From positions 6,016,001 to 6,080,000 of the forward strand of contig OZ250169.1 of the NCBI GenBank assembly GCA_965237955.1: 64,000 nucleotides of DNA, given 5' to 3'. This stretch comes from Candidatus Marinacidobacterales bacterium. Lineage in GTDB: Bacteria; Acidobacteriota; Vicinamibacteria; Marinacidobacterales; SMYC01. Numbering within the stretch: the first letter of the stretch is position 1; the number at the start of each line of letters is the position of its first letter. The notes under the pieces were generated by a model, which saw only the letters and a list, made by a program, of their open reading frames with translations, had not been told where the DNA came from and made no database searches. The translations under genes were made by a program, and so were the position numbers. Below, one piece after another: positions 1-64,000 of this stretch.

Positions 1-535
1 CGCCCATATCCTCATTGGACGGGAGGGCGTTCTTTCCCATGTCAGGCATGATTCCCATTTGGGCAATGAGCTCTAAGGACAGAAAGTAGACAAAAGGGAA
101 GGCCCAGCTTGGGTTGATGATGGTGTATTTCACCGTTGGGGACATCATGACGATCCGGTCCGTAAGCCAATGTTCACGCGTCGTTAACGAGGGGTGGGTA
201 CTGGAAGAAAAGAATTGGGTCATGGAAACCACATGCTCCAGCTGCATCTCCTCTGCGGCCACGGCGAAAGTCATTCCCGTGAAAAGACTGTACGGGGCAT
301 AGGGCTGGCACAAATAGGCTCTCTTGATCCCTTCCATCGACTTCCTCACATCACGTACGTCGTTCATGTTTCCGGCAAGGATTTCTGCCCCCAGCCTTTT
401 AAGCTCTTTCGCGTTCTGCTTGTTCGGGTCGCGGACAAAGGCTCGGACTGGAAAACCGAGTCCCAACAGCTCTTTTGCCGCCGGGAACCCCGTATGGCTG
501 TTCGCTGCCGTGATCAAGATCTTTTCCCTAGTCAT
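1..535 (-). CDS. NmrA-family NAD(P)-binding protein (runs off the window start)
   Basis: Translated by hand, not in ORF track: MTREKILITAANSHTGFPAAKELLGLGFPVRAFVRDP...LGAEILAGNMND; Rossmann-type N-terminus; GGAG RBS upstream of the ATG at 535. Confidence 0.8.
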   Translation of the reverse strand, partial: MTREKILITAANSHTGFPAAKELLGLGFPVRAFVRDPNKQNAKELKRLGAEILAGNMNDVRDVRKSMEGIKRAYLCQPYAPYSLFTGMTFAVAAEEMQLEHVVSMTQFFSSSTHPSLTTREHWLTDRIVMMSPTVKYTIINPSWAFPFVYFLSLELIAQMGIMPDMGKNALPSNEDMG

Positions 536-769
536 AGTGGTTCTCCGTTCGGCATTCTACATCCTGGATTCCAAGCGGAATGAGAAGCCTGCCCGCTGGC
601 TAGCCGGACTCCGCTCATACTGTTCTCTGGGCTACGGCTACCTGCGCCACACCGCCGTGCACAGTAGAGGGTATGATCGCCGGACGCTCGTCGGCAGGAA
701 GGTCGAGTGCCAAACGCTGCAGCGTGGGCACATGTTCGAGGAGCTTCGGGGCCGTGGACGGATCGTCCT

Positions 770-994
770 CGCTGCTCTTCGAAAAAGCTCGCAAATCACG
801 TCGCGGCCTCCGCCTTGTTCATCAACTTCTACAATCTCTGCCGTATCCACACCAGCCTGCGTGTCACGCCCGCGATGGAAGCTGGTGTATCCGATCACGT
901 GTGGACCGTCGAAGAAATGATCGGCCTCCTTGAAGAGACCGAAGCGAAACAGCCTCGAAAACATGGACCCTACAGAAAGAAATCGAAGAGCTAA
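770..994 (+). pseudogene. C-terminal remnant of an IS1-like DDE transposase
   Basis: SKKLANHVAASALFINFYNLCRIHTSLRVTPAMEAGVSDHVWTVEE..GPYRKK matches the typical C-terminus of this transposase group; no N-terminus present. Confidence 0.7.
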
Positions 995-1182
995 TTCTGG
1001 CAGTAGGTCAGTTTGATTTTTTCCGCCGCCTGGGCGGCTTTGGCGGCTCTCAAATAATTGGGCGCGAATCCGTCTCTCCTGCATCACTACATGGCTTGCG
1101 CCGAGCGCGAGAAGGAGTCTCTCGGGCCTTGCTTTCCCGCTAGTTTTTGCTGCGTTCTGAAACGGTTCACGGCGTTCCTCCC

Positions 1183-1557
1183 TCAGGGGTGCAGATGGAA
1201 GACCTTGTTCATGATCTTCCACTCCCCGTCGACTTTTAGCAGCGTGAACATGTCGGTGTACCGACTACCGGTCCAGTTGTCGAGTTCGAGCCGTACGGTG
1301 GCGACCGTGCCAATGAGGTCGATGCTGGCGATCCGTGCTTGGAGCCTCGTCGCTGGATCGTTCTCGTCAACCCAGTCAAAAAGCCGCTGGATATGGCCGG
1401 CGAACAAGTCGGCACCGGCATAACCGAAGATCGTCGCGTCCTCGTGGAAGGCGGGCTTCATGTCGTCGCCTACGCCGGACTTGGCGCCATCGATGTAGTG
1501 CTGGACGACGTTGGCGATCACGTCGTACTCGCTCACGTTTAAAGTTGCAGTACTCAT
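1183..1557 (-). CDS. NTF2-like / lumazine-binding (Lumazine_bd_2) family protein
   Basis: 124 aa; VVQHYIDG..AFHEDATIFGY...YTDMFTLLKVDGEWKIMNKVFH; AAGGAG RBS. Confidence 0.85.
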   Translation of the reverse strand: MSTATLNVSEYDVIANVVQHYIDGAKSGVGDDMKPAFHEDATIFGYAGADLFAGHIQRLFDWVDENDPATRLQARIASIDLIGTVATVRLELDNWTGSRYTDMFTLLKVDGEWKIMNKVFHLHP

Positions 1558-1891
1558 GAGTTCACTCCTTACCTATTGACGATTAGCCATTCACTTGTGC
1601 GCCGATGGTCCTCACTCCCGAGATCTGGACCATCCTCTTCAAAATGCTCTTTAAAATATTGCATTCAAAGTGTTTCTTGCTTTAGAGATACGATCGAATC
1701 AACACCATAAGTTAGGGGGTTGCCTCAACAAGACCTCCCCAGTGGCGCTTGTACCCGTCCATGGGGCCTCCTCGGAATTGGGGAAAGTCGTCCAGTTCAA
1801 ACGAACGGGGCAGTTAGGAAGCGAACTAACACAACGAATCACTCAACGCAAGTTGAGAGGGCGAAACCAGACCACTACCGAATAAAATTAA

Positions 1892-3610
1892 GGTTCTCCT
1901 GTCGTTTCGGGGGATCTGATTTGTGTTGGAGGGCATGGCCTATGGACGGTGCCGCGATTGTGGAAAACGCCGGAAACTCCGGGCGAGAGAGGCGTTTAGG
2001 GAAAGGTTGTGAGCACGTACAAACGTGGAGCGGCGTTTTCCACAATCGCTTGGAAAACGCTTCGCGTTTCCCACGAGCGCCCACAGGCCCCTCCTGATAT
2101 ATATACAAGAAAGATTAATTCATATGGAATAAGGAAGGGGGGGCTCGATTAGTGGAGGCTATGGAAAACGCCCTTCCAGGCTTCGAAGAGAACTCAGCCG
2201 TGAGCAAGGTCTGAACGACCAGAACCGTGGGGGCGTTTCCCACAGCCTCGTCTCCCGCTGAGGGGCAGTGGCATTTGGTGAGGCCCGTGGGTTGAGAGGG
2301 TAAGCCATGTGTAGATGCGCATCGGCGAGAACGCTAGAATCTTTTTTTCCGAAAGAGAAAAGAGCGTTCCCGCGATGCGCGTTACTACGTTAGTCAACAA
2401 GCTCATCGGATTGCAAGGCCTGTGGGTCCGAGGTTTCCACTTCCAGGCGGACAAAGCCAGAGTGGTGGTGGATGTAGTACCACGGAGGAGGAAGCCTCTG
2501 TGCGGGATTTGCGGACGAAAGGTCCGCAAGAACAAAGATCGCTACAATCGCTACTGGCGGCACTTGGACCTGTTCGGAGTCCGGACCTATCTTCGCTACT
2601 CGATCCGACGAGTGGTATGTCGGCGGTGTGGAGTGGTCAGAGAAAAGGTGCCTTGGGCCGACAAGGGAAGCCGCTTTACCAAAAGCTTCGAACAAGAGGT
2701 AGCGTGGCTGGCACAGAGGACGGACGTCAGCGCCGTAGCGAACTATTTCCGAGTGACGTGGCGTTCGGTGCGACGGATCATCCAGCGAGTGGTTGCCGAG
2801 CAGCGGGATGAGCGGCGCGAGCTCGATGGATTGCGGGTGATTGGGATGGACGAGATCAGCTACCGCAAACGCCACAAGTACTTAACAGTGGTAATAGACC
2901 ATCTCAGCGGCCGGGTCGTCTGGGCGGGAAAGGAGCGCAAGGCCAAGACGCTGCTGCGGTTTTTCCGCAAGCTCGGACCACAAAGAGCCGCGGAGCTCGA
3001 AGCGGTCAGCATGGACATGTGGGAGCCGTACATAACTGTCGTCGGCAAAAAGGCTCCTCAGGCACGGGTGATCTTTGACCGCTTCCACATCGTCAAGCAT
3101 CTGAACGAGGCCGTGGATAAGACCCGGCGCGAGCTGGTGCGCGAGCTCAAAGGGACTGCCCGGCGCAACCTCAAGAACACCAAGTTTCCCCTTCTCAAGG
3201 CCAAACACAACCGCAGCGCGAAAGACAAACGGGTGCTCCGCGAGCAGGTGCGAGCTAATCGTCGCCTCTACCGCGCCATGCTTCTGCGCGACGACTTCAT
3301 GGACCTCTACACCTACAAAACCGAGACATGGGCCAAGAAGTTTCTCCGAGGATGGCTGCGGCGCGCTATGAGCTCGAGGATAGAGCCCGTCAAACGCGCG
3401 GCGAAGATGATCCGCAGCCACTTCGATGGCGTCATCGCGTGGGTCACGTGGAGACTCAGCAACGGCCGACTCGAAGGAATGAACAACAAAATCCGGCTGC
3501 TGAGCCACCGCAGCTTTGGACTCCACTCTGCCGAAGCTCTCATCAGTCTCGTCTACCTAAACTGTGGCGGTCTCACCCTCGAGAGGATCCACTGAAATGG
3601 CAGGAGAGGC
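1892..3610 (+). mobile_element. ISL3-family insertion sequence, copy 1 (1719 bp, intact)
   Basis: Imperfect terminal IRs GGTTCTCCTGTCGTTTC / GAAATGGCAGGAGAGGC; perfect 8-bp TSD AAAATTAA at 1884-1891 and 3611-3618; encodes an ISL3 transposase. Confidence 0.95.
2375..3595 (+). CDS. ISL3-family transposase
   Basis: Zinc finger CxxC..CxxC; IGMDEISYRKRHKYLTVV, VSMDMWEPY, IFDRFHIV, SNGRLEGMNNKI motifs; alternative start at 2315. Confidence 0.95.
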   Translation: MRVTTLVNKLIGLQGLWVRGFHFQADKARVVVDVVPRRRKPLCGICGRKVRKNKDRYNRYWRHLDLFGVRTYLRYSIRRVVCRRCGVVREKVPWADKGSRFTKSFEQEVAWLAQRTDVSAVANYFRVTWRSVRRIIQRVVAEQRDERRELDGLRVIGMDEISYRKRHKYLTVVIDHLSGRVVWAGKERKAKTLLRFFRKLGPQRAAELEAVSMDMWEPYITVVGKKAPQARVIFDRFHIVKHLNEAVDKTRRELVRELKGTARRNLKNTKFPLLKAKHNRSAKDKRVLREQVRANRRLYRAMLLRDDFMDLYTYKTETWAKKFLRGWLRRAMSSRIEPVKRAAKMIRSHFDGVIAWVTWRLSNGRLEGMNNKIRLLSHRSFGLHSAEALISLVYLNCGGLTLERIH

Positions 3611-3634
3611 AAAATTAAAAAGACCCCACTACCG

Positions 3635-3845
3635 CCGTCGTCATCCACGCCGAGGTGCAGCTTCTGCCACACCCGACGCGCCTTCGAACTCTTGTGCCTG
3701 TGGGCGTGCCACTCACCGGCACCGGAGATTTGGAGTCCTGTAGAGTCGACGAAGATGGATCGGGCCATCATGCGTTTTGGAGGGAGAGGGCATGTCGATG
3801 TTCCGTGTTTCGCCGCGACAGCGTGGTGTGATCCGGTGATTTCCT
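3635..3845 (-). pseudogene. IS5-family (IS903-group) transposase fragment, frameshifted
   Basis: PDHTTLSRR in one frame and VDSTGLQISGAGEWHAHRH...RRVWQKLHLGVD in another. Confidence 0.75.
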
Positions 3846-3848
3846 CTG

Positions 3849-4531
3849 GTGAACTTGCGCGCGGCCATGGTTACCACGGCACTGCTCGAGGACTTGGTCG
3901 AGCGGGGCTTGAATCCCGAGCGGCCGCGTCTGTTCGTGATCGACGGTTCGCAGGCGTTGCGCCGGGCCATCGATGCGGTGTTCGGCTCTCGGAACAAAGT
4001 GCAGCGATGTAGAAAGCACAAGGAGAGGAATGTTCTCGGCTACCTCCCCGAGGAGCTGAAGCCGCAGGTGCAGTCGACCCTACGCTCGGCGTGGCAGTTA
4101 CCCCCGGCCAAAGGGAAAGCGCGCCTCGAGAAGCTGGCCAAGTGGTTCGAGGACGAGTACCCGTCGGCCGCGGCAAGCGTGCGCGAAGGTCTCGACGAGA
4201 TGTTCACCATCAACGAACTCGGGCAGCCTGCAACCCTGCGGCGTTGTCTCGGTTCTACGAACATCATCGAGTCCGGCTTCAGCGGTACCAGGGGTCGAAC
4301 TCGACGAGTGACCAACTGGAAAGATGGTTCCATGGTTCTGCGATGGGCCGCCTCCGCCTTGCTCGCAACCGAGAAGAACTTCCGGCGCGTCCTGGGTTTC
4401 GAGTCGCTGCCCATCTTAGAAGCCAAGCTCAAGGAGCTCGCCCTAGGCAAAGACATTGTTCGTGAGGAGAAGGTCAGCTAGAATAACGATGACTGGAGCC
4501 GCCAACCTTCAACTGCCTCCGGGGCATCTCC
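3849..4531 (+). pseudogene. IS256-family element, 5'-truncated (transposase C-terminal half plus right IR)
   Basis: LFVIDGSQAL..VQRCRKHKERNV..STNIIES motifs; end TTCAACTGCCTCCGGGGCATCTCC resembles the IR of the IS256 at 6689. Confidence 0.85.
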
Positions 4532-4588
4532 CTCGGTCGGGCTGAACAGAGAGGGTGGCTGTGACGCCGGGTCTGCAACGCGTCCAAT

Positions 4589-4617
4589 TTGACTATATCG
4601 ACGTTCTCGGTTATAGC
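4589..4617 (+). promoter_or_regulatory. putative sigma70 promoter of the cupin gene
   Basis: TTGACT-N17-TATAGC upstream of an AAGGAGG RBS. Confidence 0.45.
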
Positions 4618-4639
4618 CTCCAAACTAAGGAGGTGTAAT

Positions 4640-4984
4640 ATGCGGAAGTTAGCCCTGCTAACTTTAGGTTGCGTTGGACTGGCCGGTGTCCTTCTCGCTT
4701 TACAGCAAAAGTACCCCAACGCGCCGGCAGAAGTGGTTTTTGAGAACGATAAAGTGGTTGTACAGCGCCTCATCTCGGAGGCGGGTAAATGGACCGGTGA
4801 GCATTCCCACGCAGGTAAGCAACTTGTCGTGAGCCTAAAAGGTGGCACTACAACCTTCAAAGAGGGTGGCGAGGAGAGGGAGCAAACGAGTAAGGCCGGA
4901 GACGTGTTGTGGGTGGACGCGGTCGAAGCCCACGATCACAAGTCGGACACCGGCGGCGAAGCCATTCTGATCACCATCAAATAG
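4640..4984 (+). CDS. secreted cupin-domain protein
   Basis: Signal-peptide-like N-terminus MRKLALLTLG; VFENDKVVV, HSH, AGDVLWVDAVEAH cupin motifs; strong RBS. Confidence 0.75.
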   Translation: MRKLALLTLGCVGLAGVLLALQQKYPNAPAEVVFENDKVVVQRLISEAGKWTGEHSHAGKQLVVSLKGGTTTFKEGGEEREQTSKAGDVLWVDAVEAHDHKSDTGGEAILITIK

Positions 4985-5230
4985 TCGCTCGCGAATCATG
5001 GAAAGGGGGTAAGGGTCGGACCGACAATCCGGCCCGCCCAACCTGGTAGTGCCAGATTCCAGGTGGCATCAGTCCACTCGATTGCTCCCACCAGTCCGAA
5101 AATCGCATATCGAGTTTTATGGAAGGGACAGGATACCGAGCGAGGATCACCGCTATGCGGCACTTCTGGACGGAAAACCGGGTTCCGATTACCATCATCC
5201 TTCACACCATGCTTCTAGCGACCCTGTAAG

Positions 5231-5307
5231 TGGTACGCCTGGCGGGACTCGAACCCACGACCTATGGATTAGGAATCCATCGCTCTATCCTACTGAGCTA
5301 CAGGCGC
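5231..5307 (-). tRNA. tRNA-Arg(CCT)
   Basis: GCGCCTGTAGCTCAGTAGGATAGAGC-ATGGA TTCCTAA TCCAT-...GGTTCGAGTCCC..GGCGTACCA; 77 nt with encoded CCA. Confidence 0.97.
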
Positions 5308-5547
5308 GCACTCGCTTGCGTCGCTCACTAGCGTAGGCAAACGCTCTTCGCTTGTCCAGTACCGCCATATGCCCCTCCCCGCAATGCGTGCGATGGCGCA
5401 CACTTGCTTCCGACCATCACGTGGTACTACTATGCGCTCGCTACGGTTTCTCTGGCGCTGAAACCGCTCTCGCGTCCGTCCCCGCGCCTGCGGGCAATGC
5501 GTTCCTATCTCTTTCTTGGGACGAACGCTCTTCTTGGAGAAAAGCAT

Positions 5548-6087
5548 ATGCGGAATAACAGAGGTTTCACCTTAATCGAGCTACTCATCGTCGTCGCCAT
5601 CATCGGCATCATCGCCGCGATCGCGATTCCGAGTCTTCTCCGCGCCCGGGTCTCCGCCAACGAGGCTCAAGCGATCGGTGATACCCGTTCGGTGATTTCC
5701 GCTGAGCAGACGTACGCGTCCGCCAACGGTGGAATGTTCTCGAACTTGGTCAACCTCTGCCGGAACGGCGGCAACTGCGCCGGCATCGGCATCCCGAACT
5801 ATCCGACCGCCGCTCCGGAGTTCTGCGGTGGCGACCTCGGCCGCACTTCGCCTTACACGAAGTCCGGCTACTCGCGCCAGTGGACTGCGGGTCAGGCTCC
5901 GACCAGCGTGTCGACGAACTTGGATCCGGCCAGCGTGCTCGACTACTGCTACGACTCCTCGCCGGCCAGCCTTGGTCTGACGGGTGCGCGTTCGTTCTCG
6001 GGCTCGGCTACCGGTGCGCTCTACGTGGATCCGTCGGGTGCACAGGTCGCTTGCCCCATCCCTGCTGCGACCGCGTTTCTAGAGTAG
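5548..6087 (+). CDS. type IV pilin-like protein (prepilin N-terminal cleavage/methylation domain)
   Basis: MRNNRG/FTLIELLIVVAIIGIIAAIAIPSLLRARVSANE; GGAG RBS; Cys-containing C-terminal domain. Confidence 0.9.
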   Translation: MRNNRGFTLIELLIVVAIIGIIAAIAIPSLLRARVSANEAQAIGDTRSVISAEQTYASANGGMFSNLVNLCRNGGNCAGIGIPNYPTAAPEFCGGDLGRTSPYTKSGYSRQWTAGQAPTSVSTNLDPASVLDYCYDSSPASLGLTGARSFSGSATGALYVDPSGAQVACPIPAATAFLE

Positions 6088-6178
6088 CCGCGGTCGCCCT
6101 CAGCCGTTCAGCCTTTCCGTACGAGGCGGCAGGGTCGGCGGGTTCACCACCTCGGCCCGGTCCGGGACGCGGCTCGAC

Positions 6179-6586
6179 TCACGCCTGGCGCCGGGTGCGC
6201 GAATCGGTGTCCTGAACTTCCTCCCAAGCGCTTCGAATCTTGAGCCGCAGTTTTTGGCGGGCGTCGCGCTCCGCCATCGTCAAGAAGCTGTAGGACGACT
6301 TGGTGAGTTTCTGAAGGAACGAGATCTCTAGCTGCGTGAGGAAGAGCTCGACGCCGCCTTCGGAGCTTCCCGGCAGCGTGATATCGGACAGCTTGCGACC
6401 AAAGGCTTGGCGCGCATGGCGTTCTTCTTCAGTAATGAAGTGGTATTCCGATCGAAGGAGCTTCTGGACGAACGTGAGCTCCTGATGCGTCAGCCGAATG
6501 GTGGCTCGTCGATTGTTCCCTATCGGCATGGTGTCCTCTGTTACGTCGTAGTTGTCTTTCATAGAATTCTGCGCGTCGAGGTTCAC
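6179..6586 (-). CDS. hypothetical protein built from two tandem ~40-aa repeats
   Basis: LTHQELTFVQKLLRSEYHFITEEERHARQ vs LTQLEISFLQKLTKSSYSFLTMAERDARQ; GTG start overlaps the stop of the upstream split gene. Confidence 0.65.
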   Translation of the reverse strand: MNLDAQNSMKDNYDVTEDTMPIGNNRRATIRLTHQELTFVQKLLRSEYHFITEEERHARQAFGRKLSDITLPGSSEGGVELFLTQLEISFLQKLTKSSYSFLTMAERDARQKLRLKIRSAWEEVQDTDSRTRRQA

Positions 6587-6688
6587 GCAGCCTCAATTTT
6601 GTAATGGTTCTGCTCGTCCGGAGTGCGGTCGTAGCTACGAGAGTGTGCCGTGGCCTGCTCGTACACTTCCTCCTCCGAAGAGCCAGAC

Positions 6689-8145
6689 GGAGATGTCCCG
6701 GCCGCTGTTGAATTTGGTCGGGTAGCGGCGGCACCTGTGAATACTCTTAGGCAGCAACCTCATCGCTGTCAAGAGATTTCTGTTTGCTTCTAAGCGCGTG
6801 AACGAGAGCGCCCATATGGCGATAGCCTTTGATACGGTGAAACTTTTTCTCCGCCGTGACGACGCCGAGAGCGGTCCATCGGCGAATCATGGAAGGACTC
6901 TTCCACCGCTTGACGTTTCTCGAGACTCTGCGGATGGTGCCGTTGAGATTCTCGATGGCGTTTGTCGTGGCCAGAGATTTGCGAAGTAACTCGGGTAGAG
7001 CGAGCTTCACAACCGTGAGGGTCTCTTCCATCCCTTCGCGAAGGCTTCCGGCAGCTTCGTCGTAGCCGTTTCGCTCGAGCCACGACACCAATGCCTGAAG
7101 TCGCTTGCGCGCCTTGTCGGCACTCTTGCATTTGTACGCTTCCTTCATTGTCTGGAGCACGTAGGCGTGACGGGACTTGGGAAGGTACGAGCGTAGATTT
7201 CGTAGTTTGTGGAGCTGGCATCTTTGGATAACCGCGAGATCCCCAAAAACGTCGACGAGTTCTTTGCGGATCCCTTTGCCTCCGTCCACTACGCAGAGAA
7301 TCGATTCGTCGATCCGCAATCCCCGCTCGAGAAGGTTCTGCAACATCGCGGTGCACACCGAGTTTTCCGTCGAGCCCAGCCATATACCCAAGGGCACCTT
7401 CGTTCCATCTATTGTGATACCGAGAGTTACGACGACGGTCTGTCCGGCCACCTCAAGGCCATCCAGCATCAGTGCCGCAAGCTCGAACTCCTCTAGCCGC
7501 CGAGACAGGTATTCCTCGAGCTTCTTAGTCGTCTGGCTCACGAGGTGACGGCTGGCGGCACTCTTGCTCGTGCCACGAGACTTCAACTTCGCCGAGGGTT
7601 TTGTCCAGACTCGATTCGTAATTTCGGGTCGATACCCCCACCAAGATCTGGTTCAGCACTCGCTCCGGAAGCGGGTCTTCTTCGCGGAAGGCTTCGAAGT
7701 GTGGAAGCGACGCCTCCTCGCCCGACTTCGAACGAACTCGAGGTCGCGACACTTGGATTCGACGACCGCCGAAGCTCAGCTCCCCATCCGTGCTCCCCCA
7801 GTGGTTATGAGTTCGCTCCTTCTCGTGCTTGCCCTTCGGCCCCGCGATCTTCTCCGCGTCCTCTCTCAGGAGTAGGTGCAATGCGGTCAGTCCTTGCTCG
7901 TACACCCATTCCGTCAGGTCCGCCTTCGTGGCCGCGATCCCAGCTATCATCGGTAGCAGTATCTGACCGACTTGGCCAACTACCTTGCCCGTAGGCGAGT
8001 GCGTTTGCTTTCTTACTGGCTTCTTTAATTTCCTTGGCATGGTGGCTCCTTGTCCCCTCTGGAGACGGTTGGTTTGGCAGACCTATTCTTAGGTCGGCCA
8101 AGGAGCCGCCGCTACCCCAAATTCAACATCCGGCGGGACATCCCC
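6689..8145 (-). mobile_element. IS256-family insertion sequence (1457 bp)
   Basis: Long imperfect IRs (GGAGATGTCCCGGCCGCTGTTGAATTTGG / CCAAATTCAACATCCGGCGGGACATCCCC); perfect 8-bp TSD AGCCAGAC at 6681-6688 and 8146-8153. Confidence 0.93.
6747..8040 (-). pseudogene. IS256-family transposase, frameshifted near 7590
   Basis: ORFs 7525-8040 (RPRVRS, GVSTRNY) and 6747-7586 (LMLDG, VVDGGKG, QRCQLHK, TTNAIENLN) are in different frames. Confidence 0.88.
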
Positions 8146-8324
8146 AGCCAGACACCATGTAAGGTTTCGTCACGTTGGGATGCGTTACGTCGACGAGCAC
8201 CACGCGGTCTCGGAACCGCACCAGGTTCCACGCATGGCGCCTTTGAAAATGTAGAAGCGGAGATTTCCCTTCACGAGACGGCAGTCGATGCCCGCTTCCT
8301 GCAGATACAGTTGGAAGAAAATAG

Positions 8325-10043
8325 GGTTCTCCTGTCGTTTCGGGGGATCTGATTTGTGTTGGAGGGCATGGCCTATGGACGCTGCCGCGATTGTGGAAAA
8401 CGCCGGAAACTCCGGGCGAGAGAGGCGTTTAGGGAAAGGTTGTGAGCACGTACAAACGTGGAGCGGCGTTTTCCACAATCGCTTGGAAAACGCTTCGCGT
8501 TTCCCACGAGCGCCCACAGGCCCCTCCTGATATATATACAAGAAAGATTAATTCATATGGAATAAGGAAGGGGGGGCTCGATTAGTGGAGGCTATGGAAA
8601 ACGCCCTTCCAGGCTTCGAAGAGAACTCAGTCGTGAGCAAGGTCTGAACGACCAGAACCGTGGGGGCGTTTCCCACAGCCTCGTCTCCCGCTGAGGGGCA
8701 GTGGCATTTGGTGAGGCCCGTGGATTGAGAGGGTAAGCCATGTGTAGATGCGCATCGGCGAGAACGCTAGAATCTTTTTTTCCGAAAGAGAAAAGAGCGT
8801 TCCCGCGATGCGCGTTACTACGTTAGTCAACAAGCTCATCGGATTGCAAGGCCTGTGGGTCCGAGGTTTCCACTTCCAGGCGGACAAAGCCAGAGTGGTG
8901 GTGGATGTAGTACCACGGAGGAGGAAGCCTCTGTGCGGGATTTGCGGACGAAAGGTCCGCAAGAACAAAGATCGCTACAATCGCTACTGGCGGCACTTGG
9001 ACCTGTTCGGAGTCCGGACCTATCTTCGCTACTCGATCCGACGAGTGGTATGTCGGCGGTGTGGAGTGGTCAGAGAAAAGGTGCCTTGGGCAGACAAGGG
9101 AAGCCGCTTTACCAAAAGCTTCGAACAAGAGGTAGCGTGGCTGGCACAGAGGACGGACGTCAGCGCCGTAGCGAACTATTTCCGAGTGACGTGGCGTTCG
9201 GTGCGACGGATCATCCAGCGAGTGGTTGCCGAGCAGCGGGATGAGCGGCGCGAGCTCGATGGATTGCGGGTGATTGGGATGGACGAGATCAGCTACCGCA
9301 AACGCCACAAGTACTTAACAGTGGTAATAGACCATCTCAGCGGCCGGGTCGTCTGAGCGGGAAAGGAGCGCAAGGCCAAGACGCTGCTGCGGTTTTTCCG
9401 CAAGCTCGGACTACAAAGAGCCGCGGAGCTCGAAGCGGTCAGCATGGACATGTGGGAGCCGTACATAACTGTCGTCGGCAAAAAGGCTCCTCAGGCACGG
9501 GTGATCTTTGACCGCTTCCACATCGTCAAGCATCTGAACGAGGCCGTGGATAAGACCCGGCGCGAGCTGGTGCGCGAGCTCAAAGGGACTGCCCGGCGCA
9601 ACCTCAAGAACACCAAGTTTCCCCTTCTCAAGGCCAAACACAACCGCAGCGCGAAAGACAAACGGGTGCTCCGCGAGCAGGTGCGAGCTAATCGTCGCCT
9701 CTACCGCGCCATGCTTCTGCGCGACGACTTCATGGACCTCTACACCTACAAAACCGAGACATGGGCCAAGAAGTTTCTCCGAGGATGGCTGCGGCGCGCT
9801 ATGAGCTCGAGGATAGAGCCCGTCAAACGCGCGGCGAAGATGATCCGCAGCCACTTCGATGGCGTCATCGCGTGGGTCACGTGGAGACTCAGCAACGGCC
9901 GACTCGAAGGAATGAACAACAAAATCCGGCTGCTGAGCCACCGCAGCTTTGGACTCCACTCTGCCGAAGCTCTCATCAGTCTCGTCTACCTAAACTGTGG
10001 CGGTCTCACCCTCGAGAGGATCCACTGAAATGGCAGGAGAGGC
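8325..10043 (+). mobile_element. ISL3-family insertion sequence, copy 2 (1719 bp)
   Basis: Near-identical to 1892-3610 (only a handful of substitutions seen); flanks GAAAATAG/CAAAATAG (7/8 TSD). Confidence 0.95.
8808..10028 (+). pseudogene. ISL3 transposase with premature stop
   Basis: TGG(Trp) to TGA at 9354-9356 relative to copy 1. Confidence 0.92.
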
Positions 10044-10809
10044 CAAAATAGATAGGTGCCGGCACACCCCGAGCCCTTTCTCGAGGTATTCGGACAGCAC
10101 GATGCTCTCGTTTCCGAAATCACGCGACAACTTCTCGACGCCCGATTCGTTGAACTCGATATCACGGCGAACACAGTCGTAGTACCACGCAAAGAGTCGG
10201 TCACGATCGACACCCTTGGCCACTCCGCGCCGCTTGCACTCCGCGAGCCGGGTTGTCATCCGGACCTTGTCCACCTTGATCTTCTCTCGGCCCGCGCGCT
10301 CGGTCGGTGACGCCTGGGTGCCCATGTCGGTGTAGCCGTGCATCAGGTACTCGGGGATGCCCCGGTAGACGCGACCGTCGTTCAGCCAGCTCTTTTGATC
10401 CATGAGGATCTCGAGCTCCACCGCGGCCTGGACATAGCGATTGCGTCGCCCCGAGTCGGGAATGGTCGCGATCGCCTGGTTCATCGCACGGATGCACTCC
10501 ATCGGCGCCACTCCCCAGCTGGCAACGAACCCTGCGAGCTCGTTGGGCTCGAGCTCGTGAGCGATCCGCTTCCCCGTCTTGGGATCGAGATAGTACGAGT
10601 GGCTCAAGTACTCCGCGTCCATGAGCGCGACCGCGCGAGCGAGCGATGACTGTTGCGCGCTGAGCCGATCCATCAGCTCGCGCATCTCCTTCGAGCCGAG
10701 TGCGCGCCGCGACGGCGAGACCCGGGTAACCGACGCTTGAGAGTCGTCGGACACAGCTCGAGCCTTCGCGCGCTCGTCGGCGTCGGAGCGAAAACTCAAG
10801 AGTGTATCC

Positions 10810-11328
10810 TCATCCGTAGTTCAACACGGTACAGATGTCGTAGTCCGCGAGCTTGTCGCGGCCGTTCAGGAAATCGAGCTCGATGAGAAAGCTCAGCGCT
10901 TCGACTTTGCCACCGACTTTCTCGACGAGATCAACGACGCCGCGCGCGGTGCCGCCGGTGGCGAGGACGTCATCGACGATGACGATGCGCTGGCCGGATT
11001 GGATCGCATCCGCATGCATCTCGAGGCTATCAGTTCCATATTCGAGCTCGTAGGAAACCTGCACGGTGTCCGCGGGGAGCTTGCCCGGCTTCCGAACGGG
11101 AATATGGCCTTTGCCGAGCTCGTACGCGAGGGCCCCCGCGAAGATGAATCCGCGGCTCTCGATGCCGATGAGCGCATCGAAGTCGCGGGATTTGAGAGGC
11201 TCAGCCATATAGTGGATCGCTTTTTTGAATGCTTGCGCATCGCCGAGTAGCGGCGTGATGTCCTTGAACACGATTCCTTTTTGGGGGAAGTCGGGAACGT
11301 CTCGAATGATCTGGCGTAGTTGCTCCAT
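10810..11328 (-). CDS. apt: adenine phosphoribosyltransferase
   Basis: IRDVPDFPQKGIVFKDITPLL, IESRGF, YELEYG, VIVDDVLATGGT PRPP motif. Confidence 0.96.
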   Translation of the reverse strand: MEQLRQIIRDVPDFPQKGIVFKDITPLLGDAQAFKKAIHYMAEPLKSRDFDALIGIESRGFIFAGALAYELGKGHIPVRKPGKLPADTVQVSYELEYGTDSLEMHADAIQSGQRIVIVDDVLATGGTARGVVDLVEKVGGKVEALSFLIELDFLNGRDKLADYDICTVLNYG

Positions 11329-11336
11329 ATGACTCC

Positions 11337-11609
11337 TCAAAAGCGCACGCTGAATGAAGTCAGCTCAGAGTCCGCGGAAACCAGAGTCATATCGAAGTCC
11401 TCGCTGTGGGCAGCGCCGGGGCCTTCTCGCAGCCGCTCGCAAAACGACGCGAGCGTGCTCTCGTCCCCTTGCGCGAACACCTCAACGCGGCCGTCTGGTA
11501 AATTGCGCACATAACCGCACACATCACGCGCTCGAGCTTCCTTTTCGGTGAACCACCGGAATCCTACGCCTTGAACGCGACCAGATATGAGAACTACGTA
11601 TGCTTCCAC
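11337..11609 (-). CDS. acyP: acylphosphatase
   Basis: [31 protein letters not shown]; GTG start inferred. Confidence 0.93.
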
Positions 11610-11734
11610 GAGTTCGACACTAGCTGGCCACGCGCTATCAGCCCGTTGGCACCGGAAGGCCGCTTTAGCGTCGCGAAACGCCGGATAGCCTTCCCATTTC
11701 CTTGCTGACTTGGCGATTATACCAAGAAGCCGCG

Positions 11735-12952
11735 TCAATCGCCGTTCCACCGCTCGAGCGCGAGGACGGCGTTGAGACCGCCGAACGCGAACGAGCTCGA
11801 AAGCGCCCGGCGGATCGGCTGTTCGCGGGCCTCGTTGGGCACGACGTCGAGATCGCAGTCGGGGTCGGTTCCGAGATAGCCCGCTGTCGGCGGGACAACG
11901 CCGTTTTCGAGGGCAAGCGCCGTCGCGGCGCACTCGAGCGCCCCCGCGGCCCCCAACGCGTGCCCGTGCATCGACTTCGACGAGCTCATGAGAAGACGCG
12001 TGGCATGCTCACCGAAGACCGTCTTCACAGCCCGGGTCTCGGTCGCATCGTTCAGGGGCGTTCCCGTTCCGTGGGCGTTCACATAGTCCACGGAGTCGGG
12101 CGTCATCGATGCGTCGCAAAGCGCGCCCTGGAGGGCCCGGCTCGCCCCGCGCTCCGATGGCTTGGTAATGTGGCTCGCGTCCGACGACAAGCCGAAACCT
12201 TTGATCTCGGCGTGGATGTGGGCGCCCCGTGCGCGCGCGGCCTCGAGCTCTTCGAGAACGAGCGCGCCAGCGCCCTCGGCCAAGATCAACCCTTTCCGGT
12301 CCCGTGAGAACGGTCGGCAGAGGTCGGGCGAGATCACGCGCATGCTGTCCCACGCCTTGAGGTGTCCGAGGCTGAACGGCGCTTCGCTACCTCCTGTCAA
12401 CGCCACTTTGGATGCGCCCCGCGACACCATCCAAAATGCAACGCCGATCGCGTGGCTCGACGACGAGCACGCCGTCGATACCGTCATGCCGGCCCCTTCG
12501 ATTCCGAACTCCATCGATGCCAGACTCGCGCCGGCGCTCGCCATGATGCGTGGGACCGCGAACGGTGTGAGACGCCGCCGTCCGTCCCGGTAGAGATCCC
12601 GGAAGAGCTCGTCCTGGGTTGTTTGGCCGGCAACCGCGGTGCCGGTCACAACGCTGGCATCGACGAGCGAAGCTGGCTCGATGCCACTCGAAGCGACGGC
12701 CTCGCGGGCTGCGAGCATCCATAGCCGCGCGAACCGGTCTAGCGCCCCCGCATCCGCGGATGCGAACATCGCTTCCAAGTCGACGTCGCGCACCTCACCG
12801 CCGTAGTGAAACTGCAGGCTCGATGTGTCGCAGAGCGCGATTTCAGCGAAACCGTGCCGACCCGTGCACAGAGATTCCCAGAAGCTCTCACGGTCGCGCC
12901 CGATGGCCGACACGACGCCGATGCCGGTGATGACGACGCGGTGCGGCCCCAT
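11735..12952 (-). CDS. beta-ketoacyl-ACP synthase (FabF/NodE-like)
   Basis: Cys-His-His triad: [25 protein letters not shown]; SSFAFGGLN. Confidence 0.92.
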
Positions 12953-12959
12953 AGGGTTT

Positions 12960-13208
12960 TCAGCTGGGAGTTGGGAGGAGCGGTTTCACACACTCCAAGA
13001 CGTCGCGGACGGTGGTGATTTCGCGGGCGTCGTCGTCCGGAATGATAATCCCGAGCTCTTCTTCCAGGTCGCACAACAAATCGAAACCGTTCAGGGAATC
13101 GATGCCCAGATCCTGGAACGTACTGTCGAGCGTAATCGCCCCGGCCGGCTGGTTGCCTTTCTCAGCGATTGCGGCCATGACCTTCATCGTGAGCTGACTG
13201 TTGTCCAT
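12960..13208 (-). CDS. acyl carrier protein
   Basis: DLGIDSL phosphopantetheine site, LEEELGIIIPDD; directly upstream of the ketosynthase. Confidence 0.9.
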   Translation of the reverse strand: MDNSQLTMKVMAAIAEKGNQPAGAITLDSTFQDLGIDSLNGFDLLCDLEEELGIIIPDDDAREITTVRDVLECVKPLLPTPS

Positions 13209-13253
13209 ATCGGGCGAGTCTACCACAACGTCGATCGGTTACACTCCCGCGCG

Positions 13254-13480
13254 ATGAACGCCCTGTGGGTTCCGCTCGCTCTCGCTGCCGGCGCCCTCCA
13301 GAGCGTCAGAAACGGCTTTGCGCGCAGTCTTTCGGGAGCTATCTCCCCTGCCCTCAACAGTTGGTCGCGCTTCTTTTTCAACCTTCCGTTCTCGTTCTTG
13401 CTGTTCTCGGCGCTCGTCGCCGCGAACGGGTTCCCTTCGGTCTCGCTACCGGTATCATCGTGTTGTGGCTCGCAAGCTGA
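13254..13480 (+). pseudogene. DMT/EamA-type transporter with large internal deletion
   Basis: N-terminus MNALWVPLALAAGALQSVRNGFARSL..SRFFFNLPF joins out of frame to a C-terminal-like GIIVLWLAS*. Confidence 0.6.
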
Positions 13481-13499
13481 AAGACTAGGCTTCGACTCC

Positions 13500-13727
13500 G
13501 TGGATTCCGAAACGCGCTTCGTGGACGTCGACTACCGTACGCTCAGCACGCAAGCGCTCCGCGGCCTCATCGAAGAGTTCATTACGCGGCAAGGCACCGA
13601 CTACGGCGTGCGTGAAGTCAGCCTCGACGACAAAGTCACAGACGTCGAGCGCCAGCTCAAAAACGGCGAGGCGCGAATCGTGTTCGACACCGTCAACGAA
13701 TGCGCGAACATCGTGCCGCGCACTTGA
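13500..13727 (+). CDS. YheU (UPF0270) family protein
   Basis: LSTQALRGLIEEFITRQGTDYGVREVSLDDKVTDVERQLKNGEARIVFD. Confidence 0.85.
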   Translation: MDSETRFVDVDYRTLSTQALRGLIEEFITRQGTDYGVREVSLDDKVTDVERQLKNGEARIVFDTVNECANIVPRT

Positions 13728-13730
13728 CTA

Positions 13731-15263
13731 CTAAGACAGGAAGAGACGGAACGCGGCGTTGTTCGGCTCGAGCGTGTAGGGGTAGCCGAGTCCGTCGAGA
13801 AACGCTTGGAACTCCTTTCGTTCGTCGGGTGGGACCTCGAACGCGGCCAGAACCCTGCCGAAATCCGAGCCGTGATTCCGGTAGTGGAACAAGCTGATGT
13901 TCCACCGGCCTCCGAGCGTATCCAGGAACTGCATGAGGGCTCCCGGCCGTTCCGGAAAACGAAACCGACACGGCCACTCGTGCTCGACGTCTCGAGCGCG
14001 ACCACCAACCATGTGACGGACGTGCACCTTCGCCGTCTCGTCGTCGGAGAGATCGAGCGTCTCGTAGCCGAGACCGCGCAAATGCTCCGCGAGCGACGTC
14101 GCGTCGTCACGGGATTCGACGCTGATGCCGACGAAGATGTGGGCCTCGGCGCGGCCGCTGAGCCGGTAGTTGAACTCCGTCACCACACGACGGCCGATCG
14201 CCTTACAGAACTCGCGGAAGGCCCCCGCCCGCTCGGGAATCGTCACCGCAAAAATCGCCTCGCGAGCTTCACCGAGCTCCGCGCGCTCGGCAACGAACCG
14301 CAGCCGGTCGAAATTCATGTTCGCACCGCTCAGGACCGCGACCAGGCGCTGGTCTCGTGCCCCGTTGTCTTCGACGAACCGCTTGAGCCCGGCAACGGCC
14401 AGCGCCCCCGCGGGCTCCATCACCGTCCGCGTGTCATCGAACACGTCTTTGATGGCGGCGCAGATCTCGTCGTTCGTGACCCGAACGACCTCGTCGACGA
14501 CTTCTCGAGCTATCGTCAACGTAAGGTCAGAAACTTCCCGAACGGCGACGCCATCCGCGAAAATGCCGACGTGGTCGAGGCGCACTTTTTCCCGCCGCGA
14601 GAGTGATTGGTACATTGCGTCCGCCTCGAACGGTTCGACCCCGACGACCCGGGTCGAGGGCTTGAGCGTTTTCAAGATCGTGCCGATGCCTGCGATCAAA
14701 CCGCCACCACCTACGGGGACGAACACCGTATCGAGCTCGCCCTTGGCGTGGCGCAGGATCTCGTCGCCGATGGTTCCCTGCCCGGCGATCACCAGAGGAT
14801 CGTCGAACGGGTGCACCAACGTGAGTCCCCTCTCCTCACGCAGCTCCTCGCACCGCACCTCGGCCTCGGCGTAGGTGTCACCCGCGAGCTCGACGGTCGC
14901 GCCCATACTGCGGACAGAGTCGACTTTGATGGCCGGTGTCGTCCTCGGCATGACGATGGTGGCCGCGATGCCAAGATGACGTGCCGAGAACGCCACACCC
15001 TGAGCGTGGTTTCCGGCGCTCGAGGCGATCACGCCTCGTACGGTCGCTTCTCGCGGCAAGCTGGCCATTTTGTTGTATGCACCGCGAAGCTTGAAGCTGA
15101 ACACCGGGTGCATGTCTTCGCGCTTCAACAGCACTTCGTTCCCGAACCGCGCGCTCAGCTTGTGCGCATTCTCGAGCGGTGTCTCGTTCACCACTTCATA
15201 GACACGGCTCGAAAGAATGGAGCGGAAGAGCGAACCGAGATCGTGTTGGTCGTCTTGTGTCAT
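13731..15263 (-). CDS. ilvA: threonine ammonia-lyase, biosynthetic
   Basis: KREDMHPVFSFKLRGAYN PLP-lysine motif, SSAGNHAQG, SGANMNFDRL, two C-terminal regulatory repeats. Confidence 0.96.
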   Translation of the reverse strand: MTQDDQHDLGSLFRSILSSRVYEVVNETPLENAHKLSARFGNEVLLKREDMHPVFSFKLRGAYNKMASLPREATVRGVIASSAGNHAQGVAFSARHLGIAATIVMPRTTPAIKVDSVRSMGATVELAGDTYAEAEVRCEELREERGLTLVHPFDDPLVIAGQGTIGDEILRHAKGELDTVFVPVGGGGLIAGIGTILKTLKPSTRVVGVEPFEADAMYQSLSRREKVRLDHVGIFADGVAVREVSDLTLTIAREVVDEVVRVTNDEICAAIKDVFDDTRTVMEPAGALAVAGLKRFVEDNGARDQRLVAVLSGANMNFDRLRFVAERAELGEAREAIFAVTIPERAGAFREFCKAIGRRVVTEFNYRLSGRAEAHIFVGISVESRDDATSLAEHLRGLGYETLDLSDDETAKVHVRHMVGGRARDVEHEWPCRFRFPERPGALMQFLDTLGGRWNISLFHYRNHGSDFGRVLAAFEVPPDERKEFQAFLDGLGYPYTLEPNNAAFRLFLS

Positions 15264-15302
15264 TGCAAACTATCGTTAGTTTCGCCTGGCAAACCGGCGC
15301 GT

Positions 15303-15346
15303 AAAGAAAAAGCCGGTCCGGCCGTAACGCCACGACCGGACCGGCT
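15303..15346 (-). terminator. rho-independent terminator
   Basis: GCCGGTCCGG..CCGGACCGGC stem followed by TTTTTCTTT on the minus strand, just after the stop at 15367. Confidence 0.75.
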
Positions 15347-15366
15347 CGTCAGAACAGACTATTACC

Positions 15367-15967
15367 TTAGTCGTCCGTGGTCGGCCAGACGACTCCCTGA
15401 TCTTTCTTCTTGATCGGTCCCATGCCTTTGTACATGAACTTCTGGACGCGCTTGCCCTCGTAGGTTTCCACCGTATAGATGTTGCCTTTCGAGTCAGTCG
15501 CCAGGTTGTGGACGGCAAAGAACTGTCCGGGCGGGCGTCCACCGTCGTCGAAGCTCGTCAAGATCTCGAGCGACTCGCGGTCCATGATATACACCTTCAT
15601 GTTCTTGCCATCGGCATTAGATGTATTTCTGGTCGGCGTCTTTCGAGAACGCAATGTCCCACCGCGCCGTCGCCGAGCGTCTCCTTCGCGATGCGTTTTT
15701 CCTTCACGAACGTTCCGTCGAGCCTGAAGACCTGAACCCGATCGTTCGGACGATCGCAGACGGTGACACCAATGGTCGAGCCCATGACCCAATGGTGGGG
15801 AGCGGTTTCGACCACATCGGATCGACCTCGAACATTGGCGCTTCACCGTCCGCGACGGAAGCCGACGCCGTCGTCTCCAACATCGATTGGCCCATGGCAA
15901 GTACGATGAGGACGGCCAGAAAGGCCGCGCCGATTAGAAGATTCTTTTTGTGCTTCAAGCTCTTCAT
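15367..15967 (-). pseudogene. secreted NHL-repeat (PAL-like) beta-propeller protein, internally deleted and frameshifted
   Basis: Signal peptide plus PMFEVDPMWSKPLP/HWVMGSTIGV jumps directly to CDRPNDRVQVF and GQFFAVHNLATDSKGNIYTVETYEGKRVQKF across three frames. Confidence 0.75.
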
Positions 15968-16084
15968 CCTTTCCTCTCTTCGTCCGGACCCGGTGGGCGC
16001 CCTCAGAATGCGCGCAAGTATACGCCACCGGCCAGGCACTTGTCATGCCAAGGAGGACGCAACTATTCTTACTCTCGCAGACAA

Positions 16085-16462
16085 ACCCTTCAATTCGCAG
16101 GCTCGCACTTCACGACGTCGCTTCTCGCGTTCAATGTCGGTGTCGAGCTCGGGCAGTTGCTGGTGCTCGTTCTGACCATCCCGTTGCTGAACGCACTGGT
16201 CCGCTTCGGCGTCTCGGAACGGATCGGAACGATCTACCTGTCGGCGTTGATCACCCACTCCGCGTGGCACTGGATGGTCGAGCGCGCCGAACAGCTTCGG
16301 CAGTTCTCGTGGCCCGCTCTCGATGCCGCTCGCCTGGCGAACTTGATGCGCCTTTCGATGCTCTGGGTTTTGTTTGCAGCTCTCGTGTGGCTGGCGTCGG
16401 TTCTCAAGCCGCCGCCGGACTCGAGCGCAGACGAGGAAGCTTCCGCTGGAGCGGACCGCTAA
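16085..16462 (+). pseudogene. HupE/UreJ-family membrane protein, C-terminal remnant
   Basis: LQFAGSHFTTSLLAFNVGVELGQLLVL..LSALITHSAWHWMVER; no plausible N-terminus. Confidence 0.65.
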
Positions 16463-19210
16463 CTATCCGTCGACGTCGTCACCAACCGCCGCCAGCCAAG
16501 CCGAAAACTCTGCATCGCGAAGCTCGTCCGCCAGAACGCTCGCTGCACGAGCTTTGCCTGCGAGCATGAGGGCAAGGATACGAAACCGCGCGAGCTCGGC
16601 GCTCGTCGGATCGTTCATCTGGGCCCGCTCGAGATGCGCTGCCGCCAGCTCGTAGTCGCGCGCGGCGAACGCGTGGGCCGACAAGAGGAACTCGAGCATG
16701 GGATGGTTCACGCCACTCGCTTTAGCCTTTTCGAGGATGACCCGATCTTCCAGATCACTGGCCATGATCATCAGCGGCAGCGCGACCAGCGATGATTGCG
16801 TGAGCACGTGGTGGAGCTCAGGGATGCCCGCGCCACCGTGCGCGAGGTGGCGGTTGATGATGTCCTGGTAGGCGAAGTAGTCGAGTGTGCGCTCGCGTAG
16901 CTCCGGCGGCCAGATGTCCCGAATCCACGCGCTCTCGCTGAACCTGCGACGGGACTCCGATGCGTCCATGAGCCGGAGGAACTCTGCCAAGTCAGCGCCT
17001 CCGTTCGTCTCACTCTGGTGGAAGAGTGCGGCTTGGATGCGATGAGGAAAGTTGTCGCGAAGCGGAAGCGCGTCGCCGGTCCACTCCTCGAGAAATGCGG
17101 AGTCTCCGATGAACAATGCCCCGAGCTGCTCAGGAGTCTCGACCCCGATCGTCGAGAACCCGGTTGCCACGTCGCGCCATGGACGATCGAAATCGGCGGC
17201 GTCGACGGGGCCGTCGAGCCCGCGCGTCCCCACCAACATCCACTCGGTGCCGGCGCCTGTCCAAAGCGAACAGTCCGAGAACGCTCCACAAAAACCGTTC
17301 ACGAGTGACTTCGCCTCACTCGCTTCGAGCTGATACACGGGGAGCCAGTACGTCACCACGCCGCGGGGAGCGAGTCGCTCGCGGAGAAGGGTGAAATACT
17401 CTTCGCTATAGAGATTGACGATGCCGGCGTTTTTCGGCGGAGGCGGCTCTGCAGTAATAATGTCGAACCGCTTTTCGGTGGTTTGCAGAAAGAACCGTCC
17501 GTCTTCGATGTGAACGCGCACCCGCGAATCCTTCAAAGGGTGTCCGTTCGCAAAGATGTCGACCTCGAGGCTGAGATCGATCAGATCGCGCGAGATATCG
17601 ACGACATCGATGGACTCCAGGCTCTTTTGCTCGGTGAGCGCGTTCGCAGTGACTCCGACACCATAGCTAATTAGGAGCGCGTTTTTCGCATCCGGGTTGA
17701 GCGCCATCGGCCAGTAGGCATAGAGCCGCATGTAGCGCTTCGCCCGGTAGGTCGTCGCCGACATCGCGAACCCGTTGGTAACGAGCCGGTGATAGCGCGG
17801 CTCGCCGAACAAGTCGTTCCTCAAGTAGAACGCTGCCTCGGTGACCCCTTCGCGCATCGCAATGACGTACGAGCCGTCGGCAAGATACGGGGCAAGGACG
17901 CGCGGCAGATGGTGGTTTTGCATCAGGCCGGAGGGAAAGAACACGAGGCCGAGAACGAAACCGACGCCCGCGACGCTCATGCCCAAACGCTCCGCACTTG
18001 CGACGCGGAGCTCTCGACGCCGCGCATAGGCGACCACGATGGCGATGGCGCCATAAAGCGCGGCGAGCACGAAGAACGAGCGTTCGAGTCCTAGCCTCGG
18101 GATCAAAACGAATTCCGCCACCAGGGAGCCGAACATAGCACCGAGCGTATTCGACAACGTGAGCCCCGCGGCCGAGAGCGTCTCGTCGCCGAGCTCGTCG
18201 TTGAGGGCCCGTCCGATGAACGTAAACAGGATTCCGGAGAGGAAGCTCACCGGCGCCGCCGAGAGAAGCCCCATCGAATCGACGAAGCTGAAATAGGTGA
18301 CGATGACCACGATTCCCGACGTGAGTGCCACCACGCCGACGTAGCGGTGAGCCTCTTTATCCTGGCGCAGCCACCAGGACGCGACGAAGCCGCCGGACGC
18401 GATACCGAAGAGCACGACCGAGAGCATCAACGAGAAGACAAGACTCGTGCTGTTCCGAAAGAGCAACATGAAACGAAACCACACCACTTCGAGCCCGAGC
18501 AGGGCGGCTCCGGATAGGAATGCGGCACTGAGGATGACGAGCGCGGGCGCTTTGACCAGTGCGCGCCAGGAGACGTGACTCGCGGGAATCTCGACCCCTA
18601 TGGTTTTGCGCGCGAGCAAAATCACCAGGAACGCCGCGGCCACGTTCAAGACGGCGGCAACAACCCCCGTGCCACGGACTCCGAACGCTCCTATCAAAAC
18701 CAGCTCGGCGGAGAGCGCACCGGCGACCGCGCCGAGCGTGTTCCACCCGTAGAGGCGTCCAAGAACGCGACCGAAGTTCTCGTCGTAGCGCGACAATGTG
18801 CGGACGAGCAACGGAAGCGTCGCGCCCATCGCGGTTGCCGGAACCAGGAGGAGCGCAAACGCGATCGCGAGCCTCATGGGGTTGAGCACCCACGGTTGCT
18901 CGAGAAACGGCCGGAACAGGGGGGCCAGCCAGGACGCAAGGCTCGGCAAGAGCAGGACGAGCCCAAGGCCCGTCGCGCCGATGACCAGTTCCAGAATCGC
19001 GTACACCCGCAGCGGGCGCACCCACCGCCCTCCGTGGCGCGCCACGACCAGGCTCCCGAGCGCGAGCCCTCCCATGAAGCTTGCGAGCACGAGACTCGAC
19101 GCCCACACGCTGTTGCCGAACGCGAGCCCCGCCATGCGAAACCACAACGTTTCGAAGATGAGGGCGGACGCGCCCGAGAGAAAGAAGATGAGACAAAGTG
19201 CCAGTTGCAT
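16463..19210 (-). CDS. fused membrane (MFS-like)/spermidine synthase-like protein with TPR-like tail
   Basis: FFLSGASALIFETLW, LYGWNTLGAVAG, ALLISYGVGVT, HIEDGRFFL, FDIITAEPPPP. Confidence 0.88.
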   Translation of the reverse strand: MQLALCLIFFLSGASALIFETLWFRMAGLAFGNSVWASSLVLASFMGGLALGSLVVARHGGRWVRPLRVYAILELVIGATGLGLVLLLPSLASWLAPLFRPFLEQPWVLNPMRLAIAFALLLVPATAMGATLPLLVRTLSRYDENFGRVLGRLYGWNTLGAVAGALSAELVLIGAFGVRGTGVVAAVLNVAAAFLVILLARKTIGVEIPASHVSWRALVKAPALVILSAAFLSGAALLGLEVVWFRFMLLFRNSTSLVFSLMLSVVLFGIASGGFVASWWLRQDKEAHRYVGVVALTSGIVVIVTYFSFVDSMGLLSAAPVSFLSGILFTFIGRALNDELGDETLSAAGLTLSNTLGAMFGSLVAEFVLIPRLGLERSFFVLAALYGAIAIVVAYARRRELRVASAERLGMSVAGVGFVLGLVFFPSGLMQNHHLPRVLAPYLADGSYVIAMREGVTEAAFYLRNDLFGEPRYHRLVTNGFAMSATTYRAKRYMRLYAYWPMALNPDAKNALLISYGVGVTANALTEQKSLESIDVVDISRDLIDLSLEVDIFANGHPLKDSRVRVHIEDGRFFLQTTEKRFDIITAEPPPPKNAGIVNLYSEEYFTLLRERLAPRGVVTYWLPVYQLEASEAKSLVNGFCGAFSDCSLWTGAGTEWMLVGTRGLDGPVDAADFDRPWRDVATGFSTIGVETPEQLGALFIGDSAFLEEWTGDALPLRDNFPHRIQAALFHQSETNGGADLAEFLRLMDASESRRRFSESAWIRDIWPPELRERTLDYFAYQDIINRHLAHGGAGIPELHHVLTQSSLVALPLMIMASDLEDRVILEKAKASGVNHPMLEFLLSAHAFAARDYELAAAHLERAQMNDPTSAELARFRILALMLAGKARAASVLADELRDAEFSAWLAAVGDDVDG

Positions 19211-19287
19211 CGGAAACGTTACGCGATCCGCGAGTTTTTAGAGTGTTCTAGGATTGTAAGGGGGCCAGGTGGACGCTGCAACTAGAT

Positions 19288-19830
19288 CTAGTTGGCGCGT
19301 GAATAGACACTGCGAATGACGAGGGGTGCTTTGAGTTGTTTGTCCTCGAGACGCACCGTCAACACCATTTCGTTGCCACCGGAGGAAAGCTTGTACGTCT
19401 CGAAGATCTTGGCGCCGTCGCTGGTTTTCATCTCGATGTCAATCTGACTGCCCGTCGGTGTCGCCTTCGTTTCGAGCCGTGTCCCGTTCTGCATCTGGCG
19501 TTCGTGCTTCTGGCCGTCCAGATAGTAGATGCGCAGATTGTCACCGCCGTCGTCGACAACGAGCTCACGGCTGTTCCGCTCGATGTCGAGCTCGTCCGCG
19601 TACTGCACGAATCGATCGAGCACTTGATTCAGCCGCTGAACGAATCGCGGGTCGACGTCCTCGACGGTGTCGCGCCCCCGACTCATCTTTTGGATGAACC
19701 CTTCGATCGTCGCTTCGAGCTTGGGCTCTGGATCATCGCTCTTGTCGCCATCGCGATACCAAAGGCCCGTGTACCCTGACTGTGCTATCAGCAATCCGAT
19801 GGTGGCAAGCGTCGTGACGAGCGTTCTCAT
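19288..19830 (-). CDS. secreted hypothetical protein
   Basis: MRTLVTTLATIGLLIAQ signal-like start; YTGLW..DKSD and ETYKLS..VYSR beta-barrel-like pattern. Confidence 0.6.
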   Translation of the reverse strand: MRTLVTTLATIGLLIAQSGYTGLWYRDGDKSDDPEPKLEATIEGFIQKMSRGRDTVEDVDPRFVQRLNQVLDRFVQYADELDIERNSRELVVDDGGDNLRIYYLDGQKHERQMQNGTRLETKATPTGSQIDIEMKTSDGAKIFETYKLSSGGNEMVLTVRLEDKQLKAPLVIRSVYSRAN

Positions 19831-20404
19831 ATCGCGACTCACGCTAGGAGGGATGAACGCTCGCGGTCCCTTTTGTCTGCGCCTCCGGGCCGTGGGCTCG
19901 CGTCGCCCAGTGATGCCGAAAATACGTGACGACCGAAGATACGGCAGCCGCACTGGCCACCGCCACGGGGAGCTAGTCCCCTGTATCAGAACAAACTAGA
20001 TAAAGCAGAGCTTGCCGAAACCCTTCTAAGTGCATGAATCTTATGAATCTTATGGGCTGGCGAAAAGCCTAACTTTGTATAGTAATCAAAGATCCAGGGG
20101 ACTAGCTCGAACATCAATGCCGACATCATGACGAGAGTCGTGTTCAACCTTCGTACGCCTTCGAACTCATCAGTACATTCCCAAGTCGAATGTTACTGCA
20201 CCGATCTGCTGCCGTCCATCGGCGTCGTCAAGAGGCCGGTCCACCCGAAACCTGCGGCGATGGCGTGCTGCGTCCTCATCGGGTCGAACACCCCGAGCGC
20301 GACGAACGAACCAAGGGCGAACACCTCTAAGAGACGAGAGACGAGATTTTCCCCTGGAGGCCTCCCTGTTCGGAAGACTTTTTGCGGGACGGCGGGAGTG
20401 AAAA

Positions 20405-20543
20405 CGGAAAAAGGCGAGGCCGGAACACCCAACCACTAGAACACCGAATGTGTTCCGTTCCGGCCTCGCCTCTTCGCTCCGTTCCATATTGAAACGGGAC
20501 CCCCCTCGAGATCGGCCCGTTTCGAAACGGTTTGAACGAACGA
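20405..20543 (-). ncRNA. candidate small RNA, copy A
   Basis: Downstream of a sigma54 motif; hairpin GAAACGGG..CCCGTTTC, inner GAACAC-ATTCG-GTGTTC hairpin, terminator GGCGAGGCCGGAAC..GTTCCGGCCTCGCC-TTTTT; homologous to 21605-21731. Confidence 0.55.
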
Positions 20544-20553
20544 TGGAGAGTAG

Positions 20554-20570
20554 TGCAATCGCGATGCCAG
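20554..20570 (-). promoter_or_regulatory. sigma54 (-24/-12) promoter, copy A
   Basis: CTGGCATCGCGATTGCA, exact GG-N10-GC spacing. Confidence 0.7.
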
Positions 20571-20705
20571 ATCTGGCCGCCGGGCGCTCGATTGCACGTC
20601 CCTGAATTCAGGTCGACCGAGCGTCGCGTTCGAGCTCGCTTCCGGCACGCTGGTCGTAGAAATCTTCCACTATCGTCTACTCGAGGATGCCGCCGGGAAA
20701 TGTCG

Positions 20706-21329
20706 TCAACGACGAGTGGTGCGTGGTGGAGGATCCCGCTCGAGCGTCTGGCGACCAGCGTTCGTCTCATTGCTCGGGCTGGCGACGACCGACGCGCCCC
20801 AGCTTTGCATCATCGACCGGCGGTAGGGTTTCTGCTCGTAGCTCACCTTCACCATGTAGACTTTGCATTCCAGGTCGAAGAAGTTGCACGAGAACGCGAG
20901 CGCACTTCCCCATTGCCCGGCCCCGGTCTCCGTGGTCAGACGAGCGACGCCTTCCTGCTGGTTGTAATACGCCTGAGCCACCGCCGTGTTCGGCTTGTGA
21001 CTCCGGCGGCGCTCACACCTTCGTACTTGTAGTAGATGCGCGCAGGCGTCTCGAGAGCTTTCTCCAGACGTCTCGCACGGTACAACGGTGTCGGCCTCCA
21101 CTGGCGGTAGACATCGAGAACCGGACCGGGAACGTCGATGTAGCGTTCGGTCGAGACCTCCTGTTCGATGAGCGCCATCGGAAACAGAGGCGCGAGGTCG
21201 CTGGGACCAAGGGGCTCTCCCGTTCCTGGATTGAAGCATTGGCTTGACGGGGTCGGGGAGATCGGCCTGGATGTTGTACCAGGCCGTGGGAATATCTTTC
21301 TCAGTCAGCAAAAAATTCGTAGGTTCCAC
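20706..21329 (-). pseudogene. TrpB-like (TrpB2) PLP enzyme, 3'-truncated and frameshifted
   Basis: EKDIPTAWYNIQADLP, WRPTPLYRARRLEKAL, IYYKYEGVS, SHKPNTAVAQAYYN, TETGAGQWGSAL across frames; ends after about 200 codons. Confidence 0.85.
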
Positions 21330-21384
21330 GGCGACCTCCAGGCGTTTTGTTCCTTATAGTTCCGGACCGTGGATTTCGTAAGCG

Positions 21385-21510
21385 TTCTACGTTATATAGC
21401 TGCTTGCCGACGATGGCGCCGCGATAGTCGACGATCATTGAGTTGCCTCCTCCGGCGTCGATCGGTATTTCCTCTTCCGGATCGACCGCATTGTAAGGAT
21501 CGATCATGAT
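21385..21510 (-). pseudogene. nitrilase/carbon-nitrogen hydrolase-like fragment
   Basis: PIDAGGGNSMIVDYRGAIVG resembles the C-terminal G.SMIVD..G.I motif. Confidence 0.45.
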
Positions 21511-21604
21511 AGAAATCTCCGAGCTTTGCCGATTTAGAAAACGCGGCAGTCGAACTCAGAGAGAATGGGTAGGAAAAGCTGAGTCCCACCAGGACGGTGG
21601 AAAT

Positions 21605-21731
21605 GAAAAAGACGAGACCGGAGCTCCCAACCAACTGGAACACCGAATGTGTTCCGTTCCGGTCTCGCCTTTACCCTTTTGAAACGGGCCCCCTCGAAAT
21701 CGGCCCGTTTCGAAACGGATTTCCTGAACAG
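21605..21731 (-). ncRNA. candidate small RNA, copy B
   Basis: Same hairpin order as copy A, with a compensatory G-C to A-T pair in the terminator stem (GAGACCGG/CCGGTCTC) and a TTTTT tail. Confidence 0.55.
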
Positions 21732-21741
21732 CCGAGAGTAG

Positions 21742-21758
21742 TGCAATAGCGATGCCAG
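21742..21758 (-). promoter_or_regulatory. sigma54 (-24/-12) promoter, copy B
   Basis: CTGGCATCGCTATTGCA, exact GG-N10-GC spacing. Confidence 0.7.
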
Positions 21759-21889
21759 AACCGCACCGAGCGACTCCGTCTGGACGGGCTCGGCCACTCC
21801 TCCGCCGAGCGGCGGCGGATTTCGTCGATTGCGTTCAAAACGACACGAATCTCGGTCGGTGGATTGTCGACGCGCTGAATCATGACGAA

Positions 21890-22000
21890 TGTCTCGGACG
21901 GCCAGCGGTTCGTCATGATCGAAGCCGCCGACGAGGACGAGACCTGAATCCGCGTCGTCGTGAACTGGCACGAAGAGCCCGAGCGCCTCATGACCGAATC
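21890..22000 (+). pseudogene. C-terminal remnant of a PD40/TolB-repeat (kinase-associated) protein
   Basis: SDGQRFVMIE....*IRVVVNWHEEPERL matches the common DGQRF..VV.NW.EEL tail; in-frame stop. Confidence 0.5.
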
Positions 22001-22070
22001 CCGCTCACGTTCACGGTGATCTCGAGAAAAGGAGAGATACGGGCTCGACATCTGTACGCCGTGAACGTGC

Positions 22071-23366
22071 CTAGTCTTCCGCATAGTCGGCCGGACTTCG
22101 GAGAGGAAGGCGGATCGTCACCGATGTGCCCCGGCCGGGCTCGCTTTCGACCTCGATACGCCCACCGTGGTCATCGACGATCTTGCGAGCGAGGAACAGG
22201 CCGAATCCCATTCTGACTCGTGATTCCTGCCGGAAAACGAAATCGAATATTTTCCTCACCACCTCCGGCGGCATCCCCGATCCCGTATCGGTGATTCTTA
22301 TCTCGATATCGCTCTTCATCATTTCCGTCGTGATTTTGATGCTCCCCTCGCCTTCGATCGCCTCGATGGCGTTTCGGACCACGTGCATGAACACCTGATT
22401 CATCTGAGCCGAGGCGCAATACAGTGGATCGATCGTGCCATATTCCCGCTCGACAGCGATGCGACTTCCGATCTTCGATTGCAGTAATGCCAGCGCACTC
22501 TCGATCCCCACGTGCACATCGACGGTCTGATAGGTGGCCTGGTCGACACCTGCGAAGCTCATCAAACTGCCGACGATCGTTTCCACGCGATCCGTCGCGG
22601 TGGTGATGGCTTTCGTGGAATCGGAAATGATGTCGAGCACAGCGTCGAGTCCATTCCCCTGCGCGGTTTCTTCGGACACGGTCGCCTTCAGCTTCTTTGC
22701 CGCCTTGAGCACCGTGTCATGCCCAGCGGTGAGCGCACCCAGTGGTGTATTCAGCTCGTGCGCCACGCCCGCTACGAGATTGCCGAGTGACGCCATCCTC
22801 TCTTGCACGAGCATCCGGCACTCCAGCGCCCTCATCTTTTCGGTGTAGCGAAGTCTCTCCTCCATTTCATTTTTGAGCTCTTGCTCCATCTGCATCTGTC
22901 GCATCTTGCCCGAGAACAGATGGGATGCCAGCGAGAGGAACTTCACATCGAGCGCGTTGAAATCGTGGGCCGTCCCGTAGATGAGCACGCTTTGTGTCCG
23001 GTCATGAGCGAACTGGGGACAAACGTACACGCGGGCCACCGATAGTCCCTGAAAGGCCGATGGCAAAGTCGGACGGATCGTGGCAAGTGCGTCGCCTTCG
23101 TAGACGTGCGAGCCCGGTATGTCCAGGATCGCGGGCTCGACATCTCGATCCACTCGAGAAATCGCGGCCTGCCCGCGCTCTCCGTCCACGACCATTCCCG
23201 AGTCCAGGTACCGCCAGCACAGGACATCGCCGATGTACTTCAGCTTCCGGGCGAAGATCTCGGCGGTGGCATCCACGCCGCTCGAGCGATTAAGCTCGTC
23301 GGATAATTCGACGAGCGATTCATAACGGGCTAATCTCGAGAGCTCCTGAAGCGCGGTCATCGGCAC
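22071..23366 (-). CDS. sensor histidine kinase (NtrB-like, cytoplasmic GAF-like N-terminus)
   Basis: ERMASLGNLVAGVAHELNTPLG H-box, NQVFMHVVRNAIEA N-box, DTGSGM G1, GFGL G2, ESEPGRGT. Confidence 0.9.
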   Translation of the reverse strand: MPMTALQELSRLARYESLVELSDELNRSSGVDATAEIFARKLKYIGDVLCWRYLDSGMVVDGERGQAAISRVDRDVEPAILDIPGSHVYEGDALATIRPTLPSAFQGLSVARVYVCPQFAHDRTQSVLIYGTAHDFNALDVKFLSLASHLFSGKMRQMQMEQELKNEMEERLRYTEKMRALECRMLVQERMASLGNLVAGVAHELNTPLGALTAGHDTVLKAAKKLKATVSEETAQGNGLDAVLDIISDSTKAITTATDRVETIVGSLMSFAGVDQATYQTVDVHVGIESALALLQSKIGSRIAVEREYGTIDPLYCASAQMNQVFMHVVRNAIEAIEGEGSIKITTEMMKSDIEIRITDTGSGMPPEVVRKIFDFVFRQESRVRMGFGLFLARKIVDDHGGRIEVESEPGRGTSVTIRLPLRSPADYAED

Positions 23367-23884
23367 TCACCTCCTCGGATGGTGGAAAAGGACGTTCCGG
23401 TGGGATGTCGTAGATGGCGACGATCGTGTTCATCATGACGGCGAAGTCAGCCAGGGCCATCAACTCGTCGATTTCCCACTCCCCGTAGCCCTCGTCCTGC
23501 AGGTCCCGTCACGATCTCGATGGCGACCCAGTAAGATCGCGGCAGTGCTCGAGCGCCTCGCCCTCGGTCAAGCGCATCAGATCCTCGCAGGTGAGGGTTT
23601 TGCAGCTCGAGCGCGGCATGGCCATGGAGAGCAGTGCAGTAGTGGTTGCCCGCGCGAACGGAAATGTTGAAAAGAACGAGCTGCTTGAGCAGCATGGGCA
23701 CGTCGCCGGCGAGCACCGCGTATCTGAGCTTGCCCCACGTGGCTCGAAGAACGTTCTCGTTCACACCGAGCGCTTTGAGAAAGTTCGGGACATCGGGCGC
23801 ACCGGAGACCTTTTTCACTTCGTCGTAGATCGCCCGCACTTGCGGCGATGCCTCGGCATATTCAACAACGCTTCGACGTTTCAT
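23320..23884 (-). pseudogene. carboxymuconolactone decarboxylase/AhpD-family protein, frameshifted with internal deletion
   Basis: EASPQVRAIYDEV..VPNFLKALG..LKQLV..S..NHYCTALH; tail DLQDEGYGEWEIDELMALADFAVMMN lies in another frame and overlaps the kinase start. Confidence 0.7.
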
Positions 23885-23945
23885 GATCGAGCTCCCAGAA
23901 AGGAGAGGCGCAGGCCCGACCGGGACCTGCGCCCTCGTTGAATTC

Positions 23946-24478
23946 CTACTTCTTTCTAAACCGGCTGTCGATGGGAACATGATGTGAGCGTACGGTGTGT
24001 CGGGCCACATGACCCAAGGACCTCCGTTGCGGTGGTCGGTGGACATGTTCTTCAACAGGCTGTGGTCCGGCACGACGATCATCATGTGGGCGTGTAAGTC
24101 AGTGACCCAGTCCTCGGGACCGGTGGCCTCGGTGGCATAGGGGTCCTTGTTACTGACAGGTGTATCGCCGGCCAACATGTAGGCGAAACCCATCTCTGTG
24201 TAGCTCGGCTCCGTCTTGTTGATGTAGGCGTCCAGAAAGTTCATCCACGGCTCGTTGACGCACCAAGGATCGACGCCCGGCGTGTCCGGCCGGTCGGGCA
24301 GACAGGTCCATCCATTGCTGCCTTCGCGAAGCGTGTTCATGTTCCAGTCCTTGATGGTGGCATTGGCAGCGATGGAATCGGGTCCCGCGCTCATCGCGCT
24401 TTCGATGGACTCCTCGTTCGTAGCTGTCAATGCGGTGGCAGACACGAGGGCACAAATTCCGAGAGTGACGATCTTCAT
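23946..24478 (-). CDS. secreted conserved hypothetical protein (3' frameshift)
   Basis: Signal peptide; AMSAGP, LREGSNGWTCLP, YMLAGD..SNKDPYA, GGPWVMWPDTPYAHIM; natural end IDSRFRKK* reached with a 1-nt shift. Confidence 0.7.
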
Positions 24479-24502
24479 TGGTTTCCTCCTTTTCTTGCTG
24501 GA

Positions 24503-25155
24503 TTAGGCGGCGTGCAAAGTGCGGACGGCGTCCTCGGTGGTGAGGACGGCGTTCGCGATGAATCCGAAGTTCGTGAGTGCCGTCGCGTAGCCATCGCCGA
24601 GCTCGGGATGCTTCGCGGCCGCGGTGGCGTCCTTGACGACGGAGACCTCGAAGCCTTGCTCCAAGAGCTCGCGCAGGTGGCTCTCGAGGCACAGATTGGC
24701 CGACATCCCGCAGAGCAGCACTTTGGAGATGCCGCGTTTGCGAAGCTGCAGCACGAGGTCATTGCTCTCGGGCCCGTACACCTTGTGCGGGCTCACGACG
24801 ACGGTCTTGCCGTCCTCGATGTAGGGCTTGTACACCTCGAGCCAATCGGCACCCGACCCCTCGAAGCCCTCGACCGAAAGGGCCCCGGCGCGATCGAACA
24901 TCTTGATCTCGTGCATCAACTTTTCGACGGTGCCGCCGAACTGCCAGCCGCGGTCGGTCGGGTAGTAGTAGTGGGGCGAGACGAAGACCTCGCAGCCGGA
25001 CTGCTTCGCGGCCTTTAAAAGCGCCTCGATGTGCTCGACCGTCCCGTTCTCCTGAACGCTCTCGCCGACGAGGCCCCACGTGACCCCCGAGGGACTGAGA
25101 AAATCGTTCTGTGGATCGGTGATGACGAGCGCGGTTGCCTGCTGTTCGTGTCCAT
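24503..25155 (-). CDS. cysteine hydrolase (isochorismatase family), frameshift just after the start
   Basis: ALVITDPQNDFLS (Asp), PHKVYG (Lys), GMSANLCLESH (Cys); ATG at 25155 with AGGAGG RBS is out of frame. Confidence 0.85.
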
Positions 25156-25306
25156 GACTCTCCTCCTTGGTTTGATTTGCACTCTTGTGCTTTCGACCAT
25201 GGGGATACAGTGCCGGCAACCATGTGCGATAGGGTCCGGATGACGTGCTAAATCGTCTCGATCCAGCCGCTTTGAACCGCAGCCCGTCTTCGAATAGCAT
25301 GGCGGC

Positions 25307-26227
25307 ATGCTGCTGGAGCGCCTCTTCGAGAATTTAGCTCTGTCCGTCGAGCCCTTCGCAACCTGCCGGGTGGCTCCCGGGTGGAGGCTCCGGCTCCCTC
25401 TCCGTGACTGGGTGATTCTTCACTTCGTCTTGCAGGGCGAGGGGGCGCTTCGTTTCGGCACTAACATTAGCGGAGGCGGGGAGGTCCATGGCTTGCCCAG
25501 GAACTGTCTTGCGGTGATGCCCCCGAGCCTTCCGCACGCCGTCGAGTGCGGTTCGGACGTGCGTCACGAGGCCGAAGTCCGGGGCGACGAGACTGGAGCC
25601 CCCCTGTGCGTGCTTGGCGCAGGCCCCGCCGAAGAACTGGGTGTCGTCGTGGCTTGCGGTCGTGTCCAAGTCACCTACGGCGGAGGCCCGGGCCTGTTCG
25701 ACCTGCTTAGAGAGCCCATCGTTCTCGATTTCTCCGACTCGCCATCGATGCGCGCGACCTTCGAGTCTCTGGTCGGCGAGTATCGAGCCGGCGAAGCGGG
25801 CAGCGCCGCCATGATGGCGGCGCTCATGAATCAATGCTTGATCTCCGTCTTCCGGCGTCTGAGCGATCAACCGGACAGCCAGCTGCCGTGGCTCGCGGCG
25901 CTCGACGACCCCAGCCTCGCGCGCGTCCTCGACGACATCCTCGCCCGGCCCGAGCGCCCGCACTCCGTCGACACGCTTGCGGAGCTCGCCCACATGAGCC
26001 GATCGGTCTTCGCACGGCGCTTCCAAGAGTGTTTCGCCTGCACTCCCATGGACTACGTCCGGGACACACGGCTCCGGCGGGCCGCGCAACTATTGCACCG
26101 AGGAGAGCGGTCGGTGAACGACGTCGCGACGCGCGTGGGGTTTGCGAGCCGCAGCCATTTCTCTCGCGCGTTCCAGGCGCACTTTGGTTGCCCGCCTTCG
26201 AAGTTTCGCGTCGCGGACGAAGCGTAG
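25307..26227 (+). CDS. AraC-family regulator with cupin_6 domain (RclR-like)
   Basis: LHFVLQG cupin, VVACG, WLAALDDP, LAELAHMSRSVFARRF and VGFASRSHFSRAF HTHs; divergent from the cysteine hydrolase. Confidence 0.92.
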   Translation: MLLERLFENLALSVEPFATCRVAPGWRLRLPLRDWVILHFVLQGEGALRFGTNISGGGEVHGLPRNCLAVMPPSLPHAVECGSDVRHEAEVRGDETGAPLCVLGAGPAEELGVVVACGRVQVTYGGGPGLFDLLREPIVLDFSDSPSMRATFESLVGEYRAGEAGSAAMMAALMNQCLISVFRRLSDQPDSQLPWLAALDDPSLARVLDDILARPERPHSVDTLAELAHMSRSVFARRFQECFACTPMDYVRDTRLRRAAQLLHRGERSVNDVATRVGFASRSHFSRAFQAHFGCPPSKFRVADEA

Positions 26228-26323
26228 TGGCGTGCGCCATCGCCGGACGACCGTGCAAATAACCCTTGCCGCCATACGGTTGTCGATACGAGTGCCTACA
26301 GGATCGACGTGCGCGCTGGCGAG

Positions 26324-26776
26324 CTACTTTTCGAGTGAGCTGATATCGAGCAATGCGTCTTCGATCGCGATGCGGGTCACCTTCGTACCCTTGGGCACCC
26401 GGAACGAAAAGTTGCAGGTGTAAGCATCTTGCGAGCTCACGTCACGAAACGACTGAGCAGTTTTGTATTCCTTGCCCGCGTCGTCGTAGAGGAGCGGCTT
26501 CGGAATCTCTCCACCCTCGAACGAGGGCAGAACCTTCACGTCGATTTGGATCGTCGCGAACTCGTTGTCTTCGGTCGGCCGGATGACGCCTCTGACGATA
26601 TTTGCGCCGGGGGTACAATCTTGCAGGCTCACCCTGGTGGCACGCTCCACACCTTTCGCCGTCAGTTCCAGTCCCTTGTATGACGTTGAGTCGTCGGCAC
26701 CCGCCATCAACGCGCCACTGACGAGCGTGGCAATCACGAGCGCCAGGAGGCTCAGACGAGAGACACTCATGCTCAT
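26324..26776 (-). CDS. secreted hypothetical protein (Ig-like/DUF4352-like fold possible)
   Basis: Signal peptide, LYDDAGKEY, FSFRVPKG; two Cys. Confidence 0.6.
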   Translation of the reverse strand: MSMSVSRLSLLALVIATLVSGALMAGADDSTSYKGLELTAKGVERATRVSLQDCTPGANIVRGVIRPTEDNEFATIQIDVKVLPSFEGGEIPKPLLYDDAGKEYKTAQSFRDVSSQDAYTCNFSFRVPKGTKVTRIAIEDALLDISSLEK

Positions 26777-26806
26777 GAAACGACCCCCTTCCAAGAAAAT
26801 CCTGCT

Positions 26807-27619
26807 CTACAGTCGTCGATCGGGCTGAATCATCGAGCGCCACATGTGCGTCGACGGCGAGTTGTCCCAACCGAGCCCTTCTTCGGGCTGCTTGAAGTGG
26901 CGAGCGACGATCTCGAGGAACGGTTCGATCGAGACTTTGGCGCTCCGGTCGAACGAGTAGAGGTCGTTCACGGTCACCAGCCTTGGGTACTCGTACCATT
27001 TGTGGTTCCTGACCCAATCGTGCGTCTTCTGGAGATACGGCTCCGGTACGTAGTCTTCGCCGAACGACCGGAAGTAGCTTTCCGGATATTCGTATCCGTA
27101 TTCCGTGTCCGGAAAGAACCGCAGGCACTGATGGTAGCGGATCGCGAACGTCGTTTTCTCGGGAACGTACGGCTCGACGAGCTGCGCGCCCCACCAGCCG
27201 TGATCCGGCCCGATCAATGCGAGGACCACGTCGTGTAGCAGGCACGCCAGGACGATCTCCTCCGGCATCCCGGTGGTGAGCGCCCGGCTCGCGCTCTGGA
27301 GCACGTGGCTCGCCGGCGCGAAACGATACTCAAAAAAGTCCTCAAGCGTCGGCTTCTCCGGCATTGCCGGAAGCGCTTTGAGCTTACCGTCACGCCCCCG
27401 TCTGAAGAGTGCTCCGGTGCCGTTGCGGTAAGGCCGATCGAGATCCGCGTTCTTCGCCTCGAGCTCGGCGACCGTCGGATACTCGGGCTCGTCCGCCGCG
27501 GCGTTGAGCTGCTCTTCCATGTAGTGCTCGAGCGCATCGGCTTTTTGATCCGGTGTCATCAGGGCAACCGCGGCCGCCCCACCAAGACTTTGAAACAAAG
27601 CGCGACGATCAATTTCCAT
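26807..27619 (-). CDS. HD-domain protein with Tat-like N-terminus
   Basis: MEIDRRALFQSLGG; HVLQSA..A, ACLLHD, DHGWWGAQL, RYHQ, DLYSFD. Confidence 0.75.
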   Translation of the reverse strand: MEIDRRALFQSLGGAAAVALMTPDQKADALEHYMEEQLNAAADEPEYPTVAELEAKNADLDRPYRNGTGALFRRGRDGKLKALPAMPEKPTLEDFFEYRFAPASHVLQSASRALTTGMPEEIVLACLLHDVVLALIGPDHGWWGAQLVEPYVPEKTTFAIRYHQCLRFFPDTEYGYEYPESYFRSFGEDYVPEPYLQKTHDWVRNHKWYEYPRLVTVNDLYSFDRSAKVSIEPFLEIVARHFKQPEEGLGWDNSPSTHMWRSMIQPDRRL

Positions 27620-27871
27620 AGCACATCCTCTCGTCCATTGCGGGACAACACCTCGATGCTCCGCCGGCGCCGCCACAGTCGCGCCGGCCACGTTGTCGCC
27701 GAAAGCATATGCCGCGCTTGCCCTGGAGTCAACGACCAGGTATTATCCCCGGCTACGGTTGCCTTTCGCTGGCTCGTCCCGCGACATCACGCTGACTACG
27801 ACCGACTGTTATCCGCACGCCAGCGATTCTCGATGACGCCAGTCCGAGGTGACCTGAATAGGAGGGAATCA

Positions 27872-28531
27872 ATGCGGACTGTTCAAATCCTCGTTATGTC
27901 TTTTATCGCAGCGGTCGGTCTTTCGTGTACGGGTCAGCCCGGGGAACGGGAGCTGACCACCTTCGGAAACGCAGTGCAAGCGGGCGACGAAGCCACGGCC
28001 GCGCAAGTCTCCCTCGTGGAGTTCCCCGGAAAAGTCTCGACGTGGGAGATCGTGACGATCGGTCCGGAGTCGAGCGAGCCGTTTCCGCTCGTCAAGCTTC
28101 TGGAAGAACGAACGGCGATGGTGAAAGAGCTCGAGGCTATGTTCGACGCGAACGATACTTTCATCCAAGACAACGTGGAGTTGTACGACAAGTACAAACC
28201 GCGCAAGGCCAAAGACCCGGACACGAAGTTCACCGGGGAACTGAAAGAGTTCGCCGAAGAGCTCGGTGCTCGGCTGGAGAAGCAGGCGGCTCTAGATCAG
28301 AAGATCAGGGACGCTGGCAAAATCATCGATGCGGTCAAAAAGGCAGCATCTCTTTCGACCAACACCCCGGGGTTGGGCTCGAAATACGAAGGTGATGTCC
28401 TCGAGAAAGAGGCGAAGGTCAAATTCGACAACAAAGACTATACCGTCACGTTGAAGCAGTACGCGCTCATCAACACCGAGCACAACATAAGACCGATGGC
28501 GCGCTGGATCATCACCGATATTCAGGAATAA
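27872..28531 (+). CDS. lipoprotein, hypothetical (coiled-coil)
   Basis: AGGAGG RBS; lipobox VGLSC; helical central region. Confidence 0.75.
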   Translation: MRTVQILVMSFIAAVGLSCTGQPGERELTTFGNAVQAGDEATAAQVSLVEFPGKVSTWEIVTIGPESSEPFPLVKLLEERTAMVKELEAMFDANDTFIQDNVELYDKYKPRKAKDPDTKFTGELKEFAEELGARLEKQAALDQKIRDAGKIIDAVKKAASLSTNTPGLGSKYEGDVLEKEAKVKFDNKDYTVTLKQYALINTEHNIRPMARWIITDIQE

Positions 28532-28539
28532 CGGGCGAC

Positions 28540-28890
28540 AGGTTCGACAAATCCAGCACCAGCGTCTAAAAGGCTTGTCGCTCCCCGAGCGCCTGCGCGC
28601 ATAGGTGGACTCGACCGCGTCGTGGTCTTGATCGAACGCGGCTGTCTCGATGCCCCGCCTGAGCGCTCGCTTTTGTACCTCGAGGGTCGCGAGCGCTCCG
28701 TCTCTCAGCTCACTGAAACACACATTCAATATGGGTAAGAGATGAACGGGATGCGCTCGGGCCGGATGACTTTGTAGACGTCTTCGGTGACGGTGAGCTC
28801 GGCCGCCGCCGCTTCGTGTGGAACCAGCAAACGGGGGTCGTCGAGAATGTACAAAACTTTCGCGATGCGTGCCATCCGCACCCCTGGCGC
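28540..28890 (-). pseudogene. NoeA-like SAM-dependent methyltransferase remnant
   Basis: IRPERIPFISYPY*.CFSELRDGALATLEVQKRAL joined to FDQDHDAVE..Y; internal deletion and stop. Confidence 0.6.
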
Positions 28891-29124
28891 AGGTCTGCTC
28901 GCCACCAGGCAGCGGGCCACGTCCCCTTAATCCCCTTCACGCGGCGCCTTTCGGTATCTCCTGCCCCATGTTATATTCGTCTATACTTAAGCAATCGCAC
29001 GAAGATCCGAGCACACTCTCGGTGACGTCTCTCCAAATGTAATCGAATCGCGTAGGGCCAGGTCTCTCACGAGTGACGAAGCCGCACCCCCAAACACCGC
29101 CCAGCATTTCGCTGCTCGCGCTTT

Positions 29125-31362
29125 TTGTTTGCACGGAAGTTGGCAACGCCCGACACGCGCGCGCGAAACTGGATAGGTTTCTCGCTGGCGCTTTCCGGAC
29201 TCTGCGTGCTTCTGACGCTCGAAGTTTGGGACGAGATCCCCGCAGTTTTTCTATTGTTTGCGAACGCCTCACCGAGCTTCGCGCTCATGGAAGGTGTCCG
29301 GTTCCTGGTTGCGCTCTTCCTCATGCTCCTTCCAACCGCTGCGTTCGGGATCGCCTTTCCGCTGATTCTCCACTGCGCGTCCTCGCGTCGAGACGGTTTC
29401 GGAAAGCACGTGGGGCAGGTTTATGCGGTCAACACCATGGGAGCCGTCCTCGGCGCCCTCTCCGGGCCCTATCTGTTGTTGCCGACGCTCGGGAGCTTGT
29501 CGTCTCTAAGAGTGCTCGGCTCACTACTGCTTGTTGCCGGAGGGCTTGCCATTTACGTCTTGGCAGACATTCCGAAACGGCGCGCCGTCGCCGCCGTCTG
29601 TGTATCCGCAATTCTATGGGGCCCGTTCGTGCCGGTCAGCTGGGACTTCAATGCGCTGAACATGGCCGCAGCCATCTACCTCGGAGACTCCGCTAGCACT
29701 CGCGGCGAGATCCTGTATCTTCGCGAAGACGCGACCGGGGGTCTCACCAGCGTCGTCGAAGAACGTGGGGTACGGACCTTGCTCACGAACGGGAAGTTCC
29801 AAGGTGACAACGCCGAGGAGATTCCGGTCCAACATCGAGCAGCCAATATCCCAACGCTCTTCACGAAAGAGCGCGAGCGCGCGCTCGTGATCGGACTGGG
29901 AACCGGCGTCACGCTCGCAGCGCTGGCCGCTCACGGGTTCGACGAAGTCGTCTGCGCAGAGCTGAGCGAGCCGATCATCGAAGCGGCGCGCGAGTATTTC
30001 GCCGACGTCAACGGCGACATTTTGAACGCTCCCGAGCTTAGGCTCATCCAAGAAGACGGCCGTAGCATCCTGCTCGAACTTCCGGATCGCTACGACGTCA
30101 TCACTGTCGAAGTGTCCAGTATTTGGTTCGCCGGGGTTGGTTCGATCTACAGCCAGGAGTTCTACGAGCTCGCGTCCAGCCGCCTGCGGCGAAACGGTGT
30201 GCTCCTGCAGTGGTTCCCGATCCACCACCTTTCTGCAAGAAACCTCTTTATCGTCGTTAACACCGTTCGCTCGGGTTTTCCCCACGTGAGTTTGTGGACG
30301 CACCGGCATCAAGCTTTCGTGGTCGCGAGCAACGAGCCTCTTCGACTGGATCTCGAGTCCGTGCGCTCCGACCAAGAGCGGACATCGATGGCCTCTTACT
30401 TGAGGGAGCTCGCGTCCGGCTCACCGCTCGAGCTTCTGAGCGATCTCGTCGTGACCGATGACGACATGGGCGGCTTCCTCGACTCCATGGCCCTGCTTTT
30501 GCGAACGCGTCGAAGCGTGGTCTCGACCGATTCCTGGCCGACCCTCGAGTATGAAACGCCGAAGGACGTCCTCAAGAACTTTTCGTACTTCCAGAACCGT
30601 GCCACGTTCAAGCGTTTTCGCAGCGTCGCGCCGTTCCCTTTTCGAGGTGAGCCGACAAGCGGAGAGATTGCTCTCGCGAACGCGGCGTTCAGTCGCGGTT
30701 GGGACGACCCGCGTGCGCTGCCGCGTCTCGCGCGGCTCTGGTCCGAACAACCCGAGCTCTCCGACGCTGCGAGCCAATGGCTCTACGATGAGCTTACCGG
30801 CGAGGACGCATTCGGATCCGACTTCCCATCCGATCCCGTGATCGAGCTGCGCTCCGAGCTCGACGCGTTGAGCCGTCTGGTTCGGTCCGCGCAAACAAAA
30901 ACCGCCTGCGAACCGATCCCTCGCTTTGTGTCGCGCGTCGAGAACGTTCCTCTTCACGTTCTCTGTTTTTCGGGGCAGAGCCTCGACGGAACGAGCCCTA
31001 TTGATGCCGTCGACGGCAGTTTCGACCCCGAGCTCGACAAGGGATGGCGGGTGCGCCCCACCGGCCGACCGGTGTTTCTGGATGTCTCGTTCGAGACGCC
31101 AACCTCCATCGACAAAGTCCATCTCATCGTTAGACCCGTGGACGGTCGCGTCGTCCGCGCGCAACTCCTAGGACGGGACGAGAGCGGCGCTTGGCACCCC
31201 CTCGCAAGCGGCGGTCAGGAGACCGACATCGTTTGCCACGGTCGTCGAAGTTTCCAACTGAGCGCCGGAACACCCAAGCTGACAGGCCTGCGTGTCGAAT
31301 TCCAAGGCGAGGGTAACTCGTTCCGCATCGCTCTCTACGAGCTCTGGGCAGAGGCCCTTTGA
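29125..31362 (+). pseudogene. fused MFS/spermidine synthase-like protein, N-terminally truncated, with C-terminal discoidin-like domain
   Basis: YAVNTMGAVLG, TNGKFQG, ALVIGLGTGVT, EDGRS, YDVITVE; the first TM block seen in the 16463-19210 paralogue is missing. Confidence 0.8.
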
Positions 31363-33340
31363 AAGCCGCCAAAGACATGAGAGTCGCGACTCTATCGGGC
31401 GCGGTGTCGGCTTCCGGTCTGTGGCTTATCGATATCACTCGGCTGTCGGGCCTCGAGTTCGCCGGCGTATCGGACGCCGAGGCGGCGACGCGTGTGCTCG
31501 AAGTCACTGAGTCCGCTCTCTTGTCGATGGAAGCGAAGCTCCTTCTGATCCACATCGTCCTCGGCGCACTCCTGGGCGGGGCAGCAGGTGCATTCTTTCG
31601 CGGTCGTTTCACGTCGGTTCGGCTCGCCGCGGTGTCATCGCTGTTTACCGTCGCGATCGCGCTCTCATCTCTCTTCGGCATGGTCGCTCGCTACCCACAG
31701 CTATTCGCAGACCGGTGGTGGCTCTCAGGCGGCGCGCTTGCCTCTCTGCAGCGCGTGTTGACGCACGGTGTCGGAGCGAACGTGCTGGACGCGATTTCGG
31801 TAGCACTTCTCGTCGGTGCCGTGGCGGTGCCGTCGTTTCGCGTGCTCCGATACCGGAGGACGCTCTCGAAGAAGCTTGCCGTGGCCGCCGGCATTTTCGC
31901 CGCGATCGTAACCGTACGATCGGCACGATCGGACCTCGGCAACGGATCCAAAAGCGTACTGATCATCGCTACCGACTCGCTGCGTACGGAGAGCATCGAA
32001 GACCCCGACGTCATGCCATTCACCGCTTCCCGGGTCGAAGATGGCGCGCTCTACCGGTACGCCGTGACACCGATTGCGAGGACCTATCCCGCATGGGCGT
32101 CGACGCTCACCGGCACTGAGCCTCGAGTGCACGACGTCCGTCATATGTTCCCGATGCCTATTAGCCGGCGCGACGTCGGGCCGACGCTTTTTACGGAGCT
32201 TCGAGATCGAGGGTACTTCACGTTCGCCACGTCCGATTTCGCCGGTACGTATTCCCCGGCTTCGAAGGCGGATTCGAGATTCTGGACACGCCCCACTTGA
32301 ACGTCGACACGTTGGCGCAATCGGCGGTGCTGAGCCGGCACACGTGGAGCCTGCCCCTTCTTCGCTTTCGCTGGTTTCGAGATCTGTTCCCGTACTGGAG
32401 GAACTTGCCCTCGCTAGCGAACCCAGAGTGGGTCGTGGACGAGGCGCTTTCACATTTGAACGACGCCTCCGATCGTCCGTTCGCCGGGCTCGTATTCTTC
32501 AGCACCGCGCACTTCCCCTATGTCGGTCCGTATCCCTATTACCTACGAGAGAGCGGCGACTACCACGGGCGCTACCTTTACCATGTTCCTCCGGTTCAAC
32601 CTGAGGAAGCGCCGGACGAAGACGACGTCCGTCAAATTCGGGCGCGCTACGACGGCGCGCTGGCGGCAATCGATCGCGCGACCGAGCGGCTGCTGCGTCA
32701 CGTCGGCAACGACACCCTCGTCGTCATCACGGGCGATCACGGCGAGGAGCTGTACGAAGAGGACGGCATCGCCGGACACGGCGATACGCTCCGTCACATG
32801 CGCTCGCAGGCGCTACCCATCCTGCTTCTCGGCCCCGGCGTGCCGAAGGGCCTTCGCTCGAGCAACCAAGTCCGTCACTACGATCTACCGGCGACGGTTC
32901 TCCACGTTCTGGGAGGTTCGACGACGTTTGGACACGGCACATCGCTTCTGGAGGAGCGGAGCGAGCGGCCGGTGTGCGTCGAGACGGGCATTTGGTTCTG
33001 GCCGTCTCGTCCATTGGGGCTCCGGGGTTCACGCCTCGACTATCCCAGCATCTCTGAGCTCCTCGAGCTCGAGCCGTCTACGCGCGAGATGATCCTGAAA
33101 CCCGAGATGGAGAGCTTGGTGGAAAGCGCCAAAGAACGGGGCGTGATCCTCGGAAATCGCCTCTATCGCGAACAGCCGACTCCTTCGGGGCTCGAGCGCG
33201 AGACGCTGGTGCTGCCCGGGCTAAAAGCTGCACACGAAAACGTCAACCTACCGCAGCTATTCGAAGAGCGTTGTGTCGACGGCGATGCGTCTCTTTCCCG
33301 CCTGTATGGAGCGATCGTGTTCGAAAGGACGCCGCGATGA
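31359..33340 (+). pseudogene. membrane-anchored sulfatase/alkaline phosphatase superfamily protein, frameshift near 32250
   Basis: IATDSLR, ARTYPAWASTLTG, STAHFPY, TGDHGE, GHGD; two overlapping ORFs. Confidence 0.8.
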
Positions 33341-35605
33341 TTTGGTTCTTGCTTTCGGCGCTCGCGGTCATCGGCAACTCGGGCACGAGCCCTGCGCCGG
33401 CATGCAGTTCGATCGTCGACGTTCCCACCGTGAACGTCACCTATCCGTCGCGACACACGAAGACGCCTCTCAAGCGAGCTCACGACCTCATCCGGCTCTT
33501 TTCGGAAGGCGACGGCGAGTTCACTGCCTCGGACGGCAACGCGCCGACGCTCGTGGACGGTGCCGCACTCTATCCGCTGCCGTGGAAAACGCGTCCGGAT
33601 CGGGAGCCCCGGGCGCGTCTGCTCGCCTGGCAGGAGCGCAGTCGCGGAAATGACGAGAGCATGCTCGCGATCATACTGAGAGCGGGCGAGCGGTTCTGCA
33701 CTTCAGAGCTCGATTGGAAATACGGCGCTCGCCTGCGCTTCGAAGCGCTGTCGATCGAGAAATCCCGGCCCGGCTCGTTCTCGCTTCTCGACGAAGCTCT
33801 CCCCTATCCCGGCAGTTTGAGCGCGGGCCGGCAAACCGACTTGCCGCTTGCGGGCACGTCGGGACAAGTTTGCTTCGAAGCCGAGGACGGAGCGATAGCC
33901 GTCGCTGAGCCCCGAATCCTCGAACCGGATGAAGCCGACGATAGGCCGCGCTTCATGGTCCTGACGATCGTGGACGCGTTGCGTGGCGACCTGTTGCGCG
34001 GAGCTCGCGCGCCAGAAATCTTGCCGACTCTCCACCAGTTGAGCGAAGAAGGCCACTATTTATGAGCGGGCCGTTGCACCCGGGTGCCACACGCGTGCGT
34101 CGGTCTGGCCCATTCTGATGGGACGAGATCTGATGCGCATCGACCCTCTCAAACGCCGTCAGTCGATGCCTATCCAGTCACCGCTCGAGACCGTCTACTC
34201 TCGAGCGAACCTGTTCTTGAGCCATATGGCGGAAGCCGCCGGCTACCATTCGGTGTTTCTCGGCAACAACGCCTATTTTCGTGTGACCCCGGCGTTCTCG
34301 CGCTATTCGAGCTGGGGCAACACCGACACCGGCACCGTCGATACGATTGCGGCGCTCCCTGCGCTCTCCGCACGCTACGCCGACGAACGGATCTTTCTCG
34401 TGTACTACGTCTCGACGCCGCACGGTCAGTCGCAAACGCCGCGGCGTCTGTTCGAAGCACTGGACTGCGACGAGCTCGAAGGCCTCGCCCAATGTCGGTG
34501 CAGCTACGACGCGCGGGTGCTTCATGCCGACGAAGCGATCGCCGCTCTGAAGAAGGGACTCGAAGCTCACGCGCTCACATCCGACGTCGTGCACGCCGTC
34601 ACCGCGGATCACGGAGAGCTCTTCGGGGAAGGCTTGGCCATCGAAGGCGAGATGCCGACCTTCACCACCGGCGCTAGGCGCGGCGCGTTCCAAAGTTTCG
34701 ACCGCGGCCATGGCCTCGCGTGCCACGCACTCGAAACAGACGTGCCGATCGTGTTCCACGGAAAAGGCATCGAGCCGGCCCGTTATTCCGGAACCGTGTC
34801 GAGTCTCGACATCTTTCCCACGATGCTGGATCTGATGGGGCTTGCGCCTATCCAGAAGCTCGATGGACAAAGGCTTCCGTTGTTCGATCTGACCGCTTAC
34901 GAAACCGAGCCTCTCGTCTCGTACGGCTTTTGCTCAGACTCCGTGATCGAGGGGGACCAACAATTGATCTGGTGGATCCAGGGATGTCGGCTGCGAACGA
35001 TCGACGAGCACACACCGATCGAGGAGCGCGCCGCGATGTGGTCTTCCAGCCGCCGGCTCGAAGTCGACGACGACACGCTTCAGCGCGCATTGTTGCGGCA
35101 CGAAGAGCGACTTCGGGAGCGACTCCCCCGAGATACGCTCGTGTTCGATACCGCGAACCTCGGTGACGCGACCATTACGGTCACTGTGCCGCACGGGCGA
35201 ATCACCGACTACGGTCCTGCGAGCTCCGTTTTCGGGCTCGAGCTGGTGAGAGAAGCCCGGTTGTCGGCCGATGAACGAAAGCTGACTCTCCGAGTCGACG
35301 GCTACCGCGGGCTCTACCACGTGTCGACGGATCCGCCGAGAGCCGAGATCCAGATCCGCACGATAGAACCAAAAGACGCGCTTCACTTCGTCGGACCGCT
35401 ACAGCTTCCACTTCCCTCCGATACGTTCGATCCGGAGCTCAGACCTTCGTTCTTCGTTACCGACGCCGTCCCGTCGCGCCACGATACGAGCCACCCCGCG
35501 ATTCGTTTATGGTGGCAACGCTACGGCGCGGTGCCCGCCGACGGGTCGGACAAAGCTCTCTCGGATTTCGACCGCGTGCTCCGGGAGTGGGGCTACATTC
35601 GATAA
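33337..35605 (+). pseudogene. sulfatase-fold protein, frameshift near 34060
   Basis: IVDALRGD, CHTRASVWPILMG, STPH, TADHGE, SLDIFPT, C-terminal LREWGYIR; ATGA overlap with the upstream gene. Confidence 0.8.
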
Positions 35606-35847
35606 CGATCGGTCGGACTGAGATCGTAGATGACGTGCTGCAGAGCGAGTCGAAGTGACCTTTCTCCAAGGAGGATGAGCTTCGAGAGGCACTCGTCCTT
35701 CCCTGACTTCACCCAGCGCTCCGCTAATGAATTCAGATTCGCGCTTCTCGCGGGCAGTTTGACCGTTTTCACACCTGCGGCTTCGACCGTCTGCCTGAAT
35801 GCGAGGCAGAACGCGGACGCGGGGAGGCGCGAGGTCGACTCCTGCCA

Positions 35848-37293
35848 CTAGCGCCCGAGCGCGTACGCGTACTCGACTGTGAAACGGTGGGCGCGTTGAA
35901 TGCGCACCGCAAGCTCTTCCGGAGTCTGGCCGGGATTCGTCCAGCGAAAGAGCACGAGGTGCTCACGGTTGAGCTCGACGCTCGCGCTCACCTCGTAGGC
36001 CCTCCGGGTCCAACCGACGGAAGGGAATGTTTCGTCTTCCACGAGAACGTCGATGCGAACGAACTCGACCAGCGCTTCGTCGCGAGCGAATGGCCAGCGG
36101 AGCGGCCAGGGAACGCCGACGAACGCACGATAGCCGCGGGTTGTCGAGCCTTCGAGCTCTCTGGTGGTGTGGGTGAGCTCGACGCCGAGCTGGGGGACGT
36201 TCCGCTCTCGTACCTGGGCGAGATACAACTCGTTGATCGCATCGGCCAGCTCGCGGCGCGCGGGAGAGATCGCGAGCCGGTCTCGAAACGCACGGAGCTG
36301 GTCCACGTCGTATACGCGGCGCTCGTTGTAACCCAGCTCGTTCACCCGTCGTGCGAGCTCGAGGGTTTTGACCGCGGCCGCATTCGCGCGGGCGAAACGA
36401 TACCGCCGGCCGAATAGCGTGAGCCCAACCCGATAGTCCCGCACGGACCTTTCGACGTCCGGTTGCCACTCCTGCATGGTGCGCGCCGTAGCGAGAAGGC
36501 GCGCACCAACTTGCACGGCAGCACCGATCTCCGCCCGCCCCTCGGTCCTGGTCGGGCGTCCGGTGCGCGCGAGCTCGATGGCGCCATCGAGCTCGAAAGG
36601 AAGCCGATTCCAAACCGCGGCCGAGTTAAATTGCTGTCGTGTGAGCTCGAAGCCGGCTTCGGTCCGGACCCGGGACACGCGCGCGTCCGCCTTGAGCTCG
36701 AAGTTGTTCTCTCTCTGATAGAGAAACCCCAGAGCGCCCGAACGCAACGGGCGCGTTGGCGGCTCCAAAGGTGGAAGGCGGCCAGTATCGATGAACTCCT
36801 CGAGTGAAGGCGGCCCTCCGCCGGTGTCGTTTGTGTCGTTCGCGTAAGAAAGAAGCACTTCCCAATCCGAGCTCAGACGGATCGACCCATCGCTCTCGAA
36901 TGCCCAGAAGTCCTCCCGCCGCTTCACGTCCACACGGACGAGAAAAAGCGGAGCGCGGAGCGAGCCTTCGATGTCGAGGCGGCCATCCTCCTCTGTGAAC
37001 CCGAGCTCGACTCGCTGGGTATCGAAAAACGCGCCAACGCGTTCGTCCCGCGCTTCGGCGCCGAAAAAGGCGCGCGCGCCGAGCTTCAAACGGGCGCCGA
37101 ATGCGGTGCGGGTCGAGTGTTCTTCAGTGACGCCGGCCTCGAGGTCGACGAGCCGCAAAGGCGTCGCGGGATCGGTAACAGGCGGCAGTCCGAGCTTACC
37201 CAGCGGGTAGTGGGAATCTTCCCCGACGTTCTGCCCGGACAAGAGTAAGGCCAAGAGGAGGCCGATGGGCTCGCTCAGAACGGAAGCTCCCAC
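35848..37293 (-). CDS. probable outer-membrane beta-barrel protein, hypothetical
   Basis: Hydrophobic leader LLLALLLSGQ, many amphipathic beta-strands, terminal VEYAYALGR; start uncertain. Confidence 0.55.
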   Translation of the reverse strand: MGASVLSEPIGLLLALLLSGQNVGEDSHYPLGKLGLPPVTDPATPLRLVDLEAGVTEEHSTRTAFGARLKLGARAFFGAEARDERVGAFFDTQRVELGFTEEDGRLDIEGSLRAPLFLVRVDVKRREDFWAFESDGSIRLSSDWEVLLSYANDTNDTGGGPPSLEEFIDTGRLPPLEPPTRPLRSGALGFLYQRENNFELKADARVSRVRTEAGFELTRQQFNSAAVWNRLPFELDGAIELARTGRPTRTEGRAEIGAAVQVGARLLATARTMQEWQPDVERSVRDYRVGLTLFGRRYRFARANAAAVKTLELARRVNELGYNERRVYDVDQLRAFRDRLAISPARRELADAINELYLAQVRERNVPQLGVELTHTTRELEGSTTRGYRAFVGVPWPLRWPFARDEALVEFVRIDVLVEDETFPSVGWTRRAYEVSASVELNREHLVLFRWTNPGQTPEELAVRIQRAHRFTVEYAYALGR

Positions 37294-38372
37294 CCGCGGC
37301 CAAACGCCGTCGATTCGATCAGCCGAACATCTTCCTCGGTCGGAAAATACAATCGGATGTCGGGGACGAGCTCCTCGTAGCTCACGAGCGCGCGCCCAGC
37401 GCTCGCATCTTGGACACCAAGCTTCAGCCAGTCGATGAGCGCGACGGATTCGGGAACGCTTTTGAACTCTTCGAGTGGGTCCCGCACGATGTCGAACAGC
37501 CGAAACCCGCCCGGGCTCTTGTCGAACAGATCGAACCAGAAGATCTCTTCGGCCATCGGAATTCCCTGCCGGATCTCTTCGAAAACGGATGTCATCCACT
37601 CGAGATGACGTCCGGTACCTTCCGCTCCGGACTCCGTGATCCAGATTGGTTTATCGGTGAGACGTCCGAGTCGTTCGATGAAACGACGGCTGTAAACGTG
37701 AAACGCGATCCGATCGCATACGTGCTCGACGCCGGTCTCGACCATCGCCTGCGCGCGGAGGAATCCTTCCGCGCTCGATACCGGCGCCGCCGAGACGATC
37801 ACAATCGTCGGGTCGTCTTCCTTGAAGTGTAGATACGCAGGCCGCAGAAAATCACGAACATAGCTCTCCGGTGAAATACCGGTGAAGAACGTCGGCTCGT
37901 TGAGGATTTGAGCGGAGAAGCGCCCCGCTCGCGGAATGTCTTCCGACGCTTTCGGAACGAAATCGCCGAAGATACGCGCGTACGTCTCGAATACGTCATC
38001 ACGCGTCGCATCATCGGAGACGGCGCCAACGAGGTCAAACCCCGAGAAATCGCCGATGATCCCGAGCACGTCGATCCCGAGCGCGCGGGCGGCACGCACG
38101 TAGGGAATTGCGGCGAGAAAATTGGGACCGAAATTCTCGAACGAGATCATGATCCGCATATGGCTGAAGCCGAGCTCGTAGACGAGCTTCATCTGCAGCT
38201 CGACGAGACGAGGCACGATGAGCGGAGGTGTGAGACCGGCATTCGTCTCGAATCGGCGGAGGGGGCTTACCACGATGCCCCCGTTCACGCGCGGAATGGT
38301 CAGGGGAGACAACGGTGTAACCGCACCGGCTGCCCCCGCGACGCCTAGCCGAAGGAACTCACGTCGATTCAT
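37275..38372 (-). CDS. Tat-exported glycoside hydrolase, clan GH-A-like TIM barrel
   Basis: MNRREFL Tat motif; ILNEP acid/base; AFHVY; PIWITESG nucleophile; FWF. Confidence 0.75.
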   Translation of the reverse strand: MNRREFLRLGVAGAAGAVTPLSPLTIPRVNGGIVVSPLRRFETNAGLTPPLIVPRLVELQMKLVYELGFSHMRIMISFENFGPNFLAAIPYVRAARALGIDVLGIIGDFSGFDLVGAVSDDATRDDVFETYARIFGDFVPKASEDIPRAGRFSAQILNEPTFFTGISPESYVRDFLRPAYLHFKEDDPTIVIVSAAPVSSAEGFLRAQAMVETGVEHVCDRIAFHVYSRRFIERLGRLTDKPIWITESGAEGTGRHLEWMTSVFEEIRQGIPMAEEIFWFDLFDKSPGGFRLFDIVRDPLEEFKSVPESVALIDWLKLGVQDASAGRALVSYEELVPDIRLYFPTEEDVRLIESTAFGRGWELPF

Positions 38373-38455
38373 TGCGCTCGAGTGCTTCCACTTTACCGCG
38401 ACTGGCGAAGGAGGATTTGGAAGCTACGTCACATTTGCAAGCTTGATCTCGATCA

Positions 38456-38866
38456 CTAGGGCTGCCGGAGAATCCTTCGATGCCAAAGCCACATCGGAGC
38501 GCCGGTGAGCTCGATACCGATGAGAACGAGCGAGATCAGATTCGGTGTTCCGTGCGCTCTGATACCAATAAGGCGTGCGAGGGCGCCGAAGATCATCGTC
38601 GCGAAGAAAATACGCATCGCGCCGCCGCGGCTGTGAATGTCTCGAGTCGCCCACAGCAGCACGAGCCCCATGCCGACGAAGTTCATCGCCAGGAAGCGCA
38701 CCGCGCTCTCGAGCGTGTTGTTCACGTCACCAACTTCGACCCCGAACAGCACCTGAAACCCAGAAGTTCCCGTGAAGGCAACGGTGCCGCCGATGACGAG
38801 CGGAAACACTGCTACCATCCGACAGACGCGCCGGAACCAGACCACCTCCCCACGCTCATTCGTCAT
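38456..38866 (-). CDS. DUF4345-like membrane protein
   Basis: Four TM segments, ES.VRFL, GALARLIG, IELT. Confidence 0.6.
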   Translation of the reverse strand: MTNERGEVVWFRRVCRMVAVFPLVIGGTVAFTGTSGFQVLFGVEVGDVNNTLESAVRFLAMNFVGMGLVLLWATRDIHSRGGAMRIFFATMIFGALARLIGIRAHGTPNLISLVLIGIELTGAPMWLWHRRILRQP

Positions 38867-40530
38867 CGGCTACTCGTCAACCGACGAATCTCGCTGTCGT
38901 CTCCGGTGAGCTCCCAACGGACGAGTGACACCGGGATCACCCCGACTGCGGTGAGCTCATCCATGAAGCCGCGGAGCGTGAACGCGTCGCCGAGCTCGCG
39001 GGCCCGCTCGGCGAGGAGCTTCTCGATCTGGATCTTGCCCATCAAATAGCTCGTCCCGTAGCCAGGCTGCGCGAGGTACAAGTGTTGCTCATCCCAGACG
39101 GTGTTGCTGTCGGGTGGCATCCAGCCCCGCGGGGTCCATGCGGAGGCGAACTCCGTCGCTTCTTCGATCGTGTACTCCTGGCCGTGCATCATTAGACCGG
39201 CGAGTGCGCGTGCGGCGCGTTGCGCGAGCATGATGTAAATGAGCTCGCGGGCGCGCGGGCGCTCGTCAAGAAGCCCGGCGAGCATCAGCCACTCTTCCAT
39301 GCCTGTGGCAAGGCCTTCGGATCGCGCATCGAAGATGTTGTAGAGAGACGGAACGCGCCTGATTGGACTCGTGTGCGGAACGTTCTCCATATTCGCCAGC
39401 TCGATCCAGTGATAGGTATGAGTACGCATCGCAAGCGGACTGCGGTAAGAGATTTCGCTGAAAAAACCGCGCTGTCCACCGGCGGGCGCCGGCGTGAAAC
39501 TTCCGATCTTCGCCCGCAGGGCGGCGTCCATGTACTCGCGCACCGACACGACTTCGTCCTCTTCCAGAAACGCCATCATCTCGGTCACCGATCCATTAAA
39601 GCGGCGATCGTACTCGTCCGCGCTCGCGACACGTTCGAGCGGAGGCAGGTCGCGGTTACGGTGCTCTTCGAGAGCGAGCGCGGTGTGTGAGCGCGAAAGC
39701 TCGTGACGCGTGAGCGTCACTTCCTCTTCCCACGTATACGGAACGAGGTGGACGTTTTGCAGATACCACGTGTAGTTGTCTTTGCCGACGCCGGAGACGC
39801 CGTGTTTCGACGGAAGCTCCTCTTCGAGCCACGCCTGAAATAGATCGGTGGCTTCGCGCGCGCGTTCGATCGCGTCATCGAGTGCCGCGCTCGTGCCCCG
39901 GACTTCGGCCGCGAACGCCTCAAGGTCGTCACTCTGACGCGCCATCGCACGGGTACCGCCCATCCATAGATCCCGCGCATCCTCGACAAGGTTCGATTGC
40001 GCCTGCTCGAGTAACGCCGGAATCGCTCCGATCGCGGTGGCGAGCTCCGACGCAGTCCCCCCGGTCAGCGGATAGGCGTACGTCCACAGATCCACCCACC
40101 CATGGATCACAGGTCCTTCGTGAGCAGGGACATCGCTCTCGGCCGGAAAGACCGTCACGTAAAACGCAGGATTACGCGCCCACGGCCGGCGCACCCGATG
40201 ATCGAAGTCGAGACCGTTCATCTCGGCGCGGACGAGGTGGTAGTCCACCTGCCGTGCCACCGTCCAGCCGCTCGGGTCAATGGCCGCGAGCCGACGCTTG
40301 TAGGTGGCCAACTCACGGTGTTGTGCGGCCATCGCGCGGGCGGTGTAGTCGGAAACGCCAGCGAGGAGCGAAGGCTTCTCGAAGGCACGCCAGTCCGAGA
40401 ACAAACCGATGAGGTCGTCGTAGCTCGTGCTCGATGCCTGCTCGACACCAGCGTTGGTCTCGGCACGACTCAGAACGAAAGCGAGGACGGTGAAGGATGC
40501 GACGTAGGCAAAGCAACGAAATGTGGGCAT
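38863..40530 (-). CDS. DUF885-family protein
   Basis: RPWARNPAFY, RSEGLATGMEE, YLAQPGYGTSYLMGKIQI, FTLRGFMDE. Confidence 0.8.
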   Translation of the reverse strand: MPTFRCFAYVASFTVLAFVLSRAETNAGVEQASSTSYDDLIGLFSDWRAFEKPSLLAGVSDYTARAMAAQHRELATYKRRLAAIDPSGWTVARQVDYHLVRAEMNGLDFDHRVRRPWARNPAFYVTVFPAESDVPAHEGPVIHGWVDLWTYAYPLTGGTASELATAIGAIPALLEQAQSNLVEDARDLWMGGTRAMARQSDDLEAFAAEVRGTSAALDDAIERAREATDLFQAWLEEELPSKHGVSGVGKDNYTWYLQNVHLVPYTWEEEVTLTRHELSRSHTALALEEHRNRDLPPLERVASADEYDRRFNGSVTEMMAFLEEDEVVSVREYMDAALRAKIGSFTPAPAGGQRGFFSEISYRSPLAMRTHTYHWIELANMENVPHTSPIRRVPSLYNIFDARSEGLATGMEEWLMLAGLLDERPRARELIYIMLAQRAARALAGLMMHGQEYTIEEATEFASAWTPRGWMPPDSNTVWDEQHLYLAQPGYGTSYLMGKIQIEKLLAERARELGDAFTLRGFMDELTAVGVIPVSLVRWELTGDDSEIRRLTSSR

Positions 40531-40598
40531 GATCGTCTTCTCCGAAATAGATCAGCCCCAACTTTCCGTCGGGCGCCCGCAGATGTCAACCGTGAGCG

Positions 40599-41405
40599 TT
40601 ACCAGAAGTACTTCACCGCTTCGAATCTGGGGGTAAAGAGCGCTCCCAACGTCCGACCCGACACGAAGAGATGGTGTCCGAAGTCTGCACCGGCGCCCCG
40701 TAGCTGCCGAACCAGCAACGCGAAGGACTCGAAATCTCCGATTCTCTCAACGTCGTCCCAAAGTACGAGCCATTCATCCGCGTGTAGAGATGAAAACGCT
40801 TTCGCGAAACCGACACGCGACCAACGTGCGGTTCCCTCCGGACCATCGACGACGAGTAGCTCGAACGGTTTTTCTCGCGCCGCCGCGGCCGCGTCGAGCG
40901 CGTACCACGAATAGCTCCCGATATTGCTGTCGTCCCGAGCCTCGAGGGGACAATGAACTACGGTGTGCGTCTCTGCGAGTCCTTGCTGTCGGACGCGCTC
41001 GACCCAGTCCTTGTTGTGCTCGAGGGTCACCACGTGAGCGCCGGTGTGACGGGCATAGGCGCCGAGCAGTTTCGTCGTCTCGCCTGCGCCGAACTCGAGT
41101 ACGCTCTGAAAACCGAACTGACCGAGCGCACGGCCGAGGACGTACAGAAACTTGTGATCCGCGGCACCGCCAGCGGGCAAGAGAGACCCCGGAATCCATT
41201 CGTACTCCACGCGGACGCGTCTCAACAGGTCCATCGCTTTGATGTCCTTCAATAGACGTTGGTCAGACGTCTCCGCGTAAAGCTCGATCCCGTCACGCCG
41301 GGCGAGCCAGTGGTAGCGCCAGCGGTCTCTAACGCCCACCCATTTGCGGTTCAGCCAATGGAGCGGGTAGAGCTTCGCCAGGGAACGTCTGGGACTGAAA
41401 GCCAT
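40599..41405 (-). CDS. class I SAM-dependent methyltransferase-like protein (glycan-associated type)
   Basis: VLEFGAGETT, TLEHNKDW, LVVDGPEG, LWDD motifs. Confidence 0.7.
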   Translation of the reverse strand: MAFSPRRSLAKLYPLHWLNRKWVGVRDRWRYHWLARRDGIELYAETSDQRLLKDIKAMDLLRRVRVEYEWIPGSLLPAGGAADHKFLYVLGRALGQFGFQSVLEFGAGETTKLLGAYARHTGAHVVTLEHNKDWVERVRQQGLAETHTVVHCPLEARDDSNIGSYSWYALDAAAAAREKPFELLVVDGPEGTARWSRVGFAKAFSSLHADEWLVLWDDVERIGDFESFALLVRQLRGAGADFGHHLFVSGRTLGALFTPRFEAVKYFW

Positions 41406-41564
41406 GTTCTTCGATCTTAACGCCACCGGTGATTATTGCTAGCAGATACTCGTAGAAACGGCCAACTCGCGGTGTTGCACGGTCATGTTCTCCGCGGGGC
41501 AATCCGGGTGTTCCCTCCACAAACTCGAACCTGCAATTTTCAAACCGCTCAGGACCGACGGAGC

Positions 41565-41700
41565 ACGCCGAGGGCCGCGGCCGTTTCACCGTACGATGGA
41601 GAACGACGAGCTGCTGTCGAAGGGCCAGGTTCTCGAGGTCTAACCCACGGCGGGTTTTGAATGCGGAGCGAAGCGAGCATAGAAACAACTAACCATGATG
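41565..41700 (-). pseudogene. integrase-core transposase N-terminal fragment
   Basis: FKTRRGLDLENLALRQQLVVLHRTVKRPR, typical start of rve-domain transposases. Confidence 0.65.
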
Positions 41701-41815
41701 GGATGCTGACGTCCACTCGCGAAAAAGATCAACAGCGCCGAGGACGGATGAATAAATGGAAGGCACAGGCGACAGCGGCCGCATCCCCGATGGCTTGCGG
41801 TAAATTTGGGTTGGT

Positions 41816-42817
41816 TTAGTACTCGCGCTCGGGATCTATTTGATTGAACAATGGTTTGCTGGACAAAAAGCACTCGATGTTGGCGAATAGCAGATCGAGC
41901 ACGTCCGGAATATAGCGCTCCGGGTCATCGGACGACACATGCGGCGTAAGGATCAAATTGGGAACGTCCCATAAGAAGGAGTCCGGTGGCAATGGCTCGG
42001 GATCGAACACGTCCAATATGGCGCCGCTGAGCTCGCCTTGAACGAGCTTGTCGGCGAGCGCACGGTAATCGACGACTTCGGCCCTGGCCATATTGATGAG
42101 ACCCGCGCTGGGCTTCATCAAGCCGAGACGATTTTTGTCGATCAAGCCCAGCGTCGCAGACGTCAGCGGCACCGAGACGAGCACGAAGTCAGCGTCGCGC
42201 AGAGCCTCATCCAGGCCGTCCGGCTTGAACATATCGTCGACGGCCGGGTGCGGCCGGCCACTGTTCCTAACCCCGATGACACGTAGACCGAGTTGCTTGG
42301 CGCGAACAGCGGCCGCGCCGCCCATGTGGCCAACGCCGATGACGACAAGAGTCTTGCCGGACAGCGGCGTGGTAAATTTCTGGTGCCACTCCCTACGGGC
42401 CTGGCATTCGATGTAATGCGGCATGCAGTTGTTCAGCATACTGATCGCCATCGCGGCGTATTCGCCAGCCTTTTCGGCATGCACGCCACTGCTGGTCGAA
42501 ATGATGACGCCACGGGGAAGCCAGTCGAGCGGCGTTAGATGGTCAATTCCCGCGCCGGTGACCTGTATCCATTTGAGGTGCGGCGCCCGTGATGAGAGGT
42601 CGCCCGTTGGAATGCGAAATCCGACAAGAACCTCGGCCGTCTCCATCGCATGATCGAACTCTTCGGTGTCATAACCGATGCTGGGATTGATGCGGCTTGC
42701 CAAATCCGGATGCCGCCGGCACGCTTCATCCAGGATTTCGGCGGTGACATGGTACACGGTCGGGCTGGCGCGGCGGTTCTCGAAATGAACGCGTATTTGT
42801 CGATTCTCGTTGAACAT
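41816..42817 (-). CDS. D-2-hydroxyacid dehydrogenase family protein
   Basis: WIQVTGAGID, VIGVGHMG, VPLTSAT, INMARAEVV, LDVFDPEPL, ILTPHVS. Confidence 0.92.
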   Translation of the reverse strand: MFNENRQIRVHFENRRASPTVYHVTAEILDEACRRHPDLASRINPSIGYDTEEFDHAMETAEVLVGFRIPTGDLSSRAPHLKWIQVTGAGIDHLTPLDWLPRGVIISTSSGVHAEKAGEYAAMAISMLNNCMPHYIECQARREWHQKFTTPLSGKTLVVIGVGHMGGAAAVRAKQLGLRVIGVRNSGRPHPAVDDMFKPDGLDEALRDADFVLVSVPLTSATLGLIDKNRLGLMKPSAGLINMARAEVVDYRALADKLVQGELSGAILDVFDPEPLPPDSFLWDVPNLILTPHVSSDDPERYIPDVLDLLFANIECFLSSKPLFNQIDPEREY

Positions 42818-42991
42818 CTTGTCGGCTGGATTATCCGCCCACTGGCGATCCCAGTCTTCTCCAAATTCACGCTCATGCCATTTCAGAAAACAAGACACGC
42901 GGCGTCGTGCGGACCGATCGAGCCTGTTCCGCGGTCATCGAGCAACCACTAAGTCACCTCTGATCCCGCTTGCACCGGCATGAACATCGAT

Positions 42992-44131
42992 TCATGCCTC
43001 TCCATCCAGCACCTGATCAAGAATCCAATTGTCGATCGTATGTACGCCCCTTTCCGCCGTGCCGATACGTCCGGTTACATTGAACGGGGAAATCAAACCC
43101 TGCTGTTGAAGTTCGCAAACTTCGTTATCTTCGGGATGAGAAGTGTCCCAGCGTTCGTAGTATTTCTCGACGACGTCAGCAAATTCCGCCCGCTCGACCG
43201 TCGATATCGGAAAACAAGAGCCCACGATCACCTTGGTTCGTGTCGGACCCTGAGGTTGGCATTCCATCCACCACATGCAATCGCGTGTGCACCCGAAGAA
43301 CGTGTGAGGATACACAAGAACGAAATAGGTACCTTCGGCAGCTCTGCCGGTCAGAGACGGTATCGGAGGCAAGCTTGCTGTCTCGCCGCGTAACACCGCT
43401 TCCGTGCTCCCTCGCTCGAGGAACGCTCCAGACCAATTGCCGGAGGTCGTGAGCTGAACGCTGACCTGGGAGCCCAATGAGGTGCGGTGTACGGTGGACA
43501 CATGATATGCTTCCCGCTGATTCTCGATATAGACCTTCCAATTGCATGCAACGTCGTAAATCTTTCGGCGAGTACAGATCATTTCCGAGAAGTTATAAGA
43601 ACCAAGAATTTCAGGAAGGTCCCCGAGATAGTCGATGAGACTTTTGTCGTTTTGACTGAAATTTATAAATAGAAAGCCTTCCCAAGTTGCCAATCTGAAT
43701 TGCGTCAATCCATAGTCCGCCAAGTCGAAGTTCTGTGTTTCCTCCATGCCTGCAGCAGCACGCAGTGTGCCGTCCAGTGAATAAGTCCAACTATGATACG
43801 GGCAGCTGATTGCCCTGCAATTTCCCTCGGAGGATAAGAGTCGCGTCCCGCGGTGACGGCACGCGTTGGAGAATGCGCGAATTACACCGTCGTCGCCGTG
43901 TATCAGGATCACTGGCACACCGACCAGGTCGACCGTGAGATAATCGCCAGGTTTGGGAATTAAATCCGCCCGCCCAACGAAATTCCAGGTCCGCATGAAG
44001 ATCCGATCAACTTCTCGCTCGTAGAACTCCGGCGAGGTATAGCACCAAGCTGGTAACTGCTCGGCTTCCATGACGGGCCGTCGGACTTTTTCATAAAGCG
44101 CGGGATCGAGTATGTTCGTCTCGAACGGCAT
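42992..44131 (-). CDS. Rieske ring-hydroxylating oxygenase alpha subunit (choline monooxygenase-like)
   Basis: NACRHRG..CPYHSW Rieske ligands; NWK..EN..EAYHVSTVH and ED..C mononuclear iron ligands. Confidence 0.92.
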   Translation of the reverse strand: MPFETNILDPALYEKVRRPVMEAEQLPAWCYTSPEFYEREVDRIFMRTWNFVGRADLIPKPGDYLTVDLVGVPVILIHGDDGVIRAFSNACRHRGTRLLSSEGNCRAISCPYHSWTYSLDGTLRAAAGMEETQNFDLADYGLTQFRLATWEGFLFINFSQNDKSLIDYLGDLPEILGSYNFSEMICTRRKIYDVACNWKVYIENQREAYHVSTVHRTSLGSQVSVQLTTSGNWSGAFLERGSTEAVLRGETASLPPIPSLTGRAAEGTYFVLVYPHTFFGCTRDCMWWMECQPQGPTRTKVIVGSCFPISTVERAEFADVVEKYYERWDTSHPEDNEVCELQQQGLISPFNVTGRIGTAERGVHTIDNWILDQVLDGEA

Positions 44132-44489
44132 ACTGAGAACTCCTCCTCCCGGGTCGCGGACTGCATCGTGGCATGGGCATCCCGTCGATGCAAATCCGAA
44201 CTATCTGGAGTGACACGACGTGACGTCTGGCAAAGCGCGAAGCGATTTCTTGTGCCGCTGGAATTTGGTGCATATTCGGCGTACGGCAAATTCGCTGGAC
44301 ACGACCATCTTGCCGGAGTAGCGTTACTCGACATCAAAATGCCGCCTCGGTCTCTTTGCGAGGGCAGCGTGGTCACATTCGGAATTCGACGCGTTGGGTG
44401 CCGGCGCACTAGACAACGAAATCGGACGATGAGGACCGACCAGGCAAAGACAAAGGCATAGGTAGACACCGCACCGGGAGGAAACGAAA

Positions 44490-45608
44490 ATGAAATTGAG
44501 TAGATTTCGCAATCGGCGGATGGCAGCGCTCAAGCTTGGTACACTCGCCCTTGTCGTTATTGTTGGCCTTTCCGCTTGCGCCAAGTTTTCTGTCGCGGCT
44601 GAAAAGGTCACTCTCGGCTTTCCGCACACCGTCGGCATAACCTCCACGACGATGCATCTGGTTTTATCCAAGGAACTGGGGTACTACGCGGCCGAAGGGC
44701 TGGACGTCGAGTTCCTCTACTTCAACGGATCTTCGATCACTGCGCCCCAAGTAGCCACCAAGAAAGTCGACATCGCTTGGGGTGGAGCATCGTTATTGAT
44801 AAAAGCTCGGCAGAAGGGCCGCGATTATTTACCGATCAAATTCTTCTACAACTGGCTGCGGTCATCGGTTTGGGAATTCGCCGTGCTCGCGGACGGCCCG
44901 ATCCGGTCGCTGCAGGATCTCAAGGGGAAGAAACTCGGAATAAGTAATCGCGGTGCGGCGAACATCCCTCAAACCAAGGCTGCGCTCAGGAGCGCCGGCC
45001 TTGAACCTGGCACTGATGTGGGACTGGTACCGGTTGGGTATGGTGCTCCGGCATTTCGTGCACTAACGACGGGTGCAGTACAGGCATTGAATTTGTTTGA
45101 AGGTATGCACGTTATACTAGAGACCCGTGGTACCAAGCTGCGACGCCTTGCTTACGACGAAAAGTTCAGTAAGATGTTCAGTGACGGCTTTTACACGCAT
45201 GACGACACGATCAAGAACCGGGGCGCAATGTTGGCGAAGTTCGGGCGGGCTGTAACCAAAGGGATCATCGCCTGCGAGGCCAATCGTGAAGCGTGCACCA
45301 GGGCAATGTGGAAACATATTCCGATCAGGAAACCGGTAAAGGGCCCCGAGGCCAAACACTTGGCCAATTCAGCAAAGGTGTCGAAGGCTCGGTATGAAAG
45401 GATTCTTGCCTTCGAGCCTGGAACACCAAGAAAATTCGGGGAGTACCCAGCCGGAAGTTGGCGGCAGTTTGTTGATGTACTTTACGCCGAAGGTGAGTTA
45501 AATACTCGAGATATCCCGATCGACACGCTTTTCACAAACGAGTTTGTCGCTGACTTCAATAAATTTGACGCCGTCGCCGTGCGTCGCCAGGCACGGGCCG
45601 CGAACTGA
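44490..45608 (+). CDS. NitT/TauT-family ABC substrate-binding protein
   Basis: Signal peptide; ELGYYAAEGLDVE, DLKGKKLG, FTNEFV. Confidence 0.88.
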   Translation: MKLSRFRNRRMAALKLGTLALVVIVGLSACAKFSVAAEKVTLGFPHTVGITSTTMHLVLSKELGYYAAEGLDVEFLYFNGSSITAPQVATKKVDIAWGGASLLIKARQKGRDYLPIKFFYNWLRSSVWEFAVLADGPIRSLQDLKGKKLGISNRGAANIPQTKAALRSAGLEPGTDVGLVPVGYGAPAFRALTTGAVQALNLFEGMHVILETRGTKLRRLAYDEKFSKMFSDGFYTHDDTIKNRGAMLAKFGRAVTKGIIACEANREACTRAMWKHIPIRKPVKGPEAKHLANSAKVSKARYERILAFEPGTPRKFGEYPAGSWRQFVDVLYAEGELNTRDIPIDTLFTNEFVADFNKFDAVAVRRQARAAN

Positions 45609-45672
45609 AGGTCTGCACCTTTGCGGAGCGCAGGGGAGAGACTCTTCTCCTCTGCGTTCTCGTAGATTGATA

Positions 45673-46482
45673 GTGAACAGCGAACGTCCAAGCGAGGGGC
45701 CTGTCCTCATTGCGAAAAGACTCTCCGTCGTTTACGCGACGAAGCGCGAGCCCATCACCGCCCTGAAGGATTTGTCGCTCGAGGTCGATATCGGTGAGTT
45801 CGTCTCAGTGATTGGCCCTTCGGGATGCGGAAAGTCAACGCTTGCCAAGGTTGCTTCAGGGCTTTTGCCGCCGAGCGGTGGAGAGGTATTGTTGGCAGGA
45901 ACGCCGGTGACGGCTCCTCGCCGGGACGTTGGCGTCGTGTTCCAGAATCCTTGTCTGCTGCCATGGAAAACTGTGCTCAGCAACGTAATGGTTCCGGCAC
46001 GCGCTCTCAATTTAGATCCGGTTGCGTCCCGAGAGCGAGCCTTTGAGCTCCTGCGCCTGGTGGGGCTCGAGGGATTTGCAGACAATTATCCGAATGAATT
46101 GTCCGGCGGCATGCAGCAACGAGTCGGCTTAGCGCGTGGATTGCTCCATGATCCCTCGGTATTGCTGATGGATGAGCCATTGGCCGCGCTGGATGCCCTC
46201 ACGCGCGAGCACATGTCAGCCGAGCTCCAGCGAATCTGGATGGCCACCCGCAAGTCCGTCATTTTCATAACGCACAGCATTCCTGAAGCCGTGTTCCTCT
46301 CGGATCGTGTCGTGGTGCTTTCAAATCGTCCCGGCCGCGTCATAGATGACGTGCCTGTCAATCTGCCGCGTCCTCGAGACCTGGACACAATGGCTACACC
46401 AAGCTTCGTTGAAATTTGCAATCTACTTCGAAAAAAATTCGACCAAATGGACGCACCCACCAGAACGGATGGTACAAAATGA
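45673..46482 (+). CDS. NitT/TauT-family ABC ATP-binding protein
   Basis: GPSGCGKST, LSGGMQQR, LLMDEP, ITHSIPEA. Confidence 0.93.
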   Translation: MNSERPSEGPVLIAKRLSVVYATKREPITALKDLSLEVDIGEFVSVIGPSGCGKSTLAKVASGLLPPSGGEVLLAGTPVTAPRRDVGVVFQNPCLLPWKTVLSNVMVPARALNLDPVASRERAFELLRLVGLEGFADNYPNELSGGMQQRVGLARGLLHDPSVLLMDEPLAALDALTREHMSAELQRIWMATRKSVIFITHSIPEAVFLSDRVVVLSNRPGRVIDDVPVNLPRPRDLDTMATPSFVEICNLLRKKFDQMDAPTRTDGTK

Positions 46483-47270
46483 GAGAGAAAGTAACCCTCG
46501 TCTTGTGCCCGCTGATCACGCTTGTCGTCGTCATATTTCTCTGGTCCGTTTACCTCGAAATTTCCGAAGTTCCAAACTACATTCTTCCAGATCCTTACTC
46601 GGTGTTCTCGACATTCATTGCTGCTTATTCGCAAGGTCATATCTGGCCGCATCTCTTCTTTACGTTCAAATCAACCGCGCTTGGATATTTCGTCGGCTGT
46701 GGGCTTGGGCTAACCCTCGGCAGTTTGCTTGCCGAATCCAGGACGTTCGAGAAGTTCATGTACATTTATGTGGTCATCTTGCAGTCCATGCCGAAGGTCG
46801 CCTTGGCGCCTCTGATCATTGTGTGGTTCGGGTTTGGTATCGAATCAAAAATCGTTATGGTCGCGCTGCTTTGTTTTTTTCCCGTGTTCATCAACGCGTT
46901 CGTCGGCATTCGCCAGGCAGATCCCGACCTCATCGATGTATTGCGTGTTTTTTCCGCTTCGAGATCTCTTATCTTCTTCCACGTGAAACTGCCGGCGGCT
47001 TCGGGGAGCATATTCGCCGGTTTACAGATCGCTGTCGCGCTGGGCCTGATTGGTGCCGTCGTGGCCGAATTCATAGCATCCCAGCACGGGCTGGGCACCG
47101 TCATTCAATCAGCTGCTCTCGAACTCGATACCAGCTTGATGTTGACTGGTGTTTTCTCGCTTGCGTTGATGGGGGTTGCCGGAAATCTTTTAGTGAGAAT
47201 TTGTCATCGTAAGGTTGTATTTTGGGAGGAAGGTCGCTCGCAGATAAAGACGAATTTGGAAGTTGCGTGA
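46479..47270 (+). CDS. NitT/TauT-family ABC permease
   Basis: PKVALAPLIIVWFGFG, LPAA..IFAGL, GAVVAEF; ATGA overlap. Confidence 0.92.
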   Translation: MREKVTLVLCPLITLVVVIFLWSVYLEISEVPNYILPDPYSVFSTFIAAYSQGHIWPHLFFTFKSTALGYFVGCGLGLTLGSLLAESRTFEKFMYIYVVILQSMPKVALAPLIIVWFGFGIESKIVMVALLCFFPVFINAFVGIRQADPDLIDVLRVFSASRSLIFFHVKLPAASGSIFAGLQIAVALGLIGAVVAEFIASQHGLGTVIQSAALELDTSLMLTGVFSLALMGVAGNLLVRICHRKVVFWEEGRSQIKTNLEVA

Positions 47271-47483
47271 GCTAAGCTTGGCGAGGAATATGGCTCCTCG
47301 ACGTTCCAAGTGGAATTTGGTCCGGAATCCACTCGAGAGGTCGAAGAAGCACGAACTTTCGCGACACTATTAGCTGCTGTATTGCTCGTCGCTTTGAAAT
47401 CTAAATTGCTAACGCTCAGTGTCTGTTCCGATGTTTTCTGGTGGCATGGCTCGAAACGACGAGTCGATCAAACACAAACGGCC

Positions 47484-47835
47484 TTATGGATCTTGCCATA
47501 AACTCCCGTTTTCGTGGAAGTATCCAATTGCTTTGGCAATCTCGTGAAACTCTCGCGGTGAAAGCCGTTCCACCAATTCAGCGAAATACATTGGTTGATT
47601 CTCGATTAGCAGCCGGACTTCCCCTGCCAAAGCATCTGTGCCCGTCACTTGCCGTGGGGCGACTTGGGTATCGCTTGTTTTCCCGAGATAGTCCTCTAGA
47701 TGCACTTCCGTCGCGCCAACGTAAGCGATGCGTTCGAACCACTCGCGCGGAGCTGCGTCTGGGATCGTTGCGTCGATTCCCATCTTCGCCGTGGTCGGCA
47801 CGCCAGCGTACGGCAAAGACGATAAACTGGGGATC
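47484..47835 (-). pseudogene. UbiD-family decarboxylase C-terminal remnant
   Basis: LPYAGVPTTAKMGIDAT motif; 5' part replaced by an IS1380 end. Confidence 0.6.
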
Positions 47836-47849
47836 GTGGGGCTTGGCCC

Positions 47850-47999
47850 GGAGCCGTGGAACTCCAGCTTCAGGCGGCGGTCGAAATCCAGCCGAAATGG
47901 CTCGCATTTGGAATCACCCGCCGGGTGACGCCGGTTACCCGCCGAGCTATTTTGAGTCAAGCTCAATTGTGTCGGAGGGACTCCTATGGGGAATCCCGG
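47850..47999 (-). mobile_element. IS1380-family left-end fragment
   Basis: CCGGGATTCCCCATAG end, then H.AGDSKCEPFRLDFDRRLKLEFHGS typical of the IS1380 transposase N-terminus; start codon absent. Confidence 0.65.
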
Positions 48000-48015
48000 A
48001 TTAGGAGAGGGTGCG

Positions 48016-48648
48016 ATGGCGGATCATCTGGACGGCCTATCCGGCGACATCGTCGAGGATACCGTGATCGCCGCGCGGGGCTCGTGGACCCGTCGCATCG
48101 AGCGTGGCGAGACGCTACGGATCATCGATCTCGAGGGCTGCCAAGCGGTCGATTTCCTGTGCTACAACGCCGACGACCACGACGATCGCTACGCCGCCGC
48201 CGACACCATGAAGATCAACGAGACGGGGATCTTCCTCACTGCCGGCACGGTGCTCTACAGCGTGCGCCTGACGCCGCTGTTCACCATCACCGCCGATACC
48301 TGCGGTAAGCACGACACCATCGGCGGCTGCTGCTCGGCCGAGCTCAACGCCTTCCGTTACGGCGTCGTGGATGAGCCCAACTGCCGTGACAACTTTCTCA
48401 CCGAGCTCGAAAAGTACGGCATGGGCAACAACAACATGGCGGCCAACATCAACTTCTTCATGTTCGTGCCGGTCGGCGTCGACGGCGAGATGGACATGGG
48501 ACCCAGCATCTCGAAACCCGGCGACTACGTCGATCTCAGGGCGGAAACCGATGTGCTGGCGGTGATCTCCAACTGCCCGCAGATCAACAATCCGGTCAAC
48601 GACTACAACCCGACGCCGGTCCGGGTCGTCGTGTCGGGCGGGTCATGA
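48016..48648 (+). CDS. DUF1989 / urea carboxylase-associated family protein
   Basis: LRIIDLEGCQAVD, HDTIGGCCS, CRDNF, NINFFMFVP, SKPGDYVDLRAE, SNCPQINNP. Confidence 0.9.
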   Translation: MADHLDGLSGDIVEDTVIAARGSWTRRIERGETLRIIDLEGCQAVDFLCYNADDHDDRYAAADTMKINETGIFLTAGTVLYSVRLTPLFTITADTCGKHDTIGGCCSAELNAFRYGVVDEPNCRDNFLTELEKYGMGNNNMAANINFFMFVPVGVDGEMDMGPSISKPGDYVDLRAETDVLAVISNCPQINNPVNDYNPTPVRVVVSGGS

Positions 48649-48862
48649 TCGGGGGCCGTGACCGGGTCGCCGCAGCAATTGGTTGACAATCGGTCTGGAT
48701 CTGAAATTCTGAGACACTAGTGTCGAAGAAATTCGGCCTCATATCATCAAGACCCAGGGCACGACGTCGCGGATGAAGCCCTGCGTTCCAGAATACGCAT
48801 GTTCGCTTGGGCGGGCCGAGCTGGAATTCCCGATTTGATCATCGAGGGAATGACGCTTTAAT

Positions 48863-48909
48863 TGGTCGGGGCGGCAGGATTTGAACCTGCGACCCCCTGA
48901 TCCCGAACC
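48863..48909 (-). repeat. att-like duplication of the tRNA-Pro(CGG) 3' end
   Basis: 47 bp identical to 55257-55303 except one mismatch (TTTGAA vs TTCGAA); stops at the anticodon arm. Confidence 0.9.
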
Positions 48910-48981
48910 GGCCTGCTGGGCCTACATCCGTGCGAATCCACGTCGCCATTGACACTACCAACAATCCGGGGCGGAGCGCTC

Positions 48982-49536
48982 TCAGTTCTCGGGAGAGCGC
49001 TCGGGTTCGCCCGCGTCCTGATCCGACGTAAGAAACTCAGCGGTTTCCTCCGCCGAAACGCCGACTGGACCCGTCACCAAAACCGGCGAAGCCTCGATCT
49101 CCTGAGCGTGCATCATCTCAGCGACCCTCTGGAGCGTGGAAAGGATGAGCGTTTGCTCCCAGTCTTCGAGCCCCTCGAGTGCGTTGGCGAACCGCTCCTG
49201 CAGTAGCGGCGGAGCCACCTGGATCGCGGTTCGACCGACATCGGTGAGCTCGTTGATGACCCGCCGCTTGTCCTCGGTGCTGCGCCGCCTTTCGATGAAT
49301 TTCTTCTTGCCGAGCCGCTCCAGAATGTCGGAGAGCGTCGCTTGTCCGAGCGAGACCCCATCGGCGAGCTGACCCGTCGTTTGCGGCCCACGCTTTTCCA
49401 AGGACTGCAGGACCACGAGCTGGGGCCCGGTCAAACCGTAGTGTTGCGCCAGATACTTCGAATGTAAATCCACGGCCCGGATGATGCGCCTGAGGGCGGA
49501 GACAATCTCACCCAGGGTATCGAAGTCCTTCGTCAC
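48982..49536 (-). CDS. MarR-family regulator (EctR/CosR-like)
   Basis: ALRRIIRAVDLHSKYL..YGLTGPQL, RSTEDKRR, APPLLQERF, LQRVAEMM..EASP; pattern typical of osmolyte-operon MarR proteins. Confidence 0.88.
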   Translation of the reverse strand: MTKDFDTLGEIVSALRRIIRAVDLHSKYLAQHYGLTGPQLVVLQSLEKRGPQTTGQLADGVSLGQATLSDILERLGKKKFIERRRSTEDKRRVINELTDVGRTAIQVAPPLLQERFANALEGLEDWEQTLILSTLQRVAEMMHAQEIEASPVLVTGPVGVSAEETAEFLTSDQDAGEPERSPEN

Positions 49537-49580
49537 GATGTAGTCGCCTCCAACGACTCACCCCATGGTACTTTCCGGGC

Positions 49581-51074
49581 CTACAATCGGCTACTCGGAT
49601 CCGCCCAGCGCCGTACTAGGCTCTCTAGCAAGCGCGGGTTCGAGAACTGGCGCACGAAGATGTCCTTGTAGACCTGCTCCTCCCGGCTGCGTGCCGGAGA
49701 TGCGGGCTCCTCCTCCCCGACGAGCACGTCCGAGATCACGCGCATCCTTTGGGCGACACCGCTTCCCTCGTCAAACTGAGCTTTTTCGCGCCACAGTATC
49801 TCCGCGGGCACCAGATCTTCGCACGCTTTTCTCAGGATCCACTTTTCCGTTGCGGAAGGGCCCGGCGCCGGGTAGAGCTTGAGCTCGGGAGGGATGCGGA
49901 AGGCTAGGTCGATCATGGAAAGATCGAGAAACGGGACGCGCCCCTCGACCGAGTGCGCCATGGTCATGCGATCGACGCGCTGAAGATTGACGTCATGCTT
50001 GGCTCCCACGGAACGACGAAGCTCGTCCTGCAGCGTCGTCGCTCGATTGGCGTAGTCCTTGTAGTACGCATAGCCCGCGAAGAGCTCGTCGGCACCCTCT
50101 CCGGTCAGGACGACCTTCACGTGATCGGACGCGAGGCGCGCGGTGAAATAACAGGGAATGGCGGAGCGCACCAGGTCGACGTCGAAAGACTCCATGTGGT
50201 AGAGGATATCGGGAAGCTTCTCGACGATCTCGTTTTCGTCCAGGACGTACTCGTGGTGGATGGTGCCGAGTACGCGCGAAACAAATCGTGCAGCTTCGAG
50301 ATCATCGCTTCCCTCGAAGCCAACGGTGAACGTGTGAAGCTCGGAGACGTGCCGTCGCGCGATGGCGGTGATGATGGCGCTGTCGAGACCTCCAGAAAGA
50401 AAAGCCCCCACCGGAACATCGCTCATCAAACGTTTGTGAACAGCGTCTTCGATCGCAGTTCGCACCGCCAACGCCACCGTGCTCGCGTCGGCCGAGGCGT
50501 GCAGCGTCGACGCGGGATCAGGCAGAGCGAAGTACTGGTGAACGCCGGTCCGCGAATGAAACCAGGTGCCCGGCGGAAACTCGCGCGCTTGTCGGATACC
50601 TTTAGGAAAAGCCTTGAGCTCGGAAGCGAACAGAAGCCGTCCGTCATCCTCGGCCACGTAGAGAGGCTTGATGCCCACCGGATCGCGCGCCGCGTAGACG
50701 TCCTCGCCGTCGGCAATCACGAAAGCGAACATTCCATCGAGGTGGTTAGGAAGCTCGACTCCGTCCACGTCGTAAAGATGGAGAGCCGCCTCGGTGTCGC
50801 TTCCGGTGTTGAAGCAGTAGCGCCCCCTCAAACTGCGGCGGATTTCCGGGAAGTCGTAGATTTCACCGTTGCCGACGATGGCTCTTCCCTGGTCCGCTCG
50901 GATCGGTTGATCACCGCCCGCGGGATCCATGATGGCGAGGCGACAATGCCCGAGCGTGCCGTGCTCGCTCTCGAGCTTGCCGGAGGTATCCGGGCCCCGG
51001 TGCGCGAGACGCGCGAGCATGCGATCAACGAACTCGGGCTCGGGAGCTCCCCAGACGGAGGCGACGCCGCACAT
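49581..51074 (-). CDS. asparagine synthase-like glutamine amidotransferase
   Basis: N-terminal MCG (Ntn Cys), HRGPD, NGEIY, LSGGLDS PP-loop, TGEGADELFAGY, EGRVPFLD. Confidence 0.92.
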   Translation of the reverse strand: MCGVASVWGAPEPEFVDRMLARLAHRGPDTSGKLESEHGTLGHCRLAIMDPAGGDQPIRADQGRAIVGNGEIYDFPEIRRSLRGRYCFNTGSDTEAALHLYDVDGVELPNHLDGMFAFVIADGEDVYAARDPVGIKPLYVAEDDGRLLFASELKAFPKGIRQAREFPPGTWFHSRTGVHQYFALPDPASTLHASADASTVALAVRTAIEDAVHKRLMSDVPVGAFLSGGLDSAIITAIARRHVSELHTFTVGFEGSDDLEAARFVSRVLGTIHHEYVLDENEIVEKLPDILYHMESFDVDLVRSAIPCYFTARLASDHVKVVLTGEGADELFAGYAYYKDYANRATTLQDELRRSVGAKHDVNLQRVDRMTMAHSVEGRVPFLDLSMIDLAFRIPPELKLYPAPGPSATEKWILRKACEDLVPAEILWREKAQFDEGSGVAQRMRVISDVLVGEEEPASPARSREEQVYKDIFVRQFSNPRLLESLVRRWADPSSRL

Positions 51075-52621
51075 TAGGGCACGAGTCCTCGTTCTCGGAG
51101 AAACTCCGCGGCAACGGCCTCGATCGACCGCTTGCCTTCCTCCACCGAGGCGTTCAGTCCACGCATCGTGGCGTCATCGATGCGATCGGCGAGAGCCGAG
51201 AGCGCCCCTCGGAGCTCGGGCCAACGTTTGAGGACTTCTCGGCGCGCTACCGGCGCAGCCTGGTACGGCGGAAAGTAGGACGCGTCGTCCCCGAGCGTCT
51301 GCAGGTCGTACGCCTCGATCCGCCCGTCGGTGGAGAACGCAGCGATGGCGTCGACTTCGTTTCCGGCAAGGGCGCTGTACATCAACGCCGGATCGAGATC
51401 GCGTACTTCGCCGAACGCGAAACCGTACCTGCGGCTCAAGCCCGGATAGCCATCGGCACGCTCGGCGAACTCCGCCGTGAATCCCGCTCGAAGGTTGGTC
51501 GCGTCTCGAGCGAGATCGGAAATGGTGGTCCAACCGCGCCCACTCGCGTCGTCGCGGCGGACCGCAATCGTATAACTGTTATCGAATCCCAGAGGCGGGA
51601 GCCACTCCAAATCGAAACGCTCGCGGTACTCCTCGGTCACGATGGTCCAGAGATCATCGGGAGATTCCGGCATCTCCAAATTCAAAACCGCCGTGAGTGC
51701 CGTGCCCGAGTACTCGACATAGAGATCGAGCTCCCCCGAAATGAGCGCTTCATGGCAGATCATCGTGCCCCCGAGGTTCGGGTAACGCTCCACGCGAAGC
51801 TCGGTGCGCGCTTCGACGAGTTGCGCGACGACTTCGGCAAGGACGAGCTGTTCGGTGAAATTCTTGCTTCCGATGCGCACGACTCCCTGCTCGGGCGCAG
51901 CCGGGCCACCACTGGTGAGCGACAGCGCTCCGAGCACGACGAGCGCGAGGGGAGACCAGGCAGCGACGGCTTTCAGGCGCGCCTTCCACGCGGTTCTCTC
52001 TTGCCGTCGCGGCGCTCGGAGTCCCCACGCGGCCGCGCCCAGGCTGAAATCCACGGCCATTGCCAGGATGGCGGCTGGGATGGCGCCGAGGAGGATCAGA
52101 TCGTATCGCGAGAGGGCCAGGCCGCGGTTGATGAATTGACCGAGCCCGCCCGCGCCGATGAACGCCGACAGGGTCGCGATGCCGACACCGACCACCGCCG
52201 CGGTTCGAATCCCGGCCACGATGATCGGAGCCGCGAGCGGCATCTCCACGAGGACGAGACGCTGGCGCGAGCTCATCCCGACGCCGTCGGCCGCTTCGGT
52301 CACCGACGGTGGGATGGTCTCGAAACCCGCGAGCGTATTCCGCACGATGGGCAAGAGCGCGTAGAGGGACAGGGCGGTAATGGCGGGAAGAGCGCCAATC
52401 TGCCGGAACAGGACGAGAAGAAGCGCGAGCATGGCGAGGCTCGGAATCGTCTGTAGAATGCCGACGACGCTCAAGACCACGCCCTTGAGCGCACGTTGGC
52501 GCGCGGCAAGAATCCCGAGGGGGACTCCGGCGAGGATGGCGAACACGGTGGAAGCGCCGGTGAGCACCAGGTGCTCACTCGTCCTCAGCCAAAGCTCGGC
52601 CCAGCGCGAAGCATCCATCAC
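51074..52621 (-). CDS. osmoprotectant ABC transporter, fused permease/substrate-binding protein
   Basis: QTIPSLA, AGIRTA, GAGGLG permease; GSKNFTEQ, EYSGT, FPPYQA betaine-binding domain. Confidence 0.92.
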   Translation of the reverse strand: MMDASRWAELWLRTSEHLVLTGASTVFAILAGVPLGILAARQRALKGVVLSVVGILQTIPSLAMLALLLVLFRQIGALPAITALSLYALLPIVRNTLAGFETIPPSVTEAADGVGMSSRQRLVLVEMPLAAPIIVAGIRTAAVVGVGIATLSAFIGAGGLGQFINRGLALSRYDLILLGAIPAAILAMAVDFSLGAAAWGLRAPRRQERTAWKARLKAVAAWSPLALVVLGALSLTSGGPAAPEQGVVRIGSKNFTEQLVLAEVVAQLVEARTELRVERYPNLGGTMICHEALISGELDLYVEYSGTALTAVLNLEMPESPDDLWTIVTEEYRERFDLEWLPPLGFDNSYTIAVRRDDASGRGWTTISDLARDATNLRAGFTAEFAERADGYPGLSRRYGFAFGEVRDLDPALMYSALAGNEVDAIAAFSTDGRIEAYDLQTLGDDASYFPPYQAAPVARREVLKRWPELRGALSALADRIDDATMRGLNASVEEGKRSIEAVAAEFLRERGLVP

Positions 52622-53379
52622 CTGAACACGTCTGAAATCACGCGCAGCTGTTCTCGGATGCGACCGACGAGTTGTTCCACGTACGGAGTCGCGGGTCGCC
52701 GCAACACGTCGGAAGGAGCGCCGACTTGTTCGAGCCGTCCCTCGTGAAGGATGGCGATACGATCGCCGAGTCGCACCGCCTCGAAGACGTCGTGGGTGAC
52801 GAACAAGATCGTCTTGCGAAGCCTCTTCTTGAGAGACACCAACTCTCGTTGGAGCTCATCGCGCGTGACCGCGTCGAGAGCGCCGAAAGGCTCGTCCATG
52901 AGGAGGTGCACGGGATCCGCGGCGAGCGCGCGCGCCACACCGACTCGTTGCTGCTGCCCTCCGGAGAGCTCCTCCGGGAAACGCTCGCCATACGCGGACG
53001 GATCGAGGCCGACCAGCTCCAGCATCTCGTGCGCACGCCGGCGCTGTTCGCTCGCTCCCAGTCCCTGAAGCCTCGGAACGACACCGACGTTTTGTAAGAC
53101 CGTCATGTGGGGAAAGAGCCCAATCCCCTGAAAGACGTAGCCGAGCGAGCGGCGCAACGCGACCGGGTCCACCTGGGCTGTGTCCTCGCGGTCGACGTGG
53201 ACGGTGCCGCTCGTCGGCCGAACGAGCCCGTTCACCATCTTGAGGAGCGTGGTCTTACCGGATCCCGAAGACCCCAACAGCACGAGGGTTTCACCGTCCG
53301 AAACCTCGAGGCTGAGCTTTTCGACGGCAAAGCTCCGACCTTCGTCGAAGGTTTTGGAGATGTCGCGAAAGGCGATCAC
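52618..53379 (-). CDS. osmoprotectant ABC transporter ATP-binding protein
   Basis: GSSGSGKTT, GYVFQGIGLFPH, LSGGQQQR, MDEPFGALD; GTGA overlap with the methyltransferase stop. Confidence 0.92.
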   Translation of the reverse strand: MIAFRDISKTFDEGRSFAVEKLSLEVSDGETLVLLGSSGSGKTTLLKMVNGLVRPTSGTVHVDREDTAQVDPVALRRSLGYVFQGIGLFPHMTVLQNVGVVPRLQGLGASEQRRRAHEMLELVGLDPSAYGERFPEELSGGQQQRVGVARALAADPVHLLMDEPFGALDAVTRDELQRELVSLKKRLRKTILFVTHDVFEAVRLGDRIAILHEGRLEQVGAPSDVLRRPATPYVEQLVGRIREQLRVISDVFR

Positions 53380-54209
53380 TGCGGGCGCGGTGGGCCGGCG
53401 CCTTGGGTCATAGGAAATGGAACTTCCTTCTGCTTGCTCGCGATCATGGCCACGTAGTAGAGGGGGCGTCCGTCGGTCGCGAGACGGTGCCGGTACCGTC
53501 GATACGCCTCGATGCGAATCACCCCGAGGCGGCTGAGCTCTCGGACCATGCGGGCAAAACCAGAGTCGTCCCGTTCCTGCAAGAAGTCTTCTTTGATATT
53601 GAAGGCGAGCCAGCCCGGCGTTGAGATCAGGGAAAGTGCTGTCGAGAATGCCTTCGGTGGAATGTCGCCAAACCCCAGCGTCGCGACCGTGGTCAGGCAA
53701 TTGAGCTCTTTGGACACCAGCCGCTGGGCCTCGTCCGTCGGCAAATCCGTCATGTCCGTGACGAGGTATTCCTGATAGATTCCTTTTCGGTCTCGCCCCG
53801 TCGCCGAGCGGGCTTCCGGGATGATGTCGACACCGACGATGGTGTCCACGCCGAGGCTCTGGAGCTCATCGCCCACCATGCCGTTGCCCGCTCCCAAATC
53901 GAGCACCCTCAAATCGTCGGGCGACTGACCTTGCTCGCGCATCACGTCGGCAAGGAGACGCGTAACTCGAAACGGGGAGATGCACTCGAGGCGGTCGTAG
54001 AAGAGCCTTTCGTAGAGTCCGGGGATATCGAAGATGGCCGCGTAATCATGAAAACGGATTTGTCTTTGGGTGCCTTCGACGGTGACGACACACCACTCCT
54101 CGTCCTGTGCAAGCCGCTCCTCGCTCTTGCCGGGGAGCTGGATCGCCTCGATGCTCGTGTCCATCGCCGAAAGCCGTTCCTTCCACACTGTTTCCGCAGT
54201 CGTAGTCAT
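53376..54209 (-). CDS. class I SAM-dependent methyltransferase
   Basis: VLDLGAGNGMVG motif I, VGVDI motif II; N-terminal RFHDY..IPGLYE extension. Confidence 0.85.
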   Translation of the reverse strand: MTTTAETVWKERLSAMDTSIEAIQLPGKSEERLAQDEEWCVVTVEGTQRQIRFHDYAAIFDIPGLYERLFYDRLECISPFRVTRLLADVMREQGQSPDDLRVLDLGAGNGMVGDELQSLGVDTIVGVDIIPEARSATGRDRKGIYQEYLVTDMTDLPTDEAQRLVSKELNCLTTVATLGFGDIPPKAFSTALSLISTPGWLAFNIKEDFLQERDDSGFARMVRELSRLGVIRIEAYRRYRHRLATDGRPLYYVAMIASKQKEVPFPMTQGAGPPRPQ

Positions 54210-54364
54210 GAAGCTTGCGCGTCCCCTTTTCGAGTTAAAGAAAAACTTGCCAAATTCTGAAGACCTAAATATATCGACCCCACACCAAAATTGCAACGAA
54301 CGAGTCTCCGCAACAAGAAACCTCATCCTTAAAACAAAGCCTACAGTTAACTTACAGCGATGCA

Positions 54365-54399
54365 TTGACAGCGACCCGGGTCTACTGTAGTTTGACTAC
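54365..54399 (+). promoter_or_regulatory. sigma70-like promoter overlapped by a short inverted repeat
   Basis: TTGACA-N17-TAGTTT; GTAGT-TTG-ACTAC palindrome over the -10 box. Confidence 0.45.
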
Positions 54400-54468
54400 C
54401 ATAGAACAAGCGTTGCTATCGTTCGACCACGATGGAACTGGAGGCGCCTGGAATTCCCCGTAAGGCAC

Positions 54469-54845
54469 GTGGATCCGACTGAAAGAAAGGACTTCGGGAC
54501 GAAGTCCGACGACGACCTCGGGGAATACACCCGCATCTGTGTGCTCGTGGCCCGTAAGAACAACCTGTTCTCGGCGGCCGCCCGTACGGGATACGAAGAG
54601 CACGGCCGAGGCGCCGTTTTCTATTGTGGAGTGTGGGAGGAGATGCCCACAAAGCGACGCCTTGGTACTTGCCCGCTACGGAGCCCGAGTTTGCCAGCGT
54701 CGGCACCGAAATCCAGCAGGCCGTAGCGGTGTACCGTCCGTTGTCACAGGACGTGGTGGTCATCGTCACCCGAGACGATGAGGTCTTTGTGGCGAGGCTG
54801 CGGCTCCCAAGTCGCGATCCAGTCGTTGGAAGCCGGATGAACTGA
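54469..54845 (+). pseudogene. small hypothetical protein, probably frameshifted
   Basis: AARTGYEEHGRGAVFY in one frame continues as WYLP..QAVAVYRP..VVVIV in another. Confidence 0.4.
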
Positions 54846-55108
54846 TGCAGGTCCTCAGGCCTCTCACCGCACCCATCGTTGCCAGCGGAATGGTTGGCGC
54901 GTCACTCGCCGCGTGGGCATGTTACGCGCACCGGCAATGGCAAGAGAGCATCGAGAGAGAACGCTTCGTTTTGTCGATGAAAGCGGCTTCGACACCGGAG
55001 TCGCTGGCGCCGGAGGAGCGAGAGCGCCTTCGATTGCTGCGGGCGCCGTGGTGGGGCGTTTGGCGCTGGATCCCGGCGCAGCTCGGACGGGGCGATGACC
55101 CTCGATGA
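54845..55108 (+). CDS. small hypothetical membrane protein
   Basis: 87-aa ORF with one hydrophobic segment; TGATG coupling. Confidence 0.35.
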   Translation: MQVLRPLTAPIVASGMVGASLAAWACYAHRQWQESIERERFVLSMKAASTPESLAPEERERLRLLRAPWWGVWRWIPAQLGRGDDPR

Positions 55109-55189
55109 GCGAGAGCGAGACGAGCCTCAATCGGATTCATTGCATACCGCGTTCGGGATTGTGAGCCGGGCGGCTGCAACCTACAGGGC

Positions 55190-55221
55190 GTTACCCAGTA
55201 TGTTACCCACGGCTGTTACCC
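55190..55221. repeat. three GTTACCC direct repeats next to the tRNA 3' end
   Basis: GTTACCC at 55190, 55202 and 55215; resembles integrase arm-type sites. Confidence 0.55.
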
Positions 55222-55256
55222 GCGCGAGTTGCGTTCTCGCAACTTGTTGATTCATT

Positions 55257-55333
55257 TGGTCGGGGCGGCAGGATTCGAACCTGCGACCCCCTGATCCCGA
55301 ACCAGGTGCTCTACCAAGCTGAGCCACGCCCCG
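55257..55333 (-). tRNA. tRNA-Pro(CGG)
   Basis: CGGGGCGTGGCTCAGCTTGGTAGAGC-CCTGG TTCGGGA TCAGG-..GGTTCGAATCC..CCCCGACCA. Confidence 0.97.
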
Positions 55334-55360
55334 ACCTAGGCAAGAGGATTAGTTTACATC

Positions 55361-55390
55361 GGAAAGCCGGCCGCCGGAAGCGGCCGACTC
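55361..55390 (-). terminator. probable terminator hairpin
   Basis: GTCGGCCGC-TTCCG-GCGGCCGGC-TTT just after the stop at 55403. Confidence 0.5.
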
Positions 55391-55402
55391 GTCGGGGATC
55401 TT

Positions 55403-55795
55403 CTAGGCCGGTCCCGCCTGCTTTTCTGCGAAGTCGCCGATCACGGGTAGTTTGAACCACTCGTTGCGAAAGGCCTTGACGGCGCAGAGCACCGCGGCCG
55501 CGAAGATCAAAAACGGCAGGAAGATCAGTGCGATCCAACCGAGTATCGGGATCATTCCGAGGACGATGCTCAAGCCCATGGACACGACCGCGAGCCCGAT
55601 GGCCTGGATAGCGTGGAACCTGATGAAACGGTTCTTGTTGTAGGGCTCGAGAACGAGCCACACGATGGCGATGATCAGGAAATACGACAGCGCCGCGGCG
55701 ACGTTGACGTCCAGCCCACCGACCTGCGTCGTGGACTGTGGCGATGGTGTCGGCGGAGGTGACGACGACGGCGGCGGTTTCGGTGCTTCAGTCAT
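55403..55795 (-). CDS. DUF4870-family membrane protein
   Basis: GLDVNVAAALSY, FIRFHAIQA, KAFRNEWFKLPVIGDFAEK. Confidence 0.85.
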   Translation of the reverse strand: MTEAPKPPPSSSPPPTPSPQSTTQVGGLDVNVAAALSYFLIIAIVWLVLEPYNKNRFIRFHAIQAIGLAVVSMGLSIVLGMIPILGWIALIFLPFLIFAAAVLCAVKAFRNEWFKLPVIGDFAEKQAGPA

Positions 55796-55908
55796 TCTCT
55801 AATCCTCACAAATGAGAAGGGTTCTGGGAAAGAAGCATTCTAGTTTGGATAGCGACCCAGTCTCAAGCGGCTTTCTCCACCGGACCTCCGCGAGGTAAGT
55901 TGGCGGGA

Positions 55909-56409
55909 ATGGCAGGCCAAGAGAATCCCTACGCGGGCCCCACGTCGGATGCTGATGGATGGCGACGGGATCGATCCCGCGCCGGCGTTTCGATTCGAGG
56001 GGTTTTGGTGGGTTTGCCGGTCGCGTTCTTATCGATGCTCGGGGCGGGTCTCATCGTTGGACTGATCGCGACCGCGACTCTCGGTTTCGATCTCGAGGAA
56101 GCGGCGCGCCAAGGTGGTGGCCCGGTCGCACTCGCTCAGCAGGTACCGTACGCGCATTTTCTCTCGCTCGGAGTGTGGTCGGTGGGGGTTTTCTGCGGAG
56201 GCTACGTCGCCGCGGGGTATTCTAGTGACCGCCAGCTCGCCCAAGGCTTCATCGTCGGGGCCAGCATATGTTCGGTTTTCGTCTTCACCCGACTCGTGAG
56301 CGGGAACGCGAGTTTCTCGGTCCAGGATATTCTGGTGTTGCCCTTTGTCGTCGTCGGCGCACTCGGTGGAGCGCTCCGCGCCCGGAAGATGGCAATTTCT
56401 TCCCGTTGA
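55909..56409 (+). CDS. hypothetical membrane protein
   Basis: ENPY start, four TM helices, GGYVAA. Confidence 0.6.
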   Translation: MAGQENPYAGPTSDADGWRRDRSRAGVSIRGVLVGLPVAFLSMLGAGLIVGLIATATLGFDLEEAARQGGGPVALAQQVPYAHFLSLGVWSVGVFCGGYVAAGYSSDRQLAQGFIVGASICSVFVFTRLVSGNASFSVQDILVLPFVVVGALGGALRARKMAISSR

Positions 56410-57159
56410 ACTTCAAGTTCCAGGACTCGAGTGTGTCCAGAGCGTTGTAGTTCGTGAAATCGAGCTGGAGCGGGGTGACGGAGATGAAGTGATCACGCAG
56501 GGCATGAATGTCGGACATGCCGTTTTTCTCCCAGCGGCTGAAGCCCTGTTTGATCCAATAGTAGACGCGTGAGCGCGGGTCAACGCGTTCTTCGACTTTG
56601 GCCCAGTAGTCGCGGCGGCCTTGGCTGGTGATGCGTACACCTTTGATTTTGCTGCTGGGAACGTTCACGTTCAAGAACGTGCGCCGACCCCAATCCTTTT
56701 TGTTGACGACGACTTCCACGATCTTTCGGGCGAACGCGGCGGCGGCGCTGTAGTCACCGTCATCCTCCTTGGTGGCGAGCGAGACGGCGATGGACGGTAC
56801 GCCGAGCATCGCGGCCTCGCGGGCTCCGGCCACCGTCCCCGAGTAGGCGATGTCGTCGCCGACGTTCGCGCCTCGATTGATGCCGGAGACGACGATGTCG
56901 GGCGGTTTTGGTAGAAGCTTGCCGACGGCGAGGTTGACGCAGTCGGCCGGCGTTCCTTCGACGAAAAACGTTCGCTCCTCGATGTGCTCGAATCGGAGCG
57001 GCGCCGAGATCGTGAGCGCATGGCTCACCGCGCTCATCTCGCGCGCGGGCGCGACCACGGTGACTTCGCCGACTTCACGGAGCTTCTCAGCCAACGCCTT
57101 GATACCAGGCGCGTGTACCCCGTCGTCGTTGGTGACCAGGATATCGAGAATGGCGACAC
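56285..57159 (-). CDS. surE: 5'/3'-nucleotidase SurE (both ends uncertain)
   Basis: ILVTNDDGVHAPG, GTPADCV, SGINRGANVG..YSGTVAGA, SVTPLQLDFT; RBS-linked GTG appears out of frame and the 3' end overlaps the opposite gene. Confidence 0.9.
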
Positions 57160-57200
57160 TTCTCCTTGTCGAGTTGAAGTCTGTTACCGCGAGTCCGAAA

Positions 57201-57277
57201 TGGTCGGGACGGCCGGATTTGAACCGACGACCACTTGCACCCCAAGCAAGTGCGCTACCAGGCTGCGCTACGTCCCG
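57201..57277 (-). tRNA. tRNA-Pro(GGG)
   Basis: CGGGACGTAGCGCAGCCTGGTAGCGC-CTTGC TTGGGGT GCAAG-..GGTTCAAATCC..CCCGACCA; usual ihf-merR-tRNAPro-surE synteny. Confidence 0.97.
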
Positions 57278-57369
57278 ATCCCATCGCGTACGCGATGTAG
57301 GTTCCTAGGTGTCGCGTAGCAGGATATGGACGATAGCACGAATCAGGAGGCGCGGACTAGCCTCTTGAC

Positions 57370-57759
57370 CTATTCAGCCTTGAGGTCGCGGTCGAGCATG
57401 TCCAAAAGCCCATGCAGCTCGGCCTTGATTTCCTTGACTTCGTCCTTGAATCCGTCCTCGCCGGTCAGGGTCTGCGGCGCCGGCGTGACGCTTGTTCCTT
57501 TGGCTTGCTCTTTCATTTCCAGCTCCAGCTTCTTTTTCGCCCCCGCGATCGTGAACCCTTCTTCGTATAAGAGCGTTTTGATCCGCAAAATGGTCTCGAT
57601 ATCGCGTCGACGGTAGATGCGTTGGCCGGAATTGTTCTTGGCGGGTGCTAGTGCGGGAAACTCCGACTCCCAGTAGCGGAGCACGTACGGCTGGGTTTCG
57701 GTGAGCTCACAGACTTCTCCGATCTTGAAAAAGAGCTTGCTCGGTATCTTCTTTTCCAT
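57370..57759 (-). CDS. MerR-family transcriptional regulator
   Basis: FFKIGEV..YVLRYWESEF..GQRIY..LLYEEGFTIAGA. Confidence 0.92.
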   Translation of the reverse strand: MEKKIPSKLFFKIGEVCELTETQPYVLRYWESEFPALAPAKNNSGQRIYRRRDIETILRIKTLLYEEGFTIAGAKKKLELEMKEQAKGTSVTPAPQTLTGEDGFKDEVKEIKAELHGLLDMLDRDLKAE

Positions 57760-57776
57760 TTACCGGCTCGCCTCAT

Positions 57777-58052
57777 TCAGGAGAAGCCGTTCTGGAAATT
57801 CTTGGAGGGACGGAAGACGACCGATTTTCGCGGGAGTATCGTCATTTCCTCTCCCGTTTGCGGGTTGCGCCCTTTGCGCTCTTTTTTCTCTCTCACGAGA
57901 AAAGTTCCGAACCCGCTGATCTGTACGCGCTCGCCCTCGCGCAACCCCTGCTTGATGAACGCCAAGATGAGGTCCACCAGCCGGGACGCCTCCTTGTTGG
58001 AGAGGCCGCCGTGTCGTTCGTAAACTACCTTTGCTAGGTCCGCCTTGGTCAT
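57777..58052 (-). CDS. integration host factor/HU family DNA-binding protein (IHF-alpha position)
   Basis: MTKADL, VQISGFGTF, RKGRNPQTGE, VVFRPS. Confidence 0.9.
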   Translation of the reverse strand: MTKADLAKVVYERHGGLSNKEASRLVDLILAFIKQGLREGERVQISGFGTFLVREKKERKGRNPQTGEEMTILPRKSVVFRPSKNFQNGFS

Positions 58053-58158
58053 GGAGGGTCAATGATCCAGCTTTCCGATCACAGGAGTTACGGCGCTGCT
58101 GTTAAGTCTTGACTTTAAGGAACTTTGAGGACTGACAGTTAAACCGAGTACCTAAAGT

Positions 58159-58186
58159 ATTATATGAGACCCAAGAGTGAAGTCAA
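58159..58186 (-). promoter_or_regulatory. sigma70 promoter for the IHF-merR unit
   Basis: TTGACT-N16-TATAAT on the minus strand. Confidence 0.6.
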
Positions 58187-58210
58187 GCGTAATCATTGAG
58201 CGTTTGAGCG

Positions 58211-59524
58211 CTAGCGCTTCCGTATCGCGACTCTGAGCGGCGTCCCCTCGAAGCCAAACGTTTCTCTAAGCCTACGAGCAAGATAGCGCGGATACGTGGC
58301 GTCCAGCTCGGACCGCGATCGGTTCCCGAACACCACGAATCGCGGCGGCGAGACACCCGTTTGGGTGACGTAGTAGAACTTGACCTCCTTCCCGTCCTTG
58401 GCGCGAGGAGGCAGCCGGGCGGACGCAACTTCGAGAAAACGGTTGAGCTCGGGCGTTGGAACCCGCACCAGCTGCTGCTCGCGAACCTCGCGAATCCGGG
58501 GAAAGAGGCTTTTCATCCCCCGCCCGGTGATGGCGGAGAGGAACACGATGGGGGCGAAGCTGAGGTGGGGCATCTTCTCCCTTGCGACGAGCTCGAGCTC
58601 CTTCGCCTCCGCTTCCCGACCCTCGATGAGGTCCCATTTATTAAAGGTAAGAATCGCACCCCGTCCCGCATCCTCGATCTTCGCTCCAATCGACGCATCT
58701 TCGCTAGTAACTCCCGCGGTAGCATCGAGAACGAGAAGACATAGATGCGCCCGCTGCATGGCGCGCTCGGCGTACATCACGCCGAGGCGGTCGGCCTGGT
58801 TCGGGATCTTGCCCCGTCGTCGAATGCCCGCGGTGTCCACGAACCGGTAGGTGTCGCCATCGACCTCGAGAACCGTGTCGACCGCATCGCGGGTCGTGCC
58901 GGGAACATCGCTTACAACCGCGCGCTCCTCACCGGCCAGGCGGTTGAGAAGGGACGACTTGCCGACGTTGGGCCGGCCAGTAATGGCGACCCGCAACTCG
59001 TCGGACGCGGCAGCCTCACCAGGCTCGGGAACGCGCGCTGCTATCGCGTCCATGAGCTCGGCAACGCCGAGCCCGTGCTCGGCGGAAACTTCGAAGAGCT
59101 CGGGAAAACCCAATTTGTGGAACTCACCCGCTTGCGGCATGTGCCGCGCGGTATCGATCTTGTTCACGACCAGAAGCACGCGGTCCGAGATCGCGCGCAG
59201 CCGCTTTCCGAGGTATTGCTCCTCCGGAAGCAGGCCCGCGCGAGCGTCGACGACCCAGCACAAGAGCTGGGCTTCATCGATCGCGACGTCGACCTGGCGG
59301 CCGACCTGCTCATCGAGCGGCGTATCGAGCTCTTCGAGAATCCCGCCGGTATCGACGAGATCGAAGGTCTTCCCGTTCCACTCGACCAGCGATACATTTC
59401 GATCGCGGGTCGAGCCAGCAACGCAATCGACGATTGCCAAGCGCTTTCCGCTGATGCGGTTGAACAAGGTCGACTTGCCGACGTTGGGCCGGCCGACGAT
59501 GGCGACCCTCGAGGGCGCGCTCAC
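58211..59524 (-). CDS. der: ribosome biogenesis GTPase Der
   Basis: Two GRPNVGKS P-loops, TRD, DTGG/DTAG, NKID/NKWD, KH-like C-terminus FGFEGTP. Confidence 0.96.
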   Translation of the reverse strand: MSAPSRVAIVGRPNVGKSTLFNRISGKRLAIVDCVAGSTRDRNVSLVEWNGKTFDLVDTGGILEELDTPLDEQVGRQVDVAIDEAQLLCWVVDARAGLLPEEQYLGKRLRAISDRVLLVVNKIDTARHMPQAGEFHKLGFPELFEVSAEHGLGVAELMDAIAARVPEPGEAAASDELRVAITGRPNVGKSSLLNRLAGEERAVVSDVPGTTRDAVDTVLEVDGDTYRFVDTAGIRRRGKIPNQADRLGVMYAERAMQRAHLCLLVLDATAGVTSEDASIGAKIEDAGRGAILTFNKWDLIEGREAEAKELELVAREKMPHLSFAPIVFLSAITGRGMKSLFPRIREVREQQLVRVPTPELNRFLEVASARLPPRAKDGKEVKFYYVTQTGVSPPRFVVFGNRSRSELDATYPRYLARRLRETFGFEGTPLRVAIRKR

Positions 59525-59638
59525 GCTTATCTCCTTGACATATCAAGACTTCCGGACCCGCGATTATAGCACTCCGTGAGGTGGTCCCAACGGCAAGACT
59601 AACTCGAATGTTTAGAGCATGATATGAGGAGAACTTGC

Positions 59639-59667
59639 TTGACACGTCAGGGCCCGGTTCCTATAAT
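59639..59667 (+). promoter_or_regulatory. consensus sigma70 promoter of the HU gene
   Basis: Perfect TTGACA-N17-TATAAT, followed by a GGAGG RBS. Confidence 0.8.
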
Positions 59668-59693
59668 GATTCCCTATCCCTAGGGAGGTCAAT

Positions 59694-59963
59694 ATGATAA
59701 AGGTGGACATCATCAACGAGGTGTCCTCCACCGCGAACATCACGAAAGTGAAAGCGGAACAAGCCGTGGAAGCTGTGCTCGACGCAATGAAGAACTCCAT
59801 GAAACGCGGCGAACGCATCGAGCTTCGTGGGTTCGGGGTATTTCAGGTGAAGCCCAGGAAACGAGGCATCGGTCGCAATCCCCGGACCGGCAAGGAAGTT
59901 CGCATCCCACCGGGGCGGACTATCCGGTTCAAGCCGGGGAAAGACCTCCAGAACATACCCTAG
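59694..59963 (+). CDS. HU family DNA-binding protein
   Basis: MIKVDI, IELRGFGVF, GRNPRTG, FKPGKDL. Confidence 0.93.
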   Translation: MIKVDIINEVSSTANITKVKAEQAVEAVLDAMKNSMKRGERIELRGFGVFQVKPRKRGIGRNPRTGKEVRIPPGRTIRFKPGKDLQNIP

Positions 59964-60010
59964 GTCACCCGAGCTCAACACGGGGCGGCTAGCGGCTGCA
60001 ACCGAGCGCG

Positions 60011-60940
60011 ATGCTGTCTCTCAAGCAACTCCTCGTCAGGCTAGCGCTCCGGTTCGCGGGAAGCCGCGCGCTCCCGCTCGTTTTTTTCCTCCTTACGATC
60101 GCGACCACGCTTCACATCGGATCGCTCCACGCGATCTACTTCCAGGATCTAGACGCGCTCCAGAGTTCGTTCTCGATCTGGCAGCGCGTCGTGTTCGGAC
60201 TCCCCTTCAGCCTCACCGTCATGACAATCATCGCCAGCCACGAGCTTGGGCATTACCTGACCGCGCGACGTTATCAGGTCAGCACGTCGCTGCCGGTTTT
60301 CATCCCTTTTCCCTTTTCCATCATCGGAACCTTGGGTGCCTTCATTCTCATCCGCTCGCCGTTTCCCAACCGAAGATCGCTCATCGACATCGGTCTCGCC
60401 GGCCCGTTCGCAGGCTTCATCGTCTGCATCCCCGCTCTCGTCATCGGGATCGCGACGTCGCGCCCGAGTGCGGGGGTCGCTCCCGACGGAAGCTTTGGCC
60501 TCGGCGAGCCGCTCTTGTTCCAAGCGATCGCGCACTGGGTGTGGGCCGATATGCCGGACCAGGACTTCACGCTGAGCCCGGTCGGTCTTGCCGCGTGGTT
60601 TGGACTCCTGCTGACGGCGATCAACCTGCTTCCGATCGGCCAGCTCGATGGCGGCCACGCGACCTACGCCCTCTTCCGCGAGAAGTCTCACCGACTCTCC
60701 GCGATCGCGTTCTTCGCACTCCTGCCCCTTTCCCTGCTCGCGCCGTCGTGGCTTTTCTTCGCGCTCTTCACCTACCTTCTCGGCATCCGCCGCCCGCACC
60801 CACCGACGGTTGACGACGATGTGCCACTCCCTCGCAGCCGCAAGATCATGGGCCTCGTCGGACTTGCAACATTTGCGCTATGCTTCACCCCCGAGCCGAT
60901 CAAGATTGGATGGGGTGATTTGATCGAGTTATTCCGGTAG
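60011..60940 (+). CDS. site-2 protease family (M50) protein
   Basis: HELGH zinc motif, AGPFAG, NLLPIGQLDGGH. Confidence 0.92.
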   Translation: MLSLKQLLVRLALRFAGSRALPLVFFLLTIATTLHIGSLHAIYFQDLDALQSSFSIWQRVVFGLPFSLTVMTIIASHELGHYLTARRYQVSTSLPVFIPFPFSIIGTLGAFILIRSPFPNRRSLIDIGLAGPFAGFIVCIPALVIGIATSRPSAGVAPDGSFGLGEPLLFQAIAHWVWADMPDQDFTLSPVGLAAWFGLLLTAINLLPIGQLDGGHATYALFREKSHRLSAIAFFALLPLSLLAPSWLFFALFTYLLGIRRPHPPTVDDDVPLPRSRKIMGLVGLATFALCFTPEPIKIGWGDLIELFR

Positions 60941-61444
60941 CAACAAACGACGAGAAACACCCTCGGCTGAAATACCACGATGCGGGATTTTCGCCACGAA
61001 AGTCCCGCCTTTGGCCGCGTTTTCGTTGGCATACGGCTGGCTAGACCCAGCCCCAGTACCAATCGAGATCCGCGGGCGCAACGCGTCGCCAACAGCAAAA
61101 GGAGACCAGTATTTCGCGCCGCAGCTCTGTCTCTCGCTATGGCAACTCTCCTCCTGAGTTGCTCGGATGGCGTCGGCATGCCCGCAGAGGGATCCAAACT
61201 CCTGCGCGTTTGGTGGGAATTCGAAGGCAACACGGACACGTTCGAGGATTTTGATATCTCAGACGAGGTGCTTCCCGGCTTTTTGACTGGGACGCTGTCG
61301 ACGGCAACGGCGTGTCTTACTTCATCCTCGGCCCCGCCTCCACCATCGGAGGAGTTAGTGCGGGCGGATGCAGGGCTTACACCGACTAGGCTTGATTCAC
61401 CTCAGAGGGAGGGCAGGCCTTTCGTCCGGCCCTCCCTTGAGTCG

Positions 61445-63868
61445 CTACGCAAGCGTCATTGGGTCGACGTCGACGTGCATGACGCGGCCCATCGCTTCGT
61501 CGTTCACGAGCGCTCGAATCAAGTGACGAACGTGGGCGTGCCGCTCCCGACGAAGCTTGATCAGGATTTGAGAGCGATAGCGGCCGGCGACCTTCGAGCG
61601 CACCGCGAATGCCGGACCCAGCACGCGAACGCCGTCCAACGGCTCCTTCCTCAAGAAGGTCGCGGCACGGCGCGCGGCGTGGGTCGCGTCCGACATCGAG
61701 CTGCCCTCAGTAATAATGTTAATGAGGCTCACCACCGGCGGATACAGAAGAGCGCGTCGAAACTTTCGCTCGGACTCGTAGAACCCCGCGAAGTCCTGGG
61801 CCTGGGCAAACTGCAAGCTGTAGTGATCGGGGGTGAAGGTCTGGATCAAGACTTCCCCAGGACGCTCGCCGCGACCAGCACGTCCGGCCACTTGAGTCAT
61901 CAGCTGAAACGTTCGCTCGGCAGCGCGGAAATCGGGAGCGCCCAGGCCGTTGTCAGCGCCGAGCACGCCCACGAGCGTAACGGCGGGAAAGTCATGCCCC
62001 TTGGCAAGCATCTGCGTTCCCACGAGAATATCGATCTCGCGCGCGGCGAACCGTGACAATAGGGACTCGTAGCTGCCCTTGCGCCGCATGGTGTCGCGAT
62101 CCATGCGAGCGACCCGACTCTCCGGGTAGAGCTCTTTCACGATGCCCTCGAGGCGCTCGGTGCCGTAGCCGACGCGTCGAAGGTATTCACCGCTGCAGGT
62201 GTCGCACTTGGGCGGTGTCGGTCGACCGAGACCGCAGTAGTGGCACACGGCAAGAGAGCCTCCCTTGTGAAGCGTCATCGCCACACTGCAGTCGGTACAA
62301 ACGAGCGCGAGCCCGCACTGCCGGCAGATGAGCTGTCCGGCAAAACCGCGGCGGTTGAGGAGCACGAGCGCCTGCTCCCCGGCCGTCATTCGCGCGTGCA
62401 TCGCATCGCGTAGGGGTTCGGACAAGATGACCTCAGGCCCCTCGTCTTTGATGACATGCTTCATGTCGATGAGCTCGACCGCGGCGAGAGGTCGGTTCTC
62501 GATCCGCTCGGGGAGCGTCAACAACCGATACCGGCCGTCGACGGCATGGGTGAACGACTCGAGTGATGGCGTCGCCGAGCCGAGAACGACAACAGCATCC
62601 GCATGCTTCGCCCGCACGATGGCGACGTCCCGCGCGTTGTAGCGCGGCGTCTCTTCCTGCTTGTAGGAACCTTCGTGCTCCTCGTCGACCACGACGAGAC
62701 CGAGATCTTGGATCGGTGCGAGCACCGCTGCCCGTGCGCCGACGACGACGTGGGCGCCACCTTGACGAATGCGCCACCATTCATCGCGGCGCTCTCCCGA
62801 GCCGAGGGCGCTGTGCAAGATCGCGACAGCGTCTGAGAAGCGTGCATGCAAGAGCGCGGCGAGCCGGGGGGTCAACGCAATTTCCGGCACGAGGATGAGC
62901 ACCGAGCGTCCGGCCTCGAGGACGGTCTCGGCGGCTCGCAGATAGACCTCGGTCTTGCCGCTCCCGGTCACGCCGTGCAGCACGAACGGTTGAAACTTCT
63001 TCTTCGCGATCGCGCCCTGGAGCGCGTCTATTACGTCACTCTGGCGAGCGGTGAGATCGACGCGCTTGTCGGCGCCGTCGCGTTTGAGCCGATGCCACGG
63101 CGTCTGGGGAACAGTTTGCTCGGAGAGATCGATGTAGCCTTTGTGCGCCAGCCGCGGAAACGGTCCGCGGTCGATGTCGAGCTCGTTTCGGATCGTCCCG
63201 ATCGGAACCGGGTCGGTAGCGACCGACAAGAGCGTGAGGACCCTCGACGTCGTGGGATGGAGCTTTTCCTCTGCGAGCGCTCGCGTCCCCTTGTCGGTAA
63301 TGTGCGCGACGCGAATCTTGCGCGCTCCGTGCAAGCCACCATCGCCCCGAGTGCGGATGAGCCGCTTCCGAAGGAGTGATGCCAGTGTGCCCGCGACGCT
63401 CTTCTTGTCGAGAGCCTTGGCGATGGTGCGCGCCGTCATCGGCCGCTCGAGCACATCCAGGACTTTGCCCGCCATCCCCTTCGCTTCCCCGCCCTCGACC
63501 CGCTCGTAGAGAATGCGCTCAACCCGTGGGGTTTCCGGCGGCAGCAAACCGCGGCACACGATCCCCGGCGACGCGATGTAGTAGTCGGCGATCCAACCGA
63601 CGAGCGCGAGCTGATCCGGTGTGAGCACCGGCTCATCGTCGAGAAGGCCGAGCAGTGGTTGCAGTTTTGTACCTGCCGGCAGGTCGGGTGGGTCGGTGCC
63701 GATCGACATGATGCATCCGATCAGCACCCGAGCTCCGAAGCCAACACGCGCGCGGACACCCGGCGCCGCGCGCACAAGCGCCTCGGGGACGCCGTAGGAG
63801 AACGTCTTCGGAAGCGGCACGGGAAGCGCCAGCTCGGCGAATGCCGAGAACTTACGACGGCTGCTCAT
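61445..63868 (-). CDS. priA: primosomal protein N'
   Basis: GVTGSGKTEVY, PEIALT, DEEH, NRRG, four CxxC, GTQMLAKGHDF, QVAGRAGR. Confidence 0.96.
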   Translation of the reverse strand: MSSRRKFSAFAELALPVPLPKTFSYGVPEALVRAAPGVRARVGFGARVLIGCIMSIGTDPPDLPAGTKLQPLLGLLDDEPVLTPDQLALVGWIADYYIASPGIVCRGLLPPETPRVERILYERVEGGEAKGMAGKVLDVLERPMTARTIAKALDKKSVAGTLASLLRKRLIRTRGDGGLHGARKIRVAHITDKGTRALAEEKLHPTTSRVLTLLSVATDPVPIGTIRNELDIDRGPFPRLAHKGYIDLSEQTVPQTPWHRLKRDGADKRVDLTARQSDVIDALQGAIAKKKFQPFVLHGVTGSGKTEVYLRAAETVLEAGRSVLILVPEIALTPRLAALLHARFSDAVAILHSALGSGERRDEWWRIRQGGAHVVVGARAAVLAPIQDLGLVVVDEEHEGSYKQEETPRYNARDVAIVRAKHADAVVVLGSATPSLESFTHAVDGRYRLLTLPERIENRPLAAVELIDMKHVIKDEGPEVILSEPLRDAMHARMTAGEQALVLLNRRGFAGQLICRQCGLALVCTDCSVAMTLHKGGSLAVCHYCGLGRPTPPKCDTCSGEYLRRVGYGTERLEGIVKELYPESRVARMDRDTMRRKGSYESLLSRFAAREIDILVGTQMLAKGHDFPAVTLVGVLGADNGLGAPDFRAAERTFQLMTQVAGRAGRGERPGEVLIQTFTPDHYSLQFAQAQDFAGFYESERKFRRALLYPPVVSLINIITEGSSMSDATHAARRAATFLRKEPLDGVRVLGPAFAVRSKVAGRYRSQILIKLRRERHAHVRHLIRALVNDEAMGRVMHVDVDPMTLA

Positions 63869-64000
63869 TCAGCATCAGTAAGCAGGCGTCGGATGAGCTT
63901 CATGTCTTCCCAGCACTCACGCTTTTTCTCCACGTTTCTCAACAGATACGCGGGGTGGAACGTCGGCACGAGCTTCGCGCCCCGGTAGGAAAAGATGCGA
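63865..64000 (-). CDS. uracil-DNA glycosylase family 4, C-terminal part
   Basis: Translated by hand: ..YRGAKLVPTFHPAYLLRN..KRECWEDMK..AE*; ATGA overlap with priA. Confidence 0.88.
   Translation of the reverse strand, partial: RIFSYRGAKLVPTFHPAYLLRNVEKKRECWEDMKLIRRLLTDAE

Follow-up and report, generated by a model that had tools for sequence, protein, structure and literature searches.

The ISL3 element and its copies

Positions 1892 to 3610 of the window, as the whole 64,000-nucleotide stretch of DNA analysed here is called, hold an insertion sequence (IS) of the ISL3 family. The element ends in 17-bp terminal inverted repeats (IRs) that match at 13 of their 17 positions, and it is flanked by an 8-bp target duplication, AAAATTAA, at 1884-1891 and 3611-3618. 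Terminal IRs that begin with GG and AT-rich target duplications of about 8 bp are shared with the ISL3 family at large, as are the zinc ribbon, HTH and DDE_Tnp_ISL3 domains, all of which are found in the encoded transposase (E 8e-71). The likely start codon of this protein is the ATG at 2375, its homologues starting with MRVTT, MRLTT or MRITA. Unlike several ISL3 relatives, the element has a leader of 483 nt between the left IR (from 1892) and this ATG, close to the 480 nt or so originally predicted, and this leader contains a structured module. The features are the following:

1884-1891, no strand: left target-site duplication, AAAATTAA, repeated at 3611-3618
1892-1908, plus strand: left terminal IR of the ISL3 element, 13/17 against the right IR, its boundary identical in 53 copies
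1937-1951, minus strand: 3' arm of P1 (outer stem), a degenerate box, with a private mismatch at G1949
1954-2049, minus strand: P3, the arm whose length varies in the family (7-97 nt); here a perfect 19-bp stem (1954-1972/2031-2049) that contains TTTTCCACA and encloses a variable loop of 58 nt
2051-2073, minus strand: P2 hairpin, with a C-GAA-G loop on this strand; its 5' arm, 2075-2067, is the second degenerate box
2074-2089, minus strand: 5' arm of P1, which includes part of the GC spacer (2090-2086) and the first degenerate box (2085-2077), four mismatches away from the consensus
2091-2099, minus strand: three trinucleotides resembling DnaA-trios, TAT CAG GAG, at distances of 5 nt (first box) and 15 nt (second box)
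2100-2135, no strand: AT-rich sequence with TATATA, preceding the trios when the minus strand is read 5' to 3'
2155-2249, minus strand: second, simple long hairpin (2155-2173/2231-2249), with box-like arms at 2244-2236 and 2168-2160
2317-2380, plus strand: third hairpin, separate from the module; it folds better as sense-strand RNA, and the ATG at 2375 and the ribosome-binding region are paired in it
2375-3595, plus strand: ISL3 transposase, 406 aa, with Zn_ribbon_ISL3, HTH_Tnp_ISL3 and DDE_Tnp_ISL3
3594-3610, minus strand: right terminal IR of the ISL3 element
8325-10043, plus strand: copy 2 of the element, with the leader module intact at 8370-8682 and a stop in the transposase at 9354-9356

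The host genome contains 53 full-length copies at 97.8-100% identity, most of them flanked by 8-bp AT-rich duplications, which indicates that the element spread recently with its leader already in place. Judging by its 8-bp target duplication and these copies, the window ISL3 is an active element. Near-identical elements are present in genomes titled Ca. Marinacidobacterales, and a contig search for the element returned 80 loci, nearly all of them near-identical copies from one genome; the IR, the module and the second hairpin are retained in 60 of these 80, and most of the others lack the left end. Viral contigs yielded one distant ISL3. Relative to the replichores the 53 copies are oriented 31:22, a ratio that tells nothing here, since the skew minimum disagrees with dnaA.

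With regard to copy 2, its leader had been described as the same as that of copy 1 and indeed differs from it by only three substitutions; the stop at 9354-9356 truncates its transposase prematurely, and its target duplication matches at 7/8 positions. In another genome copy (G000:C1:4905930-4907558) the whole P3 arm has been deleted between two short direct repeats, with the 8-bp target duplication intact. An 89-nt RNA-library contig (run X15) joins 2372 to 3176 at a weak depth of 3.7 and possibly represents a derivative with an internal deletion and the leader retained. The region is dense in ISs, with two IS256-family elements (3849-4481 and 6690-8145) flanking a tRNA and a pilin-like gene (5404-6087) between the ISL3 copies. 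The host priA gene lies at the right edge of the window (G000:C1:6079539-6079832).

Stems and strand-biased folding of the leader

A base-pair check recovered every stem that had been proposed for the leader. The perfect stem has Watson-Crick (WC) pairs at 19/19 positions; the outer stem (1937-1948/2078-2089) has 10 WC pairs and 2 A.C mismatches, the small hairpin (2052-2060/2064-2072, loop TTC on the plus strand) 8 and 1, and the second 19-bp stem 17 and 2. The mismatches were said to be A.C on the plus strand, and this applies to all five, which are therefore G.T on the minus strand. In L186 (95% protein identity) and L327 (a variant in the host genome), substitutions in the 5' arm of the perfect stem are T to C on the plus strand and give G.T on the minus strand. 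The DnaA-box-like sequence reported within the perfect stem is present as well, TTTTCCACA being found at 2036-2044 on the plus strand and at 1967-1959 on the minus strand.

The further claim that the strand antisense to the transposase folds best stands for z-scores and for each module taken singly, and fails for the raw RNA energy of the whole leader. Folding is better than chance on both strands and more so on the minus strand, with RNA z-scores (1892-2377) of -6.95 for the minus and -4.39 for the plus strand and DNA z-scores (1930-2260) of -5.77 and -4.56; equally good shuffles numbered 0/100 in each case. Each of the leader's two modules, folded alone, has the lower minimum free energy (MFE) on the minus strand, whereas the raw RNA MFE of the whole leader is not lower there (-183.7 vs -198.4 on the plus strand). 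In a longer minus-strand fragment the outer stem is displaced in the MFE structure by pairing with a C-run in the spacer, so that the support for this stem in the window element is comparative. G1949, which breaks one outer-stem pair, is private to window copy 1, the base being C in 52 of the 53 copies. The third hairpin (2317-2380) is retained on the sense strand of L186 and L327 and resembles the IS device that silences read-through transcripts.

A portable module with a three-way junction

Part of the leader, 1937-2107, is a portable module with a three-way junction. It is shared with a remnant of an unrelated, IS3-like element in the host genome, which carries the same hairpin block on its sense strand and whose family was inferred from a TGT end and a weak HTH_Tnp_1 match (E 0.0017). 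Matches to the hairpin pattern in the host genome all lie in ISs, 59 of 60 in the window ISL3 and one in this remnant. A degenerate search pattern for the small hairpin, GTGGRAAWC-N5-12-GWTTTCCAAG, is present in 42 of 401 genomes of the phylum, and the reversed pattern used as a control in none. Metagenomes contain it in at least 122 stretches, 80 of which were taken for study. Altogether 130 loci were examined, and the removal of L118, where the match proved to be a CRISPR repeat, and of five duplicates left 124 distinct loci, 75 of which derive from a pattern that fixed the GNA loop and among which related loci are not independent. On viral contigs, a loose pattern gave 17 matches, one of them (L292) a clear module. 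Plasmid searches with the leader returned short matches only; with a typical module, Acidobacteriota plasmids were matched, one of them at an annotated ISNCY transposase. The Acidovorax MOBF plasmid L302 has two tandem long hairpins with box-like stems (2370-2530 and 2650-2810) near a coupling-protein gene, related to the module in sequence and arranged differently.

On the wobble strand, the module consists of P1 (about 12 bp), P2 (GTGG..CCA), one A, P3 (7-97 nt), G-K and P1'; in the window, P1 is formed by 1937-1951/2074-2089, P2 by 2051-2073 and P3 by the perfect 19-bp stem. The original prediction had proposed looking for covariation and strand bias in homologous leaders, and both are present: the stems covary, and G.T pairs far outnumber A.C. 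The pairing of P1, which was not in the search pattern, was scored neutrally from the junction in the 91 of 123 modules that could be parsed, giving 841 WC, 94 G.T, 11 A.C and 55 other pairs, with three or four pair types in every column. For the outer P3 pairs the corresponding counts are 554, 42, 5 and 73, and RNAalifold, run on 51 sequences, found changes on both sides in 15 of 23 pairs. In a search that left the middle of P2 free, this part occurs in A/T-rich and G/C-rich versions, nearly all of them paired. The letters of the junction are the most invariant, the base of P2 (GTGG..CCAAG) being its most conserved part, and the middles of the stems covary freely. In several of the free-middle matches G/C pairs replace the A/T run, and the P2 box is lost with the junction retained, which suggests that the junction may be what is read.

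Insertion sequences that carry the module

The feature is real and conserved, and it is not specific to ISL3. A transposase or Rep gene adjoins the module in 81 of the 124 distinct loci (29/49 from genomes and 52/75 from metagenomes); the ORFs scanned at the other 43 gave no transposase match, and where a module is flanked by two transposases one was assigned by position. The neighbouring genes belong to rve-only (25), IS3 (18), IS21 (17), IS110 (11), ISL3 (5), RepA_C (2), IS256 (1), DDE_Tnp_1 (1) and DDE_5 (1) families, with none of IS630 and an IS4/5-type total of 2. IS4/IS5-type (DDE_Tnp_1) and IS630 (DDE_3) transposases are as common in the phylum sample as IS21/rve_3 and yet almost absent beside the module (in 101 genomes, DDE_Tnp_1 57, DDE_3 38, IstB 26 and rve_3 62), a comparison that is approximate, since genomes are the unit of the background and relatives are not independent. 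The families favoured by the module (ISL3, IS21, IS481-like and IS110) presumably move through circles. At the 81 loci, the module lies 3' of the gene and antisense to it in 62 cases, 3' and sense in nine, 5' and sense in five, and 5' and antisense in five. Four IS110-family elements (L126, L171, L178 and L212) share a module subtype with its own P1 sequence, right after the transposase stop.

Within the ISL3 family, the absence of the leader from close homologues had been named as the mark of a passenger repeat. The leader is retained at 82-100% identity, and many ISL3s at 33-41% identity lack the module, which makes it optional. At 33-42% identity it is carried, in either orientation, by L082, L084, L099 and L310. 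L086, L087, L089, L090, L095 and L326 have short leaders without it, L312 has a long leader without it, and L083 and L311 have a different multi-hairpin insert; several ISL3 relatives have leaders of about 110-130 nt, or another insert. L313, whose right IR is interrupted by the module, was not counted among the ISL3 examples. In the leaders of L083, L098 and L311 (40-41% identity) the insert is branched, with three short hairpins and GNA loops on the antisense strand, and is possibly an alternative single-strand signal in the same slot. Two active, multicopy IS21s of the host genome (about 18 and about 44 copies) are without the module. The host IS21 with istB (G000:C1 5449453-5450151, about 44 copies) has a structured, non-coding stretch, unlike the module, in its last 330 nt near the right end.

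This patchy occurrence, at either end and in either orientation, would suit a REP- or MITE-like passenger that is retained as harmless or as a terminator, and so would the copy that lacks P3 beside an intact target duplication. Such a passenger is nevertheless very unlikely, given that every hairpin match in the host genome lies in an IS, that the module has no IRs or target duplications of its own and is tied to some IS families only, and that an unpaired, asymmetric flank of triplets has been retained along with the fold; the conserved layout also argues against a mere passenger repeat.

An origin-like 5' flank

The original prediction had missed the 5' flank of the module, in which trinucleotide runs with the consensus T[A/C]G are followed by a GC spacer and by degenerate DnaA boxes in tandem. 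The order on the minus strand of the window is TATATA, TAT CAG GAG (2099-2091), GGGCC, a box (2085-2077) and a second box (2075-2067). In the basal unwinding system (BUS) of oriC, DnaA-trios follow the consensus 3'-GAT-5', and a GC spacer of about 4 bp separates them from two tandem boxes, the better of which is no more than 16 nt away (PMC8287927, accessible part). The central A of a trio is replaceable by C and not by G or T, G is the preferred partner, and a structure has been solved on duplex boxes with a single-stranded trio tail (PMC10721633, accessible part). The window has three NAN trinucleotides 15 nt from the second box, and GGGCC (2090-2086) corresponds to the spacer, family columns -14 to -10 being G/C-rich. 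Its boxes have 3 and 4 mismatches against BUS limits of 2 for the better and 4 for the other, so that the better box is one over, and the module lies inside an IS with 53 copies rather than at a chromosome origin.

Across the family, at least three in-frame NHG triplets stand just 5' of P1, on the wobble strand only, in 88 of 120 modules, compared with 6 farther upstream, 10/85 downstream and 13.6 in shuffled sequence, in a test framed after the repeats had been seen. In 69/120 modules (2.5 when shuffled) the P2 box has three N[A/C]G no more than 16 nt away, and the strict (NAN)3 rule is satisfied by 28/120 (10.9 when shuffled); 5' of the second long hairpin (2155-2249) there is no strict trio run. 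When the runs are defined by the third G alone, the centre is C in 163 triplets, A in 118, T in 69 and G in 38, in a background rich in G, and T predominates at the first position. With regard to the boxes, the P2 box departs from TTATCCACA at two positions in 52 of 120 modules, at three in 55 and at four in 13, figures partly fixed by the search pattern. The P1 3' arm has the consensus NTTTCCACA in 66/91 modules, long P3 arms repeat its core in 48/63, and a perfect TTWTNCACA occurs in 14/83 and is never of the TTAT form. DnaA is encoded by the host, which has a BUS candidate of its own in the dnaA-dnaN gap near 2.352 Mb, with the same layout of TATATA, NAN run, 5-nt spacer and box, and with relaxed TCCACAG sites.

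The module is like the BUS in strand and order, with an AT-rich stretch, at least three 3'-G(A/C)T-5' trinucleotides, a GC spacer of 4-5 nt, a weak box and a better box within 16 nt (PMC8287927 and PMC10721633, accessible parts). It differs in residing in insertion sequences, in its more degenerate boxes, in the excess of C-centred over A-centred triplets and in the embedding of the boxes in a conserved fold-back three-way junction, which the accessible parts of the same two papers do not describe for the BUS.

The trios and boxes would be expected equally if DnaA bound the module for regulation, coupling transposition to the cell cycle, opening the element end or blocking incoming transcription, with no priming involved. 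A DnaA site lies in the end of IS50 and counts for this reading; a literature search for that site found nothing relevant. The position of the module near one element end, in 62 of 81 loci 3' of the last gene and antisense, fits as well, and the BUS works on duplex DNA (PMC10721633, accessible part). Duplex binding, however, would leave the fold on one strand, the 94 G.T against 11 A.C pairs and the GNA loops unexplained, and regulation without priming seems unlikely.

Single-stranded DNA or RNA

The bias towards G.T fits DNA and, as G.U, RNA alike, and it is the types of loop that point to single-stranded DNA and not to RNA. Loops of the form C-GNA-G are specially stable in DNA. They occur in 21 of 48 P2 loops that were not fixed by the pattern, against 1 of the reverse form, and in 25 of 82 P3 arms, against 3, with all four bases at N; among the P3 loops listed there are 23 GNA triloops, and C-UUCG-G loops number only 2. 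The converse argument, from UUCG loops to RNA, is made in PMC2864571 (accessible part).

Rfam found only tRNAs in the window at the gathering cut-off, three chance matches far below the cut-off in 1800-2450 at E<=10, and no family besides an unrelated group II intron piece at 15 module loci. The suggested resemblance of the small hairpin to Acido-Lenti-1 was not upheld, the leader giving no match to it at E<=10. As an identity for the module, Acido-Lenti-1 (RF01687) was rejected: the best score in the host genome, among the 150 of 1768 candidates scored, was 23.9 bits, lay elsewhere and compares with a cut-off of 37, and the published seed alignment is of a different motif (PMC2864571, accessible part). 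The two have in common that they are small structured repeats in Acidobacteria; Acido-Lenti-1 has another sequence and consists of two tandem hairpins of 46 nt (PMC2864571, accessible part).

The antisense non-coding RNA (ncRNA) that was offered as one role for the leader is not supported either. Antisense RNAs of the RNA-OUT type overlap the start of the transposase gene, have a fixed antisense orientation and are made from their own promoter. The leader structures end at least 126 nt upstream of the ATG at 2375, so the start is not overlapped; all four geometries of gene and module occur in the family, so the orientation is not fixed; a search for a module transcript's sigma-70 promoter consensus gave no match; and the loops are of the DNA type. 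In contigs from two RNA runs of the same study the leader has depths of 24.5 and 22.7, compared with about 3-13 in the long contigs of the coding region; it is barely covered in a third RNA run, and coverage is flat in one run whose type is not recorded. These contigs are unstranded, give neither ends nor level and include junctions between element and flank, and they were weighed neither way. A structured ncRNA made from the wobble strand, whether an antisense regulator or an RNA bound by the transposase, would account for the pairing bias through G.U and for the RNA z-score of -6.95, and the TATATA 5' of the module could be its -10 box. The Rfam and promoter results, the GNA triloops in place of C-UUCG-G and the unfixed orientation all speak against it, and the presence of the module beside unrelated transposase folds argues against a transposase-specific RNA, so that a role as RNA appears highly improbable.

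Relation to known single-strand signals

The A site of the ABC primosome is a hairpin of single-stranded DNA (ssDNA) that contains a DnaA box (PMC6127211, accessible part). The analogy with plasmid R6K drawn in the original prediction holds well for the window element: the only TTWTNCACA within a hairpin of R6K adjoins pir and has the same 9-mer, TTTTCCACA, as P3 in a similar stem, and P3 likewise has its DnaA box in the stem. We infer that this hairpin beside pir is the A site, the box being called 'R1' in the accessible part of PMC6127211. Unlike the branched module, the R6K hairpin is a simple stem that has neither a junction nor a clear run of triplets; a perfect box is absent from most members of the module family.

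A second likeness is with phiX174. Its F-G gap, which we take to be the PriA primosome assembly site (PAS), has a branched ssDNA fold in which a stem ending GG..CC is followed by AA and the mini-hairpin GCGAAGC, directly after CCAA, as in the smallest modules. Its predicted fold has no outer stem equivalent to P1, and it has neither trios nor box-like stems. This likeness at the CCAA-GCGAAGC joint raises the alternative that the module is a single-strand initiation signal read through its junction by the PriA restart primosome or by primase, with the box-like stems incidental. The invariance of the junction letters beside covarying stem middles, the host's own PriA and the related hairpins beside RepA_C genes and near the coupling-protein gene of a MOBF plasmid all agree with such a signal. 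It would not explain why the triplet runs have the preference for A or C at the centre that is known for DnaA, and together with the missing P1 equivalent in phiX174 this makes recognition by PriA or primase quite unlikely.

DNA resembling an sso has been described between the transposase and the IR in Mycoplasma ICEs (PMC3942029, accessible part). A literature search found no description of such a module in insertion sequences. The terms DnaA, 'insertion sequence' and ISL3 are absent from the accessible main text of the preprint 10.64898/2026.10.21.760802; the motif may be present in its cluster browser or supplements.

A candidate DnaA loading site in copy-out transposition

Copy-out transposition needs host replication of the figure-eight intermediate (PMC7780238, accessible part), which gives the module a plausible job. 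The fold, its strand bias and covariation, the layout and the spread across IS families are directly established. Starting from these, our preferred reading, which we hold to be about as probable as not, is that the module may be a DnaA loading site that helps to replicate copy-out intermediates. The single-strand DnaA priming signal of the original prediction would thereby remain the best reading of the leader, extended by the trios, the GC spacer and the tandem boxes, by loops of the DNA type and by its occurrence in several IS families; not all such elements need the signal. The module would most likely work like an ABC-primosome A site fused to the BUS of oriC, corresponding in full to neither.

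The DnaA loading site could act as follows. Once the transposase had joined the element ends on one strand, or a single strand had been displaced, the strand with the G.T wobbles would fold. P1 and P2 would stack and present two co-oriented duplex boxes, with the trios as a 5' single-stranded tail, so that the folded module would resemble the tailed scaffold used for the oligomerisation of B. subtilis DnaA; P3 and the second hairpin would add stronger boxes. Binding of DnaA-ATP would then bring in helicase and primase, as happens in the ABC primosome, and the strand would be converted into the double-stranded circle for pasting in. The module would be an optional booster, swappable with other structured inserts, and not a core requirement.

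A broader proposal, which we put forward tentatively and consider somewhat less probable than not, is that copy-out ISs bring with them a replication signal that acts in cis. This would be an oriC unwinding system in miniature, folded into one strand, with duplex DnaA boxes and the trios as its 5' tail; it would be passed as a cassette between plasmids and elements of the IS3, IS21, IS481-like, IS110 and ISL3 kinds, could be exchanged for other single-strand signals, and would supply the link that is missing in the loading of the host replisome on the figure-eight or the single-strand circle. Most bacterial IS families are described as using copy-out/paste-in, and the accessible part of PMC7780238 leaves unexplained how the replisome is loaded there. 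A discrete, mutable module of about 170 nt with predicted contacts (the A or C at the trio centre, the boxes and the junction) makes this step testable. If the reading is true, DnaA-trios would be at work outside chromosome origins, in a natural single-strand version of the BUS, and a DnaA-binding module present in 53 copies on the chromosome could, in addition, titrate the initiator of its host.

Follow-up and report, generated by a model that had tools for sequence, protein, structure and literature searches.

A multi-copy family of predicted small RNAs in two families of uncultured Acidobacteria

The window analysed here is a stretch of 64,000 nucleotides from the genome of a Candidatus Marinacidobacterales bacterium. 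It holds two diverged units, A and B, which, to judge from their sequence, belong to a real and undescribed multi-copy RNA family in two families of uncultured Acidobacteria. Each unit carries a sigma54 motif, covarying stems and a U-rich end, and would be a conserved stand-alone gene from which a small RNA is made. That the units function as trans-acting RNA is, in our judgment, highly probable. The more specific reading, that they are Hfq-assisted pairing sRNAs predicted to lower the translation of mRNAs through a G/U-rich GGUUGGG seed, is given a probability of about 0.5.

Here, the mechanism would be as follows. A sigma54 enhancer-binding protein would activate the gene, in the short subtype possibly by binding two dyads within the gene itself, in the long subtype probably as a linked NtrC/AtoC-like regulator. 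The terminator stem would expose an invariant GGUUGGG bulge as the seed. This, likely with Hfq, would pair with C/A-rich mRNA leaders and bring translation down. Different copies would feed different signals, from sigma54 activators and from sigma70, into one shared set of targets. Should the C/A-rich leader of the linked regulator be one of these targets, the outcome would be a negative feedback loop.

The two units and their anatomy

An earlier note, made from the letters of this DNA alone, had described the units as diverged direct repeats. BLASTN agrees: copies A and B are two minus-strand units with 80.1% identity over 166 nt (E 1.9e-36; aligned spans 20407-20571 for A and 21605-21759 for B). 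Within the unit 131 of 164 nt are identical, against 34 of 60 and 19 of 40 in the flanks, and the indels between the copies measure 1, 2 and 9 nt. In a BLASTN search with both copies, the 8.13-Mb genome, a single contig, gave no further close match. The mapped parts are these:

20554..20569, minus strand: copy A sigma54 -24/-12 motif (sequence, and its co-occurrence with the family, given below)
20406..20543, minus strand: copy A predicted RNA, about 138 nt (fold; conservation against metagenome locus L147; start placed by promoter spacing)
20513..20529, minus strand: copy A internal dyad 1 (YGTTCC-N5-GGAACR), also the 5' arm of SL2; possible activator site at about +16
20480..20496, minus strand: copy A putative internal dyad 2, spaced 33 bp from the first and sharing letters with the 3' arm of SL2
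20457..20470, minus strand: copy A 5' arm of SL3, the long terminator stem (two-sided change in 6 of 12 pairs)
20439..20455, minus strand: copy A inner hairpin, the 'core' of the earlier note (two-sided change in 5 of 6 pairs; letters variable, pairing kept)
20428..20434, minus strand: copy A GGUUGGG in a one-sided bulge, the conserved element and likely seed (alignment, motif mapping)
20406..20426, minus strand: copy A 3' arm of SL3 and U-tract, an intrinsic-terminator-like end (sequence, fold)
21742..21757, minus strand: copy B sigma54 -24/-12 motif (sequence)
21604..21731, minus strand: copy B predicted RNA, about 128 nt (fold; identity to copy A)
21701..21717, minus strand: copy B putative internal dyad 1 and 5' arm of SL2
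21670..21686, minus strand: copy B putative internal dyad 2, spaced 31 bp from the first
21658..21669, minus strand: copy B 5' arm of SL3 (covariation, sequence)
21638..21654, minus strand: copy B inner hairpin (covariation, sequence)
21626..21632, minus strand: copy B GGUUGGG bulge motif (alignment, motif mapping)
21604..21622, minus strand: copy B 3' arm of SL3 and U-tract (sequence, fold)
20706..21329, minus strand: broken, truncated trpB2-like gene between the copies, context only (partial NCBIfam PRK12391/TIGR01415 matches in two frames)

As had been claimed, an exactly spaced sigma54 motif, TGGCA-N6-TTGCA, stands before each copy on the minus strand, and each copy ends in a stem with five U. 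Transcripts predicted from these starts fold better than their shuffles, with z of -5.4 for A and -4.4 for B, and 0 of 200 shuffles were as good. The plus strands of both copies fold similarly well, and folding alone therefore cannot give the strand. The strand is fixed instead by the outer stem, where G-U pairs number 25 and A-C pairs 5.

The short subtype consists of an optional 5' hairpin (SL1, missing in copies A and B), a hairpin SL2, the terminator stem SL3 and a U-rich tail, with at least 6 T in the 11 nt 3' of the stem in 39 of 48 short copies. SL3 is a 12-bp outer stem that runs into an inner hairpin. It carries a bulge of 7-10 nt on its 3' side only, and GGUUGGG lies in this bulge. 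Across 48 distinct sequences, 96.8% of the cells in the outer stem are paired, 88.6% in the inner hairpin and 70.0% in SL2, where real compensatory changes are seen. Overall, 84.1% are paired, and the covariation score is 0.374, compared with 0.195 for shuffled and at most 0.150 for slid partners (n=48), in an alignment that was fitted to the covariance model. An unfitted MAFFT alignment of 30 terminator domains from all subtypes gives 91.2% paired, with 10 of 15 pairs changing on both sides. The one G-C to A-U exchange by which the earlier note had recognised a co-varying stem pair is present, and family-wide that pair is 26 times G-C, 17 times A-U and 5 times G-U (n=48).

The part that the earlier note thought constant is not. 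Its 'near-invariant core' of 23 nt is identical only between the close copies A and B. It is the inner hairpin, whose letters vary freely among homologues while the pairing is conserved. Used as a signature of the family with at most 3 mismatches, it matched 1 of 18 relatives, a chance match inside coding sequence, and it had 0 matches in viral contigs. The linkers had been called diverged, yet the conserved GGTTGGG sits in one of them. In predicted folds the bulge is partly open, with a mean unpaired probability of 0.55-0.79 and values above 0.7 in 19 of 48 copies. The sequence of the SL3 stem is conserved beyond what pairing needs, and several of its pairs are nearly invariant. The invariant bulge had no place in the earlier note; nor had the further copies and subtypes (the sigma70-type included) or the phased internal dyads.

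Selection can be seen by comparing copy A with its orthologue in L147. Here, 154 of 164 nt are identical (94%), against 50 of 73 four-fold sites unchanged in the next gene (68%) and about half the letters in the flanks. The difference between 94% and 68% indicates purifying selection from promoter to terminator. Taken together, the promoter, the covarying stems, the G-U bias and this difference in identity point to a selected non-coding RNA, one that is likely transcribed as a small RNA from a gene of its own.

The neighbourhood had been described as ruined. For trpB2 this stands: TrpB-like matches occur in two reading frames and stop near position 200 of the 441-position profile. Neither Pfam nor NCBIfam has a match for the supposed nitrilase and kinase remnants, which were named from resemblance by eye. 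Assembly errors could account for the frame breaks in the neighbouring genes.

A unit that lies among gene remnants beside a true MITE, and whose contexts vary, might be taken for a mobile repeat of the MITE or REP kind, or for a functionless duplication in decay. However, the neighbouring MITE has 116 copies that are 98% identical, whereas the units are few and diverged, have no terminal repeats and are not MITE/REP elements. They are conserved far above neutral sites, and they have retained promoter and covariation across two families. This idea is already largely refuted, and hardly any weight is left to it.

The units are also independent of neighbouring genes. In 23 of 52 loci a short copy and a tRNA-Met(CAT) gene stand head-to-head, and this site is probably the ancestral one; elsewhere the neighbours of short copies vary. 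Of 25 loci, 12 have the downstream gene on the other strand and 9 on the same one; in 1 there is no such gene, and 3 were too short for a call. Variable neighbours and mixed orientation argue against a cis-acting leader or attenuator of the downstream gene. That idea draws on L147, where a gene in the same direction begins about 45 nt past the end of copy A, but the downstream gene differs from locus to locus, and the long subtype, wherever it has been seen, always faces a convergent gene. We consider a cis-acting role very improbable.

Antitoxin RNAs or small-peptide genes are just as improbable. Such genes would, like the units, be multi-copy, short and strongly terminated, and short ORF-like stretches turn up, in a crude scan, in 22 of 54 units in sense and in 25 of 54 in antisense. 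Against this, no ORF is common to the family, indels of the sizes given above separate A from B, conservation tracks pairing rather than codons, and no neighbouring gene is shared.

Distribution, promoters and activation

A DNA similarity search of 40 relatives returned no homologue, so covariance models were needed to find the family. A model built from A and B, a search the earlier note had proposed, recovered a third, diverged copy from the source genome, and homologues from 6 of 18 genomes in its family. The matching loci belong to Vicinamibacteria / Ca. Marinacidobacterales.

Two pattern searches bear on whether promoter and motif belong together. In a species-level genome collection, the pattern comprised the two stem arms and GGTTGGG, with the promoter left out. 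It gave 55 matches, 13 in Acidobacteriota (5 already known, 8 new) and 42 elsewhere. The sigma54 motif stands 96-132 nt upstream of 13/13 Acidobacteriota matches and of 0/42 others. Conversely, a motif-blind pattern, promoter plus left arm with GGTTGGG left out, gave 35 matches in 401 genomes of the class. A complementary right arm follows in 23, and GGTTGGG is present in 21 of these 23, three of them new; the two that lack it both lie outside the order. A scan of metagenomes gave 49 matches; in 31 of them the right arm and the final G are present, although the pattern asked for neither. The 42 non-acidobacterial matches and the other 18 of the 49 metagenome matches were left out of the family. 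Also discarded, as false or broken, were L003 (coding), L018, L137 (a plain hairpin) and L169.

A model of the terminator domain alone finds the family in 15 of 17 and 5 of 6 genomes of two families, with 1-7 matches each, and in 0 of 27 genomes of the third family of the order and 0 of 100 from other families of the class. This search scored 30 candidates per genome, and weak copies can therefore be missed. In sum, 20 of the 23 relatives sampled in two families of Ca. Marinacidobacterales have the RNA, and 0 of 127 other members of the class that were searched. Spread beyond the order was considered and set aside: the long-subtype pattern occurs in 13 of 400 other genomes of the phylum, which is about what the control gives, and 0 of the 13 fold into the motif.

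The source genome holds at least five copies in three subtypes. Five are covariance-model matches, and a sixth, 4537434+, was found by a structural descriptor; 2504883- is doubtful. By type, three are short with a sigma54 promoter, one is long with a sigma54 promoter (2707573+), and two are sigma70-like. The last have TTGAC-N17-TANNNT promoters and a 5' motif of their own. The long sigma54 copy is highly conserved, with conserved boxes upstream, and usually lies between an O-antigen-ligase-like gene (so named from resemblance by eye) and a convergent gene. The bulge is kept in all subtypes, with TGTTGGG in some sigma70-type copies, AGTTGGG in one long copy and GGTCGGG in one. U-tails are often poor in long and sigma70-type copies.

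The source genome encodes rpoN, and the strict sigma54 motif occurs 33 times at the canonical spacing, compared with 3, 4 and 6 times at spacings of +1, +2 and -2. At spacing -1, however, it occurs 23 times.

Sigma54 needs an activator, which in the account of PMC3162934 is mostly bound upstream. The earlier note had suggested a link to the NtrB-like kinase at 22071-23366. By tblastn, this kinase has 0 matches in 52 homologous loci, and none of the 22 sigma54-activator matches in the genome lies inside the window, which leaves the kinase link unsupported. Similarity among short copies ends at about -26, and no upstream motif common to them was found.

An activator site may instead lie inside the short-subtype gene. 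The dyad YGTTCC-N5-GGAACR is present in 17 of 22 representatives (below 80% identity); the five without a clear dyad are from one subgroup. It starts 41-42 bp (7 cases) or 51-52 bp (10 cases) after the TGGC of the promoter and never in between, which places it at +16 or +27, two positions that differ by one helical turn. A second dyad mostly follows 31-35 bp beyond the first; NtrC sites have a 32-bp spacing. The concentration at a 10.5-bp phase is 0.97 for the distance from promoter to dyad and 0.40 and 0.33 for two downstream segments, with half-site weights that were set by eye from the same sequences. The split between 41 and 52 bp may trace to one deletion of SL1. Among 45 sigma54-like motifs, the dyad matrix has matches downstream of three short copies only. 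Across the genome, tandem dyads at 31-33 bp show no enrichment. The dyad is not a LexA box: it is absent upstream of recA, and a gap of 5 is no commoner genome-wide than gaps of 2-9.

The arrangement of the dyads fits a possible phased activator site within the gene; their letters also form SL2. FleQ binds downstream of the RpoN site, according to a reference title in PMC8528422. With the dyads inside the RNA gene, and the same letters forming a hairpin, a 165-bp unit would keep its regulation wherever it was copied. From this comes a broader and rather doubtful proposal: the short subtype would be a portable sigma54 cassette, and the bulge seed of all subtypes would direct them to shared targets, including the mRNA of their own activator.

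For the long subtype, a likely activator can be named from conserved linkage. A single-copy NtrC/AtoC-like regulator is encoded by 15/18 and 6/8 genomes of the two RNA-bearing families and by 0/28 of the third. It lies on the same contig as the long-subtype RNA and at most 40 kb away in 14 of 21 genomes, and far away in 2. Between them is an island rich in glycosyltransferase genes. In the source genome, the linked regulator gene has lost its 5' part.

The bulge motif and its possible partners

One short single-stranded motif, GGUUGGG, is kept while almost everything else in the RNA changes. A seed in an sRNA has 6-8 bases (PMC5568312), and a single short unpaired motif, conserved amid sequence that is free to vary, is what a seed looks like. 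On these grounds GGUUGGG(G) is likely a G/U-rich seed.

Hfq would then likely assist. It is encoded in 18/18 and 8/8 genomes of the two RNA-bearing families (27/27 with the source genome) and in 0/28 genomes of the family without the RNA, where rpoN is kept in 27/28. This co-occurrence amounts to one loss event, in a reduced family that is also without RRM proteins (0/5). The presence of Hfq in the host, together with a U-rich 3' tail (weaker in long and sigma70-type copies), is what an Hfq-dependent pairing sRNA would have.

The search for targets has given little. CCCAACC is not enriched before start codons, with 16 seen and 15.4 expected over 7,172 crude gene calls. In a pattern linked to the SD, the seed complement ranks 6 of 21 7-mers of the same composition. 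From 185 pattern matches, 62 candidate ORFs in 90 loci and the source genome yielded no recurring protein family; the reversed-pattern control (185 versus about 80) is not fair, because SD and ATG are also reversed. When the bulges were ranked by duplex against every leader, no coherent set of targets common to them emerged. A PilZ-family target, seen in 3 of 5 paralogues in the source genome, was dropped with 2 of 68 orthologues elsewhere. Partners among tRNA 3' ends were dropped as well: none of 55 ARAGORN tRNAs ends in CAACC(A).

One candidate target, weakly supported, is the C/A-rich leader of the linked regulator. In 20 of 21 orthologues, TATAAT is followed by the leader UUCCCCACACCC, then by an A/C-rich stretch and GGAG. 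The bulge could pair with this leader as CCCCA(C)ACC, with one extra base; that of copy A could pair with ACACCCAA over 8 bp. Such pairing either needs a bulge or covers 5-8 bp only. GcvB silences ACA enhancers by pairing, as PMC3879156 describes it. The duplex energies here are ordinary, with a median rank of 0.33 among 1,200 sampled leaders and 1 of 35 below 0.05, in a ranking that ignores accessibility. The source genome is without this leader, and no intermolecular covariation was seen between RNA and leader. Further, TCCCCAC in the leader looks like one half of the DNA box that precedes the long subtype, and autoregulation could therefore explain why the leader is conserved.

Ordinary duplexes, a missing leader, no covariation and the option of autoregulation are the reasons why the pairing reading is held at even odds, and why a second one is kept, as possible if somewhat unlikely. 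Here, the junction of stem and bulge at GGUUGGG would bind a protein (an RRM protein, a second Hfq-like protein or a processing adaptor) and the copies would titrate it, as GlmY does. Several observations keep this decoy alive. Two genomes have two SL3 modules in tandem behind one promoter (L210; G017:C93), and the stems are conserved in sequence. The source genome has five RRM matches and a second Hfq-like gene, and RRM was not found in 5/5 genomes of the family without the RNA. The same module stands behind sigma54 and sigma70-like promoters, and all target searches failed or were weak. CsrB/Rsm-type sponges, however, carry many motifs, unlike nearly all copies here, which carry one per RNA. 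CsrA had no match in the source genome, which is 98%-complete, and no gene for a candidate protein is linked to the short copies.

The partner could also be another small RNA with a C-rich, CCCAACC-like seed, for which the units would be a sponge rather than regulators of mRNA. An exposed G-rich motif without an mRNA target signal would suit a partner outside coding leaders. Still, the complement is absent from 6S RNA and from tRNA 3' ends, the RNAs examined in the source genome, and we regard a sponge as improbable.

Relation to known small RNAs

The units do not belong to a catalogued family. Rfam 15 over the window copies gives at best 24.5 bits, for a microRNA hairpin with a cut-off of 60, which agrees with the earlier note in treating them as unannotated. 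In 10 homologous loci Rfam recognises tRNAs only, and in 14 loci of the long, sigma70-type and other kinds it has no match to the units. What has emerged is a family of sigma54-promoted structured RNAs of roughly 125-170 nt with covarying stems, as that note had supposed. No earlier description was found in the literature on acidobacterial small RNAs, of which few subscription journals were covered; large tables of motif discovery may list this RNA under another name.

With no Rfam family and no description in that literature, the units offer a concrete handle on post-transcriptional control in this abundant, uncultured acidobacterial order. The long subtype flanks an island of polysaccharide genes with a conserved sigma54 regulator, which hints at control of the envelope or of biofilm. 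A 7-nt motif on a portable scaffold also makes for a cheap reporter test.

Several known systems were considered and rejected. The units are not 6S RNA: a canonical RF00013 gene lies elsewhere in the genome (57.1 bits), and the units fold into 2-3 separate stems. The idea of a missing 6S fails with that true 6S gene. A CsrB/RsmYZ sponge is disfavoured with CsrA not found and GGA loops not conserved, and a T-box-like sensor of tRNA with no tRNA 3' end complementary to the bulge. The conserved -24/-12 motif, the stand-alone intergenic unit that covaries and the terminator-like end are, by contrast, the features of a sigma54-dependent trans-acting sRNA.

Qrr sRNAs are sigma54- and Hfq-dependent. 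In Vibrio they are, as in the family here, multi-copy siblings at distant loci that share a conserved core (PMC4211561). They are activated by the response regulator LuxO and pair with luxO mRNA (PMC4211561), and the feedback proposed here would be similar. The shared core here, however, is 7 nt in a terminator bulge rather than a stretch of 32 nt, there is no Rfam match, sigma70-type siblings exist, and the family shows neither a quorum-sensing link nor an established target.

Pxr of Myxococcus and Cystobacter also has a sigma54 promoter, three predicted stem-loops and a narrow lineage (PMC5568312). The same source places it near the sigma54 response regulator gene nla19, much as one regulator gene goes with the long subtype here, and describes tandem paralogues without one stem-loop (PMC5568312). 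The conserved stem-loops of Pxr are SL1 and SL2, and its SL3 varies (PMC5684412); here the reverse is true, with SL3 conserved. Pxr also differs in phylum, and the units have no Rfam match to it.

GlmY and GlmZ of enterobacteria are again sigma54-dependent siblings, one of them a protein decoy, under overlapping sigma54 and sigma70 control. Their laterally bulged stem is a protein site. The family here has no Rfam match to them, has 1-7 copies and shows no link to glmS.

GcvB is single copy, with a long G/U-rich seed and a sigma70 promoter. It has no sequence relation to the family here and serves as a model of mechanism, in that its pairing is with C/A-rich enhancers that precede the Shine-Dalgarno motif (PMC3879156).

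Thus, on present sequence comparisons, the family would work most like Qrr, Pxr and GlmY/Z and belongs to none of them. Its design is unlike that of known sibling sRNAs. The sole conserved single-stranded sequence lies in a one-sided bulge of the terminator stem, and the same module is placed under sigma54 or sigma70-like promoters, with a short subtype that may hold its enhancer inside the gene.

A mobile element and apparent gene decay around the window copies

Between copy A, one of the two units of the candidate small RNA family in the window, and the next gene lies a short repeat element:

window 19972-20106, 135 bp: MITE that carries terminal inverted repeats and has CTAG at its ends

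The element is present in 116 copies in the host genome, with a mean identity of 98%, and is by its appearance an active MITE.

Several open reading frames near the RNA copies (window 23447-24478 and its neighbours) look like unrelated frames that have been fused. This, in turn, suggests that single-base indels were left uncorrected in the assembly here. The earlier note described the protein genes of this region as ruined; that appearance may be partly technical.

Interrupted and truncated loci elsewhere

In genome G018 (L131 and L212, G018:C1:9399842-9401522), a short-subtype copy is interrupted inside SL3, the terminator stem, by an insertion of approximately 1.5 kb; the terminator-domain model found no intact copy in that genome. 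In the host genome, the NtrC/AtoC-like regulator linked to the long subtype (G000:C1:2679130-2679966, minus strand) lacks its N-terminal half and its leader, and is joined to another gene. Either a rearrangement or a mis-assembly would give this arrangement.

Protein families and the sigma70-type copies

A weak second match to Hfq is found again in nearly all genomes of both families that carry the RNA. In the host genome it is:

G000:C1:7684527-7684853, minus strand: second, divergent Hfq-like gene, adjoining an smpB-like gene

One group of PilZ proteins (L238-L312; for example, G000:C1:1646048, plus strand) is set apart by an N-terminal domain of its own. It is present in 16 of 18 and 8 of 8 genomes of these two families and in 0 of 28 of the third, with 2-5 members per genome. 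Upstream of one PilZ clade are boxes (GGGA-N3-TCCCAC-like) similar to those before the long RNA subtype, hinting that a common regulator controls both.

The sigma70-type copies (L443, L446, L458, L462, L470, L471, L473, L474 and L476) start at the 5' end with their own conserved motif, CAGYY-AAAA-GGCGAT...GGCCAMGGCTG. This is an internal-loop hairpin, for which the loci scanned gave no Rfam match. Their inner hairpin has two sub-forms.

Other units behind sigma54 motifs

At two host sites, sigma54 motifs precede stretches of non-coding DNA that are strongly paired and finish in a terminator-like end, and the GGUUGGG module is absent:

G000:C1:1785689, minus strand: motif near a sigma54 response regulator
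G000:C1:3499751, minus strand: second such motif

These are possibly other sigma54 small RNAs; the loci collected in this analysis include no copies of either. At L115:1528 (plus strand) and L116 (G011:C47:20127, G004:C158), a sigma54 motif accompanies a long GC-rich hairpin, kept between two genomes and free of GGTTGGG, possibly a different RNA or a leader. At L085:242 (plus strand; G132:C564), a sigma54 motif is followed by a ribosome-binding site, a short Cys-rich open reading frame and then a GC hairpin; the frame looks metallothionein-like.

Follow-up and report, generated by a model that had tools for sequence, protein, structure and literature searches.

The window analyzed here, a 64,000-nucleotide stretch of DNA, carries a compact operon of five intact, co-oriented genes, all on the minus strand and free of internal stop codons. 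The first gene (53376..54209) encodes a class I SAM-dependent methyltransferase of 277 amino acids, MT1 (Pfam Methyltransf_23), whose start is backed by homologues. It is followed by a ProV/OpuCA-like ABC ATPase (52618..53379; ABC_tran) with a GTG start that overlaps the MT1 stop codon, a permease fused to a betaine-type substrate-binding domain (SBP; 51074..52618; BPD_transp_1 and OpuAC), a short AsnB-type glutamine amidotransferase of 497 amino acids (49581..51074; GATase_7 and Asn_synthase) and an EctR/CosR-like MarR regulator (48982..49536; MarR). The first four genes are joined through the overlapping junctions GTGA, TGATG, and TAATG, and a gap of 44 nt separates AsnB from MarR; both this arrangement and the integrity of the genes agree with the original prediction. 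Compared with the relative G006, all five genes differ at 33–36% of codons in position 3 and at 5–9% in position 2, as expected under purifying selection. Nearby genes at 41816–47270 also appear to be full length. Neither ectA nor ectC was found in the host genome, and ORF and Pfam inspection of 48910–55256 gave no ngg-like synthetase ORF. In one RNA run, contigs of a related strain cover much of the operon, but since intergenic DNA is covered too, this is no sign of expression.

The operon lies in a 6.35 kb islet bounded on the right by a tRNA-Pro(CGG) gene (55257..55333, minus strand) and on the left by an att-like 48-bp copy of the 3′ end of this tRNA (48862..48909, minus strand) with one mismatch, which has no further occurrence in the 8.1 Mb genome. 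A tRNA 3′ end duplicated at the opposite boundary is a feature of tRNA-targeted integrative elements, but the islet is missing an integrase of its own: none was found between the repeats, and neither of the two small ORFs there matches a Pfam family. The GC3 of the islet equals that of core genes, and its codon use is host-like. In G006, the att-like copy survives as a remnant in the corresponding position; it is eroded in G009 and absent in G008 and G025, where the operon is present with no tRNA within ~10 kb and no att scar. An empty site was sought among contigs and no clean joint was found, the joints across the element carrying other tRNA letters or being ambiguous. MT1 was not found in viral contigs and gave a single weak match in plasmids. 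The proposed spread as a tRNA-targeted islet therefore stands in a historical sense and for G000, G006, and G009 only; the lack of an integrase, the host-like GC3, and the operons of G008 and G025 away from tRNAs speak against it as a general account. The unit probably entered tRNA-Pro(CGG) once or more within the family and is integrase-less today.

The amidotransferase retains the predicted Cys2 and SGGLDS motifs, together with DLVRS and NLQR. It passes the asparagine synthase B model NF006949 (518.2 against a cut-off of 499) and falls far below the NAGGN amidotransferase model TIGR03104 (265 against 570.1), which weakens the original interpretation. The NAGGN system (AsnO/Ngg) and the operon have in common an AsnB-fold amidotransferase and a proposed osmolyte amidation, whereas the Ngg partner is missing here and the AsnB is of the short rather than the long type. 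The match to E. coli asparagine synthetase B (1CT9) reaches E 6e-87, and the two enzymes share the Ntn Cys, SGGLDS, GEGADE, and the aspartate-site Arg. The operon enzyme differs in its length of 497 aa, in having NLQR in place of DCAR, and in that the Thr-Thr-x-Arg of the aspartate site reads Asp-Leu-Val-Arg in the alignment to 1CT9; the two threonines belong to the aspartate site of asparagine synthetase (PMC5775275, in part). DLVRS/NLQR was considered as a substrate switch and was down-weighted, as the motifs are widespread in a tree rooted on the long-type AsnBs of the host, from which fragments <440 aa and most near-identical homologues were left out. In this tree, DLVRS/NLQR is the common state among short AsnBs and the E. 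coli type is nested within, so the motifs are not proof of a changed substrate.

These data bear on the reading in which the operon is an osmoprotectant importer regulon with passengers, the AsnB being an ordinary asparagine synthetase that supplies free asparagine to a host otherwise making it only on tRNA, and MT1 being independent. The model score and the E. coli match fit this reading, as do the presence of gatB in the host, where AsnA was not found, and the largely uncoupled patterns of MT1 and AsnB. The host has five long-type asnB genes. Against it stand the altered aspartate-site threonines, the absence of short AsnB from 36 of 40 relatives, and the repeated fusion or adjacency of AsnB with three methyltransferase families described below, and we consider it distinctly unlikely. 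Unlike E. coli asparagine synthetase B, the AsnB has a patchy, non-housekeeping distribution and is tied to methyl-transfer and Opu genes.

The permease and betaine-binding fusion predicted for the third gene is borne out by its domains and by a betaine-type aromatic cage, which at the sequence level is OpuC/AfProX-like and not EgtU-like. This Cluster F-III cage, with the conserved carboxylate-binding Lys, Thr, and Arg, is common to the binding proteins OpuC, AfProX, and the T. sp. OpuBC-derived protein; part of the cage positions were assigned on the assumption that AfProX numbering applies. Cage and carboxylate positions are kept across 50 SBPs, although the last cage Tyr is Phe in 43 of them, and the operon SBP differs further from these proteins in being coupled to enzymes. 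The ABC system is predicted to import quaternary amines of the betaine type. That the operon is instead a variant of a known system, for ergothioneine uptake (EgtUV) or NAGGN synthesis, seems extremely improbable: the fused permease–SBP layout is that of EgtUV, with E ~1e-50 to EgtUC, and there is a weak match to TIGR03104, but the invariant Gly244 of EgtU is replaced by Phe (Gly244 and F293/Y337, mapped by motif, read Phe, Tyr, Phe), the Tyr/Phe switch is of the AfProX type, and the NAGGN score and the lack of an ngg-like ORF argue against the other variant.

The MarR protein is 39–44% identical to MarRs adjoining ectABC on annotated plasmids, the reference here in place of characterised EctR/CosR proteins, whereas a generic MarR shares 29% over 52 aa with it. 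Three plasmid matches were inspected, from 70 records with a match, and all of them belong to ect clusters, in keeping with the predicted EctR-like identity. EctR/CosR proteins are reported to repress solute synthesis and uptake genes, and they bind an AT-rich pseudo-palindrome that has two half-sites of 8 bp and covers the −10 box (PMC5924519, in part). Upstream of MT1, a predicted sigma-70 promoter, TTGCAA-N17-TATATT (54268..54296, minus strand), has a similar block in G006, G008, G009, G021, and G025. A candidate operator, the inverted repeat GTAGT-N3-ACTAC (54387..54399), recurs as a similar motif in the corresponding position of G006, G008, G009, and G025; this dyad is conserved in five close loci and lies far upstream of the −10 box. 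Across 29 upstream regions, no dyad beats shuffles. The ectR/cosR-ectABC(D)-ask clusters with a transporter (PMC13342039, in part) likewise combine enzymes and a solute importer with an EctR/CosR-like MarR, whereas the operon joins a class I methyltransferase and an AsnB to an OpuC/AfProX-like importer, and the host is without ectA and ectC.

The best sequence match of MT1 among solved structures is METTL27/WBSCR27 (phmmer against the PDB, E 3e-5), which is also an Atlas neighbour (score 0.96); the relationship is distant, with 22% identity in the structural alignment and a match not above those of other class I methyltransferases. The predicted model (pLDDT 90) has a generic class I fold with no close structural match in two fold searches. 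Glycine/sarcosine N-methyltransferases (GSMT/SDMT) are absent from the PDB sequence and fold match lists, which speak to list membership rather than head-to-head alignment. No longer, fused forms of MT1 were found, which is weak evidence. It is highly unlikely, in our view, that the target of MT1 is a macromolecule or the signal sensed by the regulator (RNA, protein, or a MarR ligand) and not a bulk solute. Such a role would suit its top fold neighbours, which include the RNA and protein methyltransferases METTL5, PrmA, and HEMK2, as well as the preference of the WBSCR27 authors, on structural grounds and with no substrate found, for nucleic acid (PMC9240639, in part) and the position of marR directly before the methyltransferase gene in 13 of 25 loci holding both, with the two genes divergent in 5 more. 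However, macromolecule and small-molecule methyltransferases are tied among the fold matches (Z 14–15.6), adjacency of a regulator is normal in a regulated operon, and metK and ahcY, which adjoin 5/30 and 3/30 evenly sampled loci, suggest high flux. Since these or metE-like genes, also found among the neighbours, adjoin MT1 homologues, SAM turnover may be high.

A gene-neighbourhood search, as originally proposed, finds that these genes stand together in several phyla much more often than chance would allow, although many loci are from close kin and the counts are not independent. Within 7 kb of MT1 homologues at the best 78 genome loci, an Opu-type ABC system occurs at 35, MarR at 17, and a short AsnB at 6; there is no partner gene at 35 of these 78 and at 21 of 30 evenly sampled loci. 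On the AsnB side, 24 loci were found in two phyla (17/351 and 7/351 genomes), 17 of them with a methyl-transfer neighbour (MttB at 12, a SAM methyltransferase at 9), 7 with an Opu ABC system, and 5 with MarR, while none of the five long-type asnB genes of the host has such a partner within 8 kb. Among cultured carriers, Maioricimonas sp. JC845 holds an MT1 and a short AsnB in separate parts of its genome, and Oxynema aestuarii holds the AsnB. The linkage suggests that methylated-amine metabolism is the actual setting of many proteins annotated as asparagine synthase B. The transporter is variously built as permease–SBP, SBP–permease, separate genes, or an SSS symporter. Loci L226 and L227 repeat the operon layout as MarR-MT2-AsnB-ABC with a different methyltransferase; MT1 and MT2 are treated as separate families since their alignment is restricted to the SAM-binding motif (71 columns). 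An EanA-like label for MT2 had no PDB or NCBIfam support and was dropped. Fusions P0252 and P0266 join AsnB to MT2, and P0243 joins it to an MT3 domain distantly homologous to MT1 (hhalign 88.9%, E 2.4e-6, 190 columns).

These fusions support the predicted coupling of methyltransferase and AsnB and suggest that the two act on a shared substrate. The coupling is not obligate, as short AsnB (E ≤1e-60) is missing in 43 of 50 MT1 genomes without an adjacent AsnB, and amidation is at most optional; among relatives, 3/7 retain only MT1, and the ABC system and AsnB have been lost from G009. AsnA occurs in 5 of 28 tested genomes and beside no module, so that it was rejected as a stand-in for AsnB. Together with the scarcity of short AsnB, this means that free asparagine is not an obvious substrate. 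True EctC is found in 0/33 module genomes (best 35 bits, compared with 198 for the positive control).

Several of the MttB-adjacent AsnB loci also encode FAD oxidoreductases or partner proteins that bind corrinoid and pterin. For MttB and FAD-oxidoreductase neighbours, betaine breakdown fits as well as synthesis.

A rather unlikely alternative is betaine uptake with methyl and nitrogen recycling and no new solute, in which the ABC system imports glycine betaine or related compounds, the AsnB subfamily serves to fix ammonia or a methylamine set free in betaine turnover, and the methyltransferase drains or balances SAM. The 12 of 24 AsnB loci with MttB-family genes and their partners favor it, since at these sister loci AsnBs of this subfamily adjoin MttB and proteins that bind corrinoid and pterin, a set that matches the MtgB/MtgC/MtgD betaine demethylation clusters (PMC12478193, in part), as do nitrilase-family, glutaminase, and asparaginase genes among the module neighbours and the lack of Cys2 in some module-linked AsnBs. 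The window itself, in contrast, is without Mtg-type genes, the main text of PMC12478193 does not contain the word asparagine, and tblastn found no MttB-like gene in the host. Also against it are the reported repression of synthesis as well as uptake genes by EctR/CosR and the AsnB–SAM methyltransferase fusions, the latter pointing to a product-forming pair.

The observed gene content, intactness, recurrent linkage, fusions, and conserved binding-domain cage are best explained by a system under EctR-type control in which an amino acid is N-methylated, optionally also amidated, and the betaine-like product is taken up, an account to which we give an even chance of being correct. In this account, MT1 would convert an amino acid into a betaine-like solute by N-methylation, with the AsnB-type enzyme in some genomes amidating its side-chain carboxylate, and the ABC system would import betaine-like quaternary amines. 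As MT1 mostly occurs without AsnB and AsnB mostly with a methyl-transfer gene, amidation may be a tailoring step like that of EctD for ectoine. The EctR/CosR-like MarR would repress the operon under osmotic regulation, acting, as EctR does, on a putative site close to the TTGCAA/TATATT promoter. The originally proposed pathway for an amidated and/or methylated compatible solute is thus supported by the linkage, regulator, cage, and fusions and weakened by the asparagine synthase B score, the non-obligate pairing of MT1 and AsnB, and the lack of specific likeness to betaine N-methyltransferases in the match lists of MT1. It is possible, though tentative, that the operon belongs to a widespread compatible-solute system around the short AsnB subfamily, based on an N-methylated amino-acid amide (asparagine-betaine-like), in which one methyltransferase can stand in for another (any of three SAM families or, in anaerobes, corrinoid MttB), with Opu ABC or SSS import, amidase/demethylase turnover, and EctR/CosR control in ectoine-less Acidobacteriota, Planctomycetota, Desulfobacterota, Gammaproteobacteria, and Actinomycetota. 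More doubtful is the specific product, for which N-methylated aspartate or asparagine ("asparagine betaine") is our candidate; amidation would turn an anionic betaine net neutral. A search of titles and abstracts, with most subscription journals outside it, found nothing on the module, asparagine betaine, or aspartate betaine.

New compatible solutes and their pathways are rarely found, and solutes of the betaine type are among the major currencies in which carbon and nitrogen are exchanged in the sea. Because the gene combination recurs in several phyla and in genomes without an ectoine-making enzyme, the module likely makes and recaptures a salt-protective molecule, and it offers a two-enzyme, directly testable route to such a solute. 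EctR/CosR control would be extended to genomes without ectoine synthase, and an asparagine-betaine system, if true, would for the first time assign a substrate to a methyltransferase family that is akin to the orphan METTL27.

An ORF and sequence check bore out the five intact, co-oriented genes of the original prediction, all on the reverse strand, namely a class I SAM methyltransferase (MT1, 53376-54209), an ABC ATPase (52618-53379), a fused permease and substrate-binding protein (51074-52618), AsnB (49581-51074), and MarR (48982-49536), and family scans agree with all five gene labels. The three overlapping junctions among the first four genes were confirmed; AsnB and MarR are separated by a 44-nt gap. 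In comparison with the related genome G006, third-position divergence exceeds second-position divergence in 5/5 operon genes. The module is real, conserved, and uncharacterised.

The operon lies between tRNA-Pro(CGG) (55257-55333) and a 48-bp copy of the tRNA 3' end (48862-48909), an interval in which no integrase was found. Its GC content is 62% (genome, 60%), and its GC3 is 0.74-0.77, the same as in der and priA but not in the adjoining island (0.59-0.60). This lower-GC3 island (41816-48648) abuts the att copy and contains genes for a D-2-hydroxyacid dehydrogenase, a Rieske oxygenase, an SsuA-like ABC system, and a DUF1989 protein, together with what we take to be a UbiD-like fragment, which has no family match. 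The best NCBIfam match of the Rieske oxygenase is glycine betaine monooxygenase GbcA, below cut-off (168 vs 670). A transposase gene occurs in two almost identical copies, at 2315-3595 and, in split form, at 8748-10028, with more transposase fragments at 3849-4481 and 6747-8040.

A true MT1 homologue is present in 7/40 relatives, an eighth match being weak. The full operon occurs in G006 and G025; G008 has it too, except that its AsnB is frameshifted, most of the ABC and AsnB genes are gone in G009, and the methyltransferase alone is present in G013, G015, and G021. In G006 and G009 the operon stands beside the same tRNA and an att scar is present, either full or eroded. Movement and the tRNA/att boundaries agree with the proposed tRNA-targeted islet, but the missing integrase, the host-like GC3, and the absence of both that tRNA and the scar at the operon in G008 and G025 do not. 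The operon has moved and is not an autonomous element. G006 carries a second, 48% identical MT1 (L018, contig C32, 9254-11736), and an exact 51-bp repeat of the 3' end of tRNA-Pro(CGG) lies 1.6 kb away from it. The G015 MT1 (L011, 10491-11565), 97% identical to that of the window, is separated from the remaining operon, with insertion-sequence-like and recombinase-like ORFs in its flanks and a replaced promoter.

Co-occurrence of the genes, on which the original prediction depended, was found from both the methyltransferase and the AsnB sides. For the METHYLTRANSFERASE-side count, a genome scan gave at least 536 relatives, and the best 80 were taken, two of which duplicate G006/G025, leaving 78. 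Among these best 78 loci of at least 536, with Planctomycetota, Acidobacteriota, Gammaproteobacteria, and Actinomycetota represented, an Opu-type ABC lies within 7 kb of MT1 in 35, MarR in 17, short AsnB (the 497-aa type of the operon) in 6, all three in 2, and no partner in 35. Even samples contained MT1 in 11/251 genomes around a Desulfohalobiaceae centre, 14/300 around a gammaproteobacterial centre, and 6/251 around a Pseudonocardia centre; 30 loci fetched from these samples had no partner in 21 cases, metK in 5, ahcY in 3, ABC in 2, and AsnB in 2. Further neighbours include glutaminase, nitrilase-family hydrolases, asparaginase II, and an SSS symporter. In three gammaproteobacterial genomes (L043, L044, L152), MT1 and AsnB flank a ~675-aa glutaminase that has a pair of glutaminase domains. 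MT and AsnB are not an obligate pair: short AsnB is absent from the whole genome in 43/50 MT genomes picked for having no adjacent AsnB, and AsnA, present in 5/28 genomes tested, lies beside the module in none.

The complete MarR-MT-ABC-AsnB set recurs at ~54% identity in two metagenome loci (L105, L110). Short AsnB occurs in 17/351 and 7/351 genomes of two even samples, each count including its own seed genome. Of the resulting 24 loci (stretches of 3-18 kb, 11 widened by choice, several genomes being close kin), a methyl-transfer gene neighbours AsnB in 17 (MttB in 12, SAM methyltransferase in 9), an Opu ABC in 7, MarR in 5, and nothing in 6. None of these partners lies within 8 kb of the five long-type asnB genes of the host. 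Two other methyltransferase families, MT2 and MT3, accompany AsnB: MarR-MT2-AsnB-ABC recurs in L226 and L227, and MttB-pterin protein-MttB-corrinoid-MT2-AsnB in L182, L228, L229, L233, and L234, such MttB-corrinoid-MT2-AsnB layouts sometimes being followed by ABC or metK-ahcY. Three fusions are found among the best 150 representatives, AsnB+MT3 (P0243) and AsnB+MT2 (P0252, P0266); the alignment of MT3 to MT1 spans 190 columns at 88.9%, and that of MT2 is confined to the SAM motif. Tandem AsnBs end the clusters of L233 and L234, one 53-56% identical to that of the window and the other diverged (32%). The G004 locus (L188, 7877-11914) lacks MT1 and combines an SSS symporter with a different AsnB (~43%) and a MarR 75% identical to that of the window. 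The MttB clusters, which resemble the MtgB/C/D system (PMC12478193), favour the main rival explanation, in which the module would take up betaine and recycle methyl groups and nitrogen.

The likening of AsnB to AsnO of NAGGN synthesis is weakened, as the protein passes the asparagine synthase B model NF006949 and fails the NAGGN amidotransferase model TIGR03104. It retains Cys2, SGGLDS, and the Arg of the aspartate site; Asp-Leu replaces two threonines implicated in aspartate binding (PMC5775275). The suggested phylogeny (197 sequences) placed it in a DLVRS clade with P0243 (support 0.98), and xLVRS/NLQR proved a widespread state among short AsnBs, which makes the motif a weak argument for a new substrate. 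Because the host has gatB, AsnA was not found in it, and short AsnB is missing from 36/40 relatives, the gene is not a housekeeping one. Several module-linked AsnBs (L027, L114-L116, L218) begin MSG rather than MCG and are without the glutaminase nucleophile; ammonia or an amine may be their nitrogen source. Two AsnBs 1064-1139 aa in length, P0335 and P0379, carry related EPELIRS/NLxR motifs and look eukaryotic; their C-terminal ~550 aa have no Pfam match and contain a motif that we take to suggest a PLP enzyme.

By sequence comparison, the closest relatives of the binding domain are OpuBC/OpuCC/AfProX. Phe takes the place of the invariant Gly of EgtU, and the Tyr/Phe switch is in its AfProX form (10.1101/2022.05.02.490363); these positions are kept across 50 binding domains from fetched loci. 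The second Opu-type ABC of the host (L171, contig C1, 1889977-1892307) is without enzyme partners and differs in its cage, where Asn occupies the last aromatic position. MarR is EctR-like, as predicted, with plasmid relatives in ectABC clusters (3/3 inspected); EctR and CosR are described in 10.1101/845297, PMC5924519, and PMC13342039 as repressors of solute synthesis and uptake genes. Structure prediction confidently modelled MT1 as a class I fold extended at the N terminus, and many residues are near-invariant over 120 sequences. Fold searches returned no informative structural neighbour, and the best PDB sequence match is WBSCR27, an orphan as well according to PMC9240639.

The module shares the arrangement of ect clusters, a putative EctR-type repressor with a predicted quaternary-amine importer and two enzymes, but its genomes are without ectoine synthase: true EctC was found in 0/33, with weak matches in four (27-35 bits vs 198 for the control). 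We infer that it makes and recaptures a betaine-like solute. The methyltransferase would N-methylate the substrate, AsnB would optionally amidate the product, and the ABC transporter would import the solute. Amidation as a tailoring step fits the asymmetry whereby MT is often without AsnB and AsnB mostly has a methyl-transfer gene. Our guess, prompted by AsnB and the amidase neighbours, is that aspartate or asparagine would be the likeliest skeleton. The literature searched (titles and abstract starts, mostly outside subscription journals) held no description of the module and no paper on 'asparagine betaine' or 'aspartate betaine'. A regulated osmoprotectant cluster is a known kind of system; the enzyme set of this module and its product appear to be new.
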